Positions 1-64,000 of a stretch of 64,000 nt of DNA are shown here, piece by piece (within the stretch, counting starts at the first letter, position 1; each line of letters begins with the position of its first letter). The notes below the pieces were generated by a model. It worked only from the letters and a program-made list of their open reading frames with translations. It was not told the origin of the DNA and ran no database searches. Source of the DNA: Blastocladiella emersonii ATCC 22665 (taxonomy: Eukaryota > Fungi > Blastocladiomycota); NCBI GenBank assembly GCA_025594325.1, contig JANHCV010000006.1, positions 434,001 through 498,000 on the forward strand. Reading direction: 5' to 3'. The translations under genes were made by a program, and so were the position numbers.

Positions 1-1670
1 ACAAGCGCTCCCGTTGTGAGGCCTCGGACGCACCGCATCCACGGCGACCGCCGCATTTCACGCCTTATTCAGCAGCGGAGGTGCCTCACCGACGACGCGG
101 ACTGACTGGATCACGACGCGTCGCAGACGCGTGGGCCTCAGACTCCGATCCGGGGGATGCAGACGCGACTTTCACGCGCTGGTTGCCCGTTCGAGCACAC
201 GCGCGGTGCAAACTCAAGCGCGCCGCACACACAACGTTGCGGGGGAATCGTGCTCGCCCAATACGGCCCGGTTTCTCCGCACCTCGCGTCGCGTCGTTTA
301 TCGTGCGCGTGCAGGCGTGCGGGGGGAACGCGTGGGCGTCGCTGGTCGACTACGCCACCCCCGACGAGCACCCCCACAATCAGTGAGCTTGCAAGATGGC
401 GGATCTCGCCGCCGCTGGCGTACGTTGTCCTTCGCGCGCGCGCGCGCGCCAAAGTTCGCGAGAACAAGGCTGGCCGCTTCGCCGCGCTGGTCTCGCCGAA
501 TGCCCGGCCTCGCTCATTCGCGCACATTGTTCACACACACTGAGTCTGGACCCACGCGCGCGAGCGATAAGCGAGATGTGGGAGTCGAGTGAAGCGGAGG
601 GCGGTGACGCGGCGGTGACAGGGGCCATCAGTGATTCGATCACGGCGCGTCGCGTCGACTTTTCGCCACTCTTCTGTCGACCGCTTGGTTGACCGCTTAC
701 ACGCGCGTAATCTGATCTCTGCTCGCTTTTGCACGGTATGGACGATGAACGGCTCGAAAATGCACGCGTTCGAGACCCGCCAGTCCAAGCGACGCGCCGT
801 GACGCGCCGCGCCGCGCCGCGCGCGTGCGGGGTAAACGACGCGTCATTCTTCCATTCCGGGGCCTCCACCCCGCAGCCTCTCCTCTGCTCTGCTCTGCGG
901 GGGGCACCAACACGTTTTCGTGCCCGCTGTGGGCGTTGGGGGGACCCAGTCTCAGCATCCTGCAGGGCTCGGCCGACCGAATTCGCGCGCCAGTTGACGT
1001 CACCTCCTCACCGCTCGCGCTGCGCCTCCTCTTTCTTTCCTCGCGTATTGCCGGCGCCGGCCTGCGGGGGAAGTGTGGCGCCCACCGGACGCGGACGACA
1101 GGGGGCGGCGTGCATGAAGATGCATGGGGCGCGCGTCCGTTGTTCCTCCGAGATGAAACACACGCAACGCTCCGGCTCCGGGATCCCCGCGTCTTTCCCT
1201 TCCCGGCCCTGACAATGACCCGGTGGTGGGCGTGCCACCTCCGCACCCTGCGTCGGCGTGACGTAACCGGCCGTGATGAAAGAGGAGGCCTGGCGCCGAC
1301 CGACGTGTATCACAATGCGGGGGCGCGGGGATGCGTGGCCATCGTCCGGCGAATCGGGAGCGTCGGTGGCTGCGATATGGATCGCGGAGAGCTGCCGACT
1401 GCGCCCTTGTTCGCCCGACCCGACCCACCCGTCCGCGCCTAATCTTTGAGAGGGGGCGCGTCGTGATTCGCCAGGGCTGAGTTTGGCCGCGGCCGACTTG
1501 CATGAAGATCACCGCGTCGCGTCGCGTCGTTGCCGTCAGCGACTTGGTCTGGACCGGATCGCCAAGAATTCGGCCCGGCCCGGCTCACCTCGGCTCGGAA
1601 GACAGAGCATGATCGAGCAACAAAACTAGAGCTGTTGCTGGTCTATTCTCCACACACGCGTCACAGTGCC

Positions 1671-2943
1671 TCACAGGCCCTTGTTGTAGTAGACGTGGGT
1701 GATGGGCTTCCCCTCCTCGTCGCGCAGGCCGTGGAACTTGGGCTCGAGGTCGGCCACGGCCACGCGCGCCTGCTGCGGGAACAGCGCGATCGCGCACGGT
1801 AGCGCCGTCATGAGCGAGCCGGCGACCACAGCTACATGATCGCGAAGGGTAAGATGACGCGCAACACGCCGCGAAGAAAAAAAACCGTACCGAGGTTGAT
1901 CGGGATCAGCATGCGCGGGTTAGCCTTAAAGTACGCGCGGTGCGTGAACTGCGCCATGACGAGGGGCGGAACCACAAGACACGGGAACGACGTGGCGACG
2001 CGGCTGATCGACACCTGGGTGACGGCGGACCACCCGGCCTTGGCCGACTTACCGAGGTCGCGCCCCTGCTCGTCCGTCACCATGATCCCGTCCGTGAGCT
2101 CCTTTTGCCGCATCAGGAACACGTTGGCAGTCCCGGCGAGCGCCACGGCCGCGAACGGGATCGTGCCGACGAGCCGCCGCGGGAACTTGCCGCGCTCGGC
2201 CAGGTGGTTGAGCCCGAGGGCCACTCCGCACGACGTGGTCACGGCGCCCGCGTACGCGGCGGCCGTCTCGGTCATCGACATGGGCGCCGTCTTGTTCGCG
2301 TTCGCGTAGTTGACGGCCACGTTGACCGACTGGTTGAGCCACTGCCAGAACGCGATGGCTGCCGTCTACACACGAGATCGAATTCGCGGCGTCAGTCTGA
2401 CATCTCTTCCGTGGCGCGCACGCGAGAGAACAGGCGTACACTCTGGTTCGGCATCAGCATGCCGAACAGGACAAACATGTTGGTCGGGACAAAGCACGAC
2501 ATGCGGAACGGCAGGAACACTTTCTCGCCGGTATCCGCGTGGTACGTTGCCGAGACGACTAGACGGGCGGCGGCAGCGGGATCAGTTTTGGTGCACCGGG
2601 TGCAAGCGCGCGCGGCGTACGCTTCTTGGCGCGCCAGTAGTCCTCGACGCCGACCATGGAGTGGACCAGCCCGTTTTTGTAGTCGTCCATGAGCTGCTTG
2701 GCGCGCTGCAGCTCTGCCTCGGACGCGAGCAGCGTCCTAGACGTTGGAGGGTCAGCCAACACCCCGCGCGCGGCAGAATTCGACTCGTTCGACAACATAC
2801 CGCGGGTCCGTCACGTCGATAAAGTGGCGCACGCGGCCGAGGTACGTCTCCTGGCTGTACCGCGGGCGGGACAGGTCCGGGAACCCCGCGGGGACCCGGT
2901 CGACGGGGTCCACGACCGTGGCCGTCGCGAGCTGGTGGTCCAT
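1671..2943 (-). CDS. FSF1: Sideroflexin (mitochondrial tricarboxylate/serine carrier), multi-exon
   Basis: Exons join to MDHQ...PRYSQETYLGRVRHFIDVTDPR / TLLASEAELQRAKQL / ...FWQWLNQSVNVAVNYANANKT...IPFAAVALAGTANVFLMRQKEL...; C-terminus YYNKGL* is typical of sideroflexins. GT-AG introns, e.g. 2800-2737. Confidence 0.93.
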
Positions 2944-3310
2944 GGCGGGTGCGTGCGGAGAGGTGCTAGCAAGAAGTGGGGCGTCCTGCGCGGACGATGT
3001 ATGCATGAGCGAACGAGCCGGGCGAGGAGAGGCGAGTGGGCGTGCAGGAGAAAGGATCAGCCGGCGCCCACGCGGGCACGCGCGAGCCAAAGAGCGCGTT
3101 GGGGCAGTCACCTGAGCGCAGCTGATGTCTCGCGACGCGTCTCGCAGCGCGTTCGGTTTCGCGGCCGACGAGAGCGAGAGTGAGAGGACAGGCGTACGGT
3201 GGGATAAGGATGATGGTATACTCGATGGAATGAATCACAATCAACAACAACAACGATAACCTGGCGGGCGGCAGCGACCCGCGTTCACTCGCGCGCGTCA
3301 CCACGCACGC

Positions 3311-4529
3311 TTAGCCCGACATGGCCGTGACGCCGGCGCCCTGCGGGCCGACATCGAGCGGCTCCATAGCCTCGCCGGCGGGGATCCCCGCGAGCGTCTG
3401 GGTCTGCTGCGTCTGCTGCGGGAACGGCTGGTACTGGCGGCCCGACCCGGACGTGGGCGGGATCCCGATGGCGCCCGACGGGTACGCCGACCCGCGCAGG
3501 TCGCGCCGCATGCCCTGGCTCGACGGGTTGTACGCCGGGTCGACGCCGGGGCCCTCGCTGCCGTAGTACGCGTACGGGAACCCCGGCTCGCCCGTGCCCG
3601 TGGTGCCGCGGATCGACGTGTCCGGGCTCAGCAGGCGCTGGCGCTCGGCCGCGCTGCCGTCGTCGTGCTTGGGCGTGATGTTGTGGATCAGCAGGTACGT
3701 GAGGAACACGGCGACAAGCTATGGTGGCGAGGGGCGGGGATGGCGAGTGAGCGGCCGAGTTATGCGCGCGCGGGGCGCCGTGGGGGAGCGAGCAGCGTAC
3801 CTGGATGCCGGCGAGGATGATGCTCGAGGTGCCGATCACGTTCTGCAGGCGGCGGTACCCGCCGACGAGCGTGCGGTAGCACGACACCTGGTAGCCGAAC
3901 TCGACGCTCTTGAGGCACGCTACGCCGGGCCGCGAGTGTGGTGTGGTGAGCGGCCGTCTTGATGCGGAGTTGGATGCGCAAGCGAGAGCGTGAGAGGGAA
4001 ACGTACCGTCGGGCGTGGTCTTGGGCACGGCACGGTCGGTCGTGTAGCGGAACCCGCAGCAGCCGCGCTACAGTACACGCGAGACCGTGAGTCGCGAACC
4101 GCGCAACCCTTACTCGAGCGGGCGCGCACGTACCTCTTCCTGGAGATCGCGAATGACGCGCGGATGGTGGTCGTACGCGTTCTGCCACGCGTCGTCGAGC
4201 AACGAGTCGACGGCGCCCTGGTTGGCGAGGGCGACGACGCCGAGGACGATCTGGACCGCGACCAGGGCGATGAGGCCGATGAGGAACGCGTACAGCGTGG
4301 TGCGCGACTCGGTGACGACGCCGAAGGTGCCGAGGAACGACACGAGGAACACGAGGCTGCCGACCACCAGCATCAGCACCGACAGCGACCGCTGGCCGAG
4401 CACCGACGTCGTGTCCGACAGCGTGTACACGCCCAGCACGATCAGCACCAGGCCCGTCAGCGCCGTCAGCGTCGCCACCGCGAACACGGCCCACTTGGTG
4501 GACGCGACCGACAGGTGTGGGTGCGCCAT
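3311..4529 (-). CDS. Tetraspanin-family membrane protein, multi-exon
   Basis: Three N-terminal hydrophobic helices (4110-4529), a CCG motif in the large loop exon (RGCCGFRY, about 4040-4062), further Cys residues, a fourth TM helix (IILAGIQ/LVAVFLTYLLI) and a Pro/Gly-rich cytoplasmic tail. Confidence 0.8.
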
Positions 4530-4907
4530 GGATGGTGCGCGCGCGGGGTTGGAGAGTGGGAGGGAGCTGGGAGGGAGGTGGACGCGGGGTGGATGCAGGA
4601 ACCGGCGATGCGTGTGCGCGCGTGCGGGTCGATGCGTCGTCGTTGATGCGTCGTCGTCGTCGCGGTGCCGGCCGCTGTCTCGTCGATGAATCTCGGCGAG
4701 AAGGGAGGAGGGGAGAGAGGGCCGGGTGAGACCGACAGCGCCGAGTGGGGCCAGGCCGACCGACGCGTGCGCAGCAGCGAGCGTGGCCACGTCGATGCCC
4801 GCACGCACGCGTGCCTGGCTTAGCTCCAGATGAGCGCGAAACGCGACGCGTCACCCTGCCGACCCAAATCCGGAAACCGCTGCAGTGCATCAAAATGTAT
4901 TCTTCCC

Positions 4908-7778
4908 CTAAAACGGCGCCGCCGTCACGTCGCTCTCATACACGCCGAACACGCAGTAGTGCGTGCCGACCGCCGCCGACGCGGACGACGCGGACGCCGC
5001 GGGCGCCGACGACGAGGAGCCAAACGTGAGCGACGCGCCGCCGTACATGGGGAGCGCGAGCCCGCTGTCGGCAGGGTTGGCGAGCGCGGCCGCGATGATC
5101 GCGACGAGCAGCGCGACCGCGACCGCGAGCGGGACCGCCCACGTGGCGTTGTTGCCGCTGAGCGTGTCCTCGAGCAGCGCGCGCACGCGGTCGCCGTGGC
5201 GGCGGCTGGGCTTGCTGCCGGCGACGGCGGGGTACGGCGACGTCTGGATGAAGCTCGCGGTGCGCCCGGCCTTGCTGTTGCGCGGCGACGACGCGGTGCG
5301 CGCGTGCTGCGGCGAACCGGATGCCGACACGGCGTTGCGCAGAGGCGAGGCCGCGGACACGGACGACGCGCCCGACGACGACGCCGTAAGCCGCGGCCGG
5401 CGCATCGGGCGCGCGCTCGGCGAGCCCGGATCGTGCATGTCGGCGCGCGAGTGGTCGATGGCGCCCGGTTCCACGACGCCCTCGATGTCGCCGAGCATTG
5501 GCGGCGGGTTGCGAGCGGACGCGGTACCGGTGCCAACGCCGCTGTCGACCTGGATCGACGCCTCGGTGACCCACCCGGCCGCCACGTCCTCGTCAACGGC
5601 ACCGCCGCTGCCGCCGGCCTCGGGCACCCGCTCGCTCGAGAAGGTGACGTGGTCCTCGGTGTACGCCTCGACGGGCACGCCGCTGGCAAAGTCGTGGTAC
5701 TGGGTGCCGATGACGTACTGCGCCGGCGCCGTGGTCTGGACCTCGGCGTCGACGCCCGGCGCGCGCCCGCGCTGCAGCGCCTGCACCTGCCCGTACAGCG
5801 CGTCGACCGTCTGCCGCAGCTCCGCGTTCTCCTCGGCGAGCCGCGCGGTGCGCAGCGCCGCATCGGGGTCGGCCGCGGCACCGCCGATCGCGCCCATGAG
5901 CTCGGCGCCGAGGGACCCGGGCTGCTGCTGCTGTTGCTGCACCGGCACCTGCTGGTTCTGGTGCTGCGACTGCTGGGACTGCGCGAACTGCGGCGGTGGG
6001 AGCCCGGCAAGGAGCGCGTTGAGGAACTCGACGGCCTCGGCCGACTCCTGCTTCTCGGGGTGCAGGACGAGATCGAGCAGCGCCTCGCGCTCGTGGCGCG
6101 CCTGCTGGAGGTGCGCGGCGAGCATGTCGCGCTCGGCCGCGACCTCGTCGCGTTGGCTCTCCACGTCGCCGAGCATCTCGCGCAGCTCGGCGACCTCGTT
6201 GGCGCGCGCGGCCTCGGCGTCGACGGCGGCCTTGTACTGCTCGTTCAGCTCCATGTACTTGGTGCGGACGAGGTGCAGGTTCTTGGTGTTGTGCTTCATG
6301 CGGCTGCGCGCGTCGTCGAGGTCGACCGAAAACGCCTCGGCGTGCCGGTACGCCTCCTCGTACTCGCCCGTCACCTTCTTGAGCTGCGCGCGCAGATCGG
6401 CCAGCTCGGCGCGCTGCTGCCGGATCACCTCCTCGCGCTCCAGCAGCATGTCGCCGTGGTCGTCGCCCGCGCCGGTGGCGGCCGCGCCCGCGAGCCCGCC
6501 CACGGCACCACCGTACCGCTGCTGCTGCTGGCGCTGTTGCTGCTGGTACAGCTGCTGCGACGACGCCGTTTCCCGCTGCCACTGCTCGCGCTGCTGAGCA
6601 AAGTACTCGGCCGTCGCCTGCTCCTGCTCCTGCTGCTGCTGGAACTGGTCGTCGTCCTCGAGGTGATCGGCCGTGAGGAACGGATCGTCGCCGTTTCCGT
6701 TCGCGCCGTCGAAATTGGCGTAGTCTTGCCGTGGTGGCGGCGACGGGACGGGCGCGGTGGGCGGCGGGGTCGGGCCGCGGAACCCGTTGTTGCCGTTACC
6801 GTTTCCGTTGAGCTCGTCGGCGGCGTCATCGCGCTCAAAGTAGTGCGCGGCGACGTCGTTGATGTGCGGGTTGAGCAGGCCCTGCGGCTTGGCGAAGGTC
6901 CAGTTGGACGGGTCATCGGCCGCCGCTCCCGCTGCGGGCTCGCGGTGGGCGTTGTCGTCAGCCTGTTCGGCCTCAGCCTGCTGCACCTGCTGCTGCTGTT
7001 GCTGGAGCTGCTGCTGCCGCCGCCACTGCTGCTGCTCGCGCGGGTCCATGCGGCGCAGCGCGGGCGTCGGCACGTACAGCATGTCCTGGCCCTCGGGCGC
7101 GTTCATGAAGGAGAGGTCGAGCGTGTAGTCCTCGCCGTGCTTCTGCTTGAACTTGGGCGTCAGCACCTCGACGGCGAACCGCTGCGCGGGCGTCATGGTG
7201 ACGTGCGGGTTCGGCCCACCGCCGGCTCGTGCGGGTGTCTGGGCCACGGCGTTGCCCCCGCCGGCGGCGCCGTCGGCTTCGGCTGCGCGCTTCTCGTCCA
7301 TGGCATTCCGCAGGCCGTGCAGCAGCCGCTCGAGGTCCTCGCGGGCAAAGTTCTGGTCCATGACCTGCCCCTGCTCGCACGCGTCCATGAGCGCGTTCAG
7401 CTCCTCTTCCCCGATGAGCAGCACGCCGTAGGTCTCGTTGTGCCCGATCACGGCCTCGAAAAAGTCCTTGATGGGGACCTCGTCGCTCGACTGGAGCAGG
7501 TCGTCGATCAGGTCGGCCAGCGCCCACTCCTCGGGCGACTTGGATGCAGGAGCGGGTGCGGGATGCGGCGGTAGGTGCCGGTGCGGGTTGTATCCGCCGA
7601 ACCCGCCGTGCGAGGCCGATGGCGCGGCCGAGGACGAGCCCGCCGCGGAGAAGCCCGTCTGATGGTGGAGGCCCGAGGCGGACGACGTCGACGCCGATGC
7701 CGCGGCGGCGCCGGGGGCCGACCTCAGCGGCGGTGGTGCGAATGCGCCGAACTTGGGCGGGCGGCGATGGGTCTGCAT
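4908..7778 (-). CDS. Large coiled-coil protein with a single C-terminal transmembrane helix (tail-anchored type), function unknown
   Basis: Intronless ORF with GC3-rich host-like codons; helical N-terminal domain (DLIDDLLQ...DLERLLHGL), poly-Q linkers, long heptad region (LLEREEVIRQQRAEL...ALLDLVL) and TM segment WAVPLAVAVALLVAIIAAALA. Start placed at MQTHRR (7778). Confidence 0.7.
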   Translation of the reverse strand: MQTHRRPPKFGAFAPPPLRSAPGAAAASASTSSASGLHHQTGFSAAGSSSAAPSASHGGFGGYNPHRHLPPHPAPAPASKSPEEWALADLIDDLLQSSDEVPIKDFFEAVIGHNETYGVLLIGEEELNALMDACEQGQVMDQNFAREDLERLLHGLRNAMDEKRAAEADGAAGGGNAVAQTPARAGGGPNPHVTMTPAQRFAVEVLTPKFKQKHGEDYTLDLSFMNAPEGQDMLYVPTPALRRMDPREQQQWRRQQQLQQQQQQVQQAEAEQADDNAHREPAAGAAADDPSNWTFAKPQGLLNPHINDVAAHYFERDDAADELNGNGNGNNGFRGPTPPPTAPVPSPPPRQDYANFDGANGNGDDPFLTADHLEDDDQFQQQQEQEQATAEYFAQQREQWQRETASSQQLYQQQQRQQQQRYGGAVGGLAGAAATGAGDDHGDMLLEREEVIRQQRAELADLRAQLKKVTGEYEEAYRHAEAFSVDLDDARSRMKHNTKNLHLVRTKYMELNEQYKAAVDAEAARANEVAELREMLGDVESQRDEVAAERDMLAAHLQQARHEREALLDLVLHPEKQESAEAVEFLNALLAGLPPPQFAQSQQSQHQNQQVPVQQQQQQPGSLGAELMGAIGGAAADPDAALRTARLAEENAELRQTVDALYGQVQALQRGRAPGVDAEVQTTAPAQYVIGTQYHDFASGVPVEAYTEDHVTFSSERVPEAGGSGGAVDEDVAAGWVTEASIQVDSGVGTGTASARNPPPMLGDIEGVVEPGAIDHSRADMHDPGSPSARPMRRPRLTASSSGASSVSAASPLRNAVSASGSPQHARTASSPRNSKAGRTASFIQTSPYPAVAGSKPSRRHGDRVRALLEDTLSGNNATWAVPLAVAVALLVAIIAAALANPADSGLALPMYGGASLTFGSSSSAPAASASSASAAVGTHYCVFGVYESDVTAAPF

Positions 7779-8046
7779 CACGGCGACGATAGTGGTGGCG
7801 GCGAGCGCGGGCGGTTCAGATGCATGGAGTGCCGCAGCACGATTGTAAGGTTGGCGCAAGAGACGGGTCTGTGGTGCATGCAGACAGGCCGCGGACGGTG
7901 GCCGTCGTCGTCGCAGGGGACGAGCGAGACGGCCGCGCGCGCTCAGGGGGGCATCACATGATTATTCGACGCCTGCAAGAGTGTCTCCTGTCTGTCTCGC
8001 GCTTCGCTTCAAGGTGTTCGCAAAAATGGTCTCCTCATTCTCTTAA

Positions 8047-9315
8047 TCACAGCCCGCTCGCCGGCGGACTCGCCATCAGCTCGTCGTGGATGAGCGGCAG
8101 CATCTCCTGGACGGGCGCCTCGAACTTGCGCGCGAACAGGTCGTCGGCGCGCGTCGGGCCCTGGTTGATGCACCACACGGGCCCACGGGCCTCGCGCACG
8201 AGCCGGAACGCCGAGAAGGTCGTCAGCGTGGTGCCGAGGACCAGGATCCCCGACGCGTTCTCGACCCACTTGGCCGCGCGCTGCTTGACGGCGGGGTCGA
8301 TGTTCTCGCCGAAGAAGACCACGCCCGGCTTCAGCACGCCCGTGTCGCACGACGGGCACGACGGGTACTTGAACTTGTCGAACTCGAGCGCCACATCCAC
8401 GTCGCCGTCGGGGCGCACGTTGTTCGGGTCGCCGGTCCCTGCCGCTGGTGCGGCGGGTGGTGGGGAGGCGGTGGTGGAGGGCCCGCGCGCGGCCGTCTCG
8501 CCGGGCGACTTGTGCGACGGCGGGATCACGACCTTGAGCCGCTCGTTGTCGGACAGCGCGGGCGCCTTGGCCAGGTGGTGCGACCACGTCGGGTTGTGCG
8601 ACGCGAGGATGTGCTGGTAGTCGACGCGCTTGATCGTGTGCTTGCACCCCTGGCACACCACCTCGGCGAGCGTGCCGTGCAGCTCGACGACTTCGGTTGC
8701 GCCGGCTACGGGTCAAACGACAGGGGTCAGAATGGGTCCGTTGCGGAGTCGGTGAGGGGATGACGGACCCTTGATGTGCAGCGAGTCCACATTCTGCGTC
8801 ACGATGCCCAGCACGCGGCCGGCGCGCTGCCAGTCGGCGAGCACGTCGTGGATCACGTTGGGTTTCGCGTTCGCGACGGTGCCGTATCCGAGCATCGAGC
8901 TACGCGCGGAGGGGCGGGATGTCAGTCTGGCACACGATCAGTGCGGCGCGAGGGCTCGAGAGCGTACCGAGCCCAGTAGCGTTGCCGGTTGTAGTGGTTA
9001 CCCATGAACTCCTATCGGGCGGCGCACAGTCAGCAACATGCGCAGCGATCGAGCCGTCGCGACACGGCGTGTACCTGGTACTGGATCGGCTTGTAGTCCT
9101 TGTTCTTGACGTAGGCGCCGTTGGGCCCGCGGTAGTCTGGGATATTGGATGGCGTGCTCACGCCGGCGCCTGATCAACGGTGCAGCCGTCAGCTGCTAGC
9201 CCGCGGCACCTCAGTAGCCGCAACACGCACCCGTGATGACGAGCAGGCGCGATCCGCACGACCGGATGAAGCGCGCGTAGTCGGACACGACGTGTTTCGG
9301 GATGGATGGTGGCAT
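8047..9315 (-). CDS. NAD-dependent sirtuin deacylase, class II (SIRT4-like), multi-exon
   Basis: Spliced motifs LVITG/AGVSTPSNIPDYRGPNG, IVTQNVDSLH, ELHGT..V.CQGC, CPSCDTGVLKPGVVFFGEN, LVLGTTL. Start codon position is inferred. Confidence 0.88.
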
Positions 9316-9598
9316 GGTGTCGATGCGTGCGTTGCGTTCGTTGCGGAGGGTCTAGTGCTCACAGTTACATGTACAGGTGGGTTGGATCGCAGTGGAGAGA
9401 GCGAGGGCCGCGGAGAGGAGGAGCACGCCACGCTCCGATCGCGCGCGTGAACGATCTCCGCCGCTGTCTCGCAGGCGACCGCTTCGCATCACACGCGACT
9501 TGAGGGACGTCACGAGGCAGCAAAGGTGAGAAACAGATGGCTTTTGGCGTTTTTGTATGTGCAGGTGAGGGACAGGAAGGGAATGGGACGACAGCGCG

Positions 9599-10228
9599 CT
9601 ACTCGCCGTGCTTGAGGACGCGGACCCACTCGCGGTAGTTGAAGCGGTTCTCGGCGTCGACGGGGGCGCCCTTGAACATGATGTCGACCTCCTCGTCGGT
9701 GAAGCGGTCGGCCATGGTGGTGAGGGCGTCGCGCAGCAGGTCGGCGTCAATGTACCCGGTCTTCTTCTCGTCAAACGCCTCGAAGGCCTGCAGGATCTCG
9801 TGCTCGGGGTCGGTCCCGCTCATGCGCTCGCCGAACAGCGTCAGGAAGATGGTGAAGTTGATGGTCCCGTTGCCCGGCGCGTCCGCGATCATGTCGTCGA
9901 CGTACTCGTCCGTCGGGTTCTGGCCTACACGCGTGCGGGGTGTGTGAGCGGTGGTGCATCGGGTGGAGGGGCAGCGAGGAGAGGAAGGCGTACCGAGACT
10001 GGCGAGCATGTCCTTGAGGTCGTCCTTGTCGATGAACCCGTCCTGGTCGTGGTCGATCATCGAGAAGGCCTCCTTGAACTCGCCGATCTGGCGCTGGTCG
10101 AACATGGCGAACACGTTCGAGTTCTGGCGCTGCGCGCGCTTCTTCTTGCGGGCCGACTATTCGTTCATCGCGGAGCGGTGTGAGGCGGCGTTCATTGCGC
10201 ACTCGCCGCGAGTCGCGGGCGGTACCAT
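9599..10228 (-). CDS. RLC1: Myosin II regulatory light chain (EF-hand)
   Basis: ATG/intron/[55 protein letters not shown], then [20 protein letters not shown] and [13 protein letters not shown]; two short introns. Confidence 0.92.
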
Positions 10229-10876
10229 GGTGGTGGTGGTGGTGATGGACGAGTGCAGTGCAAGTGGTCGCGACTTCGTGTGCGCTTCGAGGTGTCCCCG
10301 AGCCTTCACGGACGGAGAAGGGGTCGGCGGCGGCCCGCAGCGCGCCGGCGAGCGAGGCAGCGCGCGCGTGCCGCGACGCGTCGCGAGTGGGGAGACGGTC
10401 GCACGTGACTGGCGTCGCGCACGTGAGGCGAGCCAAAATGAGCTGGCGCGGCGTCAAGCTAGGCTGGCCCGTGGGAGCGCCGCCGGACCGCGGGGGGCAC
10501 CGCGCCCGCTCTCTCGCCGTGGGAGACGGCTAGGGCGATCACCGCGACCAGCAATCCGCTTTTGGTTCGCGGACTCCTCTCTCGCGCCGACGCAAACTTT
10601 GTCCGATCCCCCCGCTGCTCGCTCGCTCGCTGCAAGAGCTGCTGCTGCAAGACGCGTTGTCCCTCGCGTCGCCCTCTCTCGCTCCCCACCTCGCTCGCTC
10701 GCTTCGTCCCGTTCCCGACCGGCAGCGACTCTCCTTCACGCTCTCGCGTCCCGACCTGATTGCTTGACTGATCCACACCCACTGTACGCCACCGCCCGCG
10801 GCACGTCCGTCGTCGCCCCCTGTTGCTGACGCTCGCGCCCGCGTCGTCCAGGAAACCCCCTCGCACCCGCGTCACC

Positions 10877-11761
10877 ATGTCTGCTGTCGAGCTGTCCTGG
10901 ATCGAGCAGCAGTGGACCGAGCTGTTCGAGGGCCGCAACCATCTGCTCGTGCTCACCGTGGTGTCGTTTGCGCTGCACGAGGTCATGTACTGGGGCCGGC
11001 ACATCCCGTACGCGGTTGCGGACCGGATCCCGGCGCTGCAAAAGTACAAGATCCAGGAGGACAAGCACATTTCGAACGCCGACTGGTGGAAGTGCTTCTG
11101 GGGCGTGCTCAAGTGCCACTTCCTGTTCGAGCTGCCGCTGATGCTCGGGTTCCACCCGGTCGCGCAGCTGTTCGGCATGAAGGTGACCGAGGTGCCGTTC
11201 CCGTCGTGGTCGCGCATCGCGGCCGAGACGGGCCTGTTCATGGTGCTCGAGGACGCGTTCCACTACTGGGCGCACCGCGCGCTGCACCAGGGCAACCTGT
11301 ACAAGATGATCCACAAGCAGCACCACGAGTACGCGGCGCCCATCGGCATGTGCGCCGAGTACGCGCACCCGCTCGAGGTCCTGATCCTGTCCATGGGCAC
11401 GCTCCTGGGCCCCATCGCGTACACGGCCGTCACGGGCGACTTCCACGTCTTCTCGATGCTCGTGTGGTCGGCGGTGCGCACCCTGCAGGCCGTCGAGGCG
11501 CACTCGGGCTACGACTTCCCCTGGTCGCTCAACAAGTTCGTCCCCTTCTGGTCCGGCGCCGACCACCACGACTTCCACCACCAGAACTTTATCGGCAACT
11601 ACTCGACCTCGTTCCGCTGGTGGGACTTCTTCATGGGCACCGAGGGCAAGTACCACCTCGTCCGCGCCCGCCAGGCCCTCGCCAAGGCCGAGAAGGCGCA
11701 CGGCGTCGCTGCGGCCCCGATCAAGCGCGTCGACTCCAAGAACAAGGTCAAGGCCGAGTAA
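10877..11761 (+). CDS. ERG25: C-4 methylsterol oxidase (sterol desaturase/fatty acid hydroxylase superfamily)
   Basis: Three histidine boxes (HYWAHRALH, HKQHHEY, HHDFHH), AEYAHPLE and HSGYDFPWS motifs; intronless. Confidence 0.95.
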   Translation: MSAVELSWIEQQWTELFEGRNHLLVLTVVSFALHEVMYWGRHIPYAVADRIPALQKYKIQEDKHISNADWWKCFWGVLKCHFLFELPLMLGFHPVAQLFGMKVTEVPFPSWSRIAAETGLFMVLEDAFHYWAHRALHQGNLYKMIHKQHHEYAAPIGMCAEYAHPLEVLILSMGTLLGPIAYTAVTGDFHVFSMLVWSAVRTLQAVEAHSGYDFPWSLNKFVPFWSGADHHDFHHQNFIGNYSTSFRWWDFFMGTEGKYHLVRARQALAKAEKAHGVAAAPIKRVDSKNKVKAE

Positions 11762-12348
11762 GGGGTGTGCTCGTCGCCCGCAGCCGGCCGCAGTCTCGAG
11801 GGCCGCCGTCGTTCGCGTCGTCCTCCCCTCCCTCCCCTCCCTCTCTCCCCCACTCGTATTTTGGTCGATCGTCTCGCGTGTTGTGCTTTGATTTGCTTCA
11901 TGTACCATCCATTTCCCTCCACTGGACCGTCTCGGCGAGCGAGGCCGTGAGCGACGCGAGAGTGACGCGTGCTTGACGCGGCAGTGACCAGGCGAGCTGG
12001 TTTCACTTGGTTTTGCGCGCGGGGGACTCACTCGAACAGGGATTTTCGCGGTCCTCCAGTGGCGCCGCGTGCTCACGGAGAACGCGCGGCCAACCGCTCG
12101 CCCCCCGCCGTCGACCACCGCGGCCCGATCGCCTCTCGCCCCCTCTCTCTCCTCTGCCCCGCTGACTGACTCGGTGCAGGACGGCGAGCAGCGACCGCGA
12201 CACCTCACGCAACGTATCGCCACGCACGCATTCGCCCCTTTGTGACTCGCGCCGCCTGTTCCACGCGCGCTCCGACTGCCACCCATACACTCTGCTGCTG
12301 CTGCATACATCGAGTCTCGTTTCTGCCGCCCCCGGCCCATCATCCACC

Positions 12349-14859
12349 ATGTTCAACGCCAACGTCCTCTCCGGCGAGGAGGTCTGGGCGCGTCTCCGCG
12401 ACGACGTGTACCAGCTCGTCCGCCACCCGGAGAACGGGCTCGACCCCAAGCGCTACATGAACATCTACACGTACGCACCTCTATCCCTCTCCTTGCGCAC
12501 GCGCGTGGCAGCATACTGACCCGTCTCGACCCCCAACAGCCTCGTGTACAACCACTGCACGTCCAAGCCGCCCGCGGGCGCGTCGGTCGGCACCCCCGGC
12601 TCGGTCCAGTCCAACGTCATGGGCCGCGAGCTGTACCAGAGCCTGCAGGCGCTGCTCGAGACCTTCATGGGCGAGCTCGTCGAGGTACGTCATCATCATC
12701 ACCCGCTGCATCTCTCGATCGCGCACGCGACTCACCCTCCACCCATGACGCACGTAATAGGGCTGCAGCGGCCTCATGGACATTGACCTCCTCGCCTTCT
12801 ACACGCGCGAGTGGAACAAGTACACGCAGGCGGCCAAGTTCCTCGACCACCTGTTCCAGTACCTCAACCGCCACTGGGTTAAGCGGAAGATCGACGATAA
12901 CCACGAGGGCATCTACCGCATCCACACGGTACGCGCTCCTCGCCACGCACTGGATAGCCGAGATCGGTCGCTGACCACCGCGACCAAAAAATGTAGATGG
13001 CGCTCGTCATCTGGAAGGCGTCCCTGTTCGAGCGCACGTCGGGCCCGCTCGTCGACGCGGTGCTGCGCCAGATCGAGACGGAGCGCAACGGCGAGTCGGT
13101 GGACCGGTCCATGCTCAAGGCCGTGCTCGACTCGTTTGTCGCGCTCGACCTGCCCAACGGCGACGCGGTCGACGCGGGCACGGCGCAGGGGCCCGAGACG
13201 TACAAGCACACATTTGAGGACAAGTTCCTCACGGCGACCTCCACCTACTACAAGGCCGAGTCGTCCAAGTTCCTCGCCGAGAACTCGGTCACCGAGTACA
13301 TGAAGAAGGCCGAGACGCGCCTCGCCGAGGAGCTCGACCGCGTCAAGATGTACCTGCACGCGTCGACCGAGGCCACGCTGATCCGCCTGTGCGAGGAGCG
13401 CCTCATCCTCGACCACGACGCGGTGCTGCGCGACGAGTTCCAGGTGCTGCTCGCCTCGGACAAGAACGAGGACATGGAGCGCATGTACCGGCTCGTGTCG
13501 CGCACGCCCGACCGCCTCGAGCCCCTCCGCGGCAAGCTCGAGGTGTACGTGTCCAGCATCGGCAAGCAGGCCGTCGAGAAGGTCGCCGGCGACCTGTCGG
13601 ACGACGCGCCGCTCGACGCCAAGGTGTACGTGGACGCGCTGCTCGTCGTGTACCACAAGTACGCGTCGCTGGTCGCGCGCGCGTTCCAGGGCGACGCCGG
13701 GTTCGTCGGGTCGCTCGACCGCGCGTGCCGCGAGTTTGTCAACCGCAACGCCGTGACCGAGACGGCGCCGTCCAAGTCGTCGGAGCTGCTCGCGCGGTAC
13801 TCGGACTCGCTGCTCAAGAAGTCGGCCAAGAACCCCGAGGAGGCCGAGCTCGAGGAGCTGCTCACGTCCATCATGACCGTGTTCAAGTTCATCGAGGACC
13901 GCGACGTGTTCCAGAAGTTCTACTCCAAGATGCTCGCCAAGCGCCTCGTCGGCGGGCTGTCGGCGTCGACCGACTCGGAGGAGCTCATGATCAACAAGCT
14001 CAAGGACGCGTGCGGGTTCGAGTACGTGTCCAAGCTGCAGCGCATGTTCACGGACATGGGCGTGTCGCGCGACCTCAACGCCGACTTCCAGTCCAAGATG
14101 GCGCAGACGCACGGGCCCAACGCGGCCGACATGGTCGACTTCCAGGTGATGGTGCTGTCGACGGCGTCGTGGCCGTTCACGGCGCCGCCCACCGAGTTCC
14201 AGCTGCCGACGGAGCTGGTGCGCACCTACGACCGGTTCACGCAGTACTACAACCACAAGCATTCGGGCCGCCGGCTCACGTGGCTGCACCACCAGTCCAA
14301 GGGCGACCTCAAGGCGCAGTTCCCCAAGTCCAAGGCGACGTACCTGTTTGGCGTGTCCATGTACCAGATGGGCATCCTGCTGCAGTACAACAACGCCGAC
14401 AAGTACACGTACGAGGAGATCAAGGAGCTGACCAAGCTCAACGACGCGTACATCCAGGGGTACCTCGGGATCCTGGTCAAGGCCAAGATCCTGCTCCTCG
14501 AGGGCGAGTCGGTCGGTGCGCCGGGTTCGACGTACGCGCTCAACGTGGCGTACAACAACAAGAAGACGCGCATGAACCTCAACGTGCCGATCAAGGCCGA
14601 GATCAAGACGGAGACGGACGACACCAACAAGACGGTCGAGGAGGACCGCAAGCTGTTCCTCCAGGCGGCGATCGTGCGCGTCATGAAGACGCGGCGCCTG
14701 CTCAAGCACCAGGCGCTCATCCAGGAGGTGATCACGCAGGCGCAGTCCCGGTTCAAGCCCAAGATCTCGGACATCAAGAAGTGCATCGACCTGTGCATCG
14801 ACAAGGAGTACATGGAGCGCGTCGAGGGCGAGAAGGACACGTACTCGTACATTGCGTAA
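12349..14859 (+). CDS. CUL1: Cullin-1 (SCF scaffold), multi-exon
   Basis: YMNIYT/LVYNHCT, FQYLNRHWVKR, VFKFIEDRDVFQKFYSKMLAKRL, KLQRMFTDM and neddylation motif AAIVRVMK; ends TYSYIA*. Confidence 0.95.
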
Positions 14860-15602
14860 GCTATAGGCGCGCGGTGTGGCGGGGTACGGGGTTCGTGGTT
14901 TGGTAGTTGTGTGGTGTTGTGGAGTTGTTTGAATTTGCATTCCCCTCGTTGTTCTTGTAACTCTGACGACTCGGTGTCTCACACGCGAGGTGAGAGACGC
15001 GTCGAACAAGCGACGCGCTGCGCCACAGTCGATCAAAGAGCGACTCCGCGCGGAGACCTGCACCCTCGGTTATGCATGCCGCGGCGCTATACTCGTCGAT
15101 ACAACAGCAGTGCCGCCGACGAATCACGATGATCCTGAGTCTCCTCCGCGAAGCAGTACCAATCACGCCGACCATCACGCGAGCCACCGCTTGCGACCGC
15201 CCACCTCGCTTACCTACCCACCGCTCCAACCGCCACCATTCCGCCCCGCTCAAGAACAGTCGACCGGCTCCTCGGCCTCCTCGGCGGCTCGTGCAGTGTC
15301 GTCGGGGCCGAGGACGCCGTGGCCAGCGGGGAATCGCGGCAGGTGCCGCTCACGCTCTCGTACCCGCTCCGTACGTCGATCAGACGAAGATGATCCGCGC
15401 GTAAACTTGACGCGGATCGAATCGTGTAGCCGCCCTCCTCGTTTCCTCAGCGACCAAGCTCCCCTCACCGCGCCCATCGCGGCGGCGGGCAAAGACCGAG
15501 GGCCCCGCGGACGCGGACAAAGACGGTCAGCCGCAACGGCGACCCCTGAAGGCGGCAAAGAGCGGCCCCGCGAGTCCCACGGCCGGGTCTCCGGCGGCCA
15601 CG

Positions 15603-16643
15603 GTGTCGGCGAGCACCACTGATGTGGACGGCGCGGATACGTCGGGCCCCACGCTGACGGCGCCGTCGCCAAGCTTCTCGCGGTCCGCCAGCTTCCTGCT
15701 CGGTTCGTCCACCTCGTCCGTGTCGGGTCCCGCCGACCTCCTCGATCCAGCCGCGCTCTCCTGGCCGTACGCTGCCGCTCGCAACAACACCACTCGTCCG
15801 AGATCCCACACGTCGCCGTCGTCGTTCGGATCCTCGCCCGCCGCCCTCACCGCCTCCACGCGCTCCACAAGCAAGAAGCTGCTCCTCGACACGTCCCTCA
15901 TCGCCGCCATGTCGCCGCCCGTCCCCGCCGAGACCTCGAGCGGTACGCATGTTTCCCGGAGTGTTGCAAGACGCGCGGCGCGGTCGCGGTCGCGGCAGTT
16001 GCAGACCGAGCGCGAAGGTGATTGGGCGGGGCCCCGCAGGCTCGATAAGTCGAGCGCATGACCTATTTTCCACCCCCCTCGTCCTCGTCCGCGTGTCGTC
16101 ATCCTCGTCCCTCAAGGTTATCGGCGCGTGGCCGAGCTGGCCAGCCGCCGCGGCGCGTCGTCGTCGACTCGTCGCGTCGCACGGCGCGCGGTGGTGGGCT
16201 ATTTGCACCGCGAGGGTTCCCCCATCCTCGCCATCCTCAGCCTCATCCTGACCGACGTCGCCGTGGTGCGGATCCCCCGAGCCGAGCGAGGAGAGGGGGG
16301 ATTCGCACGCGCCGCCGCGAGCAGGGGAGGGACGCGTCGTGATCGCGGCGGTCTGTTCCCACGCAGCGGCGCCGATGAGATCACCGTGTCTCCCACGCCG
16401 GTCGCGCCCCCGCTTCTTCCGCCCCGCGCGACGTCGCTGTCCGCTACGCCGATCCCATCCCTCCCTTGTACCCCCTCTGCTGCAGTCCGTGCAAGCGGAC
16501 TCCGCCGCCGCGCCATGGCCGATCCTCAAGGTGCTGCTGCTGCCCTTGTGCGGCGCGCGGACCGCTTGCCCGTGTGCCTGGTCCCCTCGCCCGTGGCCGC
16601 GCCGTGTTATTTTTCAACGTGTGTGACCGGGACTAACTTCTGA
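15603..16643 (+). CDS. Possible hypothetical low-complexity Ser/Pro-rich protein (two ORFs possibly joined by an intron)
   Basis: ORFs 15603-16061 and 16128-16643, GTACGC donor-like site near 15943 and one hydrophobic stretch (ILAILSLILTDVAVV). No recognisable domain. Confidence 0.25.
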
Positions 16644-16926
16644 CGCCTCCTCCTTGCTTCCCTGTCGCCCCGCGCGCGAACACGCGACAAACACTCTCAC
16701 GCCGCGCCTCGCCGCCCGCCGCCCACCCTGCTGCCCTGCCCTGCCCTGCCCGCCCTCCCTCTCCCTCTCTCTTCTGATCCGCGCTCTCTCTCTCCCGCCC
16801 GACACACCACGCATCTGCTACGCATCGTTTTTGCTTGTATCAACACTCGACTTGCGCGTCTGCGTCGTCGCACACTTGCTCTCGACTACAACAGCTGCTC
16901 CCGCCGTTCCCACCGCCACCACCACC

Positions 16927-18490
16927 ATGCTCGCCACGCCCGCCATCCCGCCCGCGCCCCAGCGCACGGCCGCCCCCGCCAACGGCGCCCACGCCCACTA
17001 CCCCGAGGACGTCGGCATCGTCGCCATGGAGATCTACTTCCCGCGTCGCGTACGTTTGCCTTAGTGGGAGGATTGGGTCGGATCAGCAAGCTGACCGCGT
17101 CGTCTGCGCGTAGTGCATCGAGCAGGTCGACCTCGAGAAGCACGACGGCGTGTCCGCCGGCAAGTACACGATCGGCCTCGGCCAGACCCAGATGGCCTTT
17201 GTCGACGACCGCGAGGATATCAACTCGATCTGCCTCACCGGTACGGCGCGCCTGTGCTCTCGTGTGTGTGTGAAAGCGCGACGCTGACCCTTGATCCGCG
17301 CCTGCGTAGCCGTCCGCAACCTCATGGACAAGTACAAGATCTCGTACGCCGACGTCGGCCGTCTCGAGGTCGGCACCGAGACCATCATCGACAAGTCCAA
17401 GTCGGTCAAGACGCACCTCATGGACCTGTTTGCGTCGCACGGCAACACGGCCATCGAGGGCATCGCCACCACCAACGCGTGCTACGGCGGCACCTCGGCG
17501 CTCTTCAACGCCGTGCAGTGGATCGAGTCGTCGTACTGGGACGGCCGGTACGCGATCGTGGTCGCGGGTGACATTGCCATCTACGCGTCGGGGTCGGCGC
17601 GGCCGACGTCGGGCGTCGGGTGCGTCGCCATGCTCGTGGGCCCCAACGCGCCCATCGTCATGGAGCGCGGGCTGCGCGGCACCCACATGGAGAACGTGTA
17701 CGACTTCTACAAGCCCAACCTGTCGTCCGAGTTCCCCGTGGTCGACGGGCCCGAGTCGGTCGTCTGCTACATGCGCGCCGTCGACAAGTGCTACGCGCAC
17801 TACATGGCCAAGCTGACGGCGGCCAACGGCGGCGTCGAGACCCCGCTCACCACGGCCGCCGACTTCACCGTGTTCCACTCGCCCTACGCCAAGATCGTCC
17901 AGAAGGCCGCCGGCCGCCTGTTCCTCAACGACTACCTGCGGTTCCCCTCGGCCCCGCAGTTCGCCAGCGTCCCCGCCAAGCTCGCCGCCACCAAGCTCGA
18001 CGAGTCCTACTTTGACAAGGACGTCGAGCGCGCCTTCATGGCTGTCGGCGGCGACTACTTCGCGGCCCGCACCGAGCCCTCGCTGCTCACCTGCAAGCTC
18101 ATCGGCAACATGTACTGCGGGTCGCTGTACGGGTCGCTCATCTCGCTCCTCTCGGTGACCCCCGCCGCCGACCTCATCGGCAAGCGCGTCGCCATGTTCT
18201 CGTACGGGTCCGGCCTCGCCTCGTCCATGTTCTCGTTCCGCATCGCCCGCCCCGTCGACCATATCGTCAGCACCGTCGACCTCCTCGCCCGCCTCAAGGC
18301 CCGCACCGTCTACTCGCCCACCTTCTTCGAGTCCGTCATGGAGCTCCGCGAGCGCGAGCATAACGCCGTCAACTACACCCCGACCGGCGATATCGACAAC
18401 GGGCTCTGGGACGGCACCTACTACCTCGCGGGGATCGACGGCAAGTTCCGCCGGACGTACGCGCGCAAGGAGGCTGCGTCGCAGCAGTAA
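16927..18490 (+). CDS. ERG13: HMG-CoA synthase
   Basis: [39 protein letters not shown], catalytic [27 protein letters not shown]; two introns in the 5' part. Confidence 0.96.
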
Positions 18491-18954
18491 GGTGGTGTGG
18501 TGTGCGCGGCCGGCTGATCGAGCGCGCGCAGAGAGAGAGGAGGAGGGATTCCCGAACTGTGTTTGTACCTTTCTTTGAACCTCATTCAATGCATCCATTG
18601 GCTACTTGGCACTCCATCACTGTATTCTCGGCGGTCTCTTGCAGCCCAGCTGTTCGTGTCACCCCTGCTTGCGCGCGGCCGAGGCGACGAAGGCCTGCTG
18701 CGTTCACTGACGGGAGAACTGTGAGCGCTCACAACCATGCGATCCTGGACATGGCGTGCACGACGTTTCTCGCGTGGACAAGGACCCAGCGACGCGGGTG
18801 GGCGCGGCGGCCGCGATCAGCAGCAGCCATGGCCACGCCGGCCGCGCAGTGTCCGCTGACCTCGAAGTCGGTGGCCATGAGCCGTGACCATAGTCACCTC
18901 ACGACGACCACCAGTCAGATGAATGATTATATCTATGCGCCGCCATCCGCTACG

Positions 18955-21900
18955 CTACGTCTTGACGCCGTAGAACCGGATCAAGTTCCGCTTATCCTCG
19001 CGCTCCTCCTTGATCTCGCGCTCAAGCTCGCTGAGCCGGTGGTTCCGCTTCCTCGCGACCGCGAGCAAGAAGTACACCCACAGCGCGAACGCGGCGAGGA
19101 TCGGCCCAATCACCACAATCGACCCGATCAGGTTCAGCGCGCCGCGCGCCGCGTCGTCGCGCATCTGCGAAATCGACTTGGGGATCACCGTGTACGCGCC
19201 CTCGTTCGCGCCGTACGTGATGGTCGACCCCGGGAACACGCGGTACGGGCCGCACCGCGTCGAGGGTTTGAGCCACGTCATGGCGAACAGGATCGGGACG
19301 GCCATGAGGAGCAGGGTGAGGAGCATGAAGCCCAGGAACACGATCACCTGCGTGTACGAGTTGTAGATGCGGCGCGGCGGTTGAGCGAATTGGAGGACTA
19401 GACACGAGGATCGAGTAAGTCTTCCGCCGTGGTCGCGTCTGAACCGCCCAATCGCACGTACCCGTGAACCGCTTGACGTAAAAGATGATGGTGGTCGTGA
19501 TCATGCTGAAGGCGGCGAGGATGGGCGCGTACACGCACCCGATCCACACGATGGCCTGGCGGTACACGAGCTCGAGGATGTTGGACGTGATGTCGAACTC
19601 GTAGCTGCCGTAGATGAGCTTGGTTAGGAGCGCCGAGATCACTGTCGACAGACTGCTCAGCAGCAGGTCGAGCCACAGCAGGTTCAGGAACCGTTTGGCC
19701 ACCTGGTGCTCCCAGCACGGCTCGGTTGGGTTGTCGACCTACACTTGAAGGGTGAGTGAGGGTTTGGAGGAGAAGGATGGGCAACGTACCAGCGAGTAGA
19801 GCGAGAACAACATGAGGTAAATGGACGCGATCTTGATGAGGTACGACCGTGCGAGCGTCATGCGGGTCTCCCACTGCGGGTCCGTGTACCGCTCGAACTG
19901 GGCGACGTAGTAGAAGACGACGGGGAGGACCGAGTTGGAGATGGACACGACGTAGGGCGGGAACGGCGTGGCCATGGAGGCCGACGTGCACCTTACCTTG
20001 TCGGGGCTCGAGTTCATGGTGAACACGTCGACCAGGTTGAAGAAGAAGGTGTTGGTCGTCGAGTAGCACGACGACACCGAGTCCCAGATCACGTAGCCCG
20101 TGCCCGTCAGCAGCAGCACGCAGAGCACGTTCGTCGCCGTCCGCAGCAGGAACAGTTGGACGGCCGCGGCCACGGTCAGCGCCGTCTTGCGCGCCTCGAG
20201 CTCCGCGTCGCTGATCAGCGTCTTGAACGCCGTGCTGATCGCGTACACCTGGTTCAGACGCATCTCGTTGCTCTCGACCGCGTGGTTCCACGACGAGAAG
20301 GCGACGACGGAGAACGGGTACACGTCGTCGTGGCCCACGCCCGTTGTCAGGCCCGACTTGCGCACGTACTCGGCTCGCATTCTACACGTCGGATGTGGCG
20401 GTTAGTTTCTGACGCGATTCCGTTCGTGTGAAGAGCGTACCGTCGTAGAATGAGCGCAAAGCTGACGAGAATCGACGCGAACATGGCGAACACGTAGGCG
20501 AGGTCCATGCGGTACGTGCCGCCGAGCATGATGGGCGACAGCGCCTTGTAGTAGAGCGGCGTGGTCTCCCAGAGCCCGGTGCCCGCAAAGAACGTCTGGA
20601 CCGTGTCGAACCCGGGCGTGAAGGTGCTCGCAATGTAGTCGCCCCACGTCTTGCCCGCGTGCCGCTTGCCCGCAGAGTCGACGTACGTGTCGCCGAGCGA
20701 GAACATGCCGATGACAATCACGACGCCAAGCCACAGGCTCGCCAGGATCGAGTTCATGATGAAAATGGTCTTGCTGAGGTTGAAGTACGACGCGATGCCC
20801 GTCCCGAACCGGCCCTCGATCAGCTTGAGCGAGTCGGCGAACAGGCGCAGGATCCCGTCGCGGTTGTTGTTGGTGAAGACCGCCACCCGCTTGCGCAGCT
20901 TGTTGACGAACAGACCCCACGCGTTCAGGTTCGCCCGGAAGTTCTTGATCTGCAGCCGCTTCGCACGCTTGCGGTCCATGGGGCTCGCGCCGCCGTCCTC
21001 GCCGTCGTCGCCACCGGCCATGGTGGCAGCCGCCATGATGTTGCCCTGCGACTTGAGCGACTCGCGCTTCGACCTTAGCGACCGCACCGACTTGTAGTGC
21101 TCGGACCGGCCCATGACCCCGCCGCCCGCCGTGCGCACGGTATCCGTCCGCTTCTGGCTGTCGTAGTCGCCCGCCAGCGGGACGCGCTCGCCGGCACCAC
21201 CGTCGCGGAAGCTCGTCGGCGGGACCTCGTCGACCGGCGACGCGGGCGTCGGCCCGAGCGCCGCAGCCACGGCGGCCTGCGCGGCCGCAATACTGGACGA
21301 CGCGCGGCTCTCCTTGCGAATGGTCCCGCCGCGCTTGGCCGACGGCGCCGACTCGGCGCGGAACTTCATGTTGTACGCCGAGATCCGGCTCGCGACCGTC
21401 GACGACCGCGCGCGACCGAAATCGCCGCTGTTGTTACTCGCACCCAGCAGGCCACTTGTCGGAGACCCGCCGACCATGGTCACGGCGCTCATTGGGTCCC
21501 CTGGCGACCCCGGGTGGTGCGGCAGCGTCGCGTCCTGCACCTCGAGCGCGGGCCGCGACGTCGACGAGTTCTGCGACGTCTGGAGCGGCGGCGGCAGGTG
21601 CCCGTGGCTCGCGACCGAGTGCCCCGCGCGCGTCATCAGGTTGCCCTGGGAGTTGTTCGCAGACCGCGGCGCCGCGAGCTGGCTCCCGCTCGCGCTGCCC
21701 TGTGCGTGCATCGCGACACTCGTCGTGCTCGCGCGCGGACGCGCGGGACCGAGCGCCGGGTTCGATAGCCGCGCGGCGGGCCGCACGGGCGCGGGGACGT
21801 CCGTGTCCGAGTCGTCCGAGTCGTCGAGGACCGAGACCCCGACGTCGTCGGCGAGGTCGATCGGCGCAACCACGTCGTCCGCCTCTCCACCGCCTCGCGC

Positions 21901-23233
21901 GCCGTCGTCGTCGTCGTCGCTGTCGCTCCACACGGTGCGCGACGCAGCGGACGCGGGTGGCGCGGACCGCGGGCGCTGCAGGTCAAGCACGCGCGCCTCG
22001 CCGCGTAGCGGGGACGCGGCGGCAGTGCCGGCCGACTGAACGCGTTCCACGACGGGTAGTGGCGCGGGCGCGGGCGCGGGCTCGTCCTCGACATCGTCGA
22101 GCGCCGTGACGACGGGCAGCGACCCGGTGCGCGCGCTGATGGCGACGAGCGAGTCGAAGCTGCCGCTGCCCACGACCGACGACCCGGCGGACTCGAGCAG
22201 CGTGACCTGGTTCGACGACAGCGGCCGCAAGATGCTCACGGGCGAGCTGGACACGAGCGGCGAGGAGGCGGGGAGGTGCAGCAGGTCGTCGGGTTCGCTC
22301 ACGCCCAAACTCACGGCGCTGGTTTGGACGGACAGGGCCGCGGGCCGCCGCGAGCTCGAGCCCGCCAGACTCGTCTGCGAGCCCAGCGTCACGGGGACCG
22401 GCGATGTGATGGGGAGCGCGGTCACGGACGACAGCGACGTCGCGTGCCCTGGCGGGCGCGGCGGGAGGTCGGAGACGGTGACTGGTGGCGCGGGCGGCGA
22501 GTAGGCCCTTTCGGGCAACGGAAGCGGTGGTGGGAGCGGGTAGGATTGCGGGCTTGGCATCGCCGGGTACGGCAATGATGGTGGTAGCGGCGGGGAAGGC
22601 GCGGGGCCCGGGTGCACGCTGGGGTACGGCAGCATCGGGGAGACGGACGGCATGGCTGTCGTTGGCGGGTACGCGGCGTACGGGTATCCCGCGGGAACCG
22701 GCGGGACGTCGCAGTAGTAGGCGAACCCGGGCGGCGGCATCATGGGCGATGGCGGGAGCGGTGGGAGCGGCGGCGGTGGTGGGGCCAGCTCGGTCGGGTA
22801 CGACATGGCGATGGACGCGGGCATGCCGGCCAGCGAGTGTGTCGAAGCGCGGTGCGAGGGGCTGGACGGCATCTACTCGGCGGGGGTGGGTCAGTTGCTG
22901 TAGGATGTGGCAGAGCAGACGAGGGCCGTACTGGATGCGGTACGTCGAGGCCCTACACTCGTACAGCGGGTTAACCATCAGCTCAATATCGCAAGTAGTG
23001 GACAGTACCTGCTGGTGCGACTGGTACAGCGACTGGTGCGACGCGCGGCGGTGGTCGCTCGGGAGGTCCGGCGCGGGCAGCGAGTGGCCGTCGTTCAGCA
23101 CCATGGCCGACGGTACGCGCGAGTCCGGCAGCGGCGGCAGCTAGACGGCGGCAGCGGTTGGCAAACTCCCTCGTTCCCGTTGAGAAATCATCGCGTCGAT
23201 GCATACATCCGATTGCGAATACCGGTTATCCAT
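18955..23233 (-). CDS. Transmembrane channel-like (TMC) family protein with long Pro/Ser-rich N-terminus, multi-exon
   Basis: TMC-type motifs in order: IEGRFGTGIASYFNL; VVFYYVAQFERY..P; CWEHQVAKRFLNLLWLD; FDITSNILELVYRQAIVWIG..YAP; PSTRCGPYR. Start inferred at MDNRYSQSD (23233). Confidence 0.85.
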
Positions 23234-23511
23234 GGTGGTTTTGCAGCAGCTACGTGATCGTTTCGGAGTGCATGGTGCGTTGCAGGTGGTGCGTTTTGCG
23301 GAGGAGAGCGGACATGGTGGTGCGGTCGACTTGAAACGCGTCGCGCGACAACGCGACGGGCGACAACAACGTGACCGCGCGATGGTCATTTTTCACCTTG
23401 TCTCTCACGTCGTCCACCGGGATCGCCTGGCGCCCTTGGCGCGCAGCGCGAACAAAGCATCGTGTGGGAGAGAAGACAACCGCTTTTTGTTCATTTGGAT
23501 CAGCAACTCGT

Positions 23512-26500
23512 TCACTCGCCGCCCTTCATGTACTTCTTCATCCAGTCGCTCGCGATCTTGGTGGTCTTGAGCGCCGCGTCCGCGACCCCGGCCGCGCTCG
23601 GCACGCCGGGAACGCCCTGCGGGTGCTGCTGCTGCTGGCCTCCTGCTGGTCCCGCTGCCGGCTGCTGCGGCGCGTGACCGCCGCCGGGCAACGTCCCGCT
23701 ACTCGTCGTGTGCGCGCTGCTGCTCCCAGCTGGCGCCGCGGTGCCCGAAGACGTCCCCGCAACGCCTGTCGCCCACGACTTGAGGCCGAACCCGGACATG
23801 GACATGGACGCCGAGATCTTGCCCGCGGTCGCCGCCATGGCGGCCGCGCCACCGGTATCCTTGGGCGGGGGCGGGGGTGGCGGGGGCGCCGTCGACGAGC
23901 CGGTCCCCGCGGTGCCGGGCGGAAGCGACGCGGCCGACGCTGTGGGCGGGGACACGGACCCGCCGCGCGTGACGCCGCCCATGAACCCGCTGAGCATGCC
24001 ACCGGCCGAGGCGGGCGCGGCGCCCGACACGGACGAGTTGCGCTGGTGGCCGCCGCCGCCGCCGCCGCCGACGGACGGGGAGCTCGATGCGGGGTGAGCG
24101 CCGGGACCCGTAGCCGGTGGCGGTGCAGCCGCAGCGGCGGCAGCTTTCGCCTCGGCGAGCGCGGCGGCGTGCGCGGCCTTATCCGTGATCTTCATGTTGT
24201 TGACGACGACCTCGAGGTGCGACCCGGGCCCGTCGGCGCCCTCGAGGGCGTTGAGTTTGCGGATAAAGAACTGGACGTCGATGAGTAGCGCGTTCTTGGC
24301 GGCGACGCTGGTCACGACGATCTTCTCGAGCTCGGCCTCGAGCTTGTCGTTGTACGCCTTGAACACGGCGCCCATGACGGACCGCAGCGCGTCTGCGGGG
24401 AGGTACCGGGCGAGCACGCGGTGCAGCGTCGATGTCTCCTTGACGAGGGCGTCCATGGCGGGCGTCGGCGGCGGCAGCGTCGTGGTGTCGTCGGTCGGCA
24501 CGGGCTGCGCCTCCCAGTCAACGCCGCCGAGCGCGAGCGCGTGAAACGTCACGCGCTCGTTCATGATGGCCACGAGTTTCGCGTACAGCGACGCCTGGTG
24601 GTCCGTGTAGTCCTTGGCCACCTTGTCGTACTCGGCCAGGAACACGAGCTGCTTCTCGCTCAGGTGCGCCGCGAGCGCCGTGCGGATGTACGGCACGAGG
24701 GCGAGGACGGCGCCGATCGACTGCGACGTCACGGCTACACACACATCCGCGCATCGTCGGGTTAGAGCAGTCCATGGTACACCAGCAGGGCACACGTACC
24801 GAGGTGCTTGGCCGAGATACTCTTGAGCCCCGCGCTCTGGAGGGCGCCGGCGCCGAGGACCATCTGGCACGTCCGGTTGTTGAACGTGAGCAGCAGCTCG
24901 ACGAGCTTGACGTGGACGTCAACGGCGAGCGACGGGATCGTGGCGAGGACCTGGAGGTACTCGTCGATCATCTTGCACAGGATCAGGATTACCAGCGCCA
25001 CGGGGAACTGCTGCGTCCCGATCACGAGCACCTTGCTGACGCCCGGCTGCGGCGGCGCGGCCGGCACCGCCGAATTGTTCTCCTGGCTGCCCGACAACGA
25101 CCCCGACGACCCAGCCGACGCGAGCACGCGCCGCCGCCGGCCATCGGTGGCCGCACCCGTCGGGTCCGTGATCCGGTCCACGATCTTCTGGAAGTCCGCC
25201 AGCACCTCGGCCTGCGACCACTGGTCGCACGCGACCAGGCTGCCGAGCTGCTTCATCCGCTCCACGTGGAAGTGGATGATGAACCCGCGCGCCTGCGCCT
25301 GGAGCGCGGACCGGACGCCGAGGGGCGCTGAAGGCGCCGCCGCCGCCGCAGGCGCTGTCGCCGAACCCGCCGCCGTATCCGCCGCCGCGATCTCGGCCAG
25401 CACCGCGTCCGTGGTCTGCACAAACTCGGTCGCGGTGGCGTACATGCGCACAAAGTCCTTGAGCGACAGCTGCGCGTTCTGCTCGCTGCGCGCGGCGAGG
25501 AGTTTGGCGCACCGCGCGTGACCGAGGTCGACGACCGCGTGGACGACGCGGCCGCACGCGGTGGTGAGCGTGCGGTACGTCGTCGCACCCCCGCTCCCAT
25601 TCCCGCCAAATTCCATGGGCGGGTGCGGCTGCGGGTCGGGTACCATGTTGGACGACTTGAACTCGTCGTCGTCGTTCGCGGCGGCGGCGGCGGGCGCGGG
25701 GGGGAGGGTGAGCGGGCCGACGAGCGATTTCTCGGACCCGATGCGGAGTTTCTGCGACTCGGCGTCGGCGAGCGCCAAGACGAGGACGCCGTGCAGCGCC
25801 GCGGTGCGCGTGAAGAAGGCGTGGCACGCGTGGTACGCGCCGTCGAGGAGCGCCAGGAACTTTTCGAGGGTCAGCGATTTGAGCTGCTTGATGAACGGGC
25901 TACGACAGGGGTCGAGGTTAGTGAGGTGGGAGGTGCGTAGTGAATGCGAGGAAGCATACGTGGACCCGCTCCCGGTACTCGCGTTGTCGGGGAACAGCTC
26001 GGCCGGGTAGCACTACAGGACCGCGCGTCAGTTCCAATAACCACGCGCCGAGACACGAGAGCAGCCGTACCTTCTTGATCGCGGACCTTAGCTCAACGAG
26101 CAACCGGTCCTGGAGCATCGCGAGGGCCATGGGCAGCGCGTCGATGCGGACGAGCCCGAGGACGAGCGGGAGCACGCGCGCGCGGGTCTCCTCGATCGAC
26201 GCGAGGTGCGGCGCGCGGAGGTGGTTGAGCAGCGCGTCGCAAAAGTCGGTCGCGAGCAGCTGGCCCAGCGTGCGCGCGAGGTCCGTAATCCTCGCCTGGA
26301 CCTGGTTCATCGTCGCAACCCCACGTAATCCCGCGAGCGCGTGCTGCGCGTCGGCAATGACGGCGAGCGCTGCGACGTAGTCGGCGTGCTGCAGGAGCGC
26401 CTGGACCGTGGGCAGCGCGGCCTGGACGCCGTGCATGGCGCGGACGGCGTCGAGCAGCTTGGCGACATTGGTCTTGCGCTGCGTCAGGCACACGGTCTCG

Positions 26501-27570
26501 AGGGCCTTGCGGGCGTGGACCGCCGCGAGCGCCTGCAGCCGCTCGCGCAGGAGCTGGACTTGCCGCACGCACAGGCCCGTCTCGGCGTGCAGGTCCGTCA
26601 GGTTCGTCAGCGCGTTGAAGAAGGACGCGGACCGCTGGCCGATCTCGCGCGTCAGGTGGTCCTCGACCGTGTCCGTGTGCGTCGCGAGCGAGGCCATGGC
26701 GGCGTCGAGCGCGTCGAGCTCCGCGCCGTTGGTGACGAGGTCGAAGATGCGCGGGTTCTCGAGCGTGAAGTCGGGCTGGAAGAAGACGGACGGGACCGAG
26801 CTGAGCGGCGGGGTCGCGTCTGGTGCCGCGTTGGCGTTGGCGGTCGAGGCGGTGCGCGCGAGCTGCGAGTGCGAGCCCGACGCCGGCAGGTGCTTGTCCA
26901 TGCCAATCAGGCTGTAGAGCGACGCGGACGGCGAGTCGGGGTCGTCGCGCGGGTCGCCGCGGTACTTGTTACTGCGCGGGCGCAGCGACGGCGCCCCCGT
27001 CGTGGCGGCGCTGAGCCCGGCGCGGCGGTTCTCGACAAACTTGTCGTGATAGCCCGTGATGGACTTGATGTACGCCTCAAAGTCGGCGTACTTGACCTTC
27101 TTGACCGCGACAACGGGCACGTGGGCGCCGCCGATATCGAGCTTGGCGAACTTGAGCGCCTTGGGGTCGTTGAGCACGCCCGACAGCGACATGAGCTGCG
27201 CCGGGACGATGCTCGCGGTCAGCGAAGTCGACCGCGCGCGCCGGTGCGCCGACCGGCCGAGCGACGGCGACGAGGTGCCCGAGTTGGTCCCGCTCCCGCC
27301 CGCGGCGTGGTAGTTGAGCGCCCCCGTCACGGTCGGCGGGCGAGGCAGGCCGCCGACCGAGGACGACGCGAAGCTGAACATGGCGCTCGCGGCGGAACCC
27401 GAGGTCGAGGGCGGCGTCGGCGCCAGGTTGCGCGTCGACGACTCGGCCGACGTGGTGCCCGAGGCCGGCGGCGTGCCCGAGCCGCGGATCGAGGCGCGCC
27501 GCGGGTCGCCCGGCGCCGAGGCGTGGCGCGCGGATGACGCGGACCCGGACGCGACGCCGAAGAAGTTCAT
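23512..27570 (-). CDS. VPS54: GARP complex subunit Vps54, multi-exon
   Basis: FFQPDFTLENPRIF, LTREIGQRSASFFNAL, FHVERMKQL..LV..DQWSQAEV, FNNRTCQMVLGAGALQSAGLKSISAKHL/ASQSI. Confidence 0.92.
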
Positions 27571-28973
27571 GGTGGCGATCAACCGGCTGTCGATGGCGTT
27601 GCTGCGTGTGGCTCCATGCGCCCGTCGATGGTGATGGTGGCGATGAGGGGTGGCGCGCTCGCCGTCGCGGTCATCGAGGCCGACGCCGCCCGCGCCGCCG
27701 TGGCGAAGACGCGTCTACAAGTCCACGTGGGTGCCTCCCGCCCGCGAGATCGCGGCAAGCGCGACGCGCTGGACGCGAACTCTTACCGTGGGCCGCGTCT
27801 AGCTTGGTGCAACGCGCTCGGCAACGGGTTCCTGGTCGGTGAAGCGGGTGGAGCAGGGTCTGGTCGCCGTCGACCACCACCTCCCCCGAAGCTTCCCGGA
27901 GGGAGAGTCACGGCGTGCAGGCAAAGAGCGGTCCAGGGCCGCCGGCCGTGCTGCCTTGACCTCACGTAGCAGCAGCGATACGGTCAGCCAGGCCAAAGCT
28001 GCAGGGCAAGGCCGCAAGCACCGCTGCGACCCCAGGGAGAAGCAGATCCCTGAGAGGAACGGCGACAGCCGCCAGCCGTGGGCAACTGAGGTCGCTAACG
28101 ACGGCCGCCATGGCCAGCGGCAGCGCGCACCGAGAGCAGCAGTTCCTGCCAAGAAACGGGTGGCCGACGCGATGGAGCTTCGAGTCCAGGCGCGACGTGG
28201 CGTTGTTCGTCCTGCCCACACGCGCACGCTGACTCGTTTGCCCGGATGCTATCGGCACGCCACGGTGGCGGAGAGGCGCGTCGCGTCGCGCTTCGCGGCG
28301 CGCGCGAGTTGATGGCGACGTCACAAGCCGTGGTGAGCCGGGAATGCCGACCGACCACGCGTGTGATGGCAGTGAGACGTCACCTCGACGCTCCGGCTCC
28401 CTCGGCCGGCCGGGCGCGATGGTGATGTTGACGGTGATCGAAAGCGAGAAACCCGATCGGGAAGCACGGCGTGCGGATGGGGAGGCGGGTGGCGCGGGTC
28501 CGCGGCGGGCATGCAGCATGGAGCGGCGGCCAGCGTGGCCATGCTGTTCCGGCGGAGCTGCAGCATCACGCACGACAGTGTTGCTTTGCATCGACCGCCG
28601 CTGCCGCACCGAATTCGACGCGCCGCTGCTCTCGCTTCGACGAACGACGCTGCGGTCGCCGCCAAACTCCCCTTCCAGTCTTGGCAACGTCGGCTTGCGG
28701 TCTCGCACCGCCATCGCCTCGCCTCGCACCGACCTCCCGGCGACCGCCGCCCTCTTCATTGACGGACACGCGCGCGACCACCGTCGAGCAACGCCAAGGA
28801 GCCCGACCGCTCCATCGTACTGCGGTGTTTCGAGTGCTGCTGGCGTGGGACGGCCCCCAGCCTCACCGTGAGCCGCTCCACTGTTCCTGCAGGACCCGAC
28901 CGCACCGCTTCTTCTCCCCCTCTCACAAAGGGCTCCCACCTCCTGCGAAGGTGATCCCTCCACCACCATCACC

Positions 28974-31900
28974 ATGTCGCCGCCCGTGTCGGCCGCTGTT
29001 CCGCCGACGACAAGGCCGCCATCGGCCCCCGCCGCCGCGGTCTCGCACTCGCCGTCGCCGACCGTCATCGCTCCACCGCTCCCACCGCGCTCGAGCTTGG
29101 ACCACGCTGCGACTCCGCGCAAGCGCACGCTGTCGGCGCTGCCGCACCGCCACCATGCGCACCACCCGCGCCACCAGCTGCACGACAGCGGCTTCTCGGC
29201 GTCGGCCTCCTCTGAATCCTCGCCCGCCTCGTCGCGGTCCGGCACCATGTCCTCGTCGACGACCACCTCGTCACTCGACTCGCTGTCGGCGCTCGCCGCC
29301 GCCACGCGATCGTCGCCCGCGCTCCCGCCGCCGCTGCGCCTCGCCCGCAAGCCGCTCAAGCTGACCCGCAACCTGACGTCGCCGAGCATGCGGTCGTCCA
29401 TCTCGTCGTCTTCCTCGTCGTCCGGCGCCTCGGCGGCGTGGGCTTCCGTGACCACGGCCGTCTCGTCGCTCGTCCACCTCGCCTCGCCTGCGTCCGACTC
29501 GGCCGTGGTCGCGTCGCCGCCTAGGTCGCGCAAACCGACCCCGCTCGAGATTCACCGCGACGGCGAGTTTGTTGTTCTCGAGGCACACCCGTCCGACTCG
29601 GAGTCGGAGTCCGACGATTCGGCCTCGGACAGCGAGATGGCCCGCGACAACGCGGTCAGCGACGATGAGAACGACGACGAGGCCCGCGTCCCGCTCCTCC
29701 TCGCGTCGCCGCCGCTCACCCCGCTCCCCGCAACATCCGGCTCCACCGTGACATTGCCGCCTCCGACGCCGCCGCGCGCTCCGCTCCCGCGGCTCGCCAT
29801 CGACACCTCGTCCGTCGCCGCCCCGCCGGCCCACCACCATGCGACACCACCGCCCTCGCCGCTCGCGCCCGTCCCCGATCCCACCCCCTCACCATCCCGC
29901 GTGACAGCGGCGCCCGGCCGCTCCCGCAGCCTCGTGTGGCGCCCCGAGGTCGCCGAATCCACGGCCCTCGCGCTGCACGAGTGCGCCCTGCGCGCTTTCG
30001 CCGCCATCTACGACTCGCACTATGAGGACAGCGATGGCGATGCCGCGCACCCGCCCCCTGCGCCCGCACCGTCACCTGTGTCCGCTGCGTGTGAGTGGAT
30101 GTTGCCGTGCCCGCTCGTCCACGCCCAGCCGCCGCTCGAGGGTGGGATCGCGGCGGGGTCAACCGCGACGCAGCAGCAGCCCGCTGCGCGGTACGCCGTG
30201 ACGTGGAAACCGGTCCCCGGCGTGTGCAACGCCAACGGCGCGTCGGGGGAGCACGCGGCGTCGTCGTCCGCGTTCCCGGCCGCGCTGCGCGGAAGGGCGG
30301 GCAAGACCGAGCACCCCGTCTCGCCCGCTGTCGACGGAGCGGTGCCCGAGACACCGACGATCGAGGTGCACCGGCGCAAGCTCAAGTGCGTCGCCGCTTC
30401 CCCACCCTCACCGCCTTCGCGGTCCGCGGGGACCCCGCCGCCACTCTCGTCCGTGCACCGGTCCCGCTTCCGCGACCGTCTCTCCACGGCGACGCGCAAG
30501 TTCCTCCGCGCCGCGCGGATACCCGCCGCGGGACCGCCGCTGCCGCTGACGACCAGCACGCCGCCGTGTCAGCAGGCGCGCGAGGGGGGCGCGGGGACGG
30601 GCGGGTCGCGCAGCGGTGGTGGTGCGGCCGCGGCGGCGGCGTCGATGTGGCTCCCCGTCAACTCGACGACGCTGCGCGCACGGGTGGATCTGCCCGGTAC
30701 GCCCGCGGAGATGTTGCGTGTGATTGTTGACCGGCCGTCGTGTACGTTTCCCTCATCCTCTCCGCCGCCGAACTGAGACTAACCTGACGATCACAGGGGA
30801 CCCGAAATGCACCTCGACCCAATCCGTGTACGAGTCGCACTTCATGACCACGCGCCAGTACAACTTTGCCGACCGCGCGCCCGTGCAGTGGGTCGAGTCG
30901 ACCAGCGTCAAGAACGGCGCCCTCATCCTGTCAGCCATGGCGCTGCCCGACACGGCTGCCGCGGCACCCGAATCTTCTTCCGCAACATCCCCATCCCCCG
31001 CCACCGTCCCCTCGGTCCCGACACTCCGCGCTATGATCGCCGGCTGGGTCCTCGAACCACTACCGCGCGGTAGCGGGCCGCCCGTGACCCGCGTCGTCCT
31101 GTACGTGCACGCGCGCGCCGCCGAACGCCGCCGGCCGTGGCGACGCAGCGCGCCCAGTCGAAAGGCCGCGGCCGAGGTCGCCGGGTGGCTCCGCCTCGTC
31201 GCGCAGCGCGTCCTCGATCCGCGCACCGAGCCGAGGACGGAGCCCGAGCGGCCCAAGTCGCGCTTCTCCCTGCGCCGCAGCAAACCGCGCATGCGGTCCG
31301 CGTCGACGCCCCGCGGCCCGCCGCTCGCTGCGACGATGCCGCGGCTCAACAACAACCCGCCGCTACCGACGGCAGCGTTGCCGACGATCCCGCAGTCCCC
31401 GCCCACCCGCCCCGCGTCCCCGCCGCGCGCCGAGCCCCTCCCGCTGCACCGCTCGTGGTCGGATACCTGGGTCGAGTACCCGCGGACCCCGCGCTCTGCC
31501 TCGGCCGCGGCCGCGAAACCCGTCCTGCCGCAGGTCACCGTCAGCCCGCCATCACCCACCACGGCGCGCCCGACGACCGCACCAACCTCTCGCCGCCCCT
31601 CGGCCACCGCGGGGGATACGGGTCTCGGCGACCGCGCGCGGTTCGCGCTCTCGCAGGCGCGGCAGCACTGGTTCGGCAGCACGTCTGCGGCTGCCGACGA
31701 TGCGCTCGCTTCCCCACAACCCGCGACTGCCGTCGCGACGCGACCCTCCGCTGACCCGAACGCCAACGCCGCGAGCGCCGCGTGGGTCCTCGGGTCCGTC
31801 ATGTTCCTCGCCACGCTCATGTCCGTCGGGTGGTCCGCGCTCGCGAGCCGGATGGCGGGCGAGCAGCGCGACGACGGGGTCGTGGGGTACCGGCCCAGTG

Positions 31901-32100
31901 GCGGGGCGAGGAGGGACTCGCGGAGACGCGCGAGCGAGATCGCCATCATGTGGCGCGGGTGGCGGCCCGTGCTCGTGTCGACAGCGACCGCGGGTGGGCA
32001 GGATGTAGAGGAGGAGGGGAGGCTGGCGGGGTCGTGGGACGCGGCGGCGAGGAGTAGAGAAACCAAGGGCTCCGAGAGGGAAGAGGGGGAGGGGCCCTGA
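28974..32100 (+). CDS. Ser/Pro-rich protein with probable START-like domain and C-terminal TM helix
   Basis: ORFs 28974-30776 and 30724-32100 joined by a GTACGT...CACAG intron (about 30742-30796). Segment LRARVDLPGTPAEMLRVIVD...GWVLEPLP....TRVVLYVH resembles the START/Bet v1 fold; TM segment WVLGSVMFLATLMSVGWSAL. Confidence 0.5.
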
Positions 32101-33257
32101 GAGTTAATACAGAACGAGATGTGCAGTGTACCATCTACAAAAGCTCACGGTTGCATTGGTGGGATGAAGTCGGAGGCGTGAGGGGTGAAGCGGTCGGTGT
32201 CTCGCGCGCGAGACATCCACACGTGTTTTCGCGACGCGTCCGGTCGGCCGAGGCGCGCGGGCGCGACGATGGTCGTCATCTGGAACGCCTTCAGAACTTT
32301 CAAAGTACGCTTCTGTACCTGGGCCATAGTTTGCGAGGGAAGCGTTGTCAAGACCTTGATCCAGCCGATGGTGGTCGCACGCCAGCAACTCGTCGATCAG
32401 GCTCTTCTAATAGGTCTCTTGGCTTGCGATAGTTACCATCTAGCACACGAGCGTATTTAGGGCTGTGAATAGGGTATGAAGGCTATTCGCGTGATGTAAT
32501 AGTTGGCGTGTGACGCGTCCTCGCGCGGCCACGGAGCAGGCGCGCGGCGTGCTCGACTCACTTCGCACGCCCGCTCTCCCCGACGTGCTCCCCAACATGT
32601 ACTCAAATGGACTAGAATCGCTTCCAACTTGTCGCAACGTGTGCGCTGTTGAGCGGTAGACATCTTGCGCTCGTTTATTTGTGTGCGTTCTTCACGGACG
32701 CTTGGGTCTCGGAGCGACCTCGACGCTGACACGCCCTTGCCCGACAGATGACTTGCCCGGCTTAGGAAAAGGATTAGGGCAAAATCACGATGAGCCTGAG
32801 GTTTGCCTGGATCGACACCGTGTTCACACGTACTTAGTCCAGTCGGGAATCGCAGCCCACTCGCGTACGAAGCATTGGCAAGCGCGTGGGAGCCCATCAC
32901 CATTACTTGCTCTTACTCCAAGCATCTTCCGTGACCTGCGTGCTCTCAGCGACGCAAAAGTATGCCCATGCCAGCACCTGTCACTCTTCCGCGTAGCGCA
33001 CGCCAGTCTGGTCACACTCAGCAAGGCATTTTCGCTCGCACACCACGGTGGACGTGAAGTAGGAGGCTGAGAGCAGCACTTGCCCGTTTTCACTACCGCC
33101 AAAATCTTTGACTGCCCGCCCTTCAGCAGTGGCGCAGGCGCCCTTCTTCGTTCGACCTCATCGTCCGAATGCAAGTATACCCCAGGCCGTCGCCCAGCTC
33201 AAAAACACACCCGCTCCACCATTTCGAGTCCCACCGCTCCTCTCGCACCACGCTGGT

Positions 33258-33314
33258 CGGCCGCCCTCGCGCGGGCGCCGTGAAAAGTCCGCGCCGCCCG
33301 CGCGCGTGCGGCCC
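33258..33314 (+). repeat. 57-nt hairpin element, copy 1
   Basis: 20-nt arms (17 Watson-Crick pairs, 3 mismatches) around the loop CCGTGAAAAGTCCGCGC. Confidence 0.85.
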
Positions 33315-34507
33315 TCTGTACATTCATCAAGTCACAGCGTGGTACGCGAGGGCCGTGCGGATCTCGGGTGATGCGGCGGTGGGCGCGTCGTGCTTGACAC
33401 GACGGCGGCGTTGGACGCGACGGTCGGGGTCGCGCGGGCCGTGATGTCGGGTCTGTGTTGTTGAATTCGATGCTCCTTTGCTCCTCATAACGCGCTGCGC
33501 ATCATGGACGTGTGATAAAACGCAAGTTGTGGTCGCAATCGACGCCCGGACGACTGATCCGCGGGGCGGGCGCGTGAACTGACGCGAAAACGGGTTCACT
33601 AAAGGTCGCAGAGGCTGAGACCGCGGGCCATGCAATAGAGGCCCGGGTATGGCACAGCAGAGACTTGTTCCTGTCCTGACACGTACTTGGCCACACAACG
33701 TTTCCCGCCAACGAGTGCAGTTGCGTGCAAGGCGCTCGTCCGCGAACGCGTTTCGTGTGGCGCAACGCGGTCAGATGGGTCAGCTGATGGAGGCGCATTT
33801 TTGCCTTTTCGTCTCCGCCGCCTCGCAGAGCTCCTCGGTCTTTAGCCAAGCAAGATACCCTCATGAATATTGATGTAACTCTATGAAATAGCTATTGCGA
33901 CCAGCTAGGACCCCGCTCGTGCTTGATTTGCTCAGCCGCAGTCTATGCCCAGCGACGCTTCCCGCCCGTGGTCTCGGGAATCGAAGCGCTTTGTGCGGCA
34001 GCCGCGGTCGCGAGACGGGCGTCTGTCGACTCCTGAATAGAATAGCGCTGTACATGGTGTCGATCATGTTTACGACATGAGCTCCTTAACGGGCCCTGTT
34101 GAATCGCGGCAAGACGGGATTTCGTTGTCGCTCGTCACCTTCGTGGGGATGCTCACACAACAAGGCGTTCCCGAGATGCGACACGGGTGATCACTTCAAC
34201 TTACCGGAATCGCAAAACGCTACTTGCTTATCGCTGGCGTCGCTCACTGGGCGTGAACTCTTCACCCAATCTCGCACCGGTCAACGCGTGCGTCCTCACC
34301 TTCCTTTGATCGAGCGCTCCCCTCGAGACCCACTGATGTACCCGTCCCCTTACAGGCATACCCACGCGTCCGGGCGCACACTCACCGGCACACAAGAACA
34401 AGAGCACGACGCTCGCGCGGGCGATCAGGCCACCAGCCACGAACTCGGCACGATTCTCGACCTCGGCCGCCGTTCGAGTCTCGCACACCTCCTCACTCCG
34501 TGCTGTC

Positions 34508-34564
34508 GGGCCGCACTCGCGTGGGCGCCGTGAAAAGACCGCGCCGCCCGCGCGAGTGCGGCCC
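34508..34564 (+). repeat. 57-nt hairpin element, copy 2
   Basis: GGGCCGCACTCGCGTGGGCG / CCGTGAAAAGACCGCGC / CGCCCGCGCGAGTGCGGCCC: 19 Watson-Crick pairs plus 1 G-T. Confidence 0.9.
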
Positions 34565-35073
34565 TCCACACGTCACGATGCAGCGCGGGGCGAGGCGACC
34601 GTGCGGGACTCGATCGGCGGCGGGACGCGCGGCGGGCCGGTCGAGGTGGTCATGGGCACTGCATGGTCGCGGCGTGGTCGCGGTCCCGGTCGGATGTCGA
34701 TGGCGGCGCAGTGGAGGGTGTTCGGCCGTTGGAGTAGGAATGATTAGACACACGTTTGCTTCTCAGTATCCCGCGTCACATTCAGCCGGTGCCGAGCAGA
34801 AAGGGGTTCGGGCCGCTGAGCCACACGCGAGAACGTCAGAGGGCGCCCGGTCAGAATCAAGCGGTTCAACCTGAACACGCCGGGGATTCGCTCAATGGAT
34901 GGACGGGGCAGATGTGAGGAAGCAACCGCGCGCGCGGGGAGGTCGTATATTCTGACAGAACGAGAAGCTCGGCAGGAGGGACAATGACACGGCGCACGCC
35001 GCGCGCGAGGGCCGGCGACCCCATGATGTGCTTGTTACGGGGTCGAGCCGATCGGTCGACGAGCAGCAGGCGC

Positions 35074-35513
35074 TTAGTCGAAGAGACCGAAGCCCATGTC
35101 GTCGTCCTCCTCGGACTCGGGCTCGGGCTCAGCCTCAGCGGCGGCGGGGGCAGCCGAGCCAGCGGCGGGGGCGGCGGCGGCAGCGCCAGCGGGGGCAGCC
35201 GAGCCGGCGCCGATCTTGGACAGGAGACCGTTGACGTCGGTGTTGGCGAGGGCCTGGGCGAAGACCTTGGTCCAGATGGCCTCGACCTCGATGCCGGCGG
35301 CCTTGGTCACGGCCGAGAGGTTCTCGGGCTATGGGAGGGAGGGAGGGGTGATCGGTGAGGACGAGGTCGATCAGGGTGCGGGGTCGAGGGCGGCGAGGGT
35401 CGGATGGTGGCGAGGGTGACGGGGGACCACTGCGGCGGATGACGTACGGTGATGGCGACCTCGGCGTCAGCCAGGATGAGGGAAGCGTAGACGATGGCGA
35501 GCTCGGACGACAT
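35074..35513 (-). CDS. RPP1: 60S acidic ribosomal protein P1
   Basis: MSSELAIVYASLILAD / intron / ENLSAVTKAAGIEVEAIW..., Ala-rich hinge, C-terminal DDDMGFGLFD*. Confidence 0.96.
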
Positions 35514-36001
35514 GGTGACGAAGGGGAGAGAGGGAACAACACGGCTCGTTGAGTATGTTTAAACCGGGAGGTCACAACAACGAAGGCAGGGGCCAGAGCA
35601 GCGGGGAGTGGGGACCGCCCGCTGGCCTTGGCCCGGCCGCCGCCTGCCTGCCCGCACGCAGCGCGGCCGGCCGCCCAGCGGGCCCCGGCATAGCGCCGTG
35701 CGAGCGGGCCCTCGGAAGTGTGTACGCCGCCCACGTGCGCGTTGCTAGGCGCCCCGCTATTCGCGCCATCCGCATGGCATCAGGGTTGCCCGGTTTTCGC
35801 GCGTCACGCGCGCTCAGCTGATGCGGTCACCGTGGTTTCTTAGAGTTTTTCACCTCAACATCGTCCTGCTGTCGTGCCGTGCGACCGCGTGCGCTGCGCC
35901 GCCGCCTCCCTCGCCACCCTTGACCCGCTCCCGACTCGTCACGCCCGCCGCCGACGTCGCTGCTTCTTGCCCTCGGAACTCCACGCATCGCCCATCCAAC
36001 C

Positions 36002-36922
36002 ATGATCGCCGCCCGCCTGACCCGCGCTGTCGCCCCGCGCCTCGCCGCCGCCCACACCTTCTCGGCTGCCGCCATCCGCCTCGGTACGTCCCGCATCGGC
36101 TCTGCGGGAGAGTGCTGCCGGGCTCGCTCCTAGGGGGACATGGGGACTGTGCAATGGCCACACGAGCTCGATGCATCGACCGAGCAGCGAGGAGCACGTC
36201 GGACCACCTCGAGCATGAACTTTGCTTGTTTCTTGCACTATGTTGGCCATCGGTTATCGGCACCATGTGATCAACATCTTTGCGCACGACGGCATCTGCG
36301 CTATGGCGCTCGGCATGCGTGCACCGGCTCGATGCCGTCGCCGGCTGGCCGTCGTGTTACTCGAACCCGCTCACGGTATCCTGGACTGTTCAACTCGGCC
36401 TCGGCCGCGGTGATAACTGTCCTTGCTGATCGTGTCGCCGACGCCGCTCCACGCCTGCTCCTGCTCGTTGCCTTCCCGCCGTACCCGTGTCCCCCCCGAC
36501 GAGCGCGCAAACCCCAACTCAACCATCACCCACTCTAACCCATGACCCGATATCGTCAATCCATAGGCGGCCACGGCCCCGCTGAGCCCTTCGTCGGCCC
36601 CGGCACCCAGCCCGGCAAGATCCCCACCGACCTCGAGCAGTCGACCGGTCTCGAGCGCTTCGAGTACCTCTCGGAGCTCGAGGGCCGCAACGCCTTCGAC
36701 ATGAAGCCCCTCGAGCCCACCCACCTCGGCACCCCCGCCAACCCCATCGTCGTCGAGTCGGTCGAGAACGTCCGCTACGTCGGCTGCACCGGCTACCCCG
36801 TCGACTCGCACGACACCATCTGGATCCGCGTCAACAAGACCAAGGAGGAGGGCGTCAACCGGTGCCCCGAATGTGGTGGCAGTTACCAGCTGAAGATGGT
36901 GGATGCTCCCCACTTCCACTAA
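36002..36922 (+). CDS. COX4: Cytochrome c oxidase subunit Vb (yeast Cox4 type)
   Basis: Mitochondrial presequence exon, 483-nt intron (36084-36566), then PTDLEQSTGLERFEYL, VGCTGYP..SH, RCPECG zinc-site motifs. Confidence 0.93.
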
Positions 36923-37141
36923 GCAGGACCGGAACCCGACGGTCGCCGGCCGCCGTCCCGCGTGTCCCGACCCTCCCCGCCCCGTGTTTCTCCCCCTCTC
37001 TACAGCGCGTCTCGCACCTTCCCTACGCTCCTAATGTGCATGTCTCTCTCGTCCTTACCTACCCCACTGAATGAAATGAAGCTCGTTTGTTACTCGACGC
37101 CTCACCGACTTGATGCTGGCCACCGTGACCGAGCCCGGTCG

Positions 37142-37185
37142 CGACGCGTCAACCGGCGGCCAACGACGCGTCAACCGGCGGCCAA
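37142..37185. repeat. 22-bp direct tandem duplication
   Basis: CGACGCGTCAACCGGCGGCCAA occurs twice in tandem. Confidence 0.9.
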
Positions 37186-37874
37186 CGACTGTCGGGTTCC
37201 GGTCCTGCACAGCGGAAATGAGGCGCATCCACAATCAACGATGTCTCCGTCACGCTCCAACTGAACTCGACCCAGAGTCCCGACCCGAATCCGATCGGGT
37301 GCGGTCACCATGACTTCGCGACAACCCCACGCTGGCACCTCGACACGACGTGCCAGCTTGGCCGGACCACAAGGGCGTCTCGACCTTCGTTCCGACCATG
37401 ATTTTCGGGCTCATTGCGCTTCGCTATCACGCGAGCCTGTTTGGAACCGAGGATTGCTCTCACGCGGCGACGGCGATGCAGGCGCGATACACTCGAAAAC
37501 GACCATGTCGATACTGGAAGCACCCTGTAGTATACCCACTTGACTCTGAGAGCCGTCTGCGACGAGCAAGGCCCTGCAACGGCAGGGCAGCACGGTGGAC
37601 GCGTCGATTTATCACGTTCGCGTCACGTGGGCCGCGACGCGACCTTTCTTTGCGAGAGCCGCCGACCCTCGCATCAAACGACGAGTACAAGGAACCGGGT
37701 GATACTATATACATGATGTTGTCTCACGACCACTTACGGGTCGTCCACGCGCGAGGCCGCGCGACGCATCGCGACCACCGCGCTCGCCACCGTGATGTCC
37801 TGCTCGATCCACGCGCTGAACCTACACCGCGCTGTGAACTATTCGACTAGAGCTACAGCCCAGCCTCGCGTACC

Positions 37875-38453
37875 TCAATCCGCCGCACACCCTTCATCCG
37901 CCGGCGGCCGGATCGCATTGACGAGCGCCTCGACCTGCGTCGCGGCCGCCTGGATCTGGGCCTGGGTCGTCTCGATGGCCGCATTGAGCGCACTGACCTG
38001 CGCGTGCTGCGCCTGCATGCGGTGCGTGTTCTCCTCGGTCTCTCGCGCCACCTTGCCGACGGCCAGCATCAGCTGCATGAACTGGTCGCGGCTGATGGGC
38101 AGCTCGGACGCGAACCCCGTGGCTTTCGCGCATGCCCACTCCCACGTCGATGCCGGCCGGTCGCGGAGGTGGGTGATGAGGAGGATCGTGGCGGCCGTCG
38201 GCGCGGCGAGGAGAAGCAGGTAGAAGAGAAGGGTGAGCGCGAGGTACGCGGCGAGCAGGGCGGCCGGGAACGCGAGGACGGCGGCGAGGAGGCGCGTGGG
38301 GCGTGACGACGCGGCCGTCGGATCGTCGAGCTTCGTGAAGGCGTCGTACGGGTCGACAGGTGGAACTTGAGCGGGACCCGCGGCGGTGGCGCCCGTGGGC
38401 GGCGCGACAACGACCATCACCACGCTTCCCGACGGCACGGACTGGTTGGACAT
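37875..38453 (-). CDS. Small hypothetical membrane protein with hydrophobic hairpin and C-terminal coiled coil
   Basis: ATG with CCACC context at 38453; long hydrophobic stretch LLAAVLAFPAALLAAYLALTLLFYLLLLAAPTAATILLI; Q/A-rich heptads; host-like codon use. Confidence 0.6.
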   Translation of the reverse strand: MSNQSVPSGSVVMVVVAPPTGATAAGPAQVPPVDPYDAFTKLDDPTAASSRPTRLLAAVLAFPAALLAAYLALTLLFYLLLLAAPTAATILLITHLRDRPASTWEWACAKATGFASELPISRDQFMQLMLAVGKVARETEENTHRMQAQHAQVSALNAAIETTQAQIQAAATQVEALVNAIRPPADEGCAAD

Positions 38454-38659
38454 GGTGGCGGGATGCGGTTGCGGCAAGACTTGATGCGTATCAGCTTTAC
38501 ATGGGCGAGGGGGTCGACAATGTCGAGAGAAGCTGGAGCTGAGAGCTGAGCTGCGCCAAGTCCAAGCGACCGACGCGTTGGTCATAGCGTCGTCGCGGGC
38601 TCTGCGTCACTTCCACCAAGCATTTGCGAGTAGAGATAGTATATTTACGAGAGCTAATC

Positions 38660-40053
38660 TTATGCCGCGGCCGAGCCGTCGTCGAGGTACGCGAACGTGA
38701 GAACGGCAAAGACGAGGAACACGAGGCCGCCGACGTATGTGACGGTGCGCACCGAGATGCGCGTCGCGAGCATCTTGCCGCCGAGCACCGCGATGCCCGT
38801 GCACAGCGAGTGGCCGACCACGGTCCCGAGAATGACGCTGCCCACGTTCTACAGTCGGTTTGAGCGAGTGTGAGTCGCGTCGTCCTGCGCTCAAGGCAAG
38901 TGAGGAAACGTACACCGGCGGCCGCCATGGCGATCGTCGCGATCTGCGACCGGTCGCCCCACTCGGCGAGGAACGTGAGGATGAAGGTTTCGACGAAGAT
39001 GGGCGACAGAATGTACTCGGCGACGCGGGCGAGCGCGCGGCCCATGGTCGCGATCAGGCCCAGCGGCGCGCCGTCGGCGGGCTGGCCAGCAGTCCCACGT
39101 TCGACGCGCTCGTACTCGTGCTTGTCGCGGGCCTTGATCTCGGCCTGGACCTCGGCGAGCTCCTCGTCGGTCGACGCGTCAGCGGGCATAGCACGCGCCT
39201 CGCGGACCATGCGCACGCCGAACACGAGGAACAGCGCGCCGGCGAGCGCCTGGGTGTAGGTGCGCGACAGGAGCGCCGGGAGCACGTTGCCGAGCAGCGC
39301 CGACAGGACCGACATGACGGCGAGGGCCGACCACGCGGCCGCGAACACGAGCGCGCGAGGGTGCGTCATGGCCATGATGGCGGCGATCAGGAAGGTCTTG
39401 TCGCCGATCTCGGACACGATGATCATCACCGACGACGTGATGAGCGACCGCCGCTGCTCCTCGACCTCGACGTCGATCTGCGTCGGCGTCGTCGTCCGCG
39501 GGCCGCTCGTCGTCACGGGGATCGCCACGGGCAGCTCGTCGCTCGGCCGCTCGCGGTACGGCGTGTTGGGCACCGACTGCGGGCGCCGGTTCGGCGCCTT
39601 GCCCGCGGGACCCGCCGACGACACGGGGACGGGTGTCACGGGCACCGCCACGGGGATCTCGTACTCGACCGACGCGTCCTTGGCCTTAGCGCGGTCCTTG
39701 CCAACGTCGTCATCGGCCGCACCGTCCGCGTCCGAGTCCACGTCGGCATCTAGCACCGGCATCAGCTGTGGCTGCGCCTCGTCCGAGTCGTCGGTCGACG
39801 GGCCGCCGCCCTCGCTGTGGACGGCGGGCGGCGGGAGCGCCAGCGCGGCGCGGCGGAACAGACCCGTTCGCTACACGATGGGTGTCACTTTGATGGACGG
39901 TTTAAGCCAGTTTGGAGGGTGTAGTACCTCGTGCGTCGCAATAGCACCGGCCACGGCCACGGGGGAGGCTCCTGCCGATGCCACGGCGAGGGCAGCGAGG
40001 AGCGCGAGTACCGCCACCACGGCGCGACGAGTTGAGGATGTTGGTCGAGACAT
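38660..40053 (-). CDS. GDT1: GDT1/TMEM165 (UPF0016) Ca2+/Mn2+:H+ antiporter, multi-exon
   Basis: Two family motifs, SEIGDKT and AEWGDRSQ; N-terminal signal-like exon; two introns. Confidence 0.93.
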
Positions 40054-40542
40054 GTATGGTCGGGTTCTACACGCCGCGCGTCGTGTGCGTTGGTCTCGGG
40101 GGTGTGCGACTCAGCGGGTGGGTCGCCCACTTACGCGAGGAGAAGCTGAGCAATGGTCGGCGAGAGAGAGGGGAGATCTCGCGCTTAGTCGAGGGCGAGT
40201 GCAGCCAGTCGGTGATTGCGATACATGGAAGTTGTTCCTGGCGTCAATTCGACGAGAGAAGGGGCGCGGCGGCGCCAAGTCTGCGTCGGCGGCGAAGTGG
40301 GCGGCGAAGGCGAAGGCGTTCGTGGCTGCTGCCGGGTGGCTGCGAGGCACCACGTGTGCGTGTCTCGCACCGCGCGCGCGCGTCGCTCTGCCTGGTCGCG
40401 TTCGCCGTGCCCCGGTTTCGTTCGCGTCCCCGCCCACTCGCACGGCGACCAGGAAGATGACGAGTCCAAAGTGTTTAGATTCAAGAGATACACTGCTTGC
40501 TTGCTCCCGCGGCGGCGCCCACACCGTGTGTCCGAACGCGGC

Positions 40543-41460
40543 TCACTGGCGCAGCTCCTCGTACGGGTACTCGACGCTCTGCCCCTTGCGGCGCCACAGC
40601 TTGAGCTTGGTGTTGCGGACGACGTGGCGGACCCAGATGTGCTCGCAGTACTTTGCCTTGTGGGCGCGGATGAAGGACGGGTCCCACAGCTCGCTCGCGA
40701 TGCCAATGTCCTTGCAGCACCGCATCAGCGCGTTGGACTTGCACCCCTCCATGGCCGTCGCCAGCTGCTTCTCGTCAAACACCTCCTGCTCGCCGCGCGC
40801 CTGCGAGATGAACCGCCCGTACGCGTACAGCGCGTACTCGCGGCTGATGACGCGACCCGCCATGCTGTGCGGGCCGCGCGGCGCCAGCGCCCAGCCGCCA
40901 GGCTTGAAGGCGCGGTTCAGGATCCGACGGTACTTGATCTCGGGCAGGTACAGCAGACCGTCTACAAGTCGGGGAGGATGAGCGGCTGTGACGCGGCATT
41001 GGTCAAGAAACCGGACAGCGACGACGGACCCGGCTTGATCTCAATGTCGGCCGGGTCGACCTCGGCGAGCAGGATCTCGACCACCGCGTCGGGGAACGCC
41101 TGTGTCGCGATGCCGGCAAACGCGTCCGCCTCCATGTGGAACGTGGACGACTCGGACGCGACCAGCGGCGACACGGTCTGCGACGCGAGCGACGGCATCG
41201 ACTTGACCGTCGACGGCTCCGCCGTGTTGTTGCCGTTGGCTCCCGCGGGCGCCTTCATCGGGCTCTCGAGCGGCGGGCGCGCAAACCGCAGCACCGGAGT
41301 CGTCTAACGAGGCAACACGGCGGTGTCAGCGGGGGGCTGTGTGTGCGAGGGTGGCGATGGGATCCAAGCTTACCGTCAGGGCGCGACGAGCGACGGACAC
41401 TGACGCCGATGACGACAGCGCGCGGAAGGCGCGCGATTGCATGGAGCCGATGAGATTCAT
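40543..41460 (-). CDS. MGM101: Mitochondrial genome maintenance protein Mgm101 (Rad52-type)
   Basis: DIEIKP/DGLLYLPEIKYRRILNRAFKPGGWALAPRG, EGCKSNALMRCCKDIGIASELWDP.FIR; mitochondrial presequence exon. Confidence 0.95.
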
Positions 41461-44400
41461 GGTTGTTGCGTCGGTGGGCAGAAGAAGAGAGCTGGGACCC
41501 GCTGTGTTGATCGCGTTGAGACTCACTCCCTTGCACGCGGCTGCTGCCTCGGGGCCGGCTTCAGGGAACCTTTCTTTGACGAGGGCATCGCTCGCCTCCC
41601 ATCCGTGGCTCTCTCACATCGCGTGCAGCCCGGAAGGCCGTGGGCCTCGCGTGTCCCTGAGAGTGGACCGCGCTGGAGGGCAACGTAGCGCCCCTCACGG
41701 CGGCACGTCCGCCCTCGCACGATCGAGTTGCAACAGGCTCTTGCAGACTACTTGCTGCCAAGACGACTCAGGTGAGTGAGATAAGACGGACTGAGCAAGC
41801 GATGGACGAGACGATGAGGTGGACCCTGAGAGGTGCGTGGCAACGGACCACCTGCGGTCACGCCACGCAGCCGCGCTTCGCGATCGCTGCCGTCACTTAA
41901 ATTTCGTCCAACGTTGCGCCAGCGTCTGATCCATACCCGGCGCTGACGATACAAGTTGTTATCTGACACCTCTTCTTCGAGCACACATTAGGCCGTGTGC
42001 GTTGACGACAGATTGTTCCGAGCCGTGTAATCTCGGTCCCACTTCTGGACCATGTTTTGCTACTTTGGCCTTCTACCCTCTTCTTCTTCAACACCTACTC
42101 CTCTCTGCCGCGGATGACGAAAGCGGTTCCCTTAACGAGAGGCAAGTGGAGTGCGGCGTGCGTGCTCCCGCGCCGTTCAGCATGTGAGAACATCACCGAA
42201 TCCGCATGCTTGCTCTCCCGCTCAACGCCCTCAGACAGCTTGATGAAGCGAATGAATTACCTGCTGCAACATGCTCGGCAGCGCATTATGCGTCCATTTG
42301 ACACGATCGCATTCCGACGTCGGTGTCCTGCGTCCGGGTGGTCGCGGCTTAGGAGGCGGGCTCCGACGGCGCCCCTCTCGATCAGCTTTCGCGGAAAAGT
42401 TCAGCTTGCACATGCTCTCGCGATTGCTTCGCTTCTTGCGTCCGACTTGCGCTTGAGAAGCGTGAGCAGCGCGCACTCGTCCCGCACTTGGAGTGCTTGA
42501 GGCTGGGATGCAGTACATGTGGTCGCGCAGCTTGACTTGGTTGGGTCCACCGGTATACTTACGGCCTCGGCCTCGGCCACGGCCTCGTCCGCGCTCACCC
42601 CACCCTGCGTCAACACCACCGCGGGACTGGCGAGACCCAAGTCTCAGCGGGTCGTGGACGTCGTCTTCCCGTCTCGAATTGTGTGATCGTGATCGTGAGG
42701 CCGCCGTATCACTTCCGCTCCAAACATACTCGCACCAGTTTTGCTTCACAGGCAAGTGTCCCGTCGAGTGGGAGGCCCGACGCACGCGCGTGAGACACGC
42801 TGCGAGACGCGACGCAAAATAGCGTGACGCGCGCGTGCGCCTTGATCCGAAACACGACGCGAGCTGGGACCTCGAGCTCTCGCTGCCTTCAACTCTGCAT
42901 CTCATGTATCCACCGCATGTAAAACTACCAGCAATGTAACTCAGGGCTTGCCGCCGTGATGTGGGCTTTCAAGTCGAAGGCGTTCTTCAGCAGCCACCTC
43001 GCCTCGACCCGACAGGGCTCAGGGAACCTTAGCCACGTGGTCGCGTTCACATGCTCTTCCCCACCAGCACATAATTTGAACCTACCGCGTGCTTTATTGC
43101 TATCAGTTTATCAAAGAAGAGTTGTACGTCACACGTGGTCGTCGAGTAGCAGGCGGCTCGCTTGTGGTCCAGGTCGCCGTCAATGGCGAGGCGGCGCGCA
43201 CTAGCACGGCGCGACACGGTTCGAAAACTGCTCCGATCCTGCAGACCGTGTTGCCGTAAACACCGAGGTCGCCGGGCTCGCGGTCCAAGTCTTCTTCACC
43301 CACTTGTGTCGCGCCGGGCCCGCTTACCTGTGCGTGCCGCGGCTCAAGGACATGATCGCTACCTCGGCGGTGACCCACGGGACGTACTTCCCGCGTTCCC
43401 GGCTTACCTCGCGATCGCGTCGCCAAACTGTCCTGCATCATGACGGTCCCGACGTTGCATCACGCCCGCTTCGCTGTCAAGCGAGCGCGCTTTGTCGTTT
43501 CTGAACGTAGCCGCGCCGAGAGCGTTCTTGGTCTGTTCGTGGCGGCGACGCTGATGATGCGACGCTCTTGCTCCTCTCTTCGATTATTCTTTTGGAAGGG
43601 GCTCGTTGCACACTTACACGCGGTTCACGGGGGTCCTGCTGGGCCTGGTGCTGGCCGAGCTTGGGTCGCTCGCACGGACGTGCCTCGCTCACCTGCTCGA
43701 GCTCGAGTCCGACAACCGCAAAGAAGACATGCCGCTGATCCACCGTGCCGCGCGATACATTTAAGACGGTGCCACGTGGCAGTACTCGCGCGTGCTCGGC
43801 GTCCCGCGGGAGCTCTTTGCGGCCTGCTGTTCTGATCCCAGGACGGCGAAGCTTGCGCTCCTCTCACTCTTCGCCGCGCCTCGACTCACTCGCAGCCCCG
43901 GCGCGCGGCCCGTCCCGAAACTGTAAACACAACCAGCAAGTTTCCCGCGATCGCTGCGACCCAGAATCGCGTCGTCGACTGCGCCGTCACGGTGGCCCAC
44001 GCCCCGCTCGCACGCGCAGGACAAGATCAACGCAGGTCGCACTCGCGAGGCTCACTACTTTATGCAAGTTCACTCTCGTCAAGCTCGCGTCGACCGGCTA
44101 AAGGAGCTGTTCAACCCGGTCCGCGCGGTCCTGCTGCGACGAGGATGAAGCGCGTTGACAGTCCCTTCTCGCTCTGTTCCAGGCAGCTGTACGCGGACGC
44201 CGCCACGCTTGACCGATATTTGGTAATCGTAGAGAAAATTTTCTTTCTGCTGATTGGTGAACACCCTAGATTGATATTGCTGCTCGGTCGCGAGGCGGCT
44301 AATGACGCGTTGCGCCACTTCACACGTCGGAGTGCTTCTGCCCTTCGCTCAAGTGCTACGCCCGCCATCATTTCGTGCCCATCGGTTAGTTTAAACTGCC

Positions 44401-45843
44401 TCAATGGCGCGGAGAAGTGAAGAAATGACACACGTTCATGCTGACGTTGGCGATGACCGTGAGAACTTTGCTCGGGTCAGTGGCATTTGCTATCGGGGCC
44501 CGAGTGGAGCGGACAATACAGGGTTACCATGGGTGCGGGTCCGTGGATACTGAGGGAGTTTCGGGAGCTCAGTTCGAATCCTTCTCGTTCGAGGTTGAAT
44601 CTCAGATCAGCCATGAGTCAACCCTTAGCCGACCTTCTCTTCGAACCGTCCACTACCATCCACGCCCCATTCCCTAATCCTTTCCTTTTGCTTAATGATT
44701 GGATTTTTGATAAATAAATCGGCACAAAGATGCACAAAGGCAGGCCGCGGCACGCTCGTTTCGTGTTGGCCGCGGGAGACGCGACGCACGGGAGACAAGT
44801 CGCGATGAACTGCGACTCTATCAGGCGCGGCGGGCGAGAGAGATTTCACGATTCAGTCCAGGATGCTGGCAGCCAAAGAATTGTCTCCTCGCGTATTCCA
44901 CTCGCCTGGAATCAGGGGCCGTTAAAGCAACGTGATCATGAACGCGATCATGATAACGCGGGAGACGCACGTGCCACTGATCAGGTCGCACGAGGATTTC
45001 AGTCCTTGGCTCTGTCCTGGCAAAGACTCAGGAGCGTTTTGTCGTACAAAATAGCTGTGGTATCGGGGATGACGCGCCGGTAACTAAATGACCGGCGATC
45101 ATGGTGCGAGTGAGACAAGGTGCGAGACACGACGCGAAAACGCGTGACGCGTTCATGCGCCTTGATCTGAAATGCGACGCGCGGTGCCGCTCCCGCTTTC
45201 GCCCACTCCGTCGCCCGTCTTCGCACGCTCTCTCATCGTCAGCGTCGCACCTCATGTATTAATCGCTAGTTACTAGCCGCAACGTAGCATGTTACCGACC
45301 GTCGTGAGCTTGTTCGCTTGAGGAGCCCTCGTCCGCCGGAAGTTGCTTGTCATGATCGGCCTCGAGTCTATCCTCGCCGTCGGCCTACTCGAGTCGTCTG
45401 CTGTTTCTTATGCTAGATTTTGAGATGCATTTCCTCTGGTCCACTCGTTTGCTCGCTCGCGATTGATCGCGCGACTTGGGCGTGCTCCAATTCAAATAAT
45501 GTCGTGTAGCTGTTTGGGGATTGCTCGCCCGCTTCGTCGCCATGTCCGTGCGTGGGGTCGAGATTCACATATAGCCTGTCCGTTCCCTCTTGATGGTATC
45601 TCGTAAGCCATTCAGTCGCACAAGGCCGCTACGCACGCGTGAAGCGCCCTCGTTCAAAACCACCTCTTCCGTCGAGTCAATCAACCTTGCGACCAAAATC
45701 AAAGGCGTCGGTTGACATGGCGGCGGAGCACCAGAAGCCTCAGGTCGGGATAGCGAGCCCCCTTGCTGTCATGTCGGCCTTGCTCAATAACGATTCGCGA
45801 AAGTACAATAAACTAGGATCTTACATTAAAACGAGCACGAGCA

Positions 45844-46482
45844 CTACACCTTGGCGAGCACACGGCGGTCGAGGACGGCGTAGCGCAGGATGAAGACGAG
45901 GATGCCGCCGACCAACATGGTGAGGCCGGCGAAGGCGATCGCGGGCGCAAACTGCGCGCTCGGCAGGGCGCCACCCTTGGACGCGCTGATCAGCGCCGTG
46001 GCCACGGGCGTGCCGAGCGCGTACCCCAGAATGTTGCTCGTCGAGATGAGGCCCATGGTCGAGGCCAGCGTGGCGACACCAAACAGCTGCGCGACGCAGC
46101 TCGGCGTGATGCTGAGGTAGCCGCCGCTCATGAACCCGTACAGGCCCGCGAACACGACAAGCCACGCCTGCGAGTCGCCGCCAAACAGCCACGTGGTGAG
46201 GATCGACACGCCCGACCCGACGAGCGAGAGCCCGAGGGATGTGACGTTGCCCAGTCGGTCCGCGAGGTAGCCCATGGACACGCGGCCGACGATCGAGGTC
46301 GCGTTGAAGACGGTGAGCAGCGCGCTGCCAAGCGCGGCCGAGTGCGGCGTGGCCTGCGCGACGTAGGTCGGGAGCAGGAACGGCGGGACGAGGAACCCGA
46401 ACGTGTTGAAGGCGAGGCCAAAGTAGAGGAGCAGGAACCGAGGCTCGCGGAACAGCGCGAGGTTGAGTTTCGGCATCGAATG

Positions 46483-46516
<34 letters not shown>

Positions 46517-47283
46517 GGTTGCTGCGCACCGGCGGGGGTTCTGGTCACTTTCGTGGTCACACTACTAGTGATGCGAGGCCGAGCGAGCACGGCGCCAAGC
46601 GCGAACAGCACAAAGTTGATGGCCGCGAGGACCCGCAGCGTCCACGCGAAGCCGATTGACGGCATGATGGCCTGGATCATGTTGACGTAGATGAGGCCGC
46701 CAACGCCCGACCCAGCGACCGCGATCCCCACGGCCGTCGAGCGGCGCTCAACCCACCACTGCGCAATGAGCGCGAGCCCCGTGTTGATGCCGAGCGAGCC
46801 GGCCGCGCCGTACAGCAGGCCCTGCGTCAACATCAGGTGCCACACCTCGGTCGCGAAGCTCGCGAGGACGAGCGACGCACCCGCGATCACGGCGCCGAGG
46901 GCCAGCGCGTTGCGGAACCCCCACGACTCGGCGAGGCGGCCCGTGAAGGGTCCCGCGGCGGCGAGCGCCATGGGCATGAAGGCGCCGATCAGCGAGATGG
47001 ACGAGAGCGAGGCCGAGGGGAAGTCGACCGTCTTGTACTGCGCGGTGAAGAGGCCAAAACTGTTGAGGTTTGAGAAGACGGCAAAGTAGGTGAGGAAGCT
47101 CACGGCAACCTGGCACCACGCCGCGAAGCCGCCGTCGAGGCGGTCGGCCGTCAATGCTGCTGCGTCGTTGATGTTGTTGCCGGCTTCGAGAGATGATGAG
47201 GGGGCGTCGAGATCTAGGACCGAGTCGGGTTTTCTGGGTGGTTCAGCGGCGGCGGCGGCGGCGGCGTTGTAAGTCACGGTCAT
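45844..47283 (-). CDS. MFS transporter, monocarboxylate (MCT/Mch-like) family, copy 1
   Basis: About 12 hydrophobic segments; DGGFAAWCQV..SF, GRLAESWG, QGLLYG, QWWVERRSTAVGIAVAGSGVGG, GRVSMGYLADRLG; poly-Q central loop; intronless. Confidence 0.92.
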
Positions 47284-48202
47284 GGTCCTTGATGGTGATG
47301 ATGATGATGATGATGATGATGCAGGGTGTTGCGGGCGGGGCGGGGGAGAGCGAGCATCAGAGCAAGGAACAGCCGCGGGTTTTGTTCATTCCAGCAAGCG
47401 GGCGCGCCATCCACATGTGTTTGCTGCTCAGCGGCCAGGCGTCAAAGTGTTGCATGGAGTGTGCGTGTTGTAGGAAGAGCAAACGAGCGTCAGCGCGGAG
47501 CGTAGAGGTCGGATACGCGGGGCCAACTCGGCGGATCCCTGTCGCGGCCCGTGTAGCCGCTGCGCCACCCTGTGTTCGCTCGCGTTGAATCTCCCGCGCG
47601 GGCAGCAAAGAGCCGCAGGTGGGGCAACCGATGCAGCGAGATCCGTCGGCTTCTCGTGTGCGTGGGGCGTGGCAGTCGGTGCGCAAACAACAGGGCGGGT
47701 CCGGGTCGGTGATGCGCCGCTGATCCGCGCCGCTCGCTCGCGAGCAGGCCGAATCCCTGCAGCAGGATCACGTGCGAGGTGGCGCAGCCGCGCGAGACGC
47801 GAGACGTCCCTGCGTCCGTCCGGGTGCGGGACGCACCAGTTGGCCGCATCACCGCACCACAAGGCCCACGGAAACGTGCGCCAGAGCTCGCGGCCCACCG
47901 CGTGGGAACAGCGTTGCCCCACGCGACCCAAGCGTGTGCTTGGGCAACGCGACGCGGTGCGCCCGAGTCGCGCCGTGTCCCCCGTTCCACAGCCGAGTGA
48001 AGCGGACCGCAGAGGCGATGCAGCGGCCCGCTGCCGAATCCACTGGGCGACAGCGGTACGGGCGGAAGCGGCGCACCGCGCGCCGGTGCGGTCCGTCGCG
48101 CGAGCAGCAGCGGGGGAGCGGCGTGCGGTCAAGGCCCGGGTGATCCGAAACGCGCTAATTTTGGCGACGCGTCGCTCACGTCGCCGTGCCGTTCGCCGCC
48201 GG

Positions 48203-48208
48203 TATAAA
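48203..48208 (+). promoter_or_regulatory. TATA box of the QS-repeat gene (mirror copy at 53885-53890 on the minus strand)
   Basis: TATAAA in otherwise GC-rich DNA, 118 nt upstream of the ATG at 48321, followed by a C/A-rich leader. Confidence 0.6.
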
Positions 48209-48320
48209 GACTCGCACGCCCCCGCCGTCCTCTCAAGTTTGCTCGACACCAGCAATCGCAACGAAGCACATCGCATCGCACACCTGCTCAACCACCACCA
48301 ACCAACCAACCACCTTCAAG

Positions 48321-49040
48321 ATGACCCACTGCGCCCCGATCCACGTCCCCGCCGTCCAGACCCAGTCGCAGTCGCAGTCGCAGGCCCAGTGGGGCGGCAA
48401 CGGCGCCCAGTCGCAGTCGCAGTCGCAGTCGCAGGCCCAGTGGGGCGGCAACGGCGCCCAGTCGCAATCGCAGTCGCAGTCGCAGTCGCAGTGGGGCAAC
48501 CACGGCGATGCCGCGCAGCAGCAGTCGCAGTCGCAGTTCCAGTGGTCGGGCAACGGCCACCACTCGGTCGACCAGGCCCAGTCGCAGTCGCAGTGGAGCA
48601 ACGGCCACGGTGACGCCGCCCAGTCGCAGTCGCAGTCGCAGTTCCAGGGCAACTGGGGCAACCACGGCGACGCCGCGCAGCAGCAGTCGCAGTCGCAGTT
48701 CCAGGGCAACTGGGGCAACCACCACTCGGTTGACCAGGCCCAGTCGCAGTCGCAGACCCAGTGGGGCACCGGCCACGGCGCTCAGTCCCAGTCGCAGTCC
48801 CAGTCGCAGTCGCAGTGGTCCAACGGCCACGGCGACGCCTTCCAGTCGCAGTCGCAGTCGCAGTCGCAGTTCCAGGGCCACCACTCGGCCGACGGCTTTG
48901 TCGGCGGCAACCCGGCCACCTGGGGTCCCTCGGGCGACTGCGGCAACGGCGGCGACTTCCACATTCTCCCGATCAACAACCACGGCGACTGCGGCAGCGA
49001 CGTCGTGACCATCCTGCCCATCAACCACGGCTGCTGCTAA
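48321..49040 (+). CDS. 239-aa Gln/Ser alternating-repeat protein, copy 1 (function unknown)
   Basis: ATG in TTCAAGATG context downstream of a TATA box; ten (QS)n-W/G strand-plus-Gly/Asn/His turn units; Cys-containing C-terminus ending GCC*. Confidence 0.8.
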   Translation: MTHCAPIHVPAVQTQSQSQSQAQWGGNGAQSQSQSQSQAQWGGNGAQSQSQSQSQSQWGNHGDAAQQQSQSQFQWSGNGHHSVDQAQSQSQWSNGHGDAAQSQSQSQFQGNWGNHGDAAQQQSQSQFQGNWGNHHSVDQAQSQSQTQWGTGHGAQSQSQSQSQSQWSNGHGDAFQSQSQSQSQFQGHHSADGFVGGNPATWGPSGDCGNGGDFHILPINNHGDCGSDVVTILPINHGCC

Positions 49041-50318
49041 GCGAGCGGACGCCTACACTAGATGTTTGTCAATATCCCCTACTCCATCATCCTTATGTAA
49101 ATGTTTTCTTGCTCAAACAACCTTGCTTCTCGTGCAATCGGCACTTGCTCGTACATGGAGAGGAGTAGCCGCGAGTGAACGAGCTGGACAGGATCGAGCC
49201 TGGACCATTGTTTCATTGCCTCCGCTTCTCGCTTCCTTGTCGTTTGTTAATCGATCGATGCCTCTGATGCTTGAAATTGAACATGAATCGATGGGCGTGC
49301 CGCTTCTTCCTGAGAGTGCGACAGATTCGCAGCGCCAAGAACCAAGCTGTGGCGCTACGCGGTCAGCTGAGCTTCGACGACCGCGATGCGCCACGACTCT
49401 GCGTCGAACGCTCATGAGGTGTTGAGCTTGTCAAATAGACGCGCAAGCACTGTTTTTCCAGCTTGCGCGTCGCGAGAGCAGCGTACGACTTGCTCGCTCC
49501 AGATCGTCGTGTGGCAGGTCGCCGTGTGGCAGGGAGAGCTGTGCTGCTTCACGAGTTTGTTTGTTTGCGGGGCTTTCAGGTACCGACGTTAACCCAAACT
49601 ACGTCGGAACACGGATTCGCGCGGGCAGCGACACGTCGTACAGCGCCGCATGATCCTCGGCGTGATGTGGCGCCGCACACTCGAACGATGATCACCAACG
49701 CGACCGTCGCTGGCCGTCTTCAACATCCTTGCCCTCACTAAACAGCCGCTTGGATCACGTCACTCGCCATGTAGCTTGCTGCTCACTTGCTGAACTATGT
49801 CGCTGCACCTGATACGATCAGTCGCCCAGCAGCCGATGCCCAACCGCATGCAGCGCTGCTCTTCACGGCTCCGAGCTCGAGACCTGCAAGACTCCCTGGT
49901 CTATGTCGGCGGCTGGCAAGAACGCAAGTGTGGGCTATTGGTGCACCCGTAGATTTGCGGATGCTCGCTGCACGGACCCACATTAGTGCTCGTCGCTTGC
50001 GAGTATTGGTTGGCAAAGGGCACTGCCTCCGGTGGGGGTACCACTATGGCGGGGTCACATTCGACAGTGTCGCCCCAGACTTTAGCCCAGGAGAATTAAT
50101 GCAACAAATCACCCAGAAAATCAACTCGCTGCATCTTCGCGCAAAGTGATATCAAGGCGATCAAGTAGGTCTTCGATGATGTTCGAGTTGCTTCACCCGC
50201 GGTTGCACCAGTCAACAGCGGGTGGAATACCTGTCCTAAGCTACAGTCTTTCGACCCGGTCCCGCACGCCAACTCGTCGTTACACGCAATTTCTCGACCG
50301 TTCCGCATCGCGCTGTTT

Positions 50319-50375
50319 GGGCCGCACCCGCGCGAGCGCCGTGAAAAGGCCGCGCCGCCCGCGCGGGTGTGGCCC
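50319..50375 (+). repeat. 57-nt hairpin element, copy 3 (in palindrome spacer)
   Basis: 18 Watson-Crick pairs, 1 G-T, 1 mismatch; loop CCGTGAAAAGGCCGCGC. Confidence 0.9.
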
Positions 50376-51525
50376 TCAAGTACCTTACACGTCGCAGCGC
50401 AGTGCGAAGCGGTTGATCGAGGATTAAGTTCGAAACGCAGGCCCGGATCAAGGTCGCGCGACGTGTCGAACGCTGGTCGTTGCAAGAGGGCTGTCTGGAA
50501 TACATGAAGCGTTGTAATCCCAGATGTGGTTTGAAGCGAAGCAGTGGAGAGCTTGAGTCGCGATTGACAACGCTGCGCACCGTCCAGGATCTGCTCGCGC
50601 ATCGCGTGAGACGCAGGAGTGGACGAGGTGTTGGCCGATTGTGATCGCAGCTCCGTCACGGCCGCCGGCTTACGATTCGCCGGACATGTGTCGCATTCTT
50701 GTGCAGCCAACGCGCTACAACTCATGCTATAGGCCGAATTGGCTATCGTGGGTCTCGCTGGTTGACTGTCACTGCAGTCCGTGACGTGCTCGCGGCGAGG
50801 TGACAGCGCGAGCAACGCGTTTCTCATCTCGGCGTGCCGACCAGCGGCGTGGCCAGCCGCTTGTCGCAGAGCAGTCTCGCCCTCGCCCTCGCTCCCGCAT
50901 CCTCGCATATCCTACACTTCCATGAAGCGACACTTGATGCAACCTAGCGATTAGGCTCAGAAGAAGACTACCTTGCGACGCAAACCGGGCTGCGAGCGAA
51001 ACGGTGCTGTTGGAACGCATCACGCGGCAAACCTGAGCTTATGCTCGCGCTTGTGCGAGCCTGTGCAACCGTGCATCGCTTATGGCGAGAACGCCTCGTC
51101 CCCCGGCGCCGAGCGGCGCTGAGTTCGTCAAGGCGGCGGTTACCGCACCACGGGTTTGTCGTTATTGTCGCACTCCGTGAGTGTAGTTGAACATTTGCGG
51201 ACCAGTCACCCTAACCCACGCGCTCAATTTATCACTCGGCGAGCTAGAGAAAGTTCTTTCGGACAATTATTCAGACTTGAACGGCGGCCAACTACTCACC
51301 ATTCGGGCCTGGTCCAAGCGTGTGGCCTCTCGGGTTGTCTCGCGCCATGATCGGGGGCTGCTCCAAATACCAACCGGACATGGCTACTCGAAAGCTGGCT
51401 GCGAATTCACTTGGATTCACTAGCTTTCCCGCGACGAGTTTCACGCGCTGCGCCACAGGCCGTTGCTCATGTCCACCACGATTGGTGTTGTTTGAATCTC
51501 GCCGCTGTCCCTCATCGCGCTGCAA

Positions 51526-51582
51526 GGGCCACGTCCGCGCGAGCGCCGTGAAAAGAGCGCGTCGCCCGCGCGGGTGTGGTCC
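51526..51582 (+). repeat. 57-nt hairpin element, copy 4 (in palindrome spacer)
   Basis: 16 Watson-Crick pairs, 3 G-T, 1 mismatch; loop CCGTGAAAAGAGCGCGT. Confidence 0.85.
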
Positions 51583-53052
51583 TCAATACTTCTACGTTTG
51601 CGGCGCGGAGTGGGACAGCCGCGTGGGACTCGGACGCACTCGTCGCTGGCCATGGCCACGGCGACAGCAAGCGAGCGAGTGCTGATTGATTGCCGCGAAT
51701 CTGGCCACCACGTATGAGTGCATTGCCCATTTGCGTCCTCAATTCCACAGCAAGTAACTTCCAACCGTGGTCGTAGCTTACACGACCGCGACCATCATCG
51801 CGATCGCATCAGGTTTCCGCGCAGGATGCGCTTCTCGTGAAGTCGCGCTGCGGCCACATATCATTCGTTGGATCACGCACGCGCACAAGCTCACGAGCGG
51901 TCCAGTTGAGCAAAAGCTAGTAGCTATACATAACAAAACTCTCGCTGATCTTATATCAAAGTCTCTGCCGACGCATGTGCCGCCGGCTCACCCTGCTGCT
52001 GCTGCCCCTGTCCTTGCACCCCTCCCGCGGCCGACAGCCAGCCCAAACGCGGGCAATCCGAGCATCGCGTCGAGCCCCGCGAACGGCCGCTGCTGCGCGT
52101 CCTGCTGCTGCTGGAAGTACGCCGCGTTCGGCGGCGCGACCATGGCTGCGGCGGCCGCGGCGGCCGTGACGGCCGGGTGCAGGAGATTCGCCCACCCTTA
52201 TGCCGCAGGTAGATAGTCAGAATCGCCGTGATGCACTCACTGTTCGAGAGTGGCCACGTACAGCTCCTGTGGCGGGCCCTCGTCGCGTAGCCGCCGCGAC
52301 GGCAGGAACGGCCGGTACAGCTCGAGGACCGTCGAGTGGTACATGATGTTGAGGTATGCGACCTGCCCTGCAGCGGCGTTGAGAGGCGGTAGCGCGGGTG
52401 ATCATCGTTCGAGTGTGCGGCGCCACATCACGCCGAGGATCATGCGGCGCTGTACGACGTGTCGCTGCCCGCGCGAATCCGTGTTCCGACGTAGTTTGGG
52501 TTAACGTCGGTACCTGAAAGCCCCGCAAACAAACAAACTCGTGAAGCAGCACAGCTCTCCCTGCCACACGGCGACCTGCCACACGACGATCTGGAGCGAG
52601 CAAGTCGTACGCTGCTCTCGCGACGCGCAAGCTGGAAAAACAGTGCTTGCGCGTCTATTTGACAAGCTCAACACCTCATGAGCGTTCGACGCAGAGTCGT
52701 GGCGCATCGCGGTCGTCGAAGCTCAGCTGACCGCGTAGCGCCACAGCTTGGTTCTTGGCGCTGCGAATCTGTCGCACTCTCAGGAAGAAGCGGCACGCCC
52801 ATCGATTCATGTTCAATTTCAAGCATCAGAGGCATCGATCGATTAACAAACGACAAGGAAGCGAGAAGCGGAGGCAATGAAACAATGGTCCAGGCTCGAT
52901 CCTGTCCAGCTCGTTCACTCGCGGCTACTCCTCTCCATGTACGAGCAAGTGCCGATTGCACGAGAAGCAAGGTTGTTTGAGCAAGAAAACATTTACATAA
53001 GGATGATGGAGTAGGGGATATTGACAAACATCTAGTGTAGGCGTCCGCTCGC

Positions 53053-53772
53053 TTAGCAGCAGCCGTGGTTGATGGGCAGGATGGTCACGACGTCGCTGCC
53101 GCAGTCGCCGTGGTTGTTGATCGGGAGAATGTGGAAGTCGCCGCCGTTGCCGCAGTCGCCCGAGGGACCCCAGGTGGCCGGGTTGCCGCCGACAAAGCCG
53201 TCGGCCGAGTGGTGGCCCTGGAACTGCGACTGCGACTGCGACTGCGACTGGAAGGCGTCGCCGTGGCCGTTGGACCACTGCGACTGCGACTGGGACTGCG
53301 ACTGGGACTGAGCGCCGTGGCCGGTGCCCCACTGGGTCTGCGACTGCGACTGGGCCTGGTCAACCGAGTGGTGGTTGCCCCAGTTGCCCTGGAACTGCGA
53401 CTGCGACTGCTGCTGCGCGGCGTCGCCGTGGTTGCCCCAGTTGCCCTGGAACTGCGACTGCGACTGCGACTGGGCGGCGTCACCGTGGCCGTTGCTCCAC
53501 TGCGACTGCGACTGGGCCTGGTCGACCGAGTGGTGGCCGTTGCCCGACCACTGGAACTGCGACTGCGACTGCTGCTGCGCGGCATCGCCGTGGTTGCCCC
53601 ACTGCGACTGCGACTGCGACTGCGATTGCGACTGGGCGCCGTTGCCGCCCCACTGGGCCTGCGACTGCGACTGCGACTGCGACTGGGCGCCGTTGCCGCC
53701 CCACTGGGCCTGCGACTGCGACTGCGACTGGGTCTGGACGGCGGGGACGTGGATCGGGGCGCAGTGGGTCAT
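53053..53772 (-). CDS. 239-aa Gln/Ser alternating-repeat protein, copy 2
   Basis: Identical translation to 48321-49040. Confidence 0.8.
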   Translation of the reverse strand: MTHCAPIHVPAVQTQSQSQSQAQWGGNGAQSQSQSQSQAQWGGNGAQSQSQSQSQSQWGNHGDAAQQQSQSQFQWSGNGHHSVDQAQSQSQWSNGHGDAAQSQSQSQFQGNWGNHGDAAQQQSQSQFQGNWGNHHSVDQAQSQSQTQWGTGHGAQSQSQSQSQSQWSNGHGDAFQSQSQSQSQFQGHHSADGFVGGNPATWGPSGDCGNGGDFHILPINNHGDCGSDVVTILPINHGCC

Positions 53773-54809
53773 CTTGAAGGTGGTTGGTTGGTTGGTGGTG
53801 GTTGAGCAGGTGTGCGATGCGATGTGCTTCGTTGCGATTGCTGGTGTCGAGCAAACTTGAGAGGACGGCGGGGGCGTGCGAGTCTTTATACCGGCGGCGA
53901 ACGGCACGGCGACGTGAGCGACGCGTCGCCAAAATTAGCGCGTTTCGGATCACCCGGGCCTTGACCGCACGCCGCTCCCCCGCTGCTGCTCGCGCGACGG
54001 ACCGCACCGGCGCGCGGTGCGCCGCTTCCGCCCGTACCGCTGTCGCCCAGTGGATTCGGCAGCGGGCCGCTGCATCGCCTCTGCGGTCCGCTTCACTCGG
54101 CTGTGGAACGGGGGACACGGCGCGACTCGGGCGCACCGCGTCGCGTTGCCCAAGCACACGCTTGGGTCGCGTGGGGCAACGCTGTTCCCACGCGGTGGGC
54201 CGCGAGCTCTGGCGCACGTTTCCGTGGGCCTTGTGGTGCGGTGATGCGGCCAACTGGTGCGTCCCGCACCCGGACGGACGCAGGGACGTCTCGCGTCTCG
54301 CGCGGCTGCGCCACCTCGCACGTGATCCTGCTGCAGGGATTCGGCCTGCTCGCGAGCGAGCGGCGCGGATCAGCGGCGCATCACCGACCCGGACCCGCCC
54401 TGTTGTTTGCGCACCGACTGCCACGCCCCACGCACACGAGAAGCCGACGGATCTCGCTGCATCGGTTGCCCCACCTGCGGCTCTTTGCTGCCCGCGCGGG
54501 AGATTCAACGCGAGCGAACACAGGGTGGCGCAGCGGCTACACGGGCCGCGACAGGGATCCGCCGAGTTGGCCCCGCGTATCCGACCTCTACGCTCCGCGC
54601 TGACGCTCGTTTGCTCTTCCTACAACACGCACACTCCATGCAACACTTTGACGCCTGGCCGCTGAGCAGCAAACACATGTGGATGGCGCGCCCGCTTGCT
54701 GGAATGAACAAAACCCGCGGCTGTTCCTTGCTCTGATGCTCGCTCTCCCCCGCCCCGCCCGCAACACCCTGCATCATCATCATCATCATCATCATCACCA
54801 TCAAGGACC

Positions 54810-55576
54810 ATGACCGTGACTTACAACGCCGCCGCCGCCGCCGCCGCTGAACCACCCAGAAAACCCGACTCGGTCCTAGATCTCGACGCCCCCTCATCAT
54901 CTCTCGAAGCCGGCAACAACATCAACGACGCAGCAGCATTGACGGCCGACCGCCTCGACGGCGGCTTCGCGGCGTGGTGCCAGGTTGCCGTGAGCTTCCT
55001 CACCTACTTTGCCGTCTTCTCAAACCTCAACAGTTTTGGCCTCTTCACCGCGCAGTACAAGACGGTCGACTTCCCCTCGGCCTCGCTCTCGTCCATCTCG
55101 CTGATCGGCGCCTTCATGCCCATGGCGCTCGCCGCCGCGGGACCCTTCACGGGCCGCCTCGCCGAGTCGTGGGGGTTCCGCAACGCGCTGGCCCTCGGCG
55201 CCGTGATCGCGGGTGCGTCGCTCGTCCTCGCGAGCTTCGCGACCGAGGTGTGGCACCTGATGTTGACGCAGGGCCTGCTGTACGGCGCGGCCGGCTCGCT
55301 CGGCATCAACACGGGGCTCGCGCTCATTGCGCAGTGGTGGGTTGAGCGCCGCTCGACGGCCGTGGGGATCGCGGTCGCTGGGTCGGGCGTTGGCGGCCTC
55401 ATCTACGTCAACATGATCCAGGCCATCATGCCGTCAATCGGCTTCGCGTGGACGCTGCGGGTCCTCGCGGCCATCAACTTTGTGCTGTTCGCGCTTGGCG
55501 CCGTGCTCGCTCGGCCTCGCATCACTAGTAGTGTGACCACGAAAGTGACCAGAACCCCCGCCGGTGCGCAGCAACC

Positions 55577-55610
<34 letters not shown>

Positions 55611-56249
55611 CATTCGATGCCGAAACTCAACCTCGCGCTGTTCCGCGAGCCTCGGTTCCTGCTCCTCTACTTTGGCCTCGCCTTCAACACGTTCGGGTTC
55701 CTCGTCCCGCCGTTCCTGCTCCCGACCTACGTCGCGCAGGCCACGCCGCACTCGGCCGCGCTTGGCAGCGCGCTGCTCACCGTCTTCAACGCGACCTCGA
55801 TCGTCGGCCGCGTGTCCATGGGCTACCTCGCGGACCGACTGGGCAACGTCACATCCCTCGGGCTCTCGCTCGTCGGGTCGGGCGTGTCGATCCTCACCAC
55901 GTGGCTGTTTGGCGGCGACTCGCAGGCGTGGCTTGTCGTGTTCGCGGGCCTGTACGGGTTCATGAGCGGCGGCTACCTCAGCATCACGCCGAGCTGCGTC
56001 GCGCAGCTGTTTGGTGTCGCCACGCTGGCCTCGACCATGGGCCTCATCTCGACGAGCAACATTCTGGGGTACGCGCTCGGCACGCCCGTGGCCACGGCGC
56101 TGATCAGCGCGTCCAAGGGTGGCGCCCTGCCGAGCGCGCAGTTTGCGCCCGCGATCGCCTTCGCCGGCCTCACCATGTTGGTCGGCGGCATCCTCGTCTT
56201 CATCCTGCGCTACGCCGTCCTCGACCGCCGTGTGCTCGCCAAGGTGTAG
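54810..56249 (+). CDS. MFS transporter, monocarboxylate (MCT/Mch-like) family, copy 2
   Basis: Identical translation to 45844-47283. Confidence 0.92.
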
Positions 56250-56799
56250 TGCTCGTGCTCGTTTTAATGTAAGATCCTAGTTTATTGTACTTTCGCGAAT
56301 CGTTATTGAGCAAGGCCGACATGACAGCAAGGGGGCTCGCTATCCCGACCTGAGGCTTCTGGTGCTCCGCCGCCATGTCAACCGACGCCTTTGATTTTGG
56401 TCGCAAGGTTGATTGACTCGACGGAAGAGGTGGTTTTGAACGAGGGCGCTTCACGCGTGCGTAGCGGCCTTGTGCGACTGAATGGCTTACGAGATACCAT
56501 CAAGAGGGAACGGACAGGCTATATGTGAATCTCGACCCCACGCACGGACATGGCGACGAAGCGGGCGAGCAATCCCCAAACAGCTACACGACATTATTTG
56601 AATTGGAGCACGCCCAAGTCGCGCGATCAATCGCGAGCGAGCAAACGAGTGGACCAGAGGAAATGCATCTCAAAATCTAGCATAAGAAACAGCAGACGAC
56701 TCGAGTAGGCCGACGGCGAGGATAGACTCGAGGCCGATCATGACAAGCAACTTCCGGCGGACGAGGGCTCCTCAAGCGAACAAGCTCACGACGGTCGGT

Positions 56800-57595
56800 A
56801 ACATGCTACGTTGCGGCTAGTAACTAGCGATTAATACATGAGGTGCGACGCTGACGATGAGAGAGCGTGCGAAGACGGGCGACGGAGTGGGCGAAAGCGG
56901 GAGCGGCACCGCGCGTCGCATTTCAGATCAAGGCGCATGAACGCGTCACGCGTTTTCGCGTCGTGTCTCGCACCTTGTCTCACTCGCACCATGATCGCCG
57001 GTCATTTAGTTACCGGCGCGTCATCCCCGATACCACAGCTATTTTGTACGACAAAACGCTCCTGAGTCTTTGCCAGGACAGAGCCAAGGACTGAAATCCT
57101 CGTGCGACCTGATCAGTGGCACGTGCGTCTCCCGCGTTATCATGATCGCGTTCATGATCACGTTGCTTTAACGGCCCCTGATTCCAGGCGAGTGGAATAC
57201 GCGAGGAGACAATTCTTTGGCTGCCAGCATCCTGGACTGAATCGTGAAATCTCTCTCGCCCGCCGCGCCTGATAGAGTCGCAGTTCATCGCGACTTGTCT
57301 CCCGTGCGTCGCGTCTCCCGCGGCCAACACGAAACGAGCGTGCCGCGGCCTGCCTTTGTGCATCTTTGTGCCGATTTATTTATCAAAAATCCAATCATTA
57401 AGCAAAAGGAAAGGATTAGGGAATGGGGCGTGGATGGTAGTGGACGGTTCGAAGAGAAGGTCGGCTAAGGGTTGACTCATGGCTGATCTGAGATTCAACC
57501 TCGAACGAGAAGGATTCGAACTGAGCTCCCGAAACTCCCTCAGTATCCACGGACCCGCACCCATGGTAACCCTGTATTGTCCGCTCCACTCGGGC
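56800..57595 (+). repeat. Diverged repeat unit (blocks A and B), related to 59150-59585; mirror copy in the left arm at about 44500-45290
   Basis: Block A, e.g. CGCGTCGCATTTCAGATCAAGGCGCA, and block B, e.g. ACTCATGGCTGATCTGAGATTCAACCTCGAACGAGAAGG, recur with roughly 80% identity (estimated by eye) about 2.0-2.3 kb downstream. Confidence 0.75.
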
Positions 57596-59149
57596 CCCGA
57601 TAGCAAATGCCACTGACCCGAGCAAAGTTCTCACGGTCATCGCCAACGTCAGCATGAACGTGTGTCATTTCTTCACTTCTCCGCGCCATTGAGGCAGTTT
57701 AAACTAACCGATGGGCACGAAATGATGGCGGGCGTAGCACTTGAGCGAAGGGCAGAAGCACTCCGACGTGTGAAGTGGCGCAACGCGTCATTAGCCGCCT
57801 CGCGACCGAGCAGCAATATCAATCTAGGGTGTTCACCAATCAGCAGAAAGAAAATTTTCTCTACGATTACCAAATATCGGTCAAGCGTGGCGGCGTCCGC
57901 GTACAGCTGCCTGGAACAGAGCGAGAAGGGACTGTCAACGCGCTTCATCCTCGTCGCAGCAGGACCGCGCGGACCGGGTTGAACAGCTCCTTTAGCCGGT
58001 CGACGCGAGCTTGACGAGAGTGAACTTGCATAAAGTAGTGAGCCTCGCGAGTGCGACCTGCGTTGATCTTGTCCTGCGCGTGCGAGCGGGGCGTGGGCCA
58101 CCGTGACGGCGCAGTCGACGACGCGATTCTGGGTCGCAGCGATCGCGGGAAACTTGCTGGTTGTGTTTACAGTTTCGGGACGGGCCGCGCGCCGGGGCTG
58201 CGAGTGAGTCGAGGCGCGGCGAAGAGTGAGAGGAGCGCAAGCTTCGCCGTCCTGGGATCAGAACAGCAGGCCGCAAAGAGCTCCCGCGGGACGCCGAGCA
58301 CGCGCGAGTACTGCCACGTGGCACCGTCTTAAATGTATCGCGCGGCACGGTGGATCAGCGGCATGTCTTCTTTGCGGTTGTCGGACTCGAGCTCGAGCAG
58401 GTGAGCGAGGCACGTCCGTGCGAGCGACCCAAGCTCGGCCAGCACCAGGCCCAGCAGGACCCCCGTGAACCGCGTGTAAGTGTGCAACGAGCCCCTTCCA
58501 AAAGAATAATCGAAGAGAGGAGCAAGAGCGTCGCATCATCAGCGTCGCCGCCACGAACAGACCAAGAACGCTCTCGGCGCGGCTACGTTCAGAAACGACA
58601 AAGCGCGCTCGCTTGACAGCGAAGCGGGCGTGATGCAACGTCGGGACCGTCATGATGCAGGACAGTTTGGCGACGCGATCGCGAGGTAAGCCGGGAACGC
58701 GGGAAGTACGTCCCGTGGGTCACCGCCGAGGTAGCGATCATGTCCTTGAGCCGCGGCACGCACAGGTAAGCGGGCCCGGCGCGACACAAGTGGGTGAAGA
58801 AGACTTGGACCGCGAGCCCGGCGACCTCGGTGTTTACGGCAACACGGTCTGCAGGATCGGAGCAGTTTTCGAACCGTGTCGCGCCGTGCTAGTGCGCGCC
58901 GCCTCGCCATTGACGGCGACCTGGACCACAAGCGAGCCGCCTGCTACTCGACGACCACGTGTGACGTACAACTCTTCTTTGATAAACTGATAGCAATAAA
59001 GCACGCGGTAGGTTCAAATTATGTGCTGGTGGGGAAGAGCATGTGAACGCGACCACGTGGCTAAGGTTCCCTGAGCCCTGTCGGGTCGAGGCGAGGTGGC
59101 TGCTGAAGAACGCCTTCGACTTGAAAGCCCACATCACGGCGGCAAGCCC

Positions 59150-59585
59150 TGAGTTACATTGCTGGTAGTTTTACATGCGGTGGATACATGAGATGCAGAG
59201 TTGAAGGCAGCGAGAGCTCGAGGTCCCAGCTCGCGTCGTGTTTCGGATCAAGGCGCACGCGCGCGTCACGCTATTTTGCGTCGCGTCTCGCAGCGTGTCT
59301 CACGCGCGTGCGTCGGGCCTCCCACTCGACGGGACCGCCGTCTCGGGCCACCGTTGTGCGCACTTGCTCAATGCCCAGCTATCCTCCAACAATTTAAAAC
59401 TAAAAAAGTCAAGGAAAAGGATTAGAGAGCGGGACGCGAGTGAAAGTGAACAGCCCAAAGAGAGGGTTCGCGAGGGGTACTCATGGCTGATCTGCGATTC
59501 AACGTCGAACGAGAAGGCTTCTGAGCACCCGGAGCTCCCCCGAGCACGCGCGGCCCCGAACCCGCTGTGCCCCCGTATTGTCCAG
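59150..59585 (+). repeat. Second, shorter copy of the diverged A+B repeat unit, spanning the palindrome's outer boundary
   Basis: CGCGTCGTGTTTCGGATCAAGGCGCA (block A, inside the arm) and ACTCATGGCTGATCTGCGATTCAACGTCGAACGAGAAGG (block B, outside the arm). Confidence 0.75.
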
Positions 59586-60700
59586 TTGGCAGAATAGCAC
59601 GGATTCAACACCGTTAGGCTACTCTACCTGTTTTGTCCACTCTTCCGAACCTCCAACTTGTCCATTCCACCCTCGCCCCGATTGTACACGCAACTGACTC
59701 TGGCCATGCCTGCATTTTCACAACCTTTTCTCAACCTATTCCCAAGTCCCAAGCATCACCTCAAGTGATGCTTGATCCGGATGAAGGGGCCCGCAACGCT
59801 CCGCTCGCGAGGGAAGCATCACCTAGTCCGCCACGAAAGAGTACGGGCGTTGGCGGCCGCGCTCCCGCTGCTTGCCTACCATAACATCCAACGACAAGGT
59901 TGGCCGAGTGCGCGAGCTGCCTCAGAACGAGCGACACGATCGAAACGGCGGCAACTGACATGGCCACCTCGCCTCCATCGTCCGCCTCGTTGTCGACACG
60001 CAAGTCTTCAGCGCCGTTGATCGCGCCGCGGACACCCCGGTCGTTGTCAGGCCGTTCGTTCGTTGACCGCAACGGACGCTTGGCATGACCGACATCGAAT
60101 CACCAAGGAGTGCTTTGTTCATGTGCACCAAACTCTCCATCTCGAGCAAAACGGGCGCAGGTCGCATAGGGAAGCTTTCAATCGTCAGCAAAGCAAGGAG
60201 CACTTACTCTATCCTGTTGTGAGATTAGTGACTGACCGACTTCCTAAGCACAATGGGTGAGCTTGCTTTCCATGACAAACGGATGAATGGACGGTATAGG
60301 CCAAAGTAGCAAAACATGACCCGCGAGAGTCGTTGCGTGTTCAGAAAGATAGGAATGATCAGCATTTACCGTGCGAATTTCGGTAACTAAGCAGCAGAAC
60401 TGACTTTAATCCTTTTGTTTCGTCATGACGAGTGTGTTGATCGGACGCATAAAGAAGCAGGTCGAGTGGGTGATGGCCGGTCGAGGGCTCGCCCTGGCGG
60501 TGAGTTGTCGAGGGTACGTGTGGGGAGGTGGAGCGGGAGCTTATAGACAGCTAAATCGACTCGCAGCACTCAGGCATCTTTAAACCAGGTCGAGGAACCG
60601 GCCGGGTCCGGCGCGCAGCGAGCGAGGCGGTCGACCAGGTGCGCGAAGGTCAGCTGATGCTGTGTGACTGGTCGCGACGCGCCTTTCACTTTGATCCAGC

Positions 60701-60823
60701 CAGGGGACCTGCACTCGAGGACCGGTCACGTGCCGGCTCCACACGATTGCTTTGGCAGGCGCTCTGCCGCACACGCGCCTGCAGCAGCCGTGCAGCAGCC
60801 GTGGCCGCGGCCACCGTCGGCGA
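60701..60823 (+). repeat. Left copy of a second inverted repeat (about 123 bp)
   Basis: CAGGGGACCTGCACTCGAGGACCGGTCACGTGCC...GGCCACCGTCGGCGA matches the reverse complement of 63861-63985 with only a few substitutions and a 2-nt indel. Confidence 0.9.
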
Positions 60824-60974
60824 CCGCCCCTCTCTTCACTCGCTCGTTTGCTCACTCCACCGACACCCAAATGCTAGTAAACATGCATCAAAGTCACGGC
60901 AACTCGCCCGCCGGTCACCGCTTCGCTGATCCTGCGCTCAACCGCCTGGCGCGGCTCCTCGCGCTTCCGGCCCT

Positions 60975-63695
60975 ATGGTCGCCGTCCTTGCAGGCGAGGG
61001 CGCGGCTACGCTTCCCGTCACCGTGCTCGACTCGAGCTGGACCCACCTGCCGCTCGTCGTCCATTCCACGGCACCGGTGCTGACCTCGCTCGCCGAGTTC
61101 TGTCGCACCTTCACCATGGCCAGCCTGTCGGTCCTCGCCGCCGTCCTGCTCGTTGACATCGACGATTGCAGCCGTGCGTTCGAGCCGCACTCGCTGCTTC
61201 GTGCGTTCGAGCCGCACTCGCTGCTTCGCTGCTGTGGCTTCTCGGGGTGCTTGCCGTCCCGCCGCAACCCTCACGCACGCGCTCCGCAAACATCTCATCC
61301 TCGTCGCCATGCGCCACCCGCCGCTGCGGCGCGTGCTCGAGGAGCTCGCGGGCGCCCAGGTCACCAAGCTCCTCATCGGGTCCATCGGATACGTGCCGCC
61401 CTGGGTCCTGCTCGAGCACCCCAACCCTTGGGACGACCCGATCCGCGCGCCGTCGCAGTCGATCCCGGGCACCGCCGCCAAGGAGTGCACCTCGCTCAAC
61501 CTCGCCGTCGAGCTGTGCCTGTACCGCCACACCGAGGGCCTCCTGTTGGTGCAGCGTGTGTCGAGCAAGTGCTTCACGGTCATTGACCTTTCGCTCGTCG
61601 CTCATGATCGTTGCGCACCTCATCGACGCCCTGCAACACGACTGGTAGGGTCCCTCGCGCCCGTGTCCGGTCGACGCCCTCGCGACGCTCGACTGGCTCG
61701 TGCTCCGCGCCGGCAGCGAGGTCGCTGTCCTCGCGTCGCAGGTCGTCTCGCTCATCGCCAACGCCGCGGCCGAGTTCCCCGCCGAGGCCGTGCAGTGCTG
61801 TACCAGCCTCGCGCGCGTCGCCGACGACAAGACGCTCGCCCGGTTCTGGCTGTCGATCCTCCTCTCCGCTGCGCGCACGCCCGCCGTCCTCGAGGTCGGC
61901 CCTCCCACCATGGCGCTCCTCGACCTCCTCTTCTCGCGCGCCACGCCCGAGGTCCTCAAGGACGCGCCCGACCTGCCCGCGCACCCGGTCCTCGCGCCGT
62001 TCCAGGCGCGCATCGATGCGGCAAAACCGGCGACACCGTCTTTGCACGACCGCCTCGCCCGCGTGTGTGCGCGCATCGTGTCGCTCGACCTCGTCGTCGC
62101 CGAGGCCTCGCTCGACGAAGCCCTTGCGCTACTCACGCAGATCCACGCGTCGTCGGCCGACGCCGTGGTCCGCAACCTGCACGTCGTGGTCGACGCCCTC
62201 GTCAACGTCGCCGAGTACCACCCGACGCCCGCCGTACGCGCGACCGTGTGTCGTGGGCAGCTCGGGGCCGTCGATTTCGGCGATTTTTTGGGCGCCGCGG
62301 CCGCCGCGATGCGCGGCGAGGCCACCGTCTCCGACAAGGACGGCGGGCTCAAGACGGGAGTCGTCGCGCACCAGGAGATCCCCGTGCTGTGCGCCGAGGT
62401 GCTCAAGTCGTGTCTGATCCCCTTCCTCCGGTCCGGCGCGTTCCATTTCGCGCAGACCATCGTCGCGCACGCGATCCAGCGGCTGCTCAAGCTGCACCAC
62501 AAGACGTGCCTCGACGCGCTCAACGATTTTGACCGGTCGACGGTGCGCCACCTGCAGGACAGCAAGTACCGCGTCGATGAGCCCATGCTCGTGGCCGAGG
62601 CCGACGCAGCCGCCGCCATGTTCCAGCCCGGCGCCGTGTCCTTCTCCGCGTAGGCGTGCTGGTTCTGCCTCCGCCTCGCCGCCCGCTGCGCCGACTCGGC
62701 GCTCGTCGCCGTCTTCCGCGCCCTGCACCCGCTGCTCGCGCAGACCCAGCACCACGAGGTCGCCACCGTGCGCTCCCCTTCATCGTCCTACACCTGTGCC
62801 TTGTCGTGAGCCCCGCGCTCGACTCGGTCGTGTCCGAGTTCATTCACGCCCTGCAGCACGTGGCCGGCGGCGACCTTGCGATGCAGTCGTTCGCGCTCGC
62901 CATCTTCGACGCCAGGAGCGCGCCAAGTTCGCCGAAAAGCGCAGCCGCCGCGCCACGCCGAGTGCATTGGGCGCGCCGAGCCCGCGCCGTACGACCTCGA
63001 GGCGTCGGTCCACCCTGCCGCCCGCGCCGGTCGACCTTGGACCTCGGACAGCTCTTCCTCGACGTGTTCCTCGACGTGTTCCTCGACGTGTACCGCCGCC
63101 TGCGCAACGAGGGCGTCGACTAGGCGCTCGGCGCGTCGCACCTGTTCCAGCAGCAGCAGCAGGTGGGCGGCGGCGGTGCCGACACGGTCCAGGACCCGCG
63201 ACACCTCGCGCTGCAGCACGAGGTCCGCGTGCTCGCCGTCCACCACGCGGCGTCCGTTCACGGCAGCAGCGGGAGCGTTCCGACACCCCCGACGCGGCTC
63301 AGCGCGTACCAGGCGTGGCGTGAGCTCGGGTCCTTTGACCTCCTCGCCGAGCAGCGCACGGGCGCCATCACGGCACACCGAGACGCACCCCGAGTGGAGC
63401 GCCGACCTCGCGCCGACCCGGTTACCCCCACGCCGATCCAGTCACCGCCGCCCCGAGCGTCGGGTACGCTCCTCAGCGACCCCGCCCACGCGCGCAAGCT
63501 CGAGCTCGACGCGCGCGCCCGCGCACGGTCCAGGCCGACGTGTTCCGCGAGCAAAGGCTCAGCTGCGCCTGTGCGACCATCGTCGACCGCCACTGGTTCG
63601 CTGACCTCCTCTTCACGTTCCATGACACGGCGCTGCTCGAGACCCGCACCGCCGAGCCCACCAACGTTGAGGCCATCGTCAACGCGCGCTACTAG
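60975..63695 (+). pseudogene. Disrupted internal fragment of an ATR/Mec1-like PIKK gene (HEAT/pre-FAT region, no kinase domain)
   Basis: Motifs resembling ATR in the expected order: AQTIVAHAIQRLLK, RHLQDSKY, SFSA(*)ACWFCLRL...VFRALHPLL...ALPFIVLHL, VYRRLRNEGVD. In-frame TAG at 62651-62653 where Trp is expected, plus several frameshifts. Family call is by recollection only. Confidence 0.6.
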
Positions 63696-63860
63696 CGGGT
63701 TGGGACGCGGCGGGATTGCACGCACGCGCGGTCCTCAGCGCGCGAGGAACCGTACGGAGCGCGCTGGTCGCGGCCGCGGTCGCGCTCATTCGAAACTTTT
63801 AATACATTCCGTTACATTGATCATATGTGTGTTTGAGCCGGCGGGGTGCGCGAGGTGACC

Positions 63861-63985
63861 TCGCCGACGGTGGCCGCGGCCACGGCTGCTGCACGGCTGC
63901 TGCAGCGGCGCGTGTGCGGAAGAGCGCCTGCCACAGCAATCGTGTGGAGCTGGCACGTGACCGGTCCTCGAGTGCAGGTCCCCTG
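63861..63985 (-). repeat. Right copy of the second inverted repeat (may extend past the window edge)
   Basis: Reverse complement of 60701-60823; patchy similarity continues to base 64000. Confidence 0.9.
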
Positions 63986-64000
63986 TGATCCAACCAGTGA

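Follow-up and report, generated by a model that had tools for sequence, protein, structure and literature searches.

Covarying hairpin modules dispersed between convergent genes of Blastocladiella emersonii: a candidate lineage-specific structured RNA element

Background

The REP and BIME sequences of bacteria are repetitive extragenic palindromes mobilised by RAYT transposases. They are short palindromic hairpins present in many copies, extragenic, often found between convergent genes at 3' ends and sometimes organised in arrays, and their pairing is kept. The family of hairpin modules that we describe here in the fungus Blastocladiella emersonii resembles them in all these respects. In its general properties, the Blastocladiella module differs in being eukaryotic, three to five times longer and provided with a conserved loop.

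tRNA-derived SINEs begin with a tRNA-like region that contains A and B boxes, and they carry either an oligo-T terminator or an A-rich tail. A MITE or foldback element has sharp ends, target-site duplications and terminal inverted repeats that are its best-conserved part. For Helitron2 transposons, hairpins with compensatory changes are described, together with an inverted repeat that directly precedes the 3' hairpin and matches a terminal inverted repeat at the opposite, 5' end of the element; the 3' hairpin lies about 20 to 30 bp from a sharp 3' terminus, insertion occurs after TTTT, and an autonomous Rep-helicase partner has the same ends (PMC3627910). The Blastocladiella modules resemble Helitron2/Helentron elements, including FoHeli of Fusarium, in having a GC-rich hairpin, compensatory changes, an adjacent upstream inverted repeat, same-orientation clusters and unrelated interiors, in a genome with Rep genes (PMC3627910, PMC5148889). 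They differ in that the partner of the upstream repeat is local, following the same hairpin at about 22 nt and covarying with it, instead of being at a distant 5' end, and in that the hairpin is 57 nt long and more than 70 nt away from any possible end. A likeness also exists with the miRNA-like small-RNA loci of fungi, re-analysed in PMC9757828. Like the modules, such loci are intergenic stem-loops of 60 to 200 nt in Argonaute-bearing genomes, and they are defined by discrete small RNAs mapping to the stem arms; Blastocladiella stands apart by a loop that is the most conserved portion, a family of at least 85 members and a single weak RNase III hit in the genome.

Results

Four hairpin modules in the window

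The window, meaning the whole stretch of 64,000 nt that was analysed, contains four 57-nt hairpins on the plus strand (Table 1). As an earlier note on this DNA had reported, all four have the same orientation, 20-nt arms and a 17-nt loop with a constant start, CCGTGAAAAG. Direct reading of the stems also agreed with the changes given there. At pair 10, copy 2 has T-A and copies 3 and 4 have C-G; at pair 6, the first two copies have G-C, the third G-T and the fourth A-T. Three pairs of copy 1 (1, 8 and 10) are mismatched, a point absent from the note. The 13-mer GCGCCGTGAAAAG, with at most one mismatch, occurs four times in the window compared to 0.22 expected, and none of 100 shuffles reached four. 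Fold z-scores of the four copies on the plus strand, relative to dinucleotide shuffles, range from -4.65 to -6.6.

The weaker similarity noted on both sides of the hairpins, TTCGAGTC upstream and CAGCGYGG...GGGACTCG downstream, is real: these are the two strands of outer helices that surround the hairpin. The upstream sequence, which had been read as 'B-box-like', is actually one strand of the outer helix. In module 2, outer pairing could be followed by eye from about 34473 to 34613, the outermost pairing being TCGAGTCTCGCAC / GTGCGGGACTCGA.

Modules 3 and 4 are both located in the 2670-nt spacer of a perfect palindrome, with arms at 42758-49711 and 52382-59335. The stop codon of the ribosomal protein P-type neighbour lies about 470 nt beyond module 2, and this convergent context is a family-wide pattern. 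A Protein Atlas query with the open reading frame at 16886-18598 returned nothing.

Table 1. Positions of the modules and associated features in the window
Feature	Position	Strand	Description and evidence
Module 1	33240..33360	+	Hairpin 33258-33314 and outer helix; covariance model R1 102.9 bits, E 1e-21; fold z -4.70
Module 2	34490..34606	+	Hairpin 34508-34564 and outer helix; R1 106 bits; -79 kcal/mol, z -6.60
Module 3	50300..50420	+	Hairpin 50319-50375 and outer helix; R1 110 bits; fold z -4.65
Module 4	51507..51626	+	Hairpin 51526-51582 and outer helix; R1 104.6 bits; fold z -5.12
AATACA, example of the (A/T)ATA(G/C)A motif	50499..50504	+	Single in-position instance of the window; positional scans
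Non-coding body, unit 1	32101..33239	+	Flanked by the stop of the same-strand gene 30724-32097 and by module 1; ORFs lack coding-type GC3
Non-coding body, unit 2	33361..34489	+	No ORF with coding-type GC3
Non-coding body, unit 3	49041..50299	+	Downstream of the (QS)n gene 48159-49037; near-identical paralogue at contig C18, 787 kb
Non-coding body, unit 4	50421..51506	+	GC3 test
Last exon of convergent neighbour, acidic ribosomal protein P type	35077..35328	-	Translation (C-terminus ...DDDMGFGLFD), GC3 test

A dispersed family with a conserved apex

In the genome (32.65 Mb, 21 contigs), a 30-nt pattern found 58 copies, compared to none for the reversed control. A covariance model, R1, was built from the family; its hits scored 50 to 120 bits in the forward and 20 to 49 bits in the reverse direction. 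The family comprises at least 85 non-redundant copies, which supersedes the caveat of the earlier note that there were only four. Copies occur at unrelated loci on at least 13 contigs and are clustered in certain chromosome regions, and about eight contigs had none in pattern searches.

The 57-nt hairpin turned out to be the core of a longer module, of about 120 to 190 nt and 75 to 80% GC. It consists of at least one outer helix, the 20-bp stem, a C·Y mismatch, a 4-bp apical stem and a 7-nt loop, AAAAGNC; on its 3' side is a bulge of 20 to 25 nt that starts with UCUGUAC. A U·G pair in the apical stem is fixed, being present in 67 of 69 copies. Information content is maximal at the apex and centre and falls gradually outward, with conserved sequence extending at least 70 to 130 nt past the hairpin. 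The module is integral: in the 309 kb examined, neither half was found apart from the hairpin.

Pairing is kept while stem sequences vary

Covariation was counted on 69 distinct copies. Among these, pairing is seen in 91.8% of cells, compared to 81.4% in shuffles, and 201 cells are compensated, compared to 61 in shuffles and 36 to 57 in slid controls; the cells so counted are not phylogenetically independent. Changes on both sides were seen in 26 of 31 pairs, and none of 500 shuffles matched the real values on any covariation measure. The 69 copies carry 66 different stem haplotypes, with, on average per copy, 1.8 compensated and 1.4 broken pairs out of 22, at a site divergence of 14.7%. The covariation claimed from four stems is far stronger with 69 copies, and the loop, for which conservation had also been claimed, is the best-conserved part of the module. 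Compensatory changes preserving the hairpin, a criterion for Helitron2, are found in the modules. One C-G to U-A double change was observed by eye between two paralogous loci with common flanks (L002 and L003).

Outer helices pair better with their own partner (85.9%) than with the partners of other copies (71.9%, P = 3e-11). Adjacent modules of an array are too alike for their pairing to show whether an upstream strand prefers the downstream strand of the module before it. A very long rod of at least 250 nt, obtained from minimum-energy folds, was rejected with flank-swap controls, in which pairing more than 60 nt from the apex was not locus-specific.

G·U pairs outnumber A·C pairs 2.8-fold (167 compared to 60, P = 7e-13), which argues that one particular strand folds. 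The plus-strand fold was the more stable in 25 of 28 copies. A G·T bias would also be compatible with a hairpin formed in one DNA strand.

Within arrays, modules are 82 to 86% identical, compared to 68 to 78% for collinear blocks of the bodies. Only one young paralogous pair allowed a comparison; there, 4 of the 57 positions of module 4 have changed, which is hardly slower than the flanks (about 10%). Pairing and loop have been maintained in dozens of separately evolving copies while the adjacent DNA decayed.

Units, arrays and gene context

Each module closes, on the 3' side, a non-coding unit about 1.2 kb long. The modules form same-strand arrays of one to four, and the units lie mostly in gaps between convergent host genes. 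A downstream neighbour within 700 nt was on the opposite strand in 18 cases and on the same strand in 2, while an upstream neighbour within 1.5 kb was on the same strand in 20 cases and on the opposite strand in 5. A common neighbouring gene family was ruled out, as the units are flanked by housekeeping genes that are not related to one another. The marks of mRNA 3' ends were located at most 100 nt from stop codons; the units are therefore outside the mRNAs of their neighbours.

Unit bodies have, family-wide, a GC content of 0.60 and a consistent strand skew (C>G, T>A). That they are coding was rejected: GC3 gave no signal, ORF length was not biased towards either strand, and the loci showed no similarity at the protein level other than that due to known duplications. 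The arrays show collinear homology of the bodies, typical of tandem duplication, and we conclude that tandem and segmental duplication accounts for at least part of the multiplication of the units. Duplication alone does not explain how copies came to lie at unrelated places on 13 or more contigs.

Roughly one copy in two has a motif (A/T)ATA(G/C)A about 100 to 160 nt past the apex (around 130), and AATAGA and AATACA are enriched in that positional bin (P about 1e-9). In the window, the strict motif was absent from the expected position in the three copies other than that of Table 1. It was rejected as a general poly(A) signal or post-stop motif of the genome. A role as promoter of the next unit was rejected too, hairpin-less copies of the motif about 1 kb upstream of first hairpins numbering 7 for about 4 expected, which is not significant. 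No promoter motif of the units was found.

Searches for known RNAs and mobile elements

Rfam (release 15), proposed as a check in the earlier note, gave no family match: nothing in the window reached the gathering threshold, and at E-values up to 10 only generic hairpin matches to miRNA models appeared, with 33 bits for a threshold of 90. Together with covariation and loop conservation, this supports the earlier description of an undescribed structured element. A metagenome scan with the loop pattern yielded 15 matches, which we attribute to chance because all of them cover the loop alone, without stems. A literature search for the loop string returned primer matches only.

The proposal of a SINE or Pol III transcript found no support: there is no tRNA-like part, the ARAGORN output was empty, and no A box or conserved A-box region, no T-run (T4) terminator and no tail were found. 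A MITE or foldback element was rejected on the grounds that conservation is central, ends are not definable and pairing more than 60 nt from the apex is not locus-specific. Target-site duplications, not visible to the earlier note in the window, were not found family-wide either.

The hairpins might, as the note had also suggested, be a cis-acting site of a mobile element. Helitron Rep genes are present in the genome, one of them within a 1481-aa open frame (contig C2, about 728 kb), but all Rep hits are more than 10 kb away from the hairpin hits, and neither termini nor empty sites were found. Proximity to HUH/Rep genes, which had been suggested as something to check, was not observed; nor is there a Fanzor or Y1 gene near any copy. 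Modules showed no Helitron2-like sharp terminus, and no TTTT target or T4 run at a consistent place. The modules are reminiscent of the omega-RNA scaffolds of Fanzor/TnpB, structured RNAs that close a unit of about 1.2 to 1.5 kb and stand immediately 3' of a TnpB/Fanzor ORF. The genome has about 33 hits to the TnpB/Fanzor-type zinc ribbon; of the 40 hits to PF07282, the nearest is 4.7 kb from a hairpin. The omega-RNA was rejected: there is no hit within 4 kb of a hairpin, and the unit bodies are devoid of coding signal and of mutual protein similarity. A further difference from REP/BIME is that no Y1/RAYT transposase gene was found in the genome: the Y1 (IS200/IS605-type) domain PF01797 gave no match at E-values up to 0.1, in a search that was positive in 6 of 14 control genomes. 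Four Piwi-domain (Argonaute) loci were detected.

Discussion

The reading that we favour, with a probability of about 0.4, is that the modules are a lineage-specific structured RNA element under selection, which probably marks the processing or the 3' end of non-coding transcripts. Judging from sequence, the conserved core would act as a folded single strand, most likely RNA read from the plus strand. A putative protein would recognise the apical loop and the U·G pair, and the module would serve as a processing or 3'-end/termination signal of putative non-coding transcripts, whose end would be set just ahead of the 3' end of the opposite gene, avoiding run-in. Alternatively, the module might be a small-RNA precursor, a role that is possible because Argonaute genes are present. 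The abundance of Helitron-type elements in the genome, in which covarying hairpins likewise occur, speaks against the favoured reading.

The main rival, which we consider rather unlikely, is that the hairpin is a single-strand DNA signal, terminal or subterminal, of a Helitron2-type rolling-circle transposon, the 1.2-kb units being non-autonomous cargo copies clustered head to tail. The Helitron Rep genes of the genome, including the one in a long open frame, are in its favour, as is the strand-specific G·T bias, which fits a hairpin on the transferred DNA strand; compensatory hairpin changes and an upstream inverted repeat are moreover on record for Helitron2 (PMC3627910), and one inverted duplication, 99.2% identical, starts sharply 42 nt before a hairpin. 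It is at odds with the distance of all Rep hits from the hairpins and with the upstream repeat, whose covarying partner always follows the same hairpin and of which no separate 5'-end copy was found upstream of any first hairpin in 309 kb. Nor does it fit the lack of a TTTT target and of a sharp terminus, conservation running on well past the 20 to 30 nt expected. Collinear body homology in the arrays is the pattern of tandem duplication, and 66 distinct compensated stems are unlike a burst followed by neutral decay.

It is improbable that arm-to-arm repair, or gene conversion among copies, kept the arms complementary in what would be a functionless DNA palindrome or a dead repeat of foldback or MITE type. 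The perfect large palindrome in the window does suggest active arm-to-arm homogenisation, biased gene conversion could favour sequences as GC-rich as the module, and distal pairing (beyond about 60 nt from the apex) was no better than in flank-swapped controls. Conservation, however, peaks centrally and is weakest towards the edges, opposite to a MITE, and neither target-site duplications nor ends were found. Arm repair would leave unexplained that no part of the module varies less than the unpaired loop and the non-Watson-Crick U·G, and an excess of G·U over A·C is unexpected from symmetric DNA repair. Strand asymmetry is equally unexpected of a duplex, and we regard as very improbable a double-strand DNA site that would act between convergent genes, for example in replication, recombination or insulation, through binding of the DNA or extrusion of a cruciform. 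The consistent location in 3'-3' intergenic gaps, the A/T-rich hexamer at a fixed distance in a GC-rich genome and the clustering in certain chromosome regions would suit such a site, but stems that vary freely while pairing is kept are incompatible with a sequence-specific duplex site, and the contigs lacking copies in pattern searches argue against a general chromosome function.

A wider form of the favoured RNA reading, which we consider rather unlikely, would make the modules a new, host-maintained class of RNA: a 'punctuation' hairpin read by a loop-specific protein, ending some 60 putative non-coding transcription units between convergent genes of a zoosporic fungus, and a eukaryotic counterpart, at the RNA level, of bacterial REPs.

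Large dispersed families that covary to this extent are seldom met except among known RNAs and transposon ends, and this one comes from a little-studied fungal phylum. The R1 model can be used to annotate about 100 unannotated loci of the genome. If the module were a transposon signal, the known range of rolling-circle termini would be widened. If the fold works as RNA, it would provide a testable motif in which the loop and the U·G are fixed and the stem sequence is free. Should the RNA reading be true, it could open the way to an RNA-binding protein or processing pathway that is new, and it would bear on transcription between convergent genes in a compact genome.

The hairpins and the surrounding module

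An earlier note had described, from sequence inspection, a dispersed family of 57-nt hairpins, and direct reading of the sequence bears out its description. Four hairpins lie on the forward strand of the window; each consists of two 20-nt arms and a 17-nt loop starting CCGTGAAAAG, 57 nt in all. At pair 10, copy 2 has T-A where copies 3 and 4 have C-G, and pair 6 is, from copy 1 to copy 4, G-C, G-C, G-T and A-T. Three pairs of copy 1 are mismatched. Four occurrences of the core 13-mer were counted in the window, where 0.22 are expected, and the fold z-scores of the four hairpins are -4.65 to -6.6 on the forward strand, compared to -2.6 to -4.65 on the reverse strand.

The hairpin belongs to a larger structure, the module. 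RNAalifold on 28 copies gave a 4-bp apical stem capped by a 7-nt loop, AAAAGNC, and an outer helix enclosing the hairpin (CaCCGCGCUG with CAGCGCGGuG); an unpaired 20 to 25 nt on the 3' side, starting UCUGUAC, separates this helix from the 20-bp stem. A candidate third, outermost helix, UCGAGUCUCGCC with GGCGGGACUCGA, was 59% paired in a sequence-only alignment, and is plausible as a weaker helix than the others. The covariance model (R1) comprises 119 positions and 31 pairs, with forward matches scoring 50 to 120 bits and the reverse strand of the same sites 20 to 49 bits. Information content is maximal in the hairpin and declines gradually to either side, as far as about -76 and +80 nt, with no abrupt boundary. 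Minimum-energy folds suggested rods of at least 250 nt, but a downstream flank swapped between copies pairs equally well more than 60 nt from the apex (33 versus 30.5 pairs, P = 0.31), and pairing beyond this distance is therefore not claimed.

Family size

The genome assembly searched contains 32.65 Mb in 21 contigs; the published assembly has 21 contigs with an N50 of 2.02 Mb (PMC9730499). When up to 3 mismatches were allowed, a 30-nt pattern was found at 58 sites genome-wide (none with the reversed control), and a 23-nt core with up to 2 mismatches at about 75; Blast added a few more copies. A profile search gave at least 85 non-redundant copies on 15 contigs, a lower bound that covers the 309 kb of fetched loci. 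Homology between loci is limited to some 100 to 200 nt around the hairpin. In metagenomes, matches were to the loop only and are chance matches.

Covariation and the folding strand

The claim of a covarying stem was upheld on 69 distinct copies (66 stem haplotypes) aligned to the model. Changes on both sides affected 26 of 31 pairs, paired cells amounted to 91.8% (81.4% in shuffles), and 201 cells were compensated, compared to 61 in shuffles and 36 to 57 with a slid partner. None of 500 shuffles matched any of five covariation measures; the events are not independent, because the copies are related to one another and were aligned by fitting to the model, while the hairpin part of the alignment is ungapped and the signal very large. 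Over 22 pairs, a copy has on average 1.8 compensated changes, 1.35 wobble changes and 1.4 broken pairs at a divergence of 14.7% per site; with uncompensated drift to that extent, roughly one pair in four should be broken. In the outer helix, pairing was 85.9% with a copy's own partner and 71.9% with the partners of other copies (P = 3e-11).

If the module were no more than a DNA palindrome, mutating symmetrically, G·U and A·C cells should be equally frequent. We observed 167 and 60, respectively, leaving out the fixed U·G (P = 7e-13). The forward strand was the more stable as RNA in 25 of 28 copies, and the apical-stem U·G was kept in 67 of 69. We conclude from these three observations that one strand folds, the forward strand as given, whether as RNA or as single-stranded DNA.

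Genomic setting

Real coding frames were chosen by GC3. Modules form arrays of one to four on the same strand, spaced by 0.16 to 2.0 kb (mode about 1.2 kb), and are situated for the most part in gaps flanked by convergent genes. Where the next gene downstream lay within 700 nt, it ran on the opposite strand 18 times and on the module's own strand twice; where the preceding gene lay within 1.5 kb upstream, it shared the strand of the module in 20 cases and not in 5. Since hairpins are 70 to 500 nt away from the opposite gene's stop and 0.7 to 1.3 kb beyond that of the same-strand gene, each module terminates a body of about 1 kb. These bodies are non-coding, with a GC content of 0.60, and are consistently skewed on the module strand (C>G, P = 2e-8; T>A, P = 1.5e-6); no common motif or alignable sequence was found between bodies of different loci. 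A single pair of modules, at locus L045, is on opposite strands, facing outward from a common 1.47-kb body.

The window is about 65% GC. Its genes are eukaryotic (for example Vps54, GDT1 and MFS), and neighbours of modules are unrelated housekeeping genes, including methionine synthase, TOR, ABC1 kinase, AP-mu, COX6A and an aminotransferase. The sole transposon-type neighbour among 20 tested is a reverse transcriptase fragment at locus L036.

Coordinates of modules and associated features (C numbers denote contigs; the window is C18 434001-498000)
Feature	Position	Remarks
Hairpins 1-4	window, from 33258, 34508, 50319, 51526 (+)	
Modules 1, 2	window	between START-like gene 30724-32097 (+) and ribosomal P protein gene (-)
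Modules 3, 4	window	occupy palindrome spacer
Palindrome arms	window, 42758-49711 and 52382-59335	inverted repeat, 6954 nt, 100% complementary; spacer 2670 nt
(QS)n/(QSQS) repeat protein gene	window, 48159-49037 (+), 53056-53934 (-)	internal 51-nt and 57-nt repeats; duplicated by palindrome
Inverted duplication	C11:2706459 (+) / C11:2742473 (-)	36 kb apart
Inverted duplication	C11:2543628 (+) / C11:2624357 (-)	79 kb apart
Direct duplication	C5:544035 / C5:703679	160 kb apart
Opposite-strand modules, L045	C18:201997 (-) / C18:203567 (+)	
RVT_2 fragment, L036:3-1106	C5:1190802-1191905	Ty1/copia-type; adjoins one module
Helitron_like_N (Rep) match	C2:728386-729036	
Rep match pair	C2:633863 (+) / C2:638807 (-)	equal scores
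PF07282 matches, examples	C19:123972-124181, C15:1330122-1330319, C6:44497-44688	TnpB/Fanzor-type zinc ribbon
Piwi-domain (Argonaute) loci	C17:1404132, C17:1586553, C11:2504843, C20:476549	four, intact; two with identical scores
RNase III match	C1:2959876	weak

Origin of the arrays

In several arrays, adjacent units (a body with its module) share collinear body blocks 68 to 78% identical, with modules 82 to 86% identical. Tandem duplication of whole units thus gave rise to the arrays, at least in part, and the module has changed more slowly since then; caution on the latter comes from the youngest comparable pair, in which 4 of the 57 positions of module 4 differ, compared to about 10% in the flanks. 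In the paralogous loci L002 and L003, one C-G to U-A double change was seen by eye in the outer helix.

The units of modules 3 and 4 recur at 787 kb of C18, adjoining one single (QS)n gene copy, and are therefore older than the palindrome, whose junctions are not located at hairpins. The 786-789 kb region is nearly identical to the left-arm end and spacer as far as about 51290, diverges by about 10% over 51300-52200, and loses homology near 52200. Three further large module-bearing duplications are 99 to 100% identical.

Comparison with known elements

No hairpin matched Rfam. The earlier note had considered a SINE; a tRNA-derived one is not supported, as there is no tRNA-like head, T-run or tail. 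Nor is a MITE, since conservation peaks at the centre, which is the wrong direction. Helitron2 features were taken from PMC3627910 and PMC5148889. Unlike in Helitron2, the repeat upstream of the module hairpin has its complement, always local, after the same hairpin. A Helitron2 chain would moreover leave an orphan 5' end ahead of each first hairpin, and the near absence of orphans in the 309 kb (45 hairpin-adjacent matches versus 0 orphans, and 38 versus 1 weak orphan, with half-module profiles) counts against it. The modules have no TTTT target, and no Helitron Rep match, a neighbour the earlier note had raised, lies within 10 kb of any hairpin. A transposon reading of the module is nevertheless kept alive by the longer-spaced of the inverted duplications, 99.2% identical, which begins sharply 42 nt before the hairpin, although a host gene is also inside.

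Rep matches occur at 12 places, one within a 1481-aa open frame; several contain stop codons, and some form opposite-strand pairs. A Fanzor/TnpB link was rejected, as none of about 33 matches above the cut-off is close to a hairpin. Most of these sit in open frames of 400 to 1100 aa, and their number suggests that this fungus may have a large Fanzor complement. No Y1 transposase was found in the genome.

Possible roles of the module

The only further feature standing out around the module is (A/T)ATA(G/C)A, often as TGGAATAGA, which about 25 of 54 copies carry 100 to 160 nt beyond the apex and which is nearly lacking elsewhere in the units. As a general post-stop-codon motif it is ruled out in this genome. 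At 66 gene 3' ends of the fetched loci, AATAAA is essentially absent, and the first 100 nt or so past the stop codon are where TGTA (UGUA) and T-runs (U-runs) are concentrated; these mark the ends of mRNAs, and their closeness to the stop suggests that 3' UTRs are very short in this genome.

The module is best explained as a structured element that acts as a folded single strand and that selection has maintained in many copies evolving separately. It might possibly be a small-RNA precursor, in keeping with the four Piwi loci of the genome, but RNase III gave one weak match only. Together with its U·G, the conserved loop suggests that the element may be recognised by a sequence-specific reader. 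The constant position of the module, closing oriented non-coding units shortly ahead of the 3' end of an opposing gene, suggests that it may serve as a processing or termination signal for putative transcripts of these units.

Follow-up and report, generated by a model that had tools for sequence, protein, structure and literature searches.

Architecture and gene content of the locus

The window, a stretch of 64,000 nucleotides from contig JANHCV010000006.1 of the zoosporic fungus Blastocladiella emersonii ATCC 22665 (PacBio HiFi/LJA assembly), contains two long inverted arms that enclose a spacer (Table 1). A base-by-base comparison finds 0 mismatches across the 6,939 bp of the arms and reproduces the exact coordinates of the arms and of the 2,700-bp spacer reported in a preliminary description of this DNA. 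A repeat search returns an arm pair of 6,954 nt instead, because it extends 15 nt more across 5 mismatches. The sharpness attributed to the boundaries is upheld, with local alignments of the sequences beyond the inner or outer boundaries scoring no better than shuffles and the flanks being mutually unrelated. The imperfect inverted match of 10 in 15 positions immediately past the arms is the one departure from this pattern. In this sequence the empirical frequency of at least 10/15 matches is 0.0016, and the match is a candidate microhomology for the formation of the novel inner junction.

Table 1 Features of the palindrome locus, in window coordinates.
Feature	Position	Strand	Remarks
Left arm	42758-49696	+	6,939 bp; perfect reverse complement of right arm
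Older diverged repeat, copy 1	~57250-57582; mirror 44511-44843		Inside arm
MFS transporter gene, 479 aa	45844-47283; mirror 54810-56249	-; mirror +	Annotated, single exon; points outward
Ectopic gene-conversion tract	48014-51283	no strand	3.27 kb, 100% identical to L003; crosses arm/spacer boundary
QS-repeat protein gene, 239 aa	48321-49040; mirror 53053-53772	+; mirror -	Annotated; points into spacer
Spacer	49697-52396	no strand	2,700 bp; single-copy; no called gene
Imperfect inverted match, 10/15	49697-49711 with 52382-52396		Just past arms; sole exception to boundary sharpness
57-nt hairpin repeat, CCGTGAAAAG loop	50319-50375	no strand	Dispersed family; self-blast and spacer self-complement
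Decayed Zn-cluster/Fungal_trans TF gene fragment	52196-52378	-	blastn to L003 4026-3844, 81%
Right arm	52397-59335	-	6,939 bp; perfect reverse complement of left arm
Older diverged repeat, copy 2	59253-59583	+	Unbroken across right outer boundary 59335|59336

Each arm comprises a non-coding stretch of 3.1 kb, the MFS gene, a promoter common to both genes and the QS gene, followed by a further 656 bp. The two genes form a divergent pair with a common promoter region that is whole in each arm. This arrangement, with MFS directed outward and QS into the spacer, is that of the public annotation and had been read correctly from the open reading frames. The two QS copies converge on the spacer, each ending 656 bp short of it. 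The MFS gene matches Pfam MFS_1 (E 1.6e-30), with MCT10/2/8/1 (E 3e-18 to 9e-15) as its best relatives among solved structures; the 479-aa product is predicted to be monocarboxylate-transporter-like. The QS gene displays no known domain and the longer ORFs overlapping it have no Pfam match, while QS paralogues of 257, 168 and 153 aa are present in the same genome. A search with the whole QS protein returns two distant paralogues only, missing both the query itself and the 257-aa paralogue, and a search with the C-terminal region gives zero matches. The misses demonstrate that homology searching is insensitive here, owing to the low complexity of the protein. The two identical copies of the MCT-like and QS genes are presumably co-expressed, and a doubling of dosage would be only a trivial consequence of carrying both. 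No regulatory function is indicated for the palindrome structure itself, and the very long dsRNA suggested to result from read-through of the spacer is pure conjecture.

Pfam searches of the ORFs in the spacer and in the outer 3.1 kb of the arm give no match, and transposase and recombinase domains are absent from all ORFs of arms and spacer. The flank ends differ, without a target-site duplication, and inspection by eye of the four boundaries identifies no hairpin-plus-CTAG (Helitron-type) terminus. The earlier view that the structure is no terminal-inverted-repeat transposon agrees with the lack of a target-site duplication and of Pfam domains in the non-genic ORFs. Features of a programmed switch are equally lacking, as the spacer has no called gene or domain and neither inner junction splits a promoter or gene. 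Scans of the window for tRNA and Rfam families give no matches. The hairpin in the spacer folds as DNA with -29.7 kcal/mol (z -2.7); related copies of the hairpin family lie at 51507-51586, 33223-33339 and 34473-34612.

Copy number of the arms in the sequencing reads

The HiFi reads behind the assembly have a mean length of 10.5 kb and a coverage of ~190x; at this mean length a single 6.9-kb arm can be spanned with unique anchors on both sides. The comparison with reads extends over both inner junctions and the 3.2 kb of arm sequence next to them. Contigs built from the 31-mers of public runs were compared with a 31-mer model of the window together with L003, a paralogous locus located 290 kb away. 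The four runs share one sample, which probably also supplied the assembly, so they are not an independent check on it. X1 is the deepest public run; its contigs span 49667-51283 and 52115-52426, and the contig ends (a stop at 49696, a start at 49667 and a stop at 52426) match the predictions of the model.

Depth in X1 amounts to ~135 per predicted copy. It is 132-140 in the unique spacer (one predicted copy), 260-264 in arm-only sequence (two copies), 272.5 in the part of the spacer common to L003 (two copies) and 412.4 at the inner end of the arm (three copies). The right inner junction is crossed by the contig 52115-52426, which enters the right arm by 30 nt with a single-copy depth of 139.8, and at the arm/spacer boundary the depths are in balance (412.4 = 272.5 + 139.8). 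No variant bubble between the arms is present in X1 over 46500-48043 or 49041-49696. The X1 reads place the arm copy number at exactly two in the inner arm region, a ratio that fits a fixed structure in the sequenced sample, and the agreement between the 31-mer copy model and the X1 depth levels extends to the tract shared with L003. One depth unit at 48014-49040 exceeds the model and points to an extra QS copy of the L003 type; exact look-ups of both QS proteins returned known places only.

A diploid reading of the depth steps 135/270/412 was rejected. The sharing of 31-mers with L003 explains these steps fully, and a single-copy depth of 270 would exceed the data volume given in the genome paper if X1 is, as we infer, the HiFi run. 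In the older short-read runs X2 and X3 a contig passes straight through 49696 and no contig covers 52299-52396. Among X1, X2 and X3, the right inner junction is thus visible in X1 only. A likely cause of its absence from X2 and X3 would be low depth combined with a GC content of 74% at 52000-52199. The depth ratios of X2 and X3, which are mutually inconsistent and come from an old short-read platform applied to DNA of 60-74% GC, were left out of the copy-number estimate. The orientation of the spacer is that of the published assembly, since 31-mer contigs cannot phase the 6.9-kb arms or the 3.3-kb tract shared with L003.

A third copy, the junctions and a proposed history

The left arm and the spacer run colinear with L003 across 49696|49697, and the whole of the spacer is homologous to the L003 intergenic region between QS and TF. 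The identical tract at 48014-51283 is interrupted only by differences in QS-array units and by one SNP at 50659, and its arm portion, 48014-49696, is identical in all three copies (both arms and L003). Outside the tract the per-100-nt profile gives an identity to L003 of 77-93% in the MFS coding sequence and of 85-96% in the right part of the spacer. Complete identity bordered on either side by values of 77-96% thus reveals a recent ectopic gene conversion, and the conversion demonstrated is a transfer with the third copy, not strictly one from arm to arm. A related inverted pair of the MFS paralogue P0003 contains an identical core of 5,154 bp between flanks that are 78-83% identical, and gene conversion, judged from this sequence pattern, demonstrably acts there too. 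The L003 tract and the P0003 pair both fit the initial proposal that the arms are either recent or homogenised by gene conversion.

The TF gene fragment near the right end of the spacer adjoins a 1,150-nt deletion relative to L003, and tblastn with the L003 TF reading frames matches 52254-52366. The old duplicate ends with this fragment, at a distance of 18 nt from the novel inner junction. The second element that informs on polarity is the older diverged repeat, defined by a three-way alignment (A1), local alignments and blastn matches of 74-83%. It has no counterpart in the left flank (local alignment score 18.5), where it is cut off at 42758. With L003 and this repeat standing in for a true outgroup, the left inner junction 49696|49697 (by L003) and the right outer junction 59335|59336 (by the old repeat) would be ancestral, and the left outer junction 42757|42758 and the right inner junction 52396|52397 would be novel. 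With these proxies each duplicate retains one ancestral junction, the pattern expected of staggered breaks. As the ancestral junctions belong to different arms, the spacer now has the reverse of its ancestral orientation, a pattern that requires an inversion at birth or else one crossover between the arms. The suggestion that recombination between the arms flips the spacer is indirectly supported by this distribution of the ancestral junctions, which an inversion at birth would also give.

The history proposed for the locus is in part shown and in part inferred. An old partial duplicate of L003 would have come to adjoin unrelated non-coding sequence, as a block with the QS and MFS genes, intergenic sequence and the 3' part of the TF gene. 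A single rearrangement may then have made the second, inverted 6,939-bp copy. Template switching or ectopic gap repair could have inserted the inverted copy, with the 10/15 microhomology where the new inner joint formed, and a crossover between the arms would have flipped the spacer later. The alternative route would be a one-step inversion of 9.6 kb with a staggered break of 6.9 kb. Insertion followed by crossover and one-step inversion yield the same sequence; the putative microhomology leans slightly towards template switching. The identity of the arms may reflect a young event, arm-to-arm gene conversion or both. Conversion does act on this sequence, as the identity of the 3.27-kb tract with the third copy shows. 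This palindrome has no diverged arm extensions enclosing an identical core, there being no homology past either boundary. Plain youth would therefore suffice, with arm-to-arm conversion a candidate process at this locus.

Interpretation and comparison with known structures

Long inverted identical arms, a unique spacer and different unique flanks are the attributes of a chromosomal palindrome, and all are present. The locus is likely a genuine inverted segmental duplication of this kind, rather than a mobile element, a switch or an artefact, with the identity of its arms due to youth, to conversion or to both. A fold-back artefact of assembly or library, in which one true arm was joined to a second from chimeric reads or the assembler, would be expected to have zero-difference arms, and both the aggressive purging of the assembly contigs and the missing right inner junction in X2 and X3 could speak for it. 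It is nevertheless very improbable, as arm-only 31-mers in X1 have twice the depth of the unique spacer (260-264 against 132-140), the right inner junction is at full single-copy depth and depth is conserved at the branch. The read-depth check proposed at the outset for a single-copy artefact thus disfavours it for the inner arm. Moreover, a missed adapter would yield neither a unique spacer of 2.7 kb nor a different unique flank on each side. An inverted-repeat architecture and a spacer reoriented at least once with respect to the ancestral arrangement would also be found in a mobile element with long terminal inverted repeats (foldback or composite) or in a programmed invertible switch driven by a recombinase. 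Such an origin is extremely improbable given the absence of a target-site duplication, of a transposase or recombinase domain and of a called gene in the spacer, the intact promoters and genes at the inner junctions and the arm copy number of exactly two in the reads; the arms, moreover, consist of host genes with colinear paralogues.

The two other readings accept the duplication and concern its age or its cause. An old palindrome whose arms are identical purely through frequent arm-to-arm conversion, in the manner of primate sex chromosomes, is possible though somewhat doubtful. Ectopic conversion acts on this sequence and the inverted P0003 pair has its identical core within old, diverged flanks, but identity at the present locus ends abruptly on both sides without a diverged continuation, and nothing demands an old duplication. 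Selection of the duplication, whether in culture or in nature, for a doubled MCT-like transporter and/or QS protein is unlikely. The MFS subfamily is repeatedly duplicated (P0001 twice, P0002, P0003 twice as the inverted pair, P0004 and P0006) and whole genes are duplicated together with their common promoter, as such an amplification would have it, but 3.1 kb, almost half of each arm, is non-coding. For the favoured reading of a genuine inverted segmental duplication, the instability of long palindromes raised in the preliminary description (general knowledge, reviewed in PMC7999016) applies only weakly, because the 2.7-kb spacer separates the arms.

Gene-bearing palindromes are a known kind of structure; the third copy polarises the rearrangement here. 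The ampliconic palindromes of mammalian sex chromosomes (human Y P1-P8 and the X palindromes) carry genes and are kept by arm-to-arm conversion. The Blastocladiella locus resembles them in its kb-scale, near-identical inverted arms, unique spacer, whole genes and active gene conversion, a comparison that draws on general knowledge and on PMC11168930. In contrast, the Blastocladiella arms are 10 to 100 times shorter and lie on a fungal chromosome with no known sex linkage. The mammalian palindromes are maintained over the long term, which is only a possibility for this one, with its lack of diverged flanks. Flip-flop inverted repeats, in which recombination can reorient a unique segment, occur in plastid genomes, the yeast 2-micron plasmid and herpesvirus. 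They share with the present locus a reorientable unique segment enclosed by identical inverted repeats. Flip-flop systems contain both isomers in a population, some of them with a dedicated recombinase, whereas the Blastocladiella palindrome is represented by one assembled isomer, has no recombinase and displays a single inferred historical change of orientation.

In the staggered-break model, inversions are flanked by inverted duplications (Ranz et al. 2007, PMC1885836). As in those inversions, gene-bearing breakpoint sequence is here duplicated in inverted orientation at both ends with one ancestral junction per copy. The duplication is, however, 6.9 kb long, against aligned duplications of at most ~1.9 kb in the D. 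yakuba set, its copies are identical, against ~88% in that set, and the inverted unique part is only 2.7 kb. The putative microhomology at the new joint favours template switching or annealing over blunt end joining. C. elegans maintains long, nearly perfect inverted repeats whose gene pairs are convergent or divergent (Zhao et al. 2007, PMC1803023). That maintenance was shown against two other species, whereas the present analysis covers one genome.

The B. emersonii genome paper makes no mention of palindromes or of inverted or segmental duplications. For gene counts, expression mapping and knock-outs based on this assembly, the arm genes are two indistinguishable copies. The locus also provides a worked example in which an older third copy and an old repeat reveal an ectopic conversion over 290 kb and an inverted spacer. 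Tentatively, B. emersonii may keep gene-bearing palindromes genome-wide, continually homogenised by arm-to-arm and ectopic conversion and with spacers flipping by crossover. If so, they would be an autosomal, whole-genome counterpart, in an early-diverging fungus, of the ampliconic palindromes of sex chromosomes, and the present locus would be a case in which birth, third-copy conversion and inversion are all readable from one sequence. Should these features recur in palindromes across the genome, Blastocladiella would offer a tractable microbe in which to study the origin and persistence of palindromes.

Geometry and contents of the palindrome

The dominant inverted pair found by a repeat search of the window is 42758–49711 against 52382–59335. 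Compared base by base, 42758–49696 and 52397–59335 match over 6,939 bp with 0 mismatches and enclose a spacer of 2,700 bp; the arm and spacer sizes and coordinates of the preliminary description are therefore exact. The 15 bases by which the repeat-search pair exceeds the perfect arms include 5 mismatches. The sharp boundaries reported earlier are also retained, since local alignment of the left part of the spacer with the complement of its right part, and of the left flank with the complement of the right flank, gives shuffled-like scores. Only the 15 bases immediately beyond the inner boundary depart from this, with 10 matches, a level reached by 0.16% of randomly chosen position pairs in the spacer. 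No target-site duplication was found at the palindrome, as had been stated.

In the public annotation each arm has two genes, in agreement with the divergent MFS/QS pair described previously; they diverge from a common 1-kb upstream region. Pfam assigns the MFS protein to family MFS_1, and among its relatives of solved structure the monocarboxylate transporters MCT10, 2, 8 and 1 rank best. Its closest relatives all belong to Blastocladiella emersonii ATCC 22665, and exact look-up places both copies on JANHCV010000006.1 (2,021,495 bp) of GCA_025594325.1, with window position 1 at contig position 434001. No gene is called in the outer 3.1 kb of either arm or anywhere in the spacer, the ORFs of these regions have no Pfam matches, and tRNA and Rfam scans gave 0 matches. 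Two members of a dispersed hairpin-repeat family lie in the spacer and also at the corresponding places of L003, a paralogous locus on the same contig. Outside the palindrome, an annotated 680-aa gene at 38660–41460 (minus) joins Mgm101p and GDT1 domains and looks like two neighbouring genes merged by the gene predictor. A 125-nt inverted repeat of 96% identity (60701–60823 and 63861–63985) flanks the annotated 602-aa gene at 61309–63695.

Features, read depth and L003 identity in window coordinates, except where another sequence is named
Feature	Position	Details
MFS transporter, 479 aa, single exon	45844–47283 (minus); mirror 54810–56249	public annotation
QS-repeat protein, 239 aa	48321–49040 (plus); mirror 53053–53772	public annotation
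Dispersed hairpin repeat	50319–50375, 51507–51586, 33223–33339, 34473–34612	about 57 nt; GC-rich stem about 20 bp; CCGTGAAAAG loop
Arm only	46500–48043	predicted 2 copies; X1 depth 264.1 and 259.8
Arm inner end	49041–49696	predicted 3 copies (two arms + L003); X1 depth 412.4
Spacer-left	49667–51283	predicted 2 copies (spacer + L003); X1 depth 272.5
Spacer-right	51254–52426	predicted 1 copy; X1 depth 131.8 to 139.8
L003 identity, MFS coding sequence		77–93%
L003 identity, promoter region		unalignable
L003 identity	48014–51283	100% save QS-array unit differences and one SNP at 50659
L003 identity	51284–52378	85–96%; 1,150-nt deletion in window
P0003 (MFS paralogue) inverted pair	L004:9475–14834 and L005:9475–14834	about 904.9–910.0 kb and 978.3–983.5 kb, JANHCV010000012.1

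Read depth across the inner junctions

The La Jolla Assembler produced the assembly from PacBio HiFi reads averaging 10.5 kb at about 190x coverage, after which duplicates were purged and the sequence was polished with Illumina reads of 65 bp; palindromes, inverted duplications and segmental duplications go unmentioned in the genome paper. Logan contigs of four public runs (X1–X4) from one sample, probably the same as the assembly's, were placed on 46500–52450, which takes in 3.2 kb of left arm, all of the spacer and the innermost 54 nt of right arm, and were compared with a 31-mer copy model built from the window and L003, in which 31-mers cannot phase across an arm. In the run of greatest depth, X1, all contig ends fall at copy-number changes of the model (47014/46987, 48043, 49696, 49667, 51283/51254 and 52426) and contig depth scales with the predicted copies, each contributing about 135. 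The first X1 spacer contig includes 30 nt of left arm and the last 30 nt of right arm, and depth at the arm inner end splits as 412.4 = 272.5 + 139.8. Thus, both inner junctions are present at full single-copy depth and the arms occur twice per spacer. Outside the QS array, the 3.2 kb examined in X1 contain no variant bubble between the arms. A genome with a single arm is expected to give about 135 and about 270, in contrast to the 262 and 412 seen. An artefact, in which arm depth would equal that of a single copy, is therefore contradicted over the inner 3.2 kb in X1.

In X2 and X3, the two older short-read runs, a single contig passes through 49696 without a break, and 52299–52396 has no contig. 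Their depth falls steadily from 51500 to 52300, and the gap probably results from fading coverage; GC reaches 74% at 52000–52199, so an alternative branch may have been clipped. The pattern at both places could reflect low coverage, GC bias or a true difference between DNA preparations. X4 is probably an old mate-pair library rather than plain shotgun, because a loose end at 50342 resembles a loxP-type circularisation linker and it contains many single-base homopolymer insertions.

A third copy and ectopic gene conversion

L003 lies 290 kb away and carries P0002, an MFS paralogue 74% identical to the arm's protein, beside a divergent 257-aa QS paralogue. Its colinearity with the window extends from the stop codon of the MFS gene to 52378, the last homologous piece being a fragment of the Zn-cluster transcription-factor gene of L003. 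The 3.27-kb identical tract, flanked by diverged sequence, spans the arm/spacer boundary and bears the signature of recent ectopic gene conversion; X1 depth levels confirm that window and L003 have it in common. Outside the QS array the only difference in the tract is at 50659, where the window has C and L003 another base. The base at this site is T in the contigs of X1 and X4 and C in that of X2, and the X3 contigs break there, which fits a paralogue-specific variant. A similar pattern is displayed by P0003, 67% identical to the arm's MFS protein and present twice, inverted, about 68 kb apart on JANHCV010000012.1. In this pair an identical core of 5,154 bp lies in a 5,360-bp stretch of 99.7% identity, and the older flanks match at 78–83%, as would be expected from gene conversion in an old inverted duplication.

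X1 depth over the QS gene (48014–49042) is about 549 versus about 410 for three copies, and the L003-type QS contig has a depth of 280.5. The reads contain one L003-type QS copy beyond window and L003, which departs directly after the stop codon (49041/49042) and was not found in any locus examined. The 31-mers of the QS array (48291–49086) reach 1,700–4,600 in X1, where one copy corresponds to about 135, so the hexamer-type QS-coding repeat recurs at many other places in the genome.

Junction polarity, origin and age

L003 is colinear through 49696|49697, including the diverged right part of the spacer; the left arm/spacer junction is therefore ancestral and 52396|52397 novel. Similarly, an older diverged repeat has one copy inside the arm (about 57250–57582) and a second at 59253–59583 that crosses 59335|59336 in register and extends into the right flank. 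On the left this repeat is cut off at 42758, its continuation having no counterpart in the left flank; the right arm/flank junction is therefore ancestral and 42757|42758 novel. With one ancestral junction per arm, the spacer must, judging from these sequence comparisons, be inverted relative to the ancestral order, which would have been, in the arm's direction, complement of right flank, arm, spacer. This arrangement could have arisen by insertion of an inverted copy where the left flank met the far end of the spacer, followed by one arm-by-arm crossover, or by a single 9.6-kb inversion with one break staggered by 6.9 kb. A staggered-break model was put forward for the inverted duplications that bound Drosophila inversions (PMC1885836), although those duplications are under about 1.9 kb versus 6.9 kb here. 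The 10 matches in 15 bases at the new inner joint slightly favour a switch guided by microhomology. L003 homology ends at 52378, 18 nt from the novel joint, which suggests a break within an old duplicate whose remainder was lost.

The preliminary description held the palindrome to be recent or maintained by conversion. That it is young, converted or both stands: conversion acts on arm sequence, as the L003 tract indicates, and in the MFS family, as P0003 indicates. The same observations would suit an old palindrome whose arms are maintained identical, a possible though less likely reading. The palindrome lacks a diverged arm extension, and youth alone would therefore suffice for the identity of the arms. 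Nothing points to a switch in the spacer, which has neither gene nor recombinase, and no gene is cut by a junction; all that follows from the structure is that both genes, with the promoter they have in common, exist in two identical copies. The structure belongs to a known kind, and its counterparts are the ampliconic palindromes of sex chromosomes, long C. elegans inverted repeats (PMC1803023) and the breakpoint duplications of inversions. This locus adds a case in which the sequence reveals the polarity of its birth, the ectopic conversion and the inversion of the spacer together.
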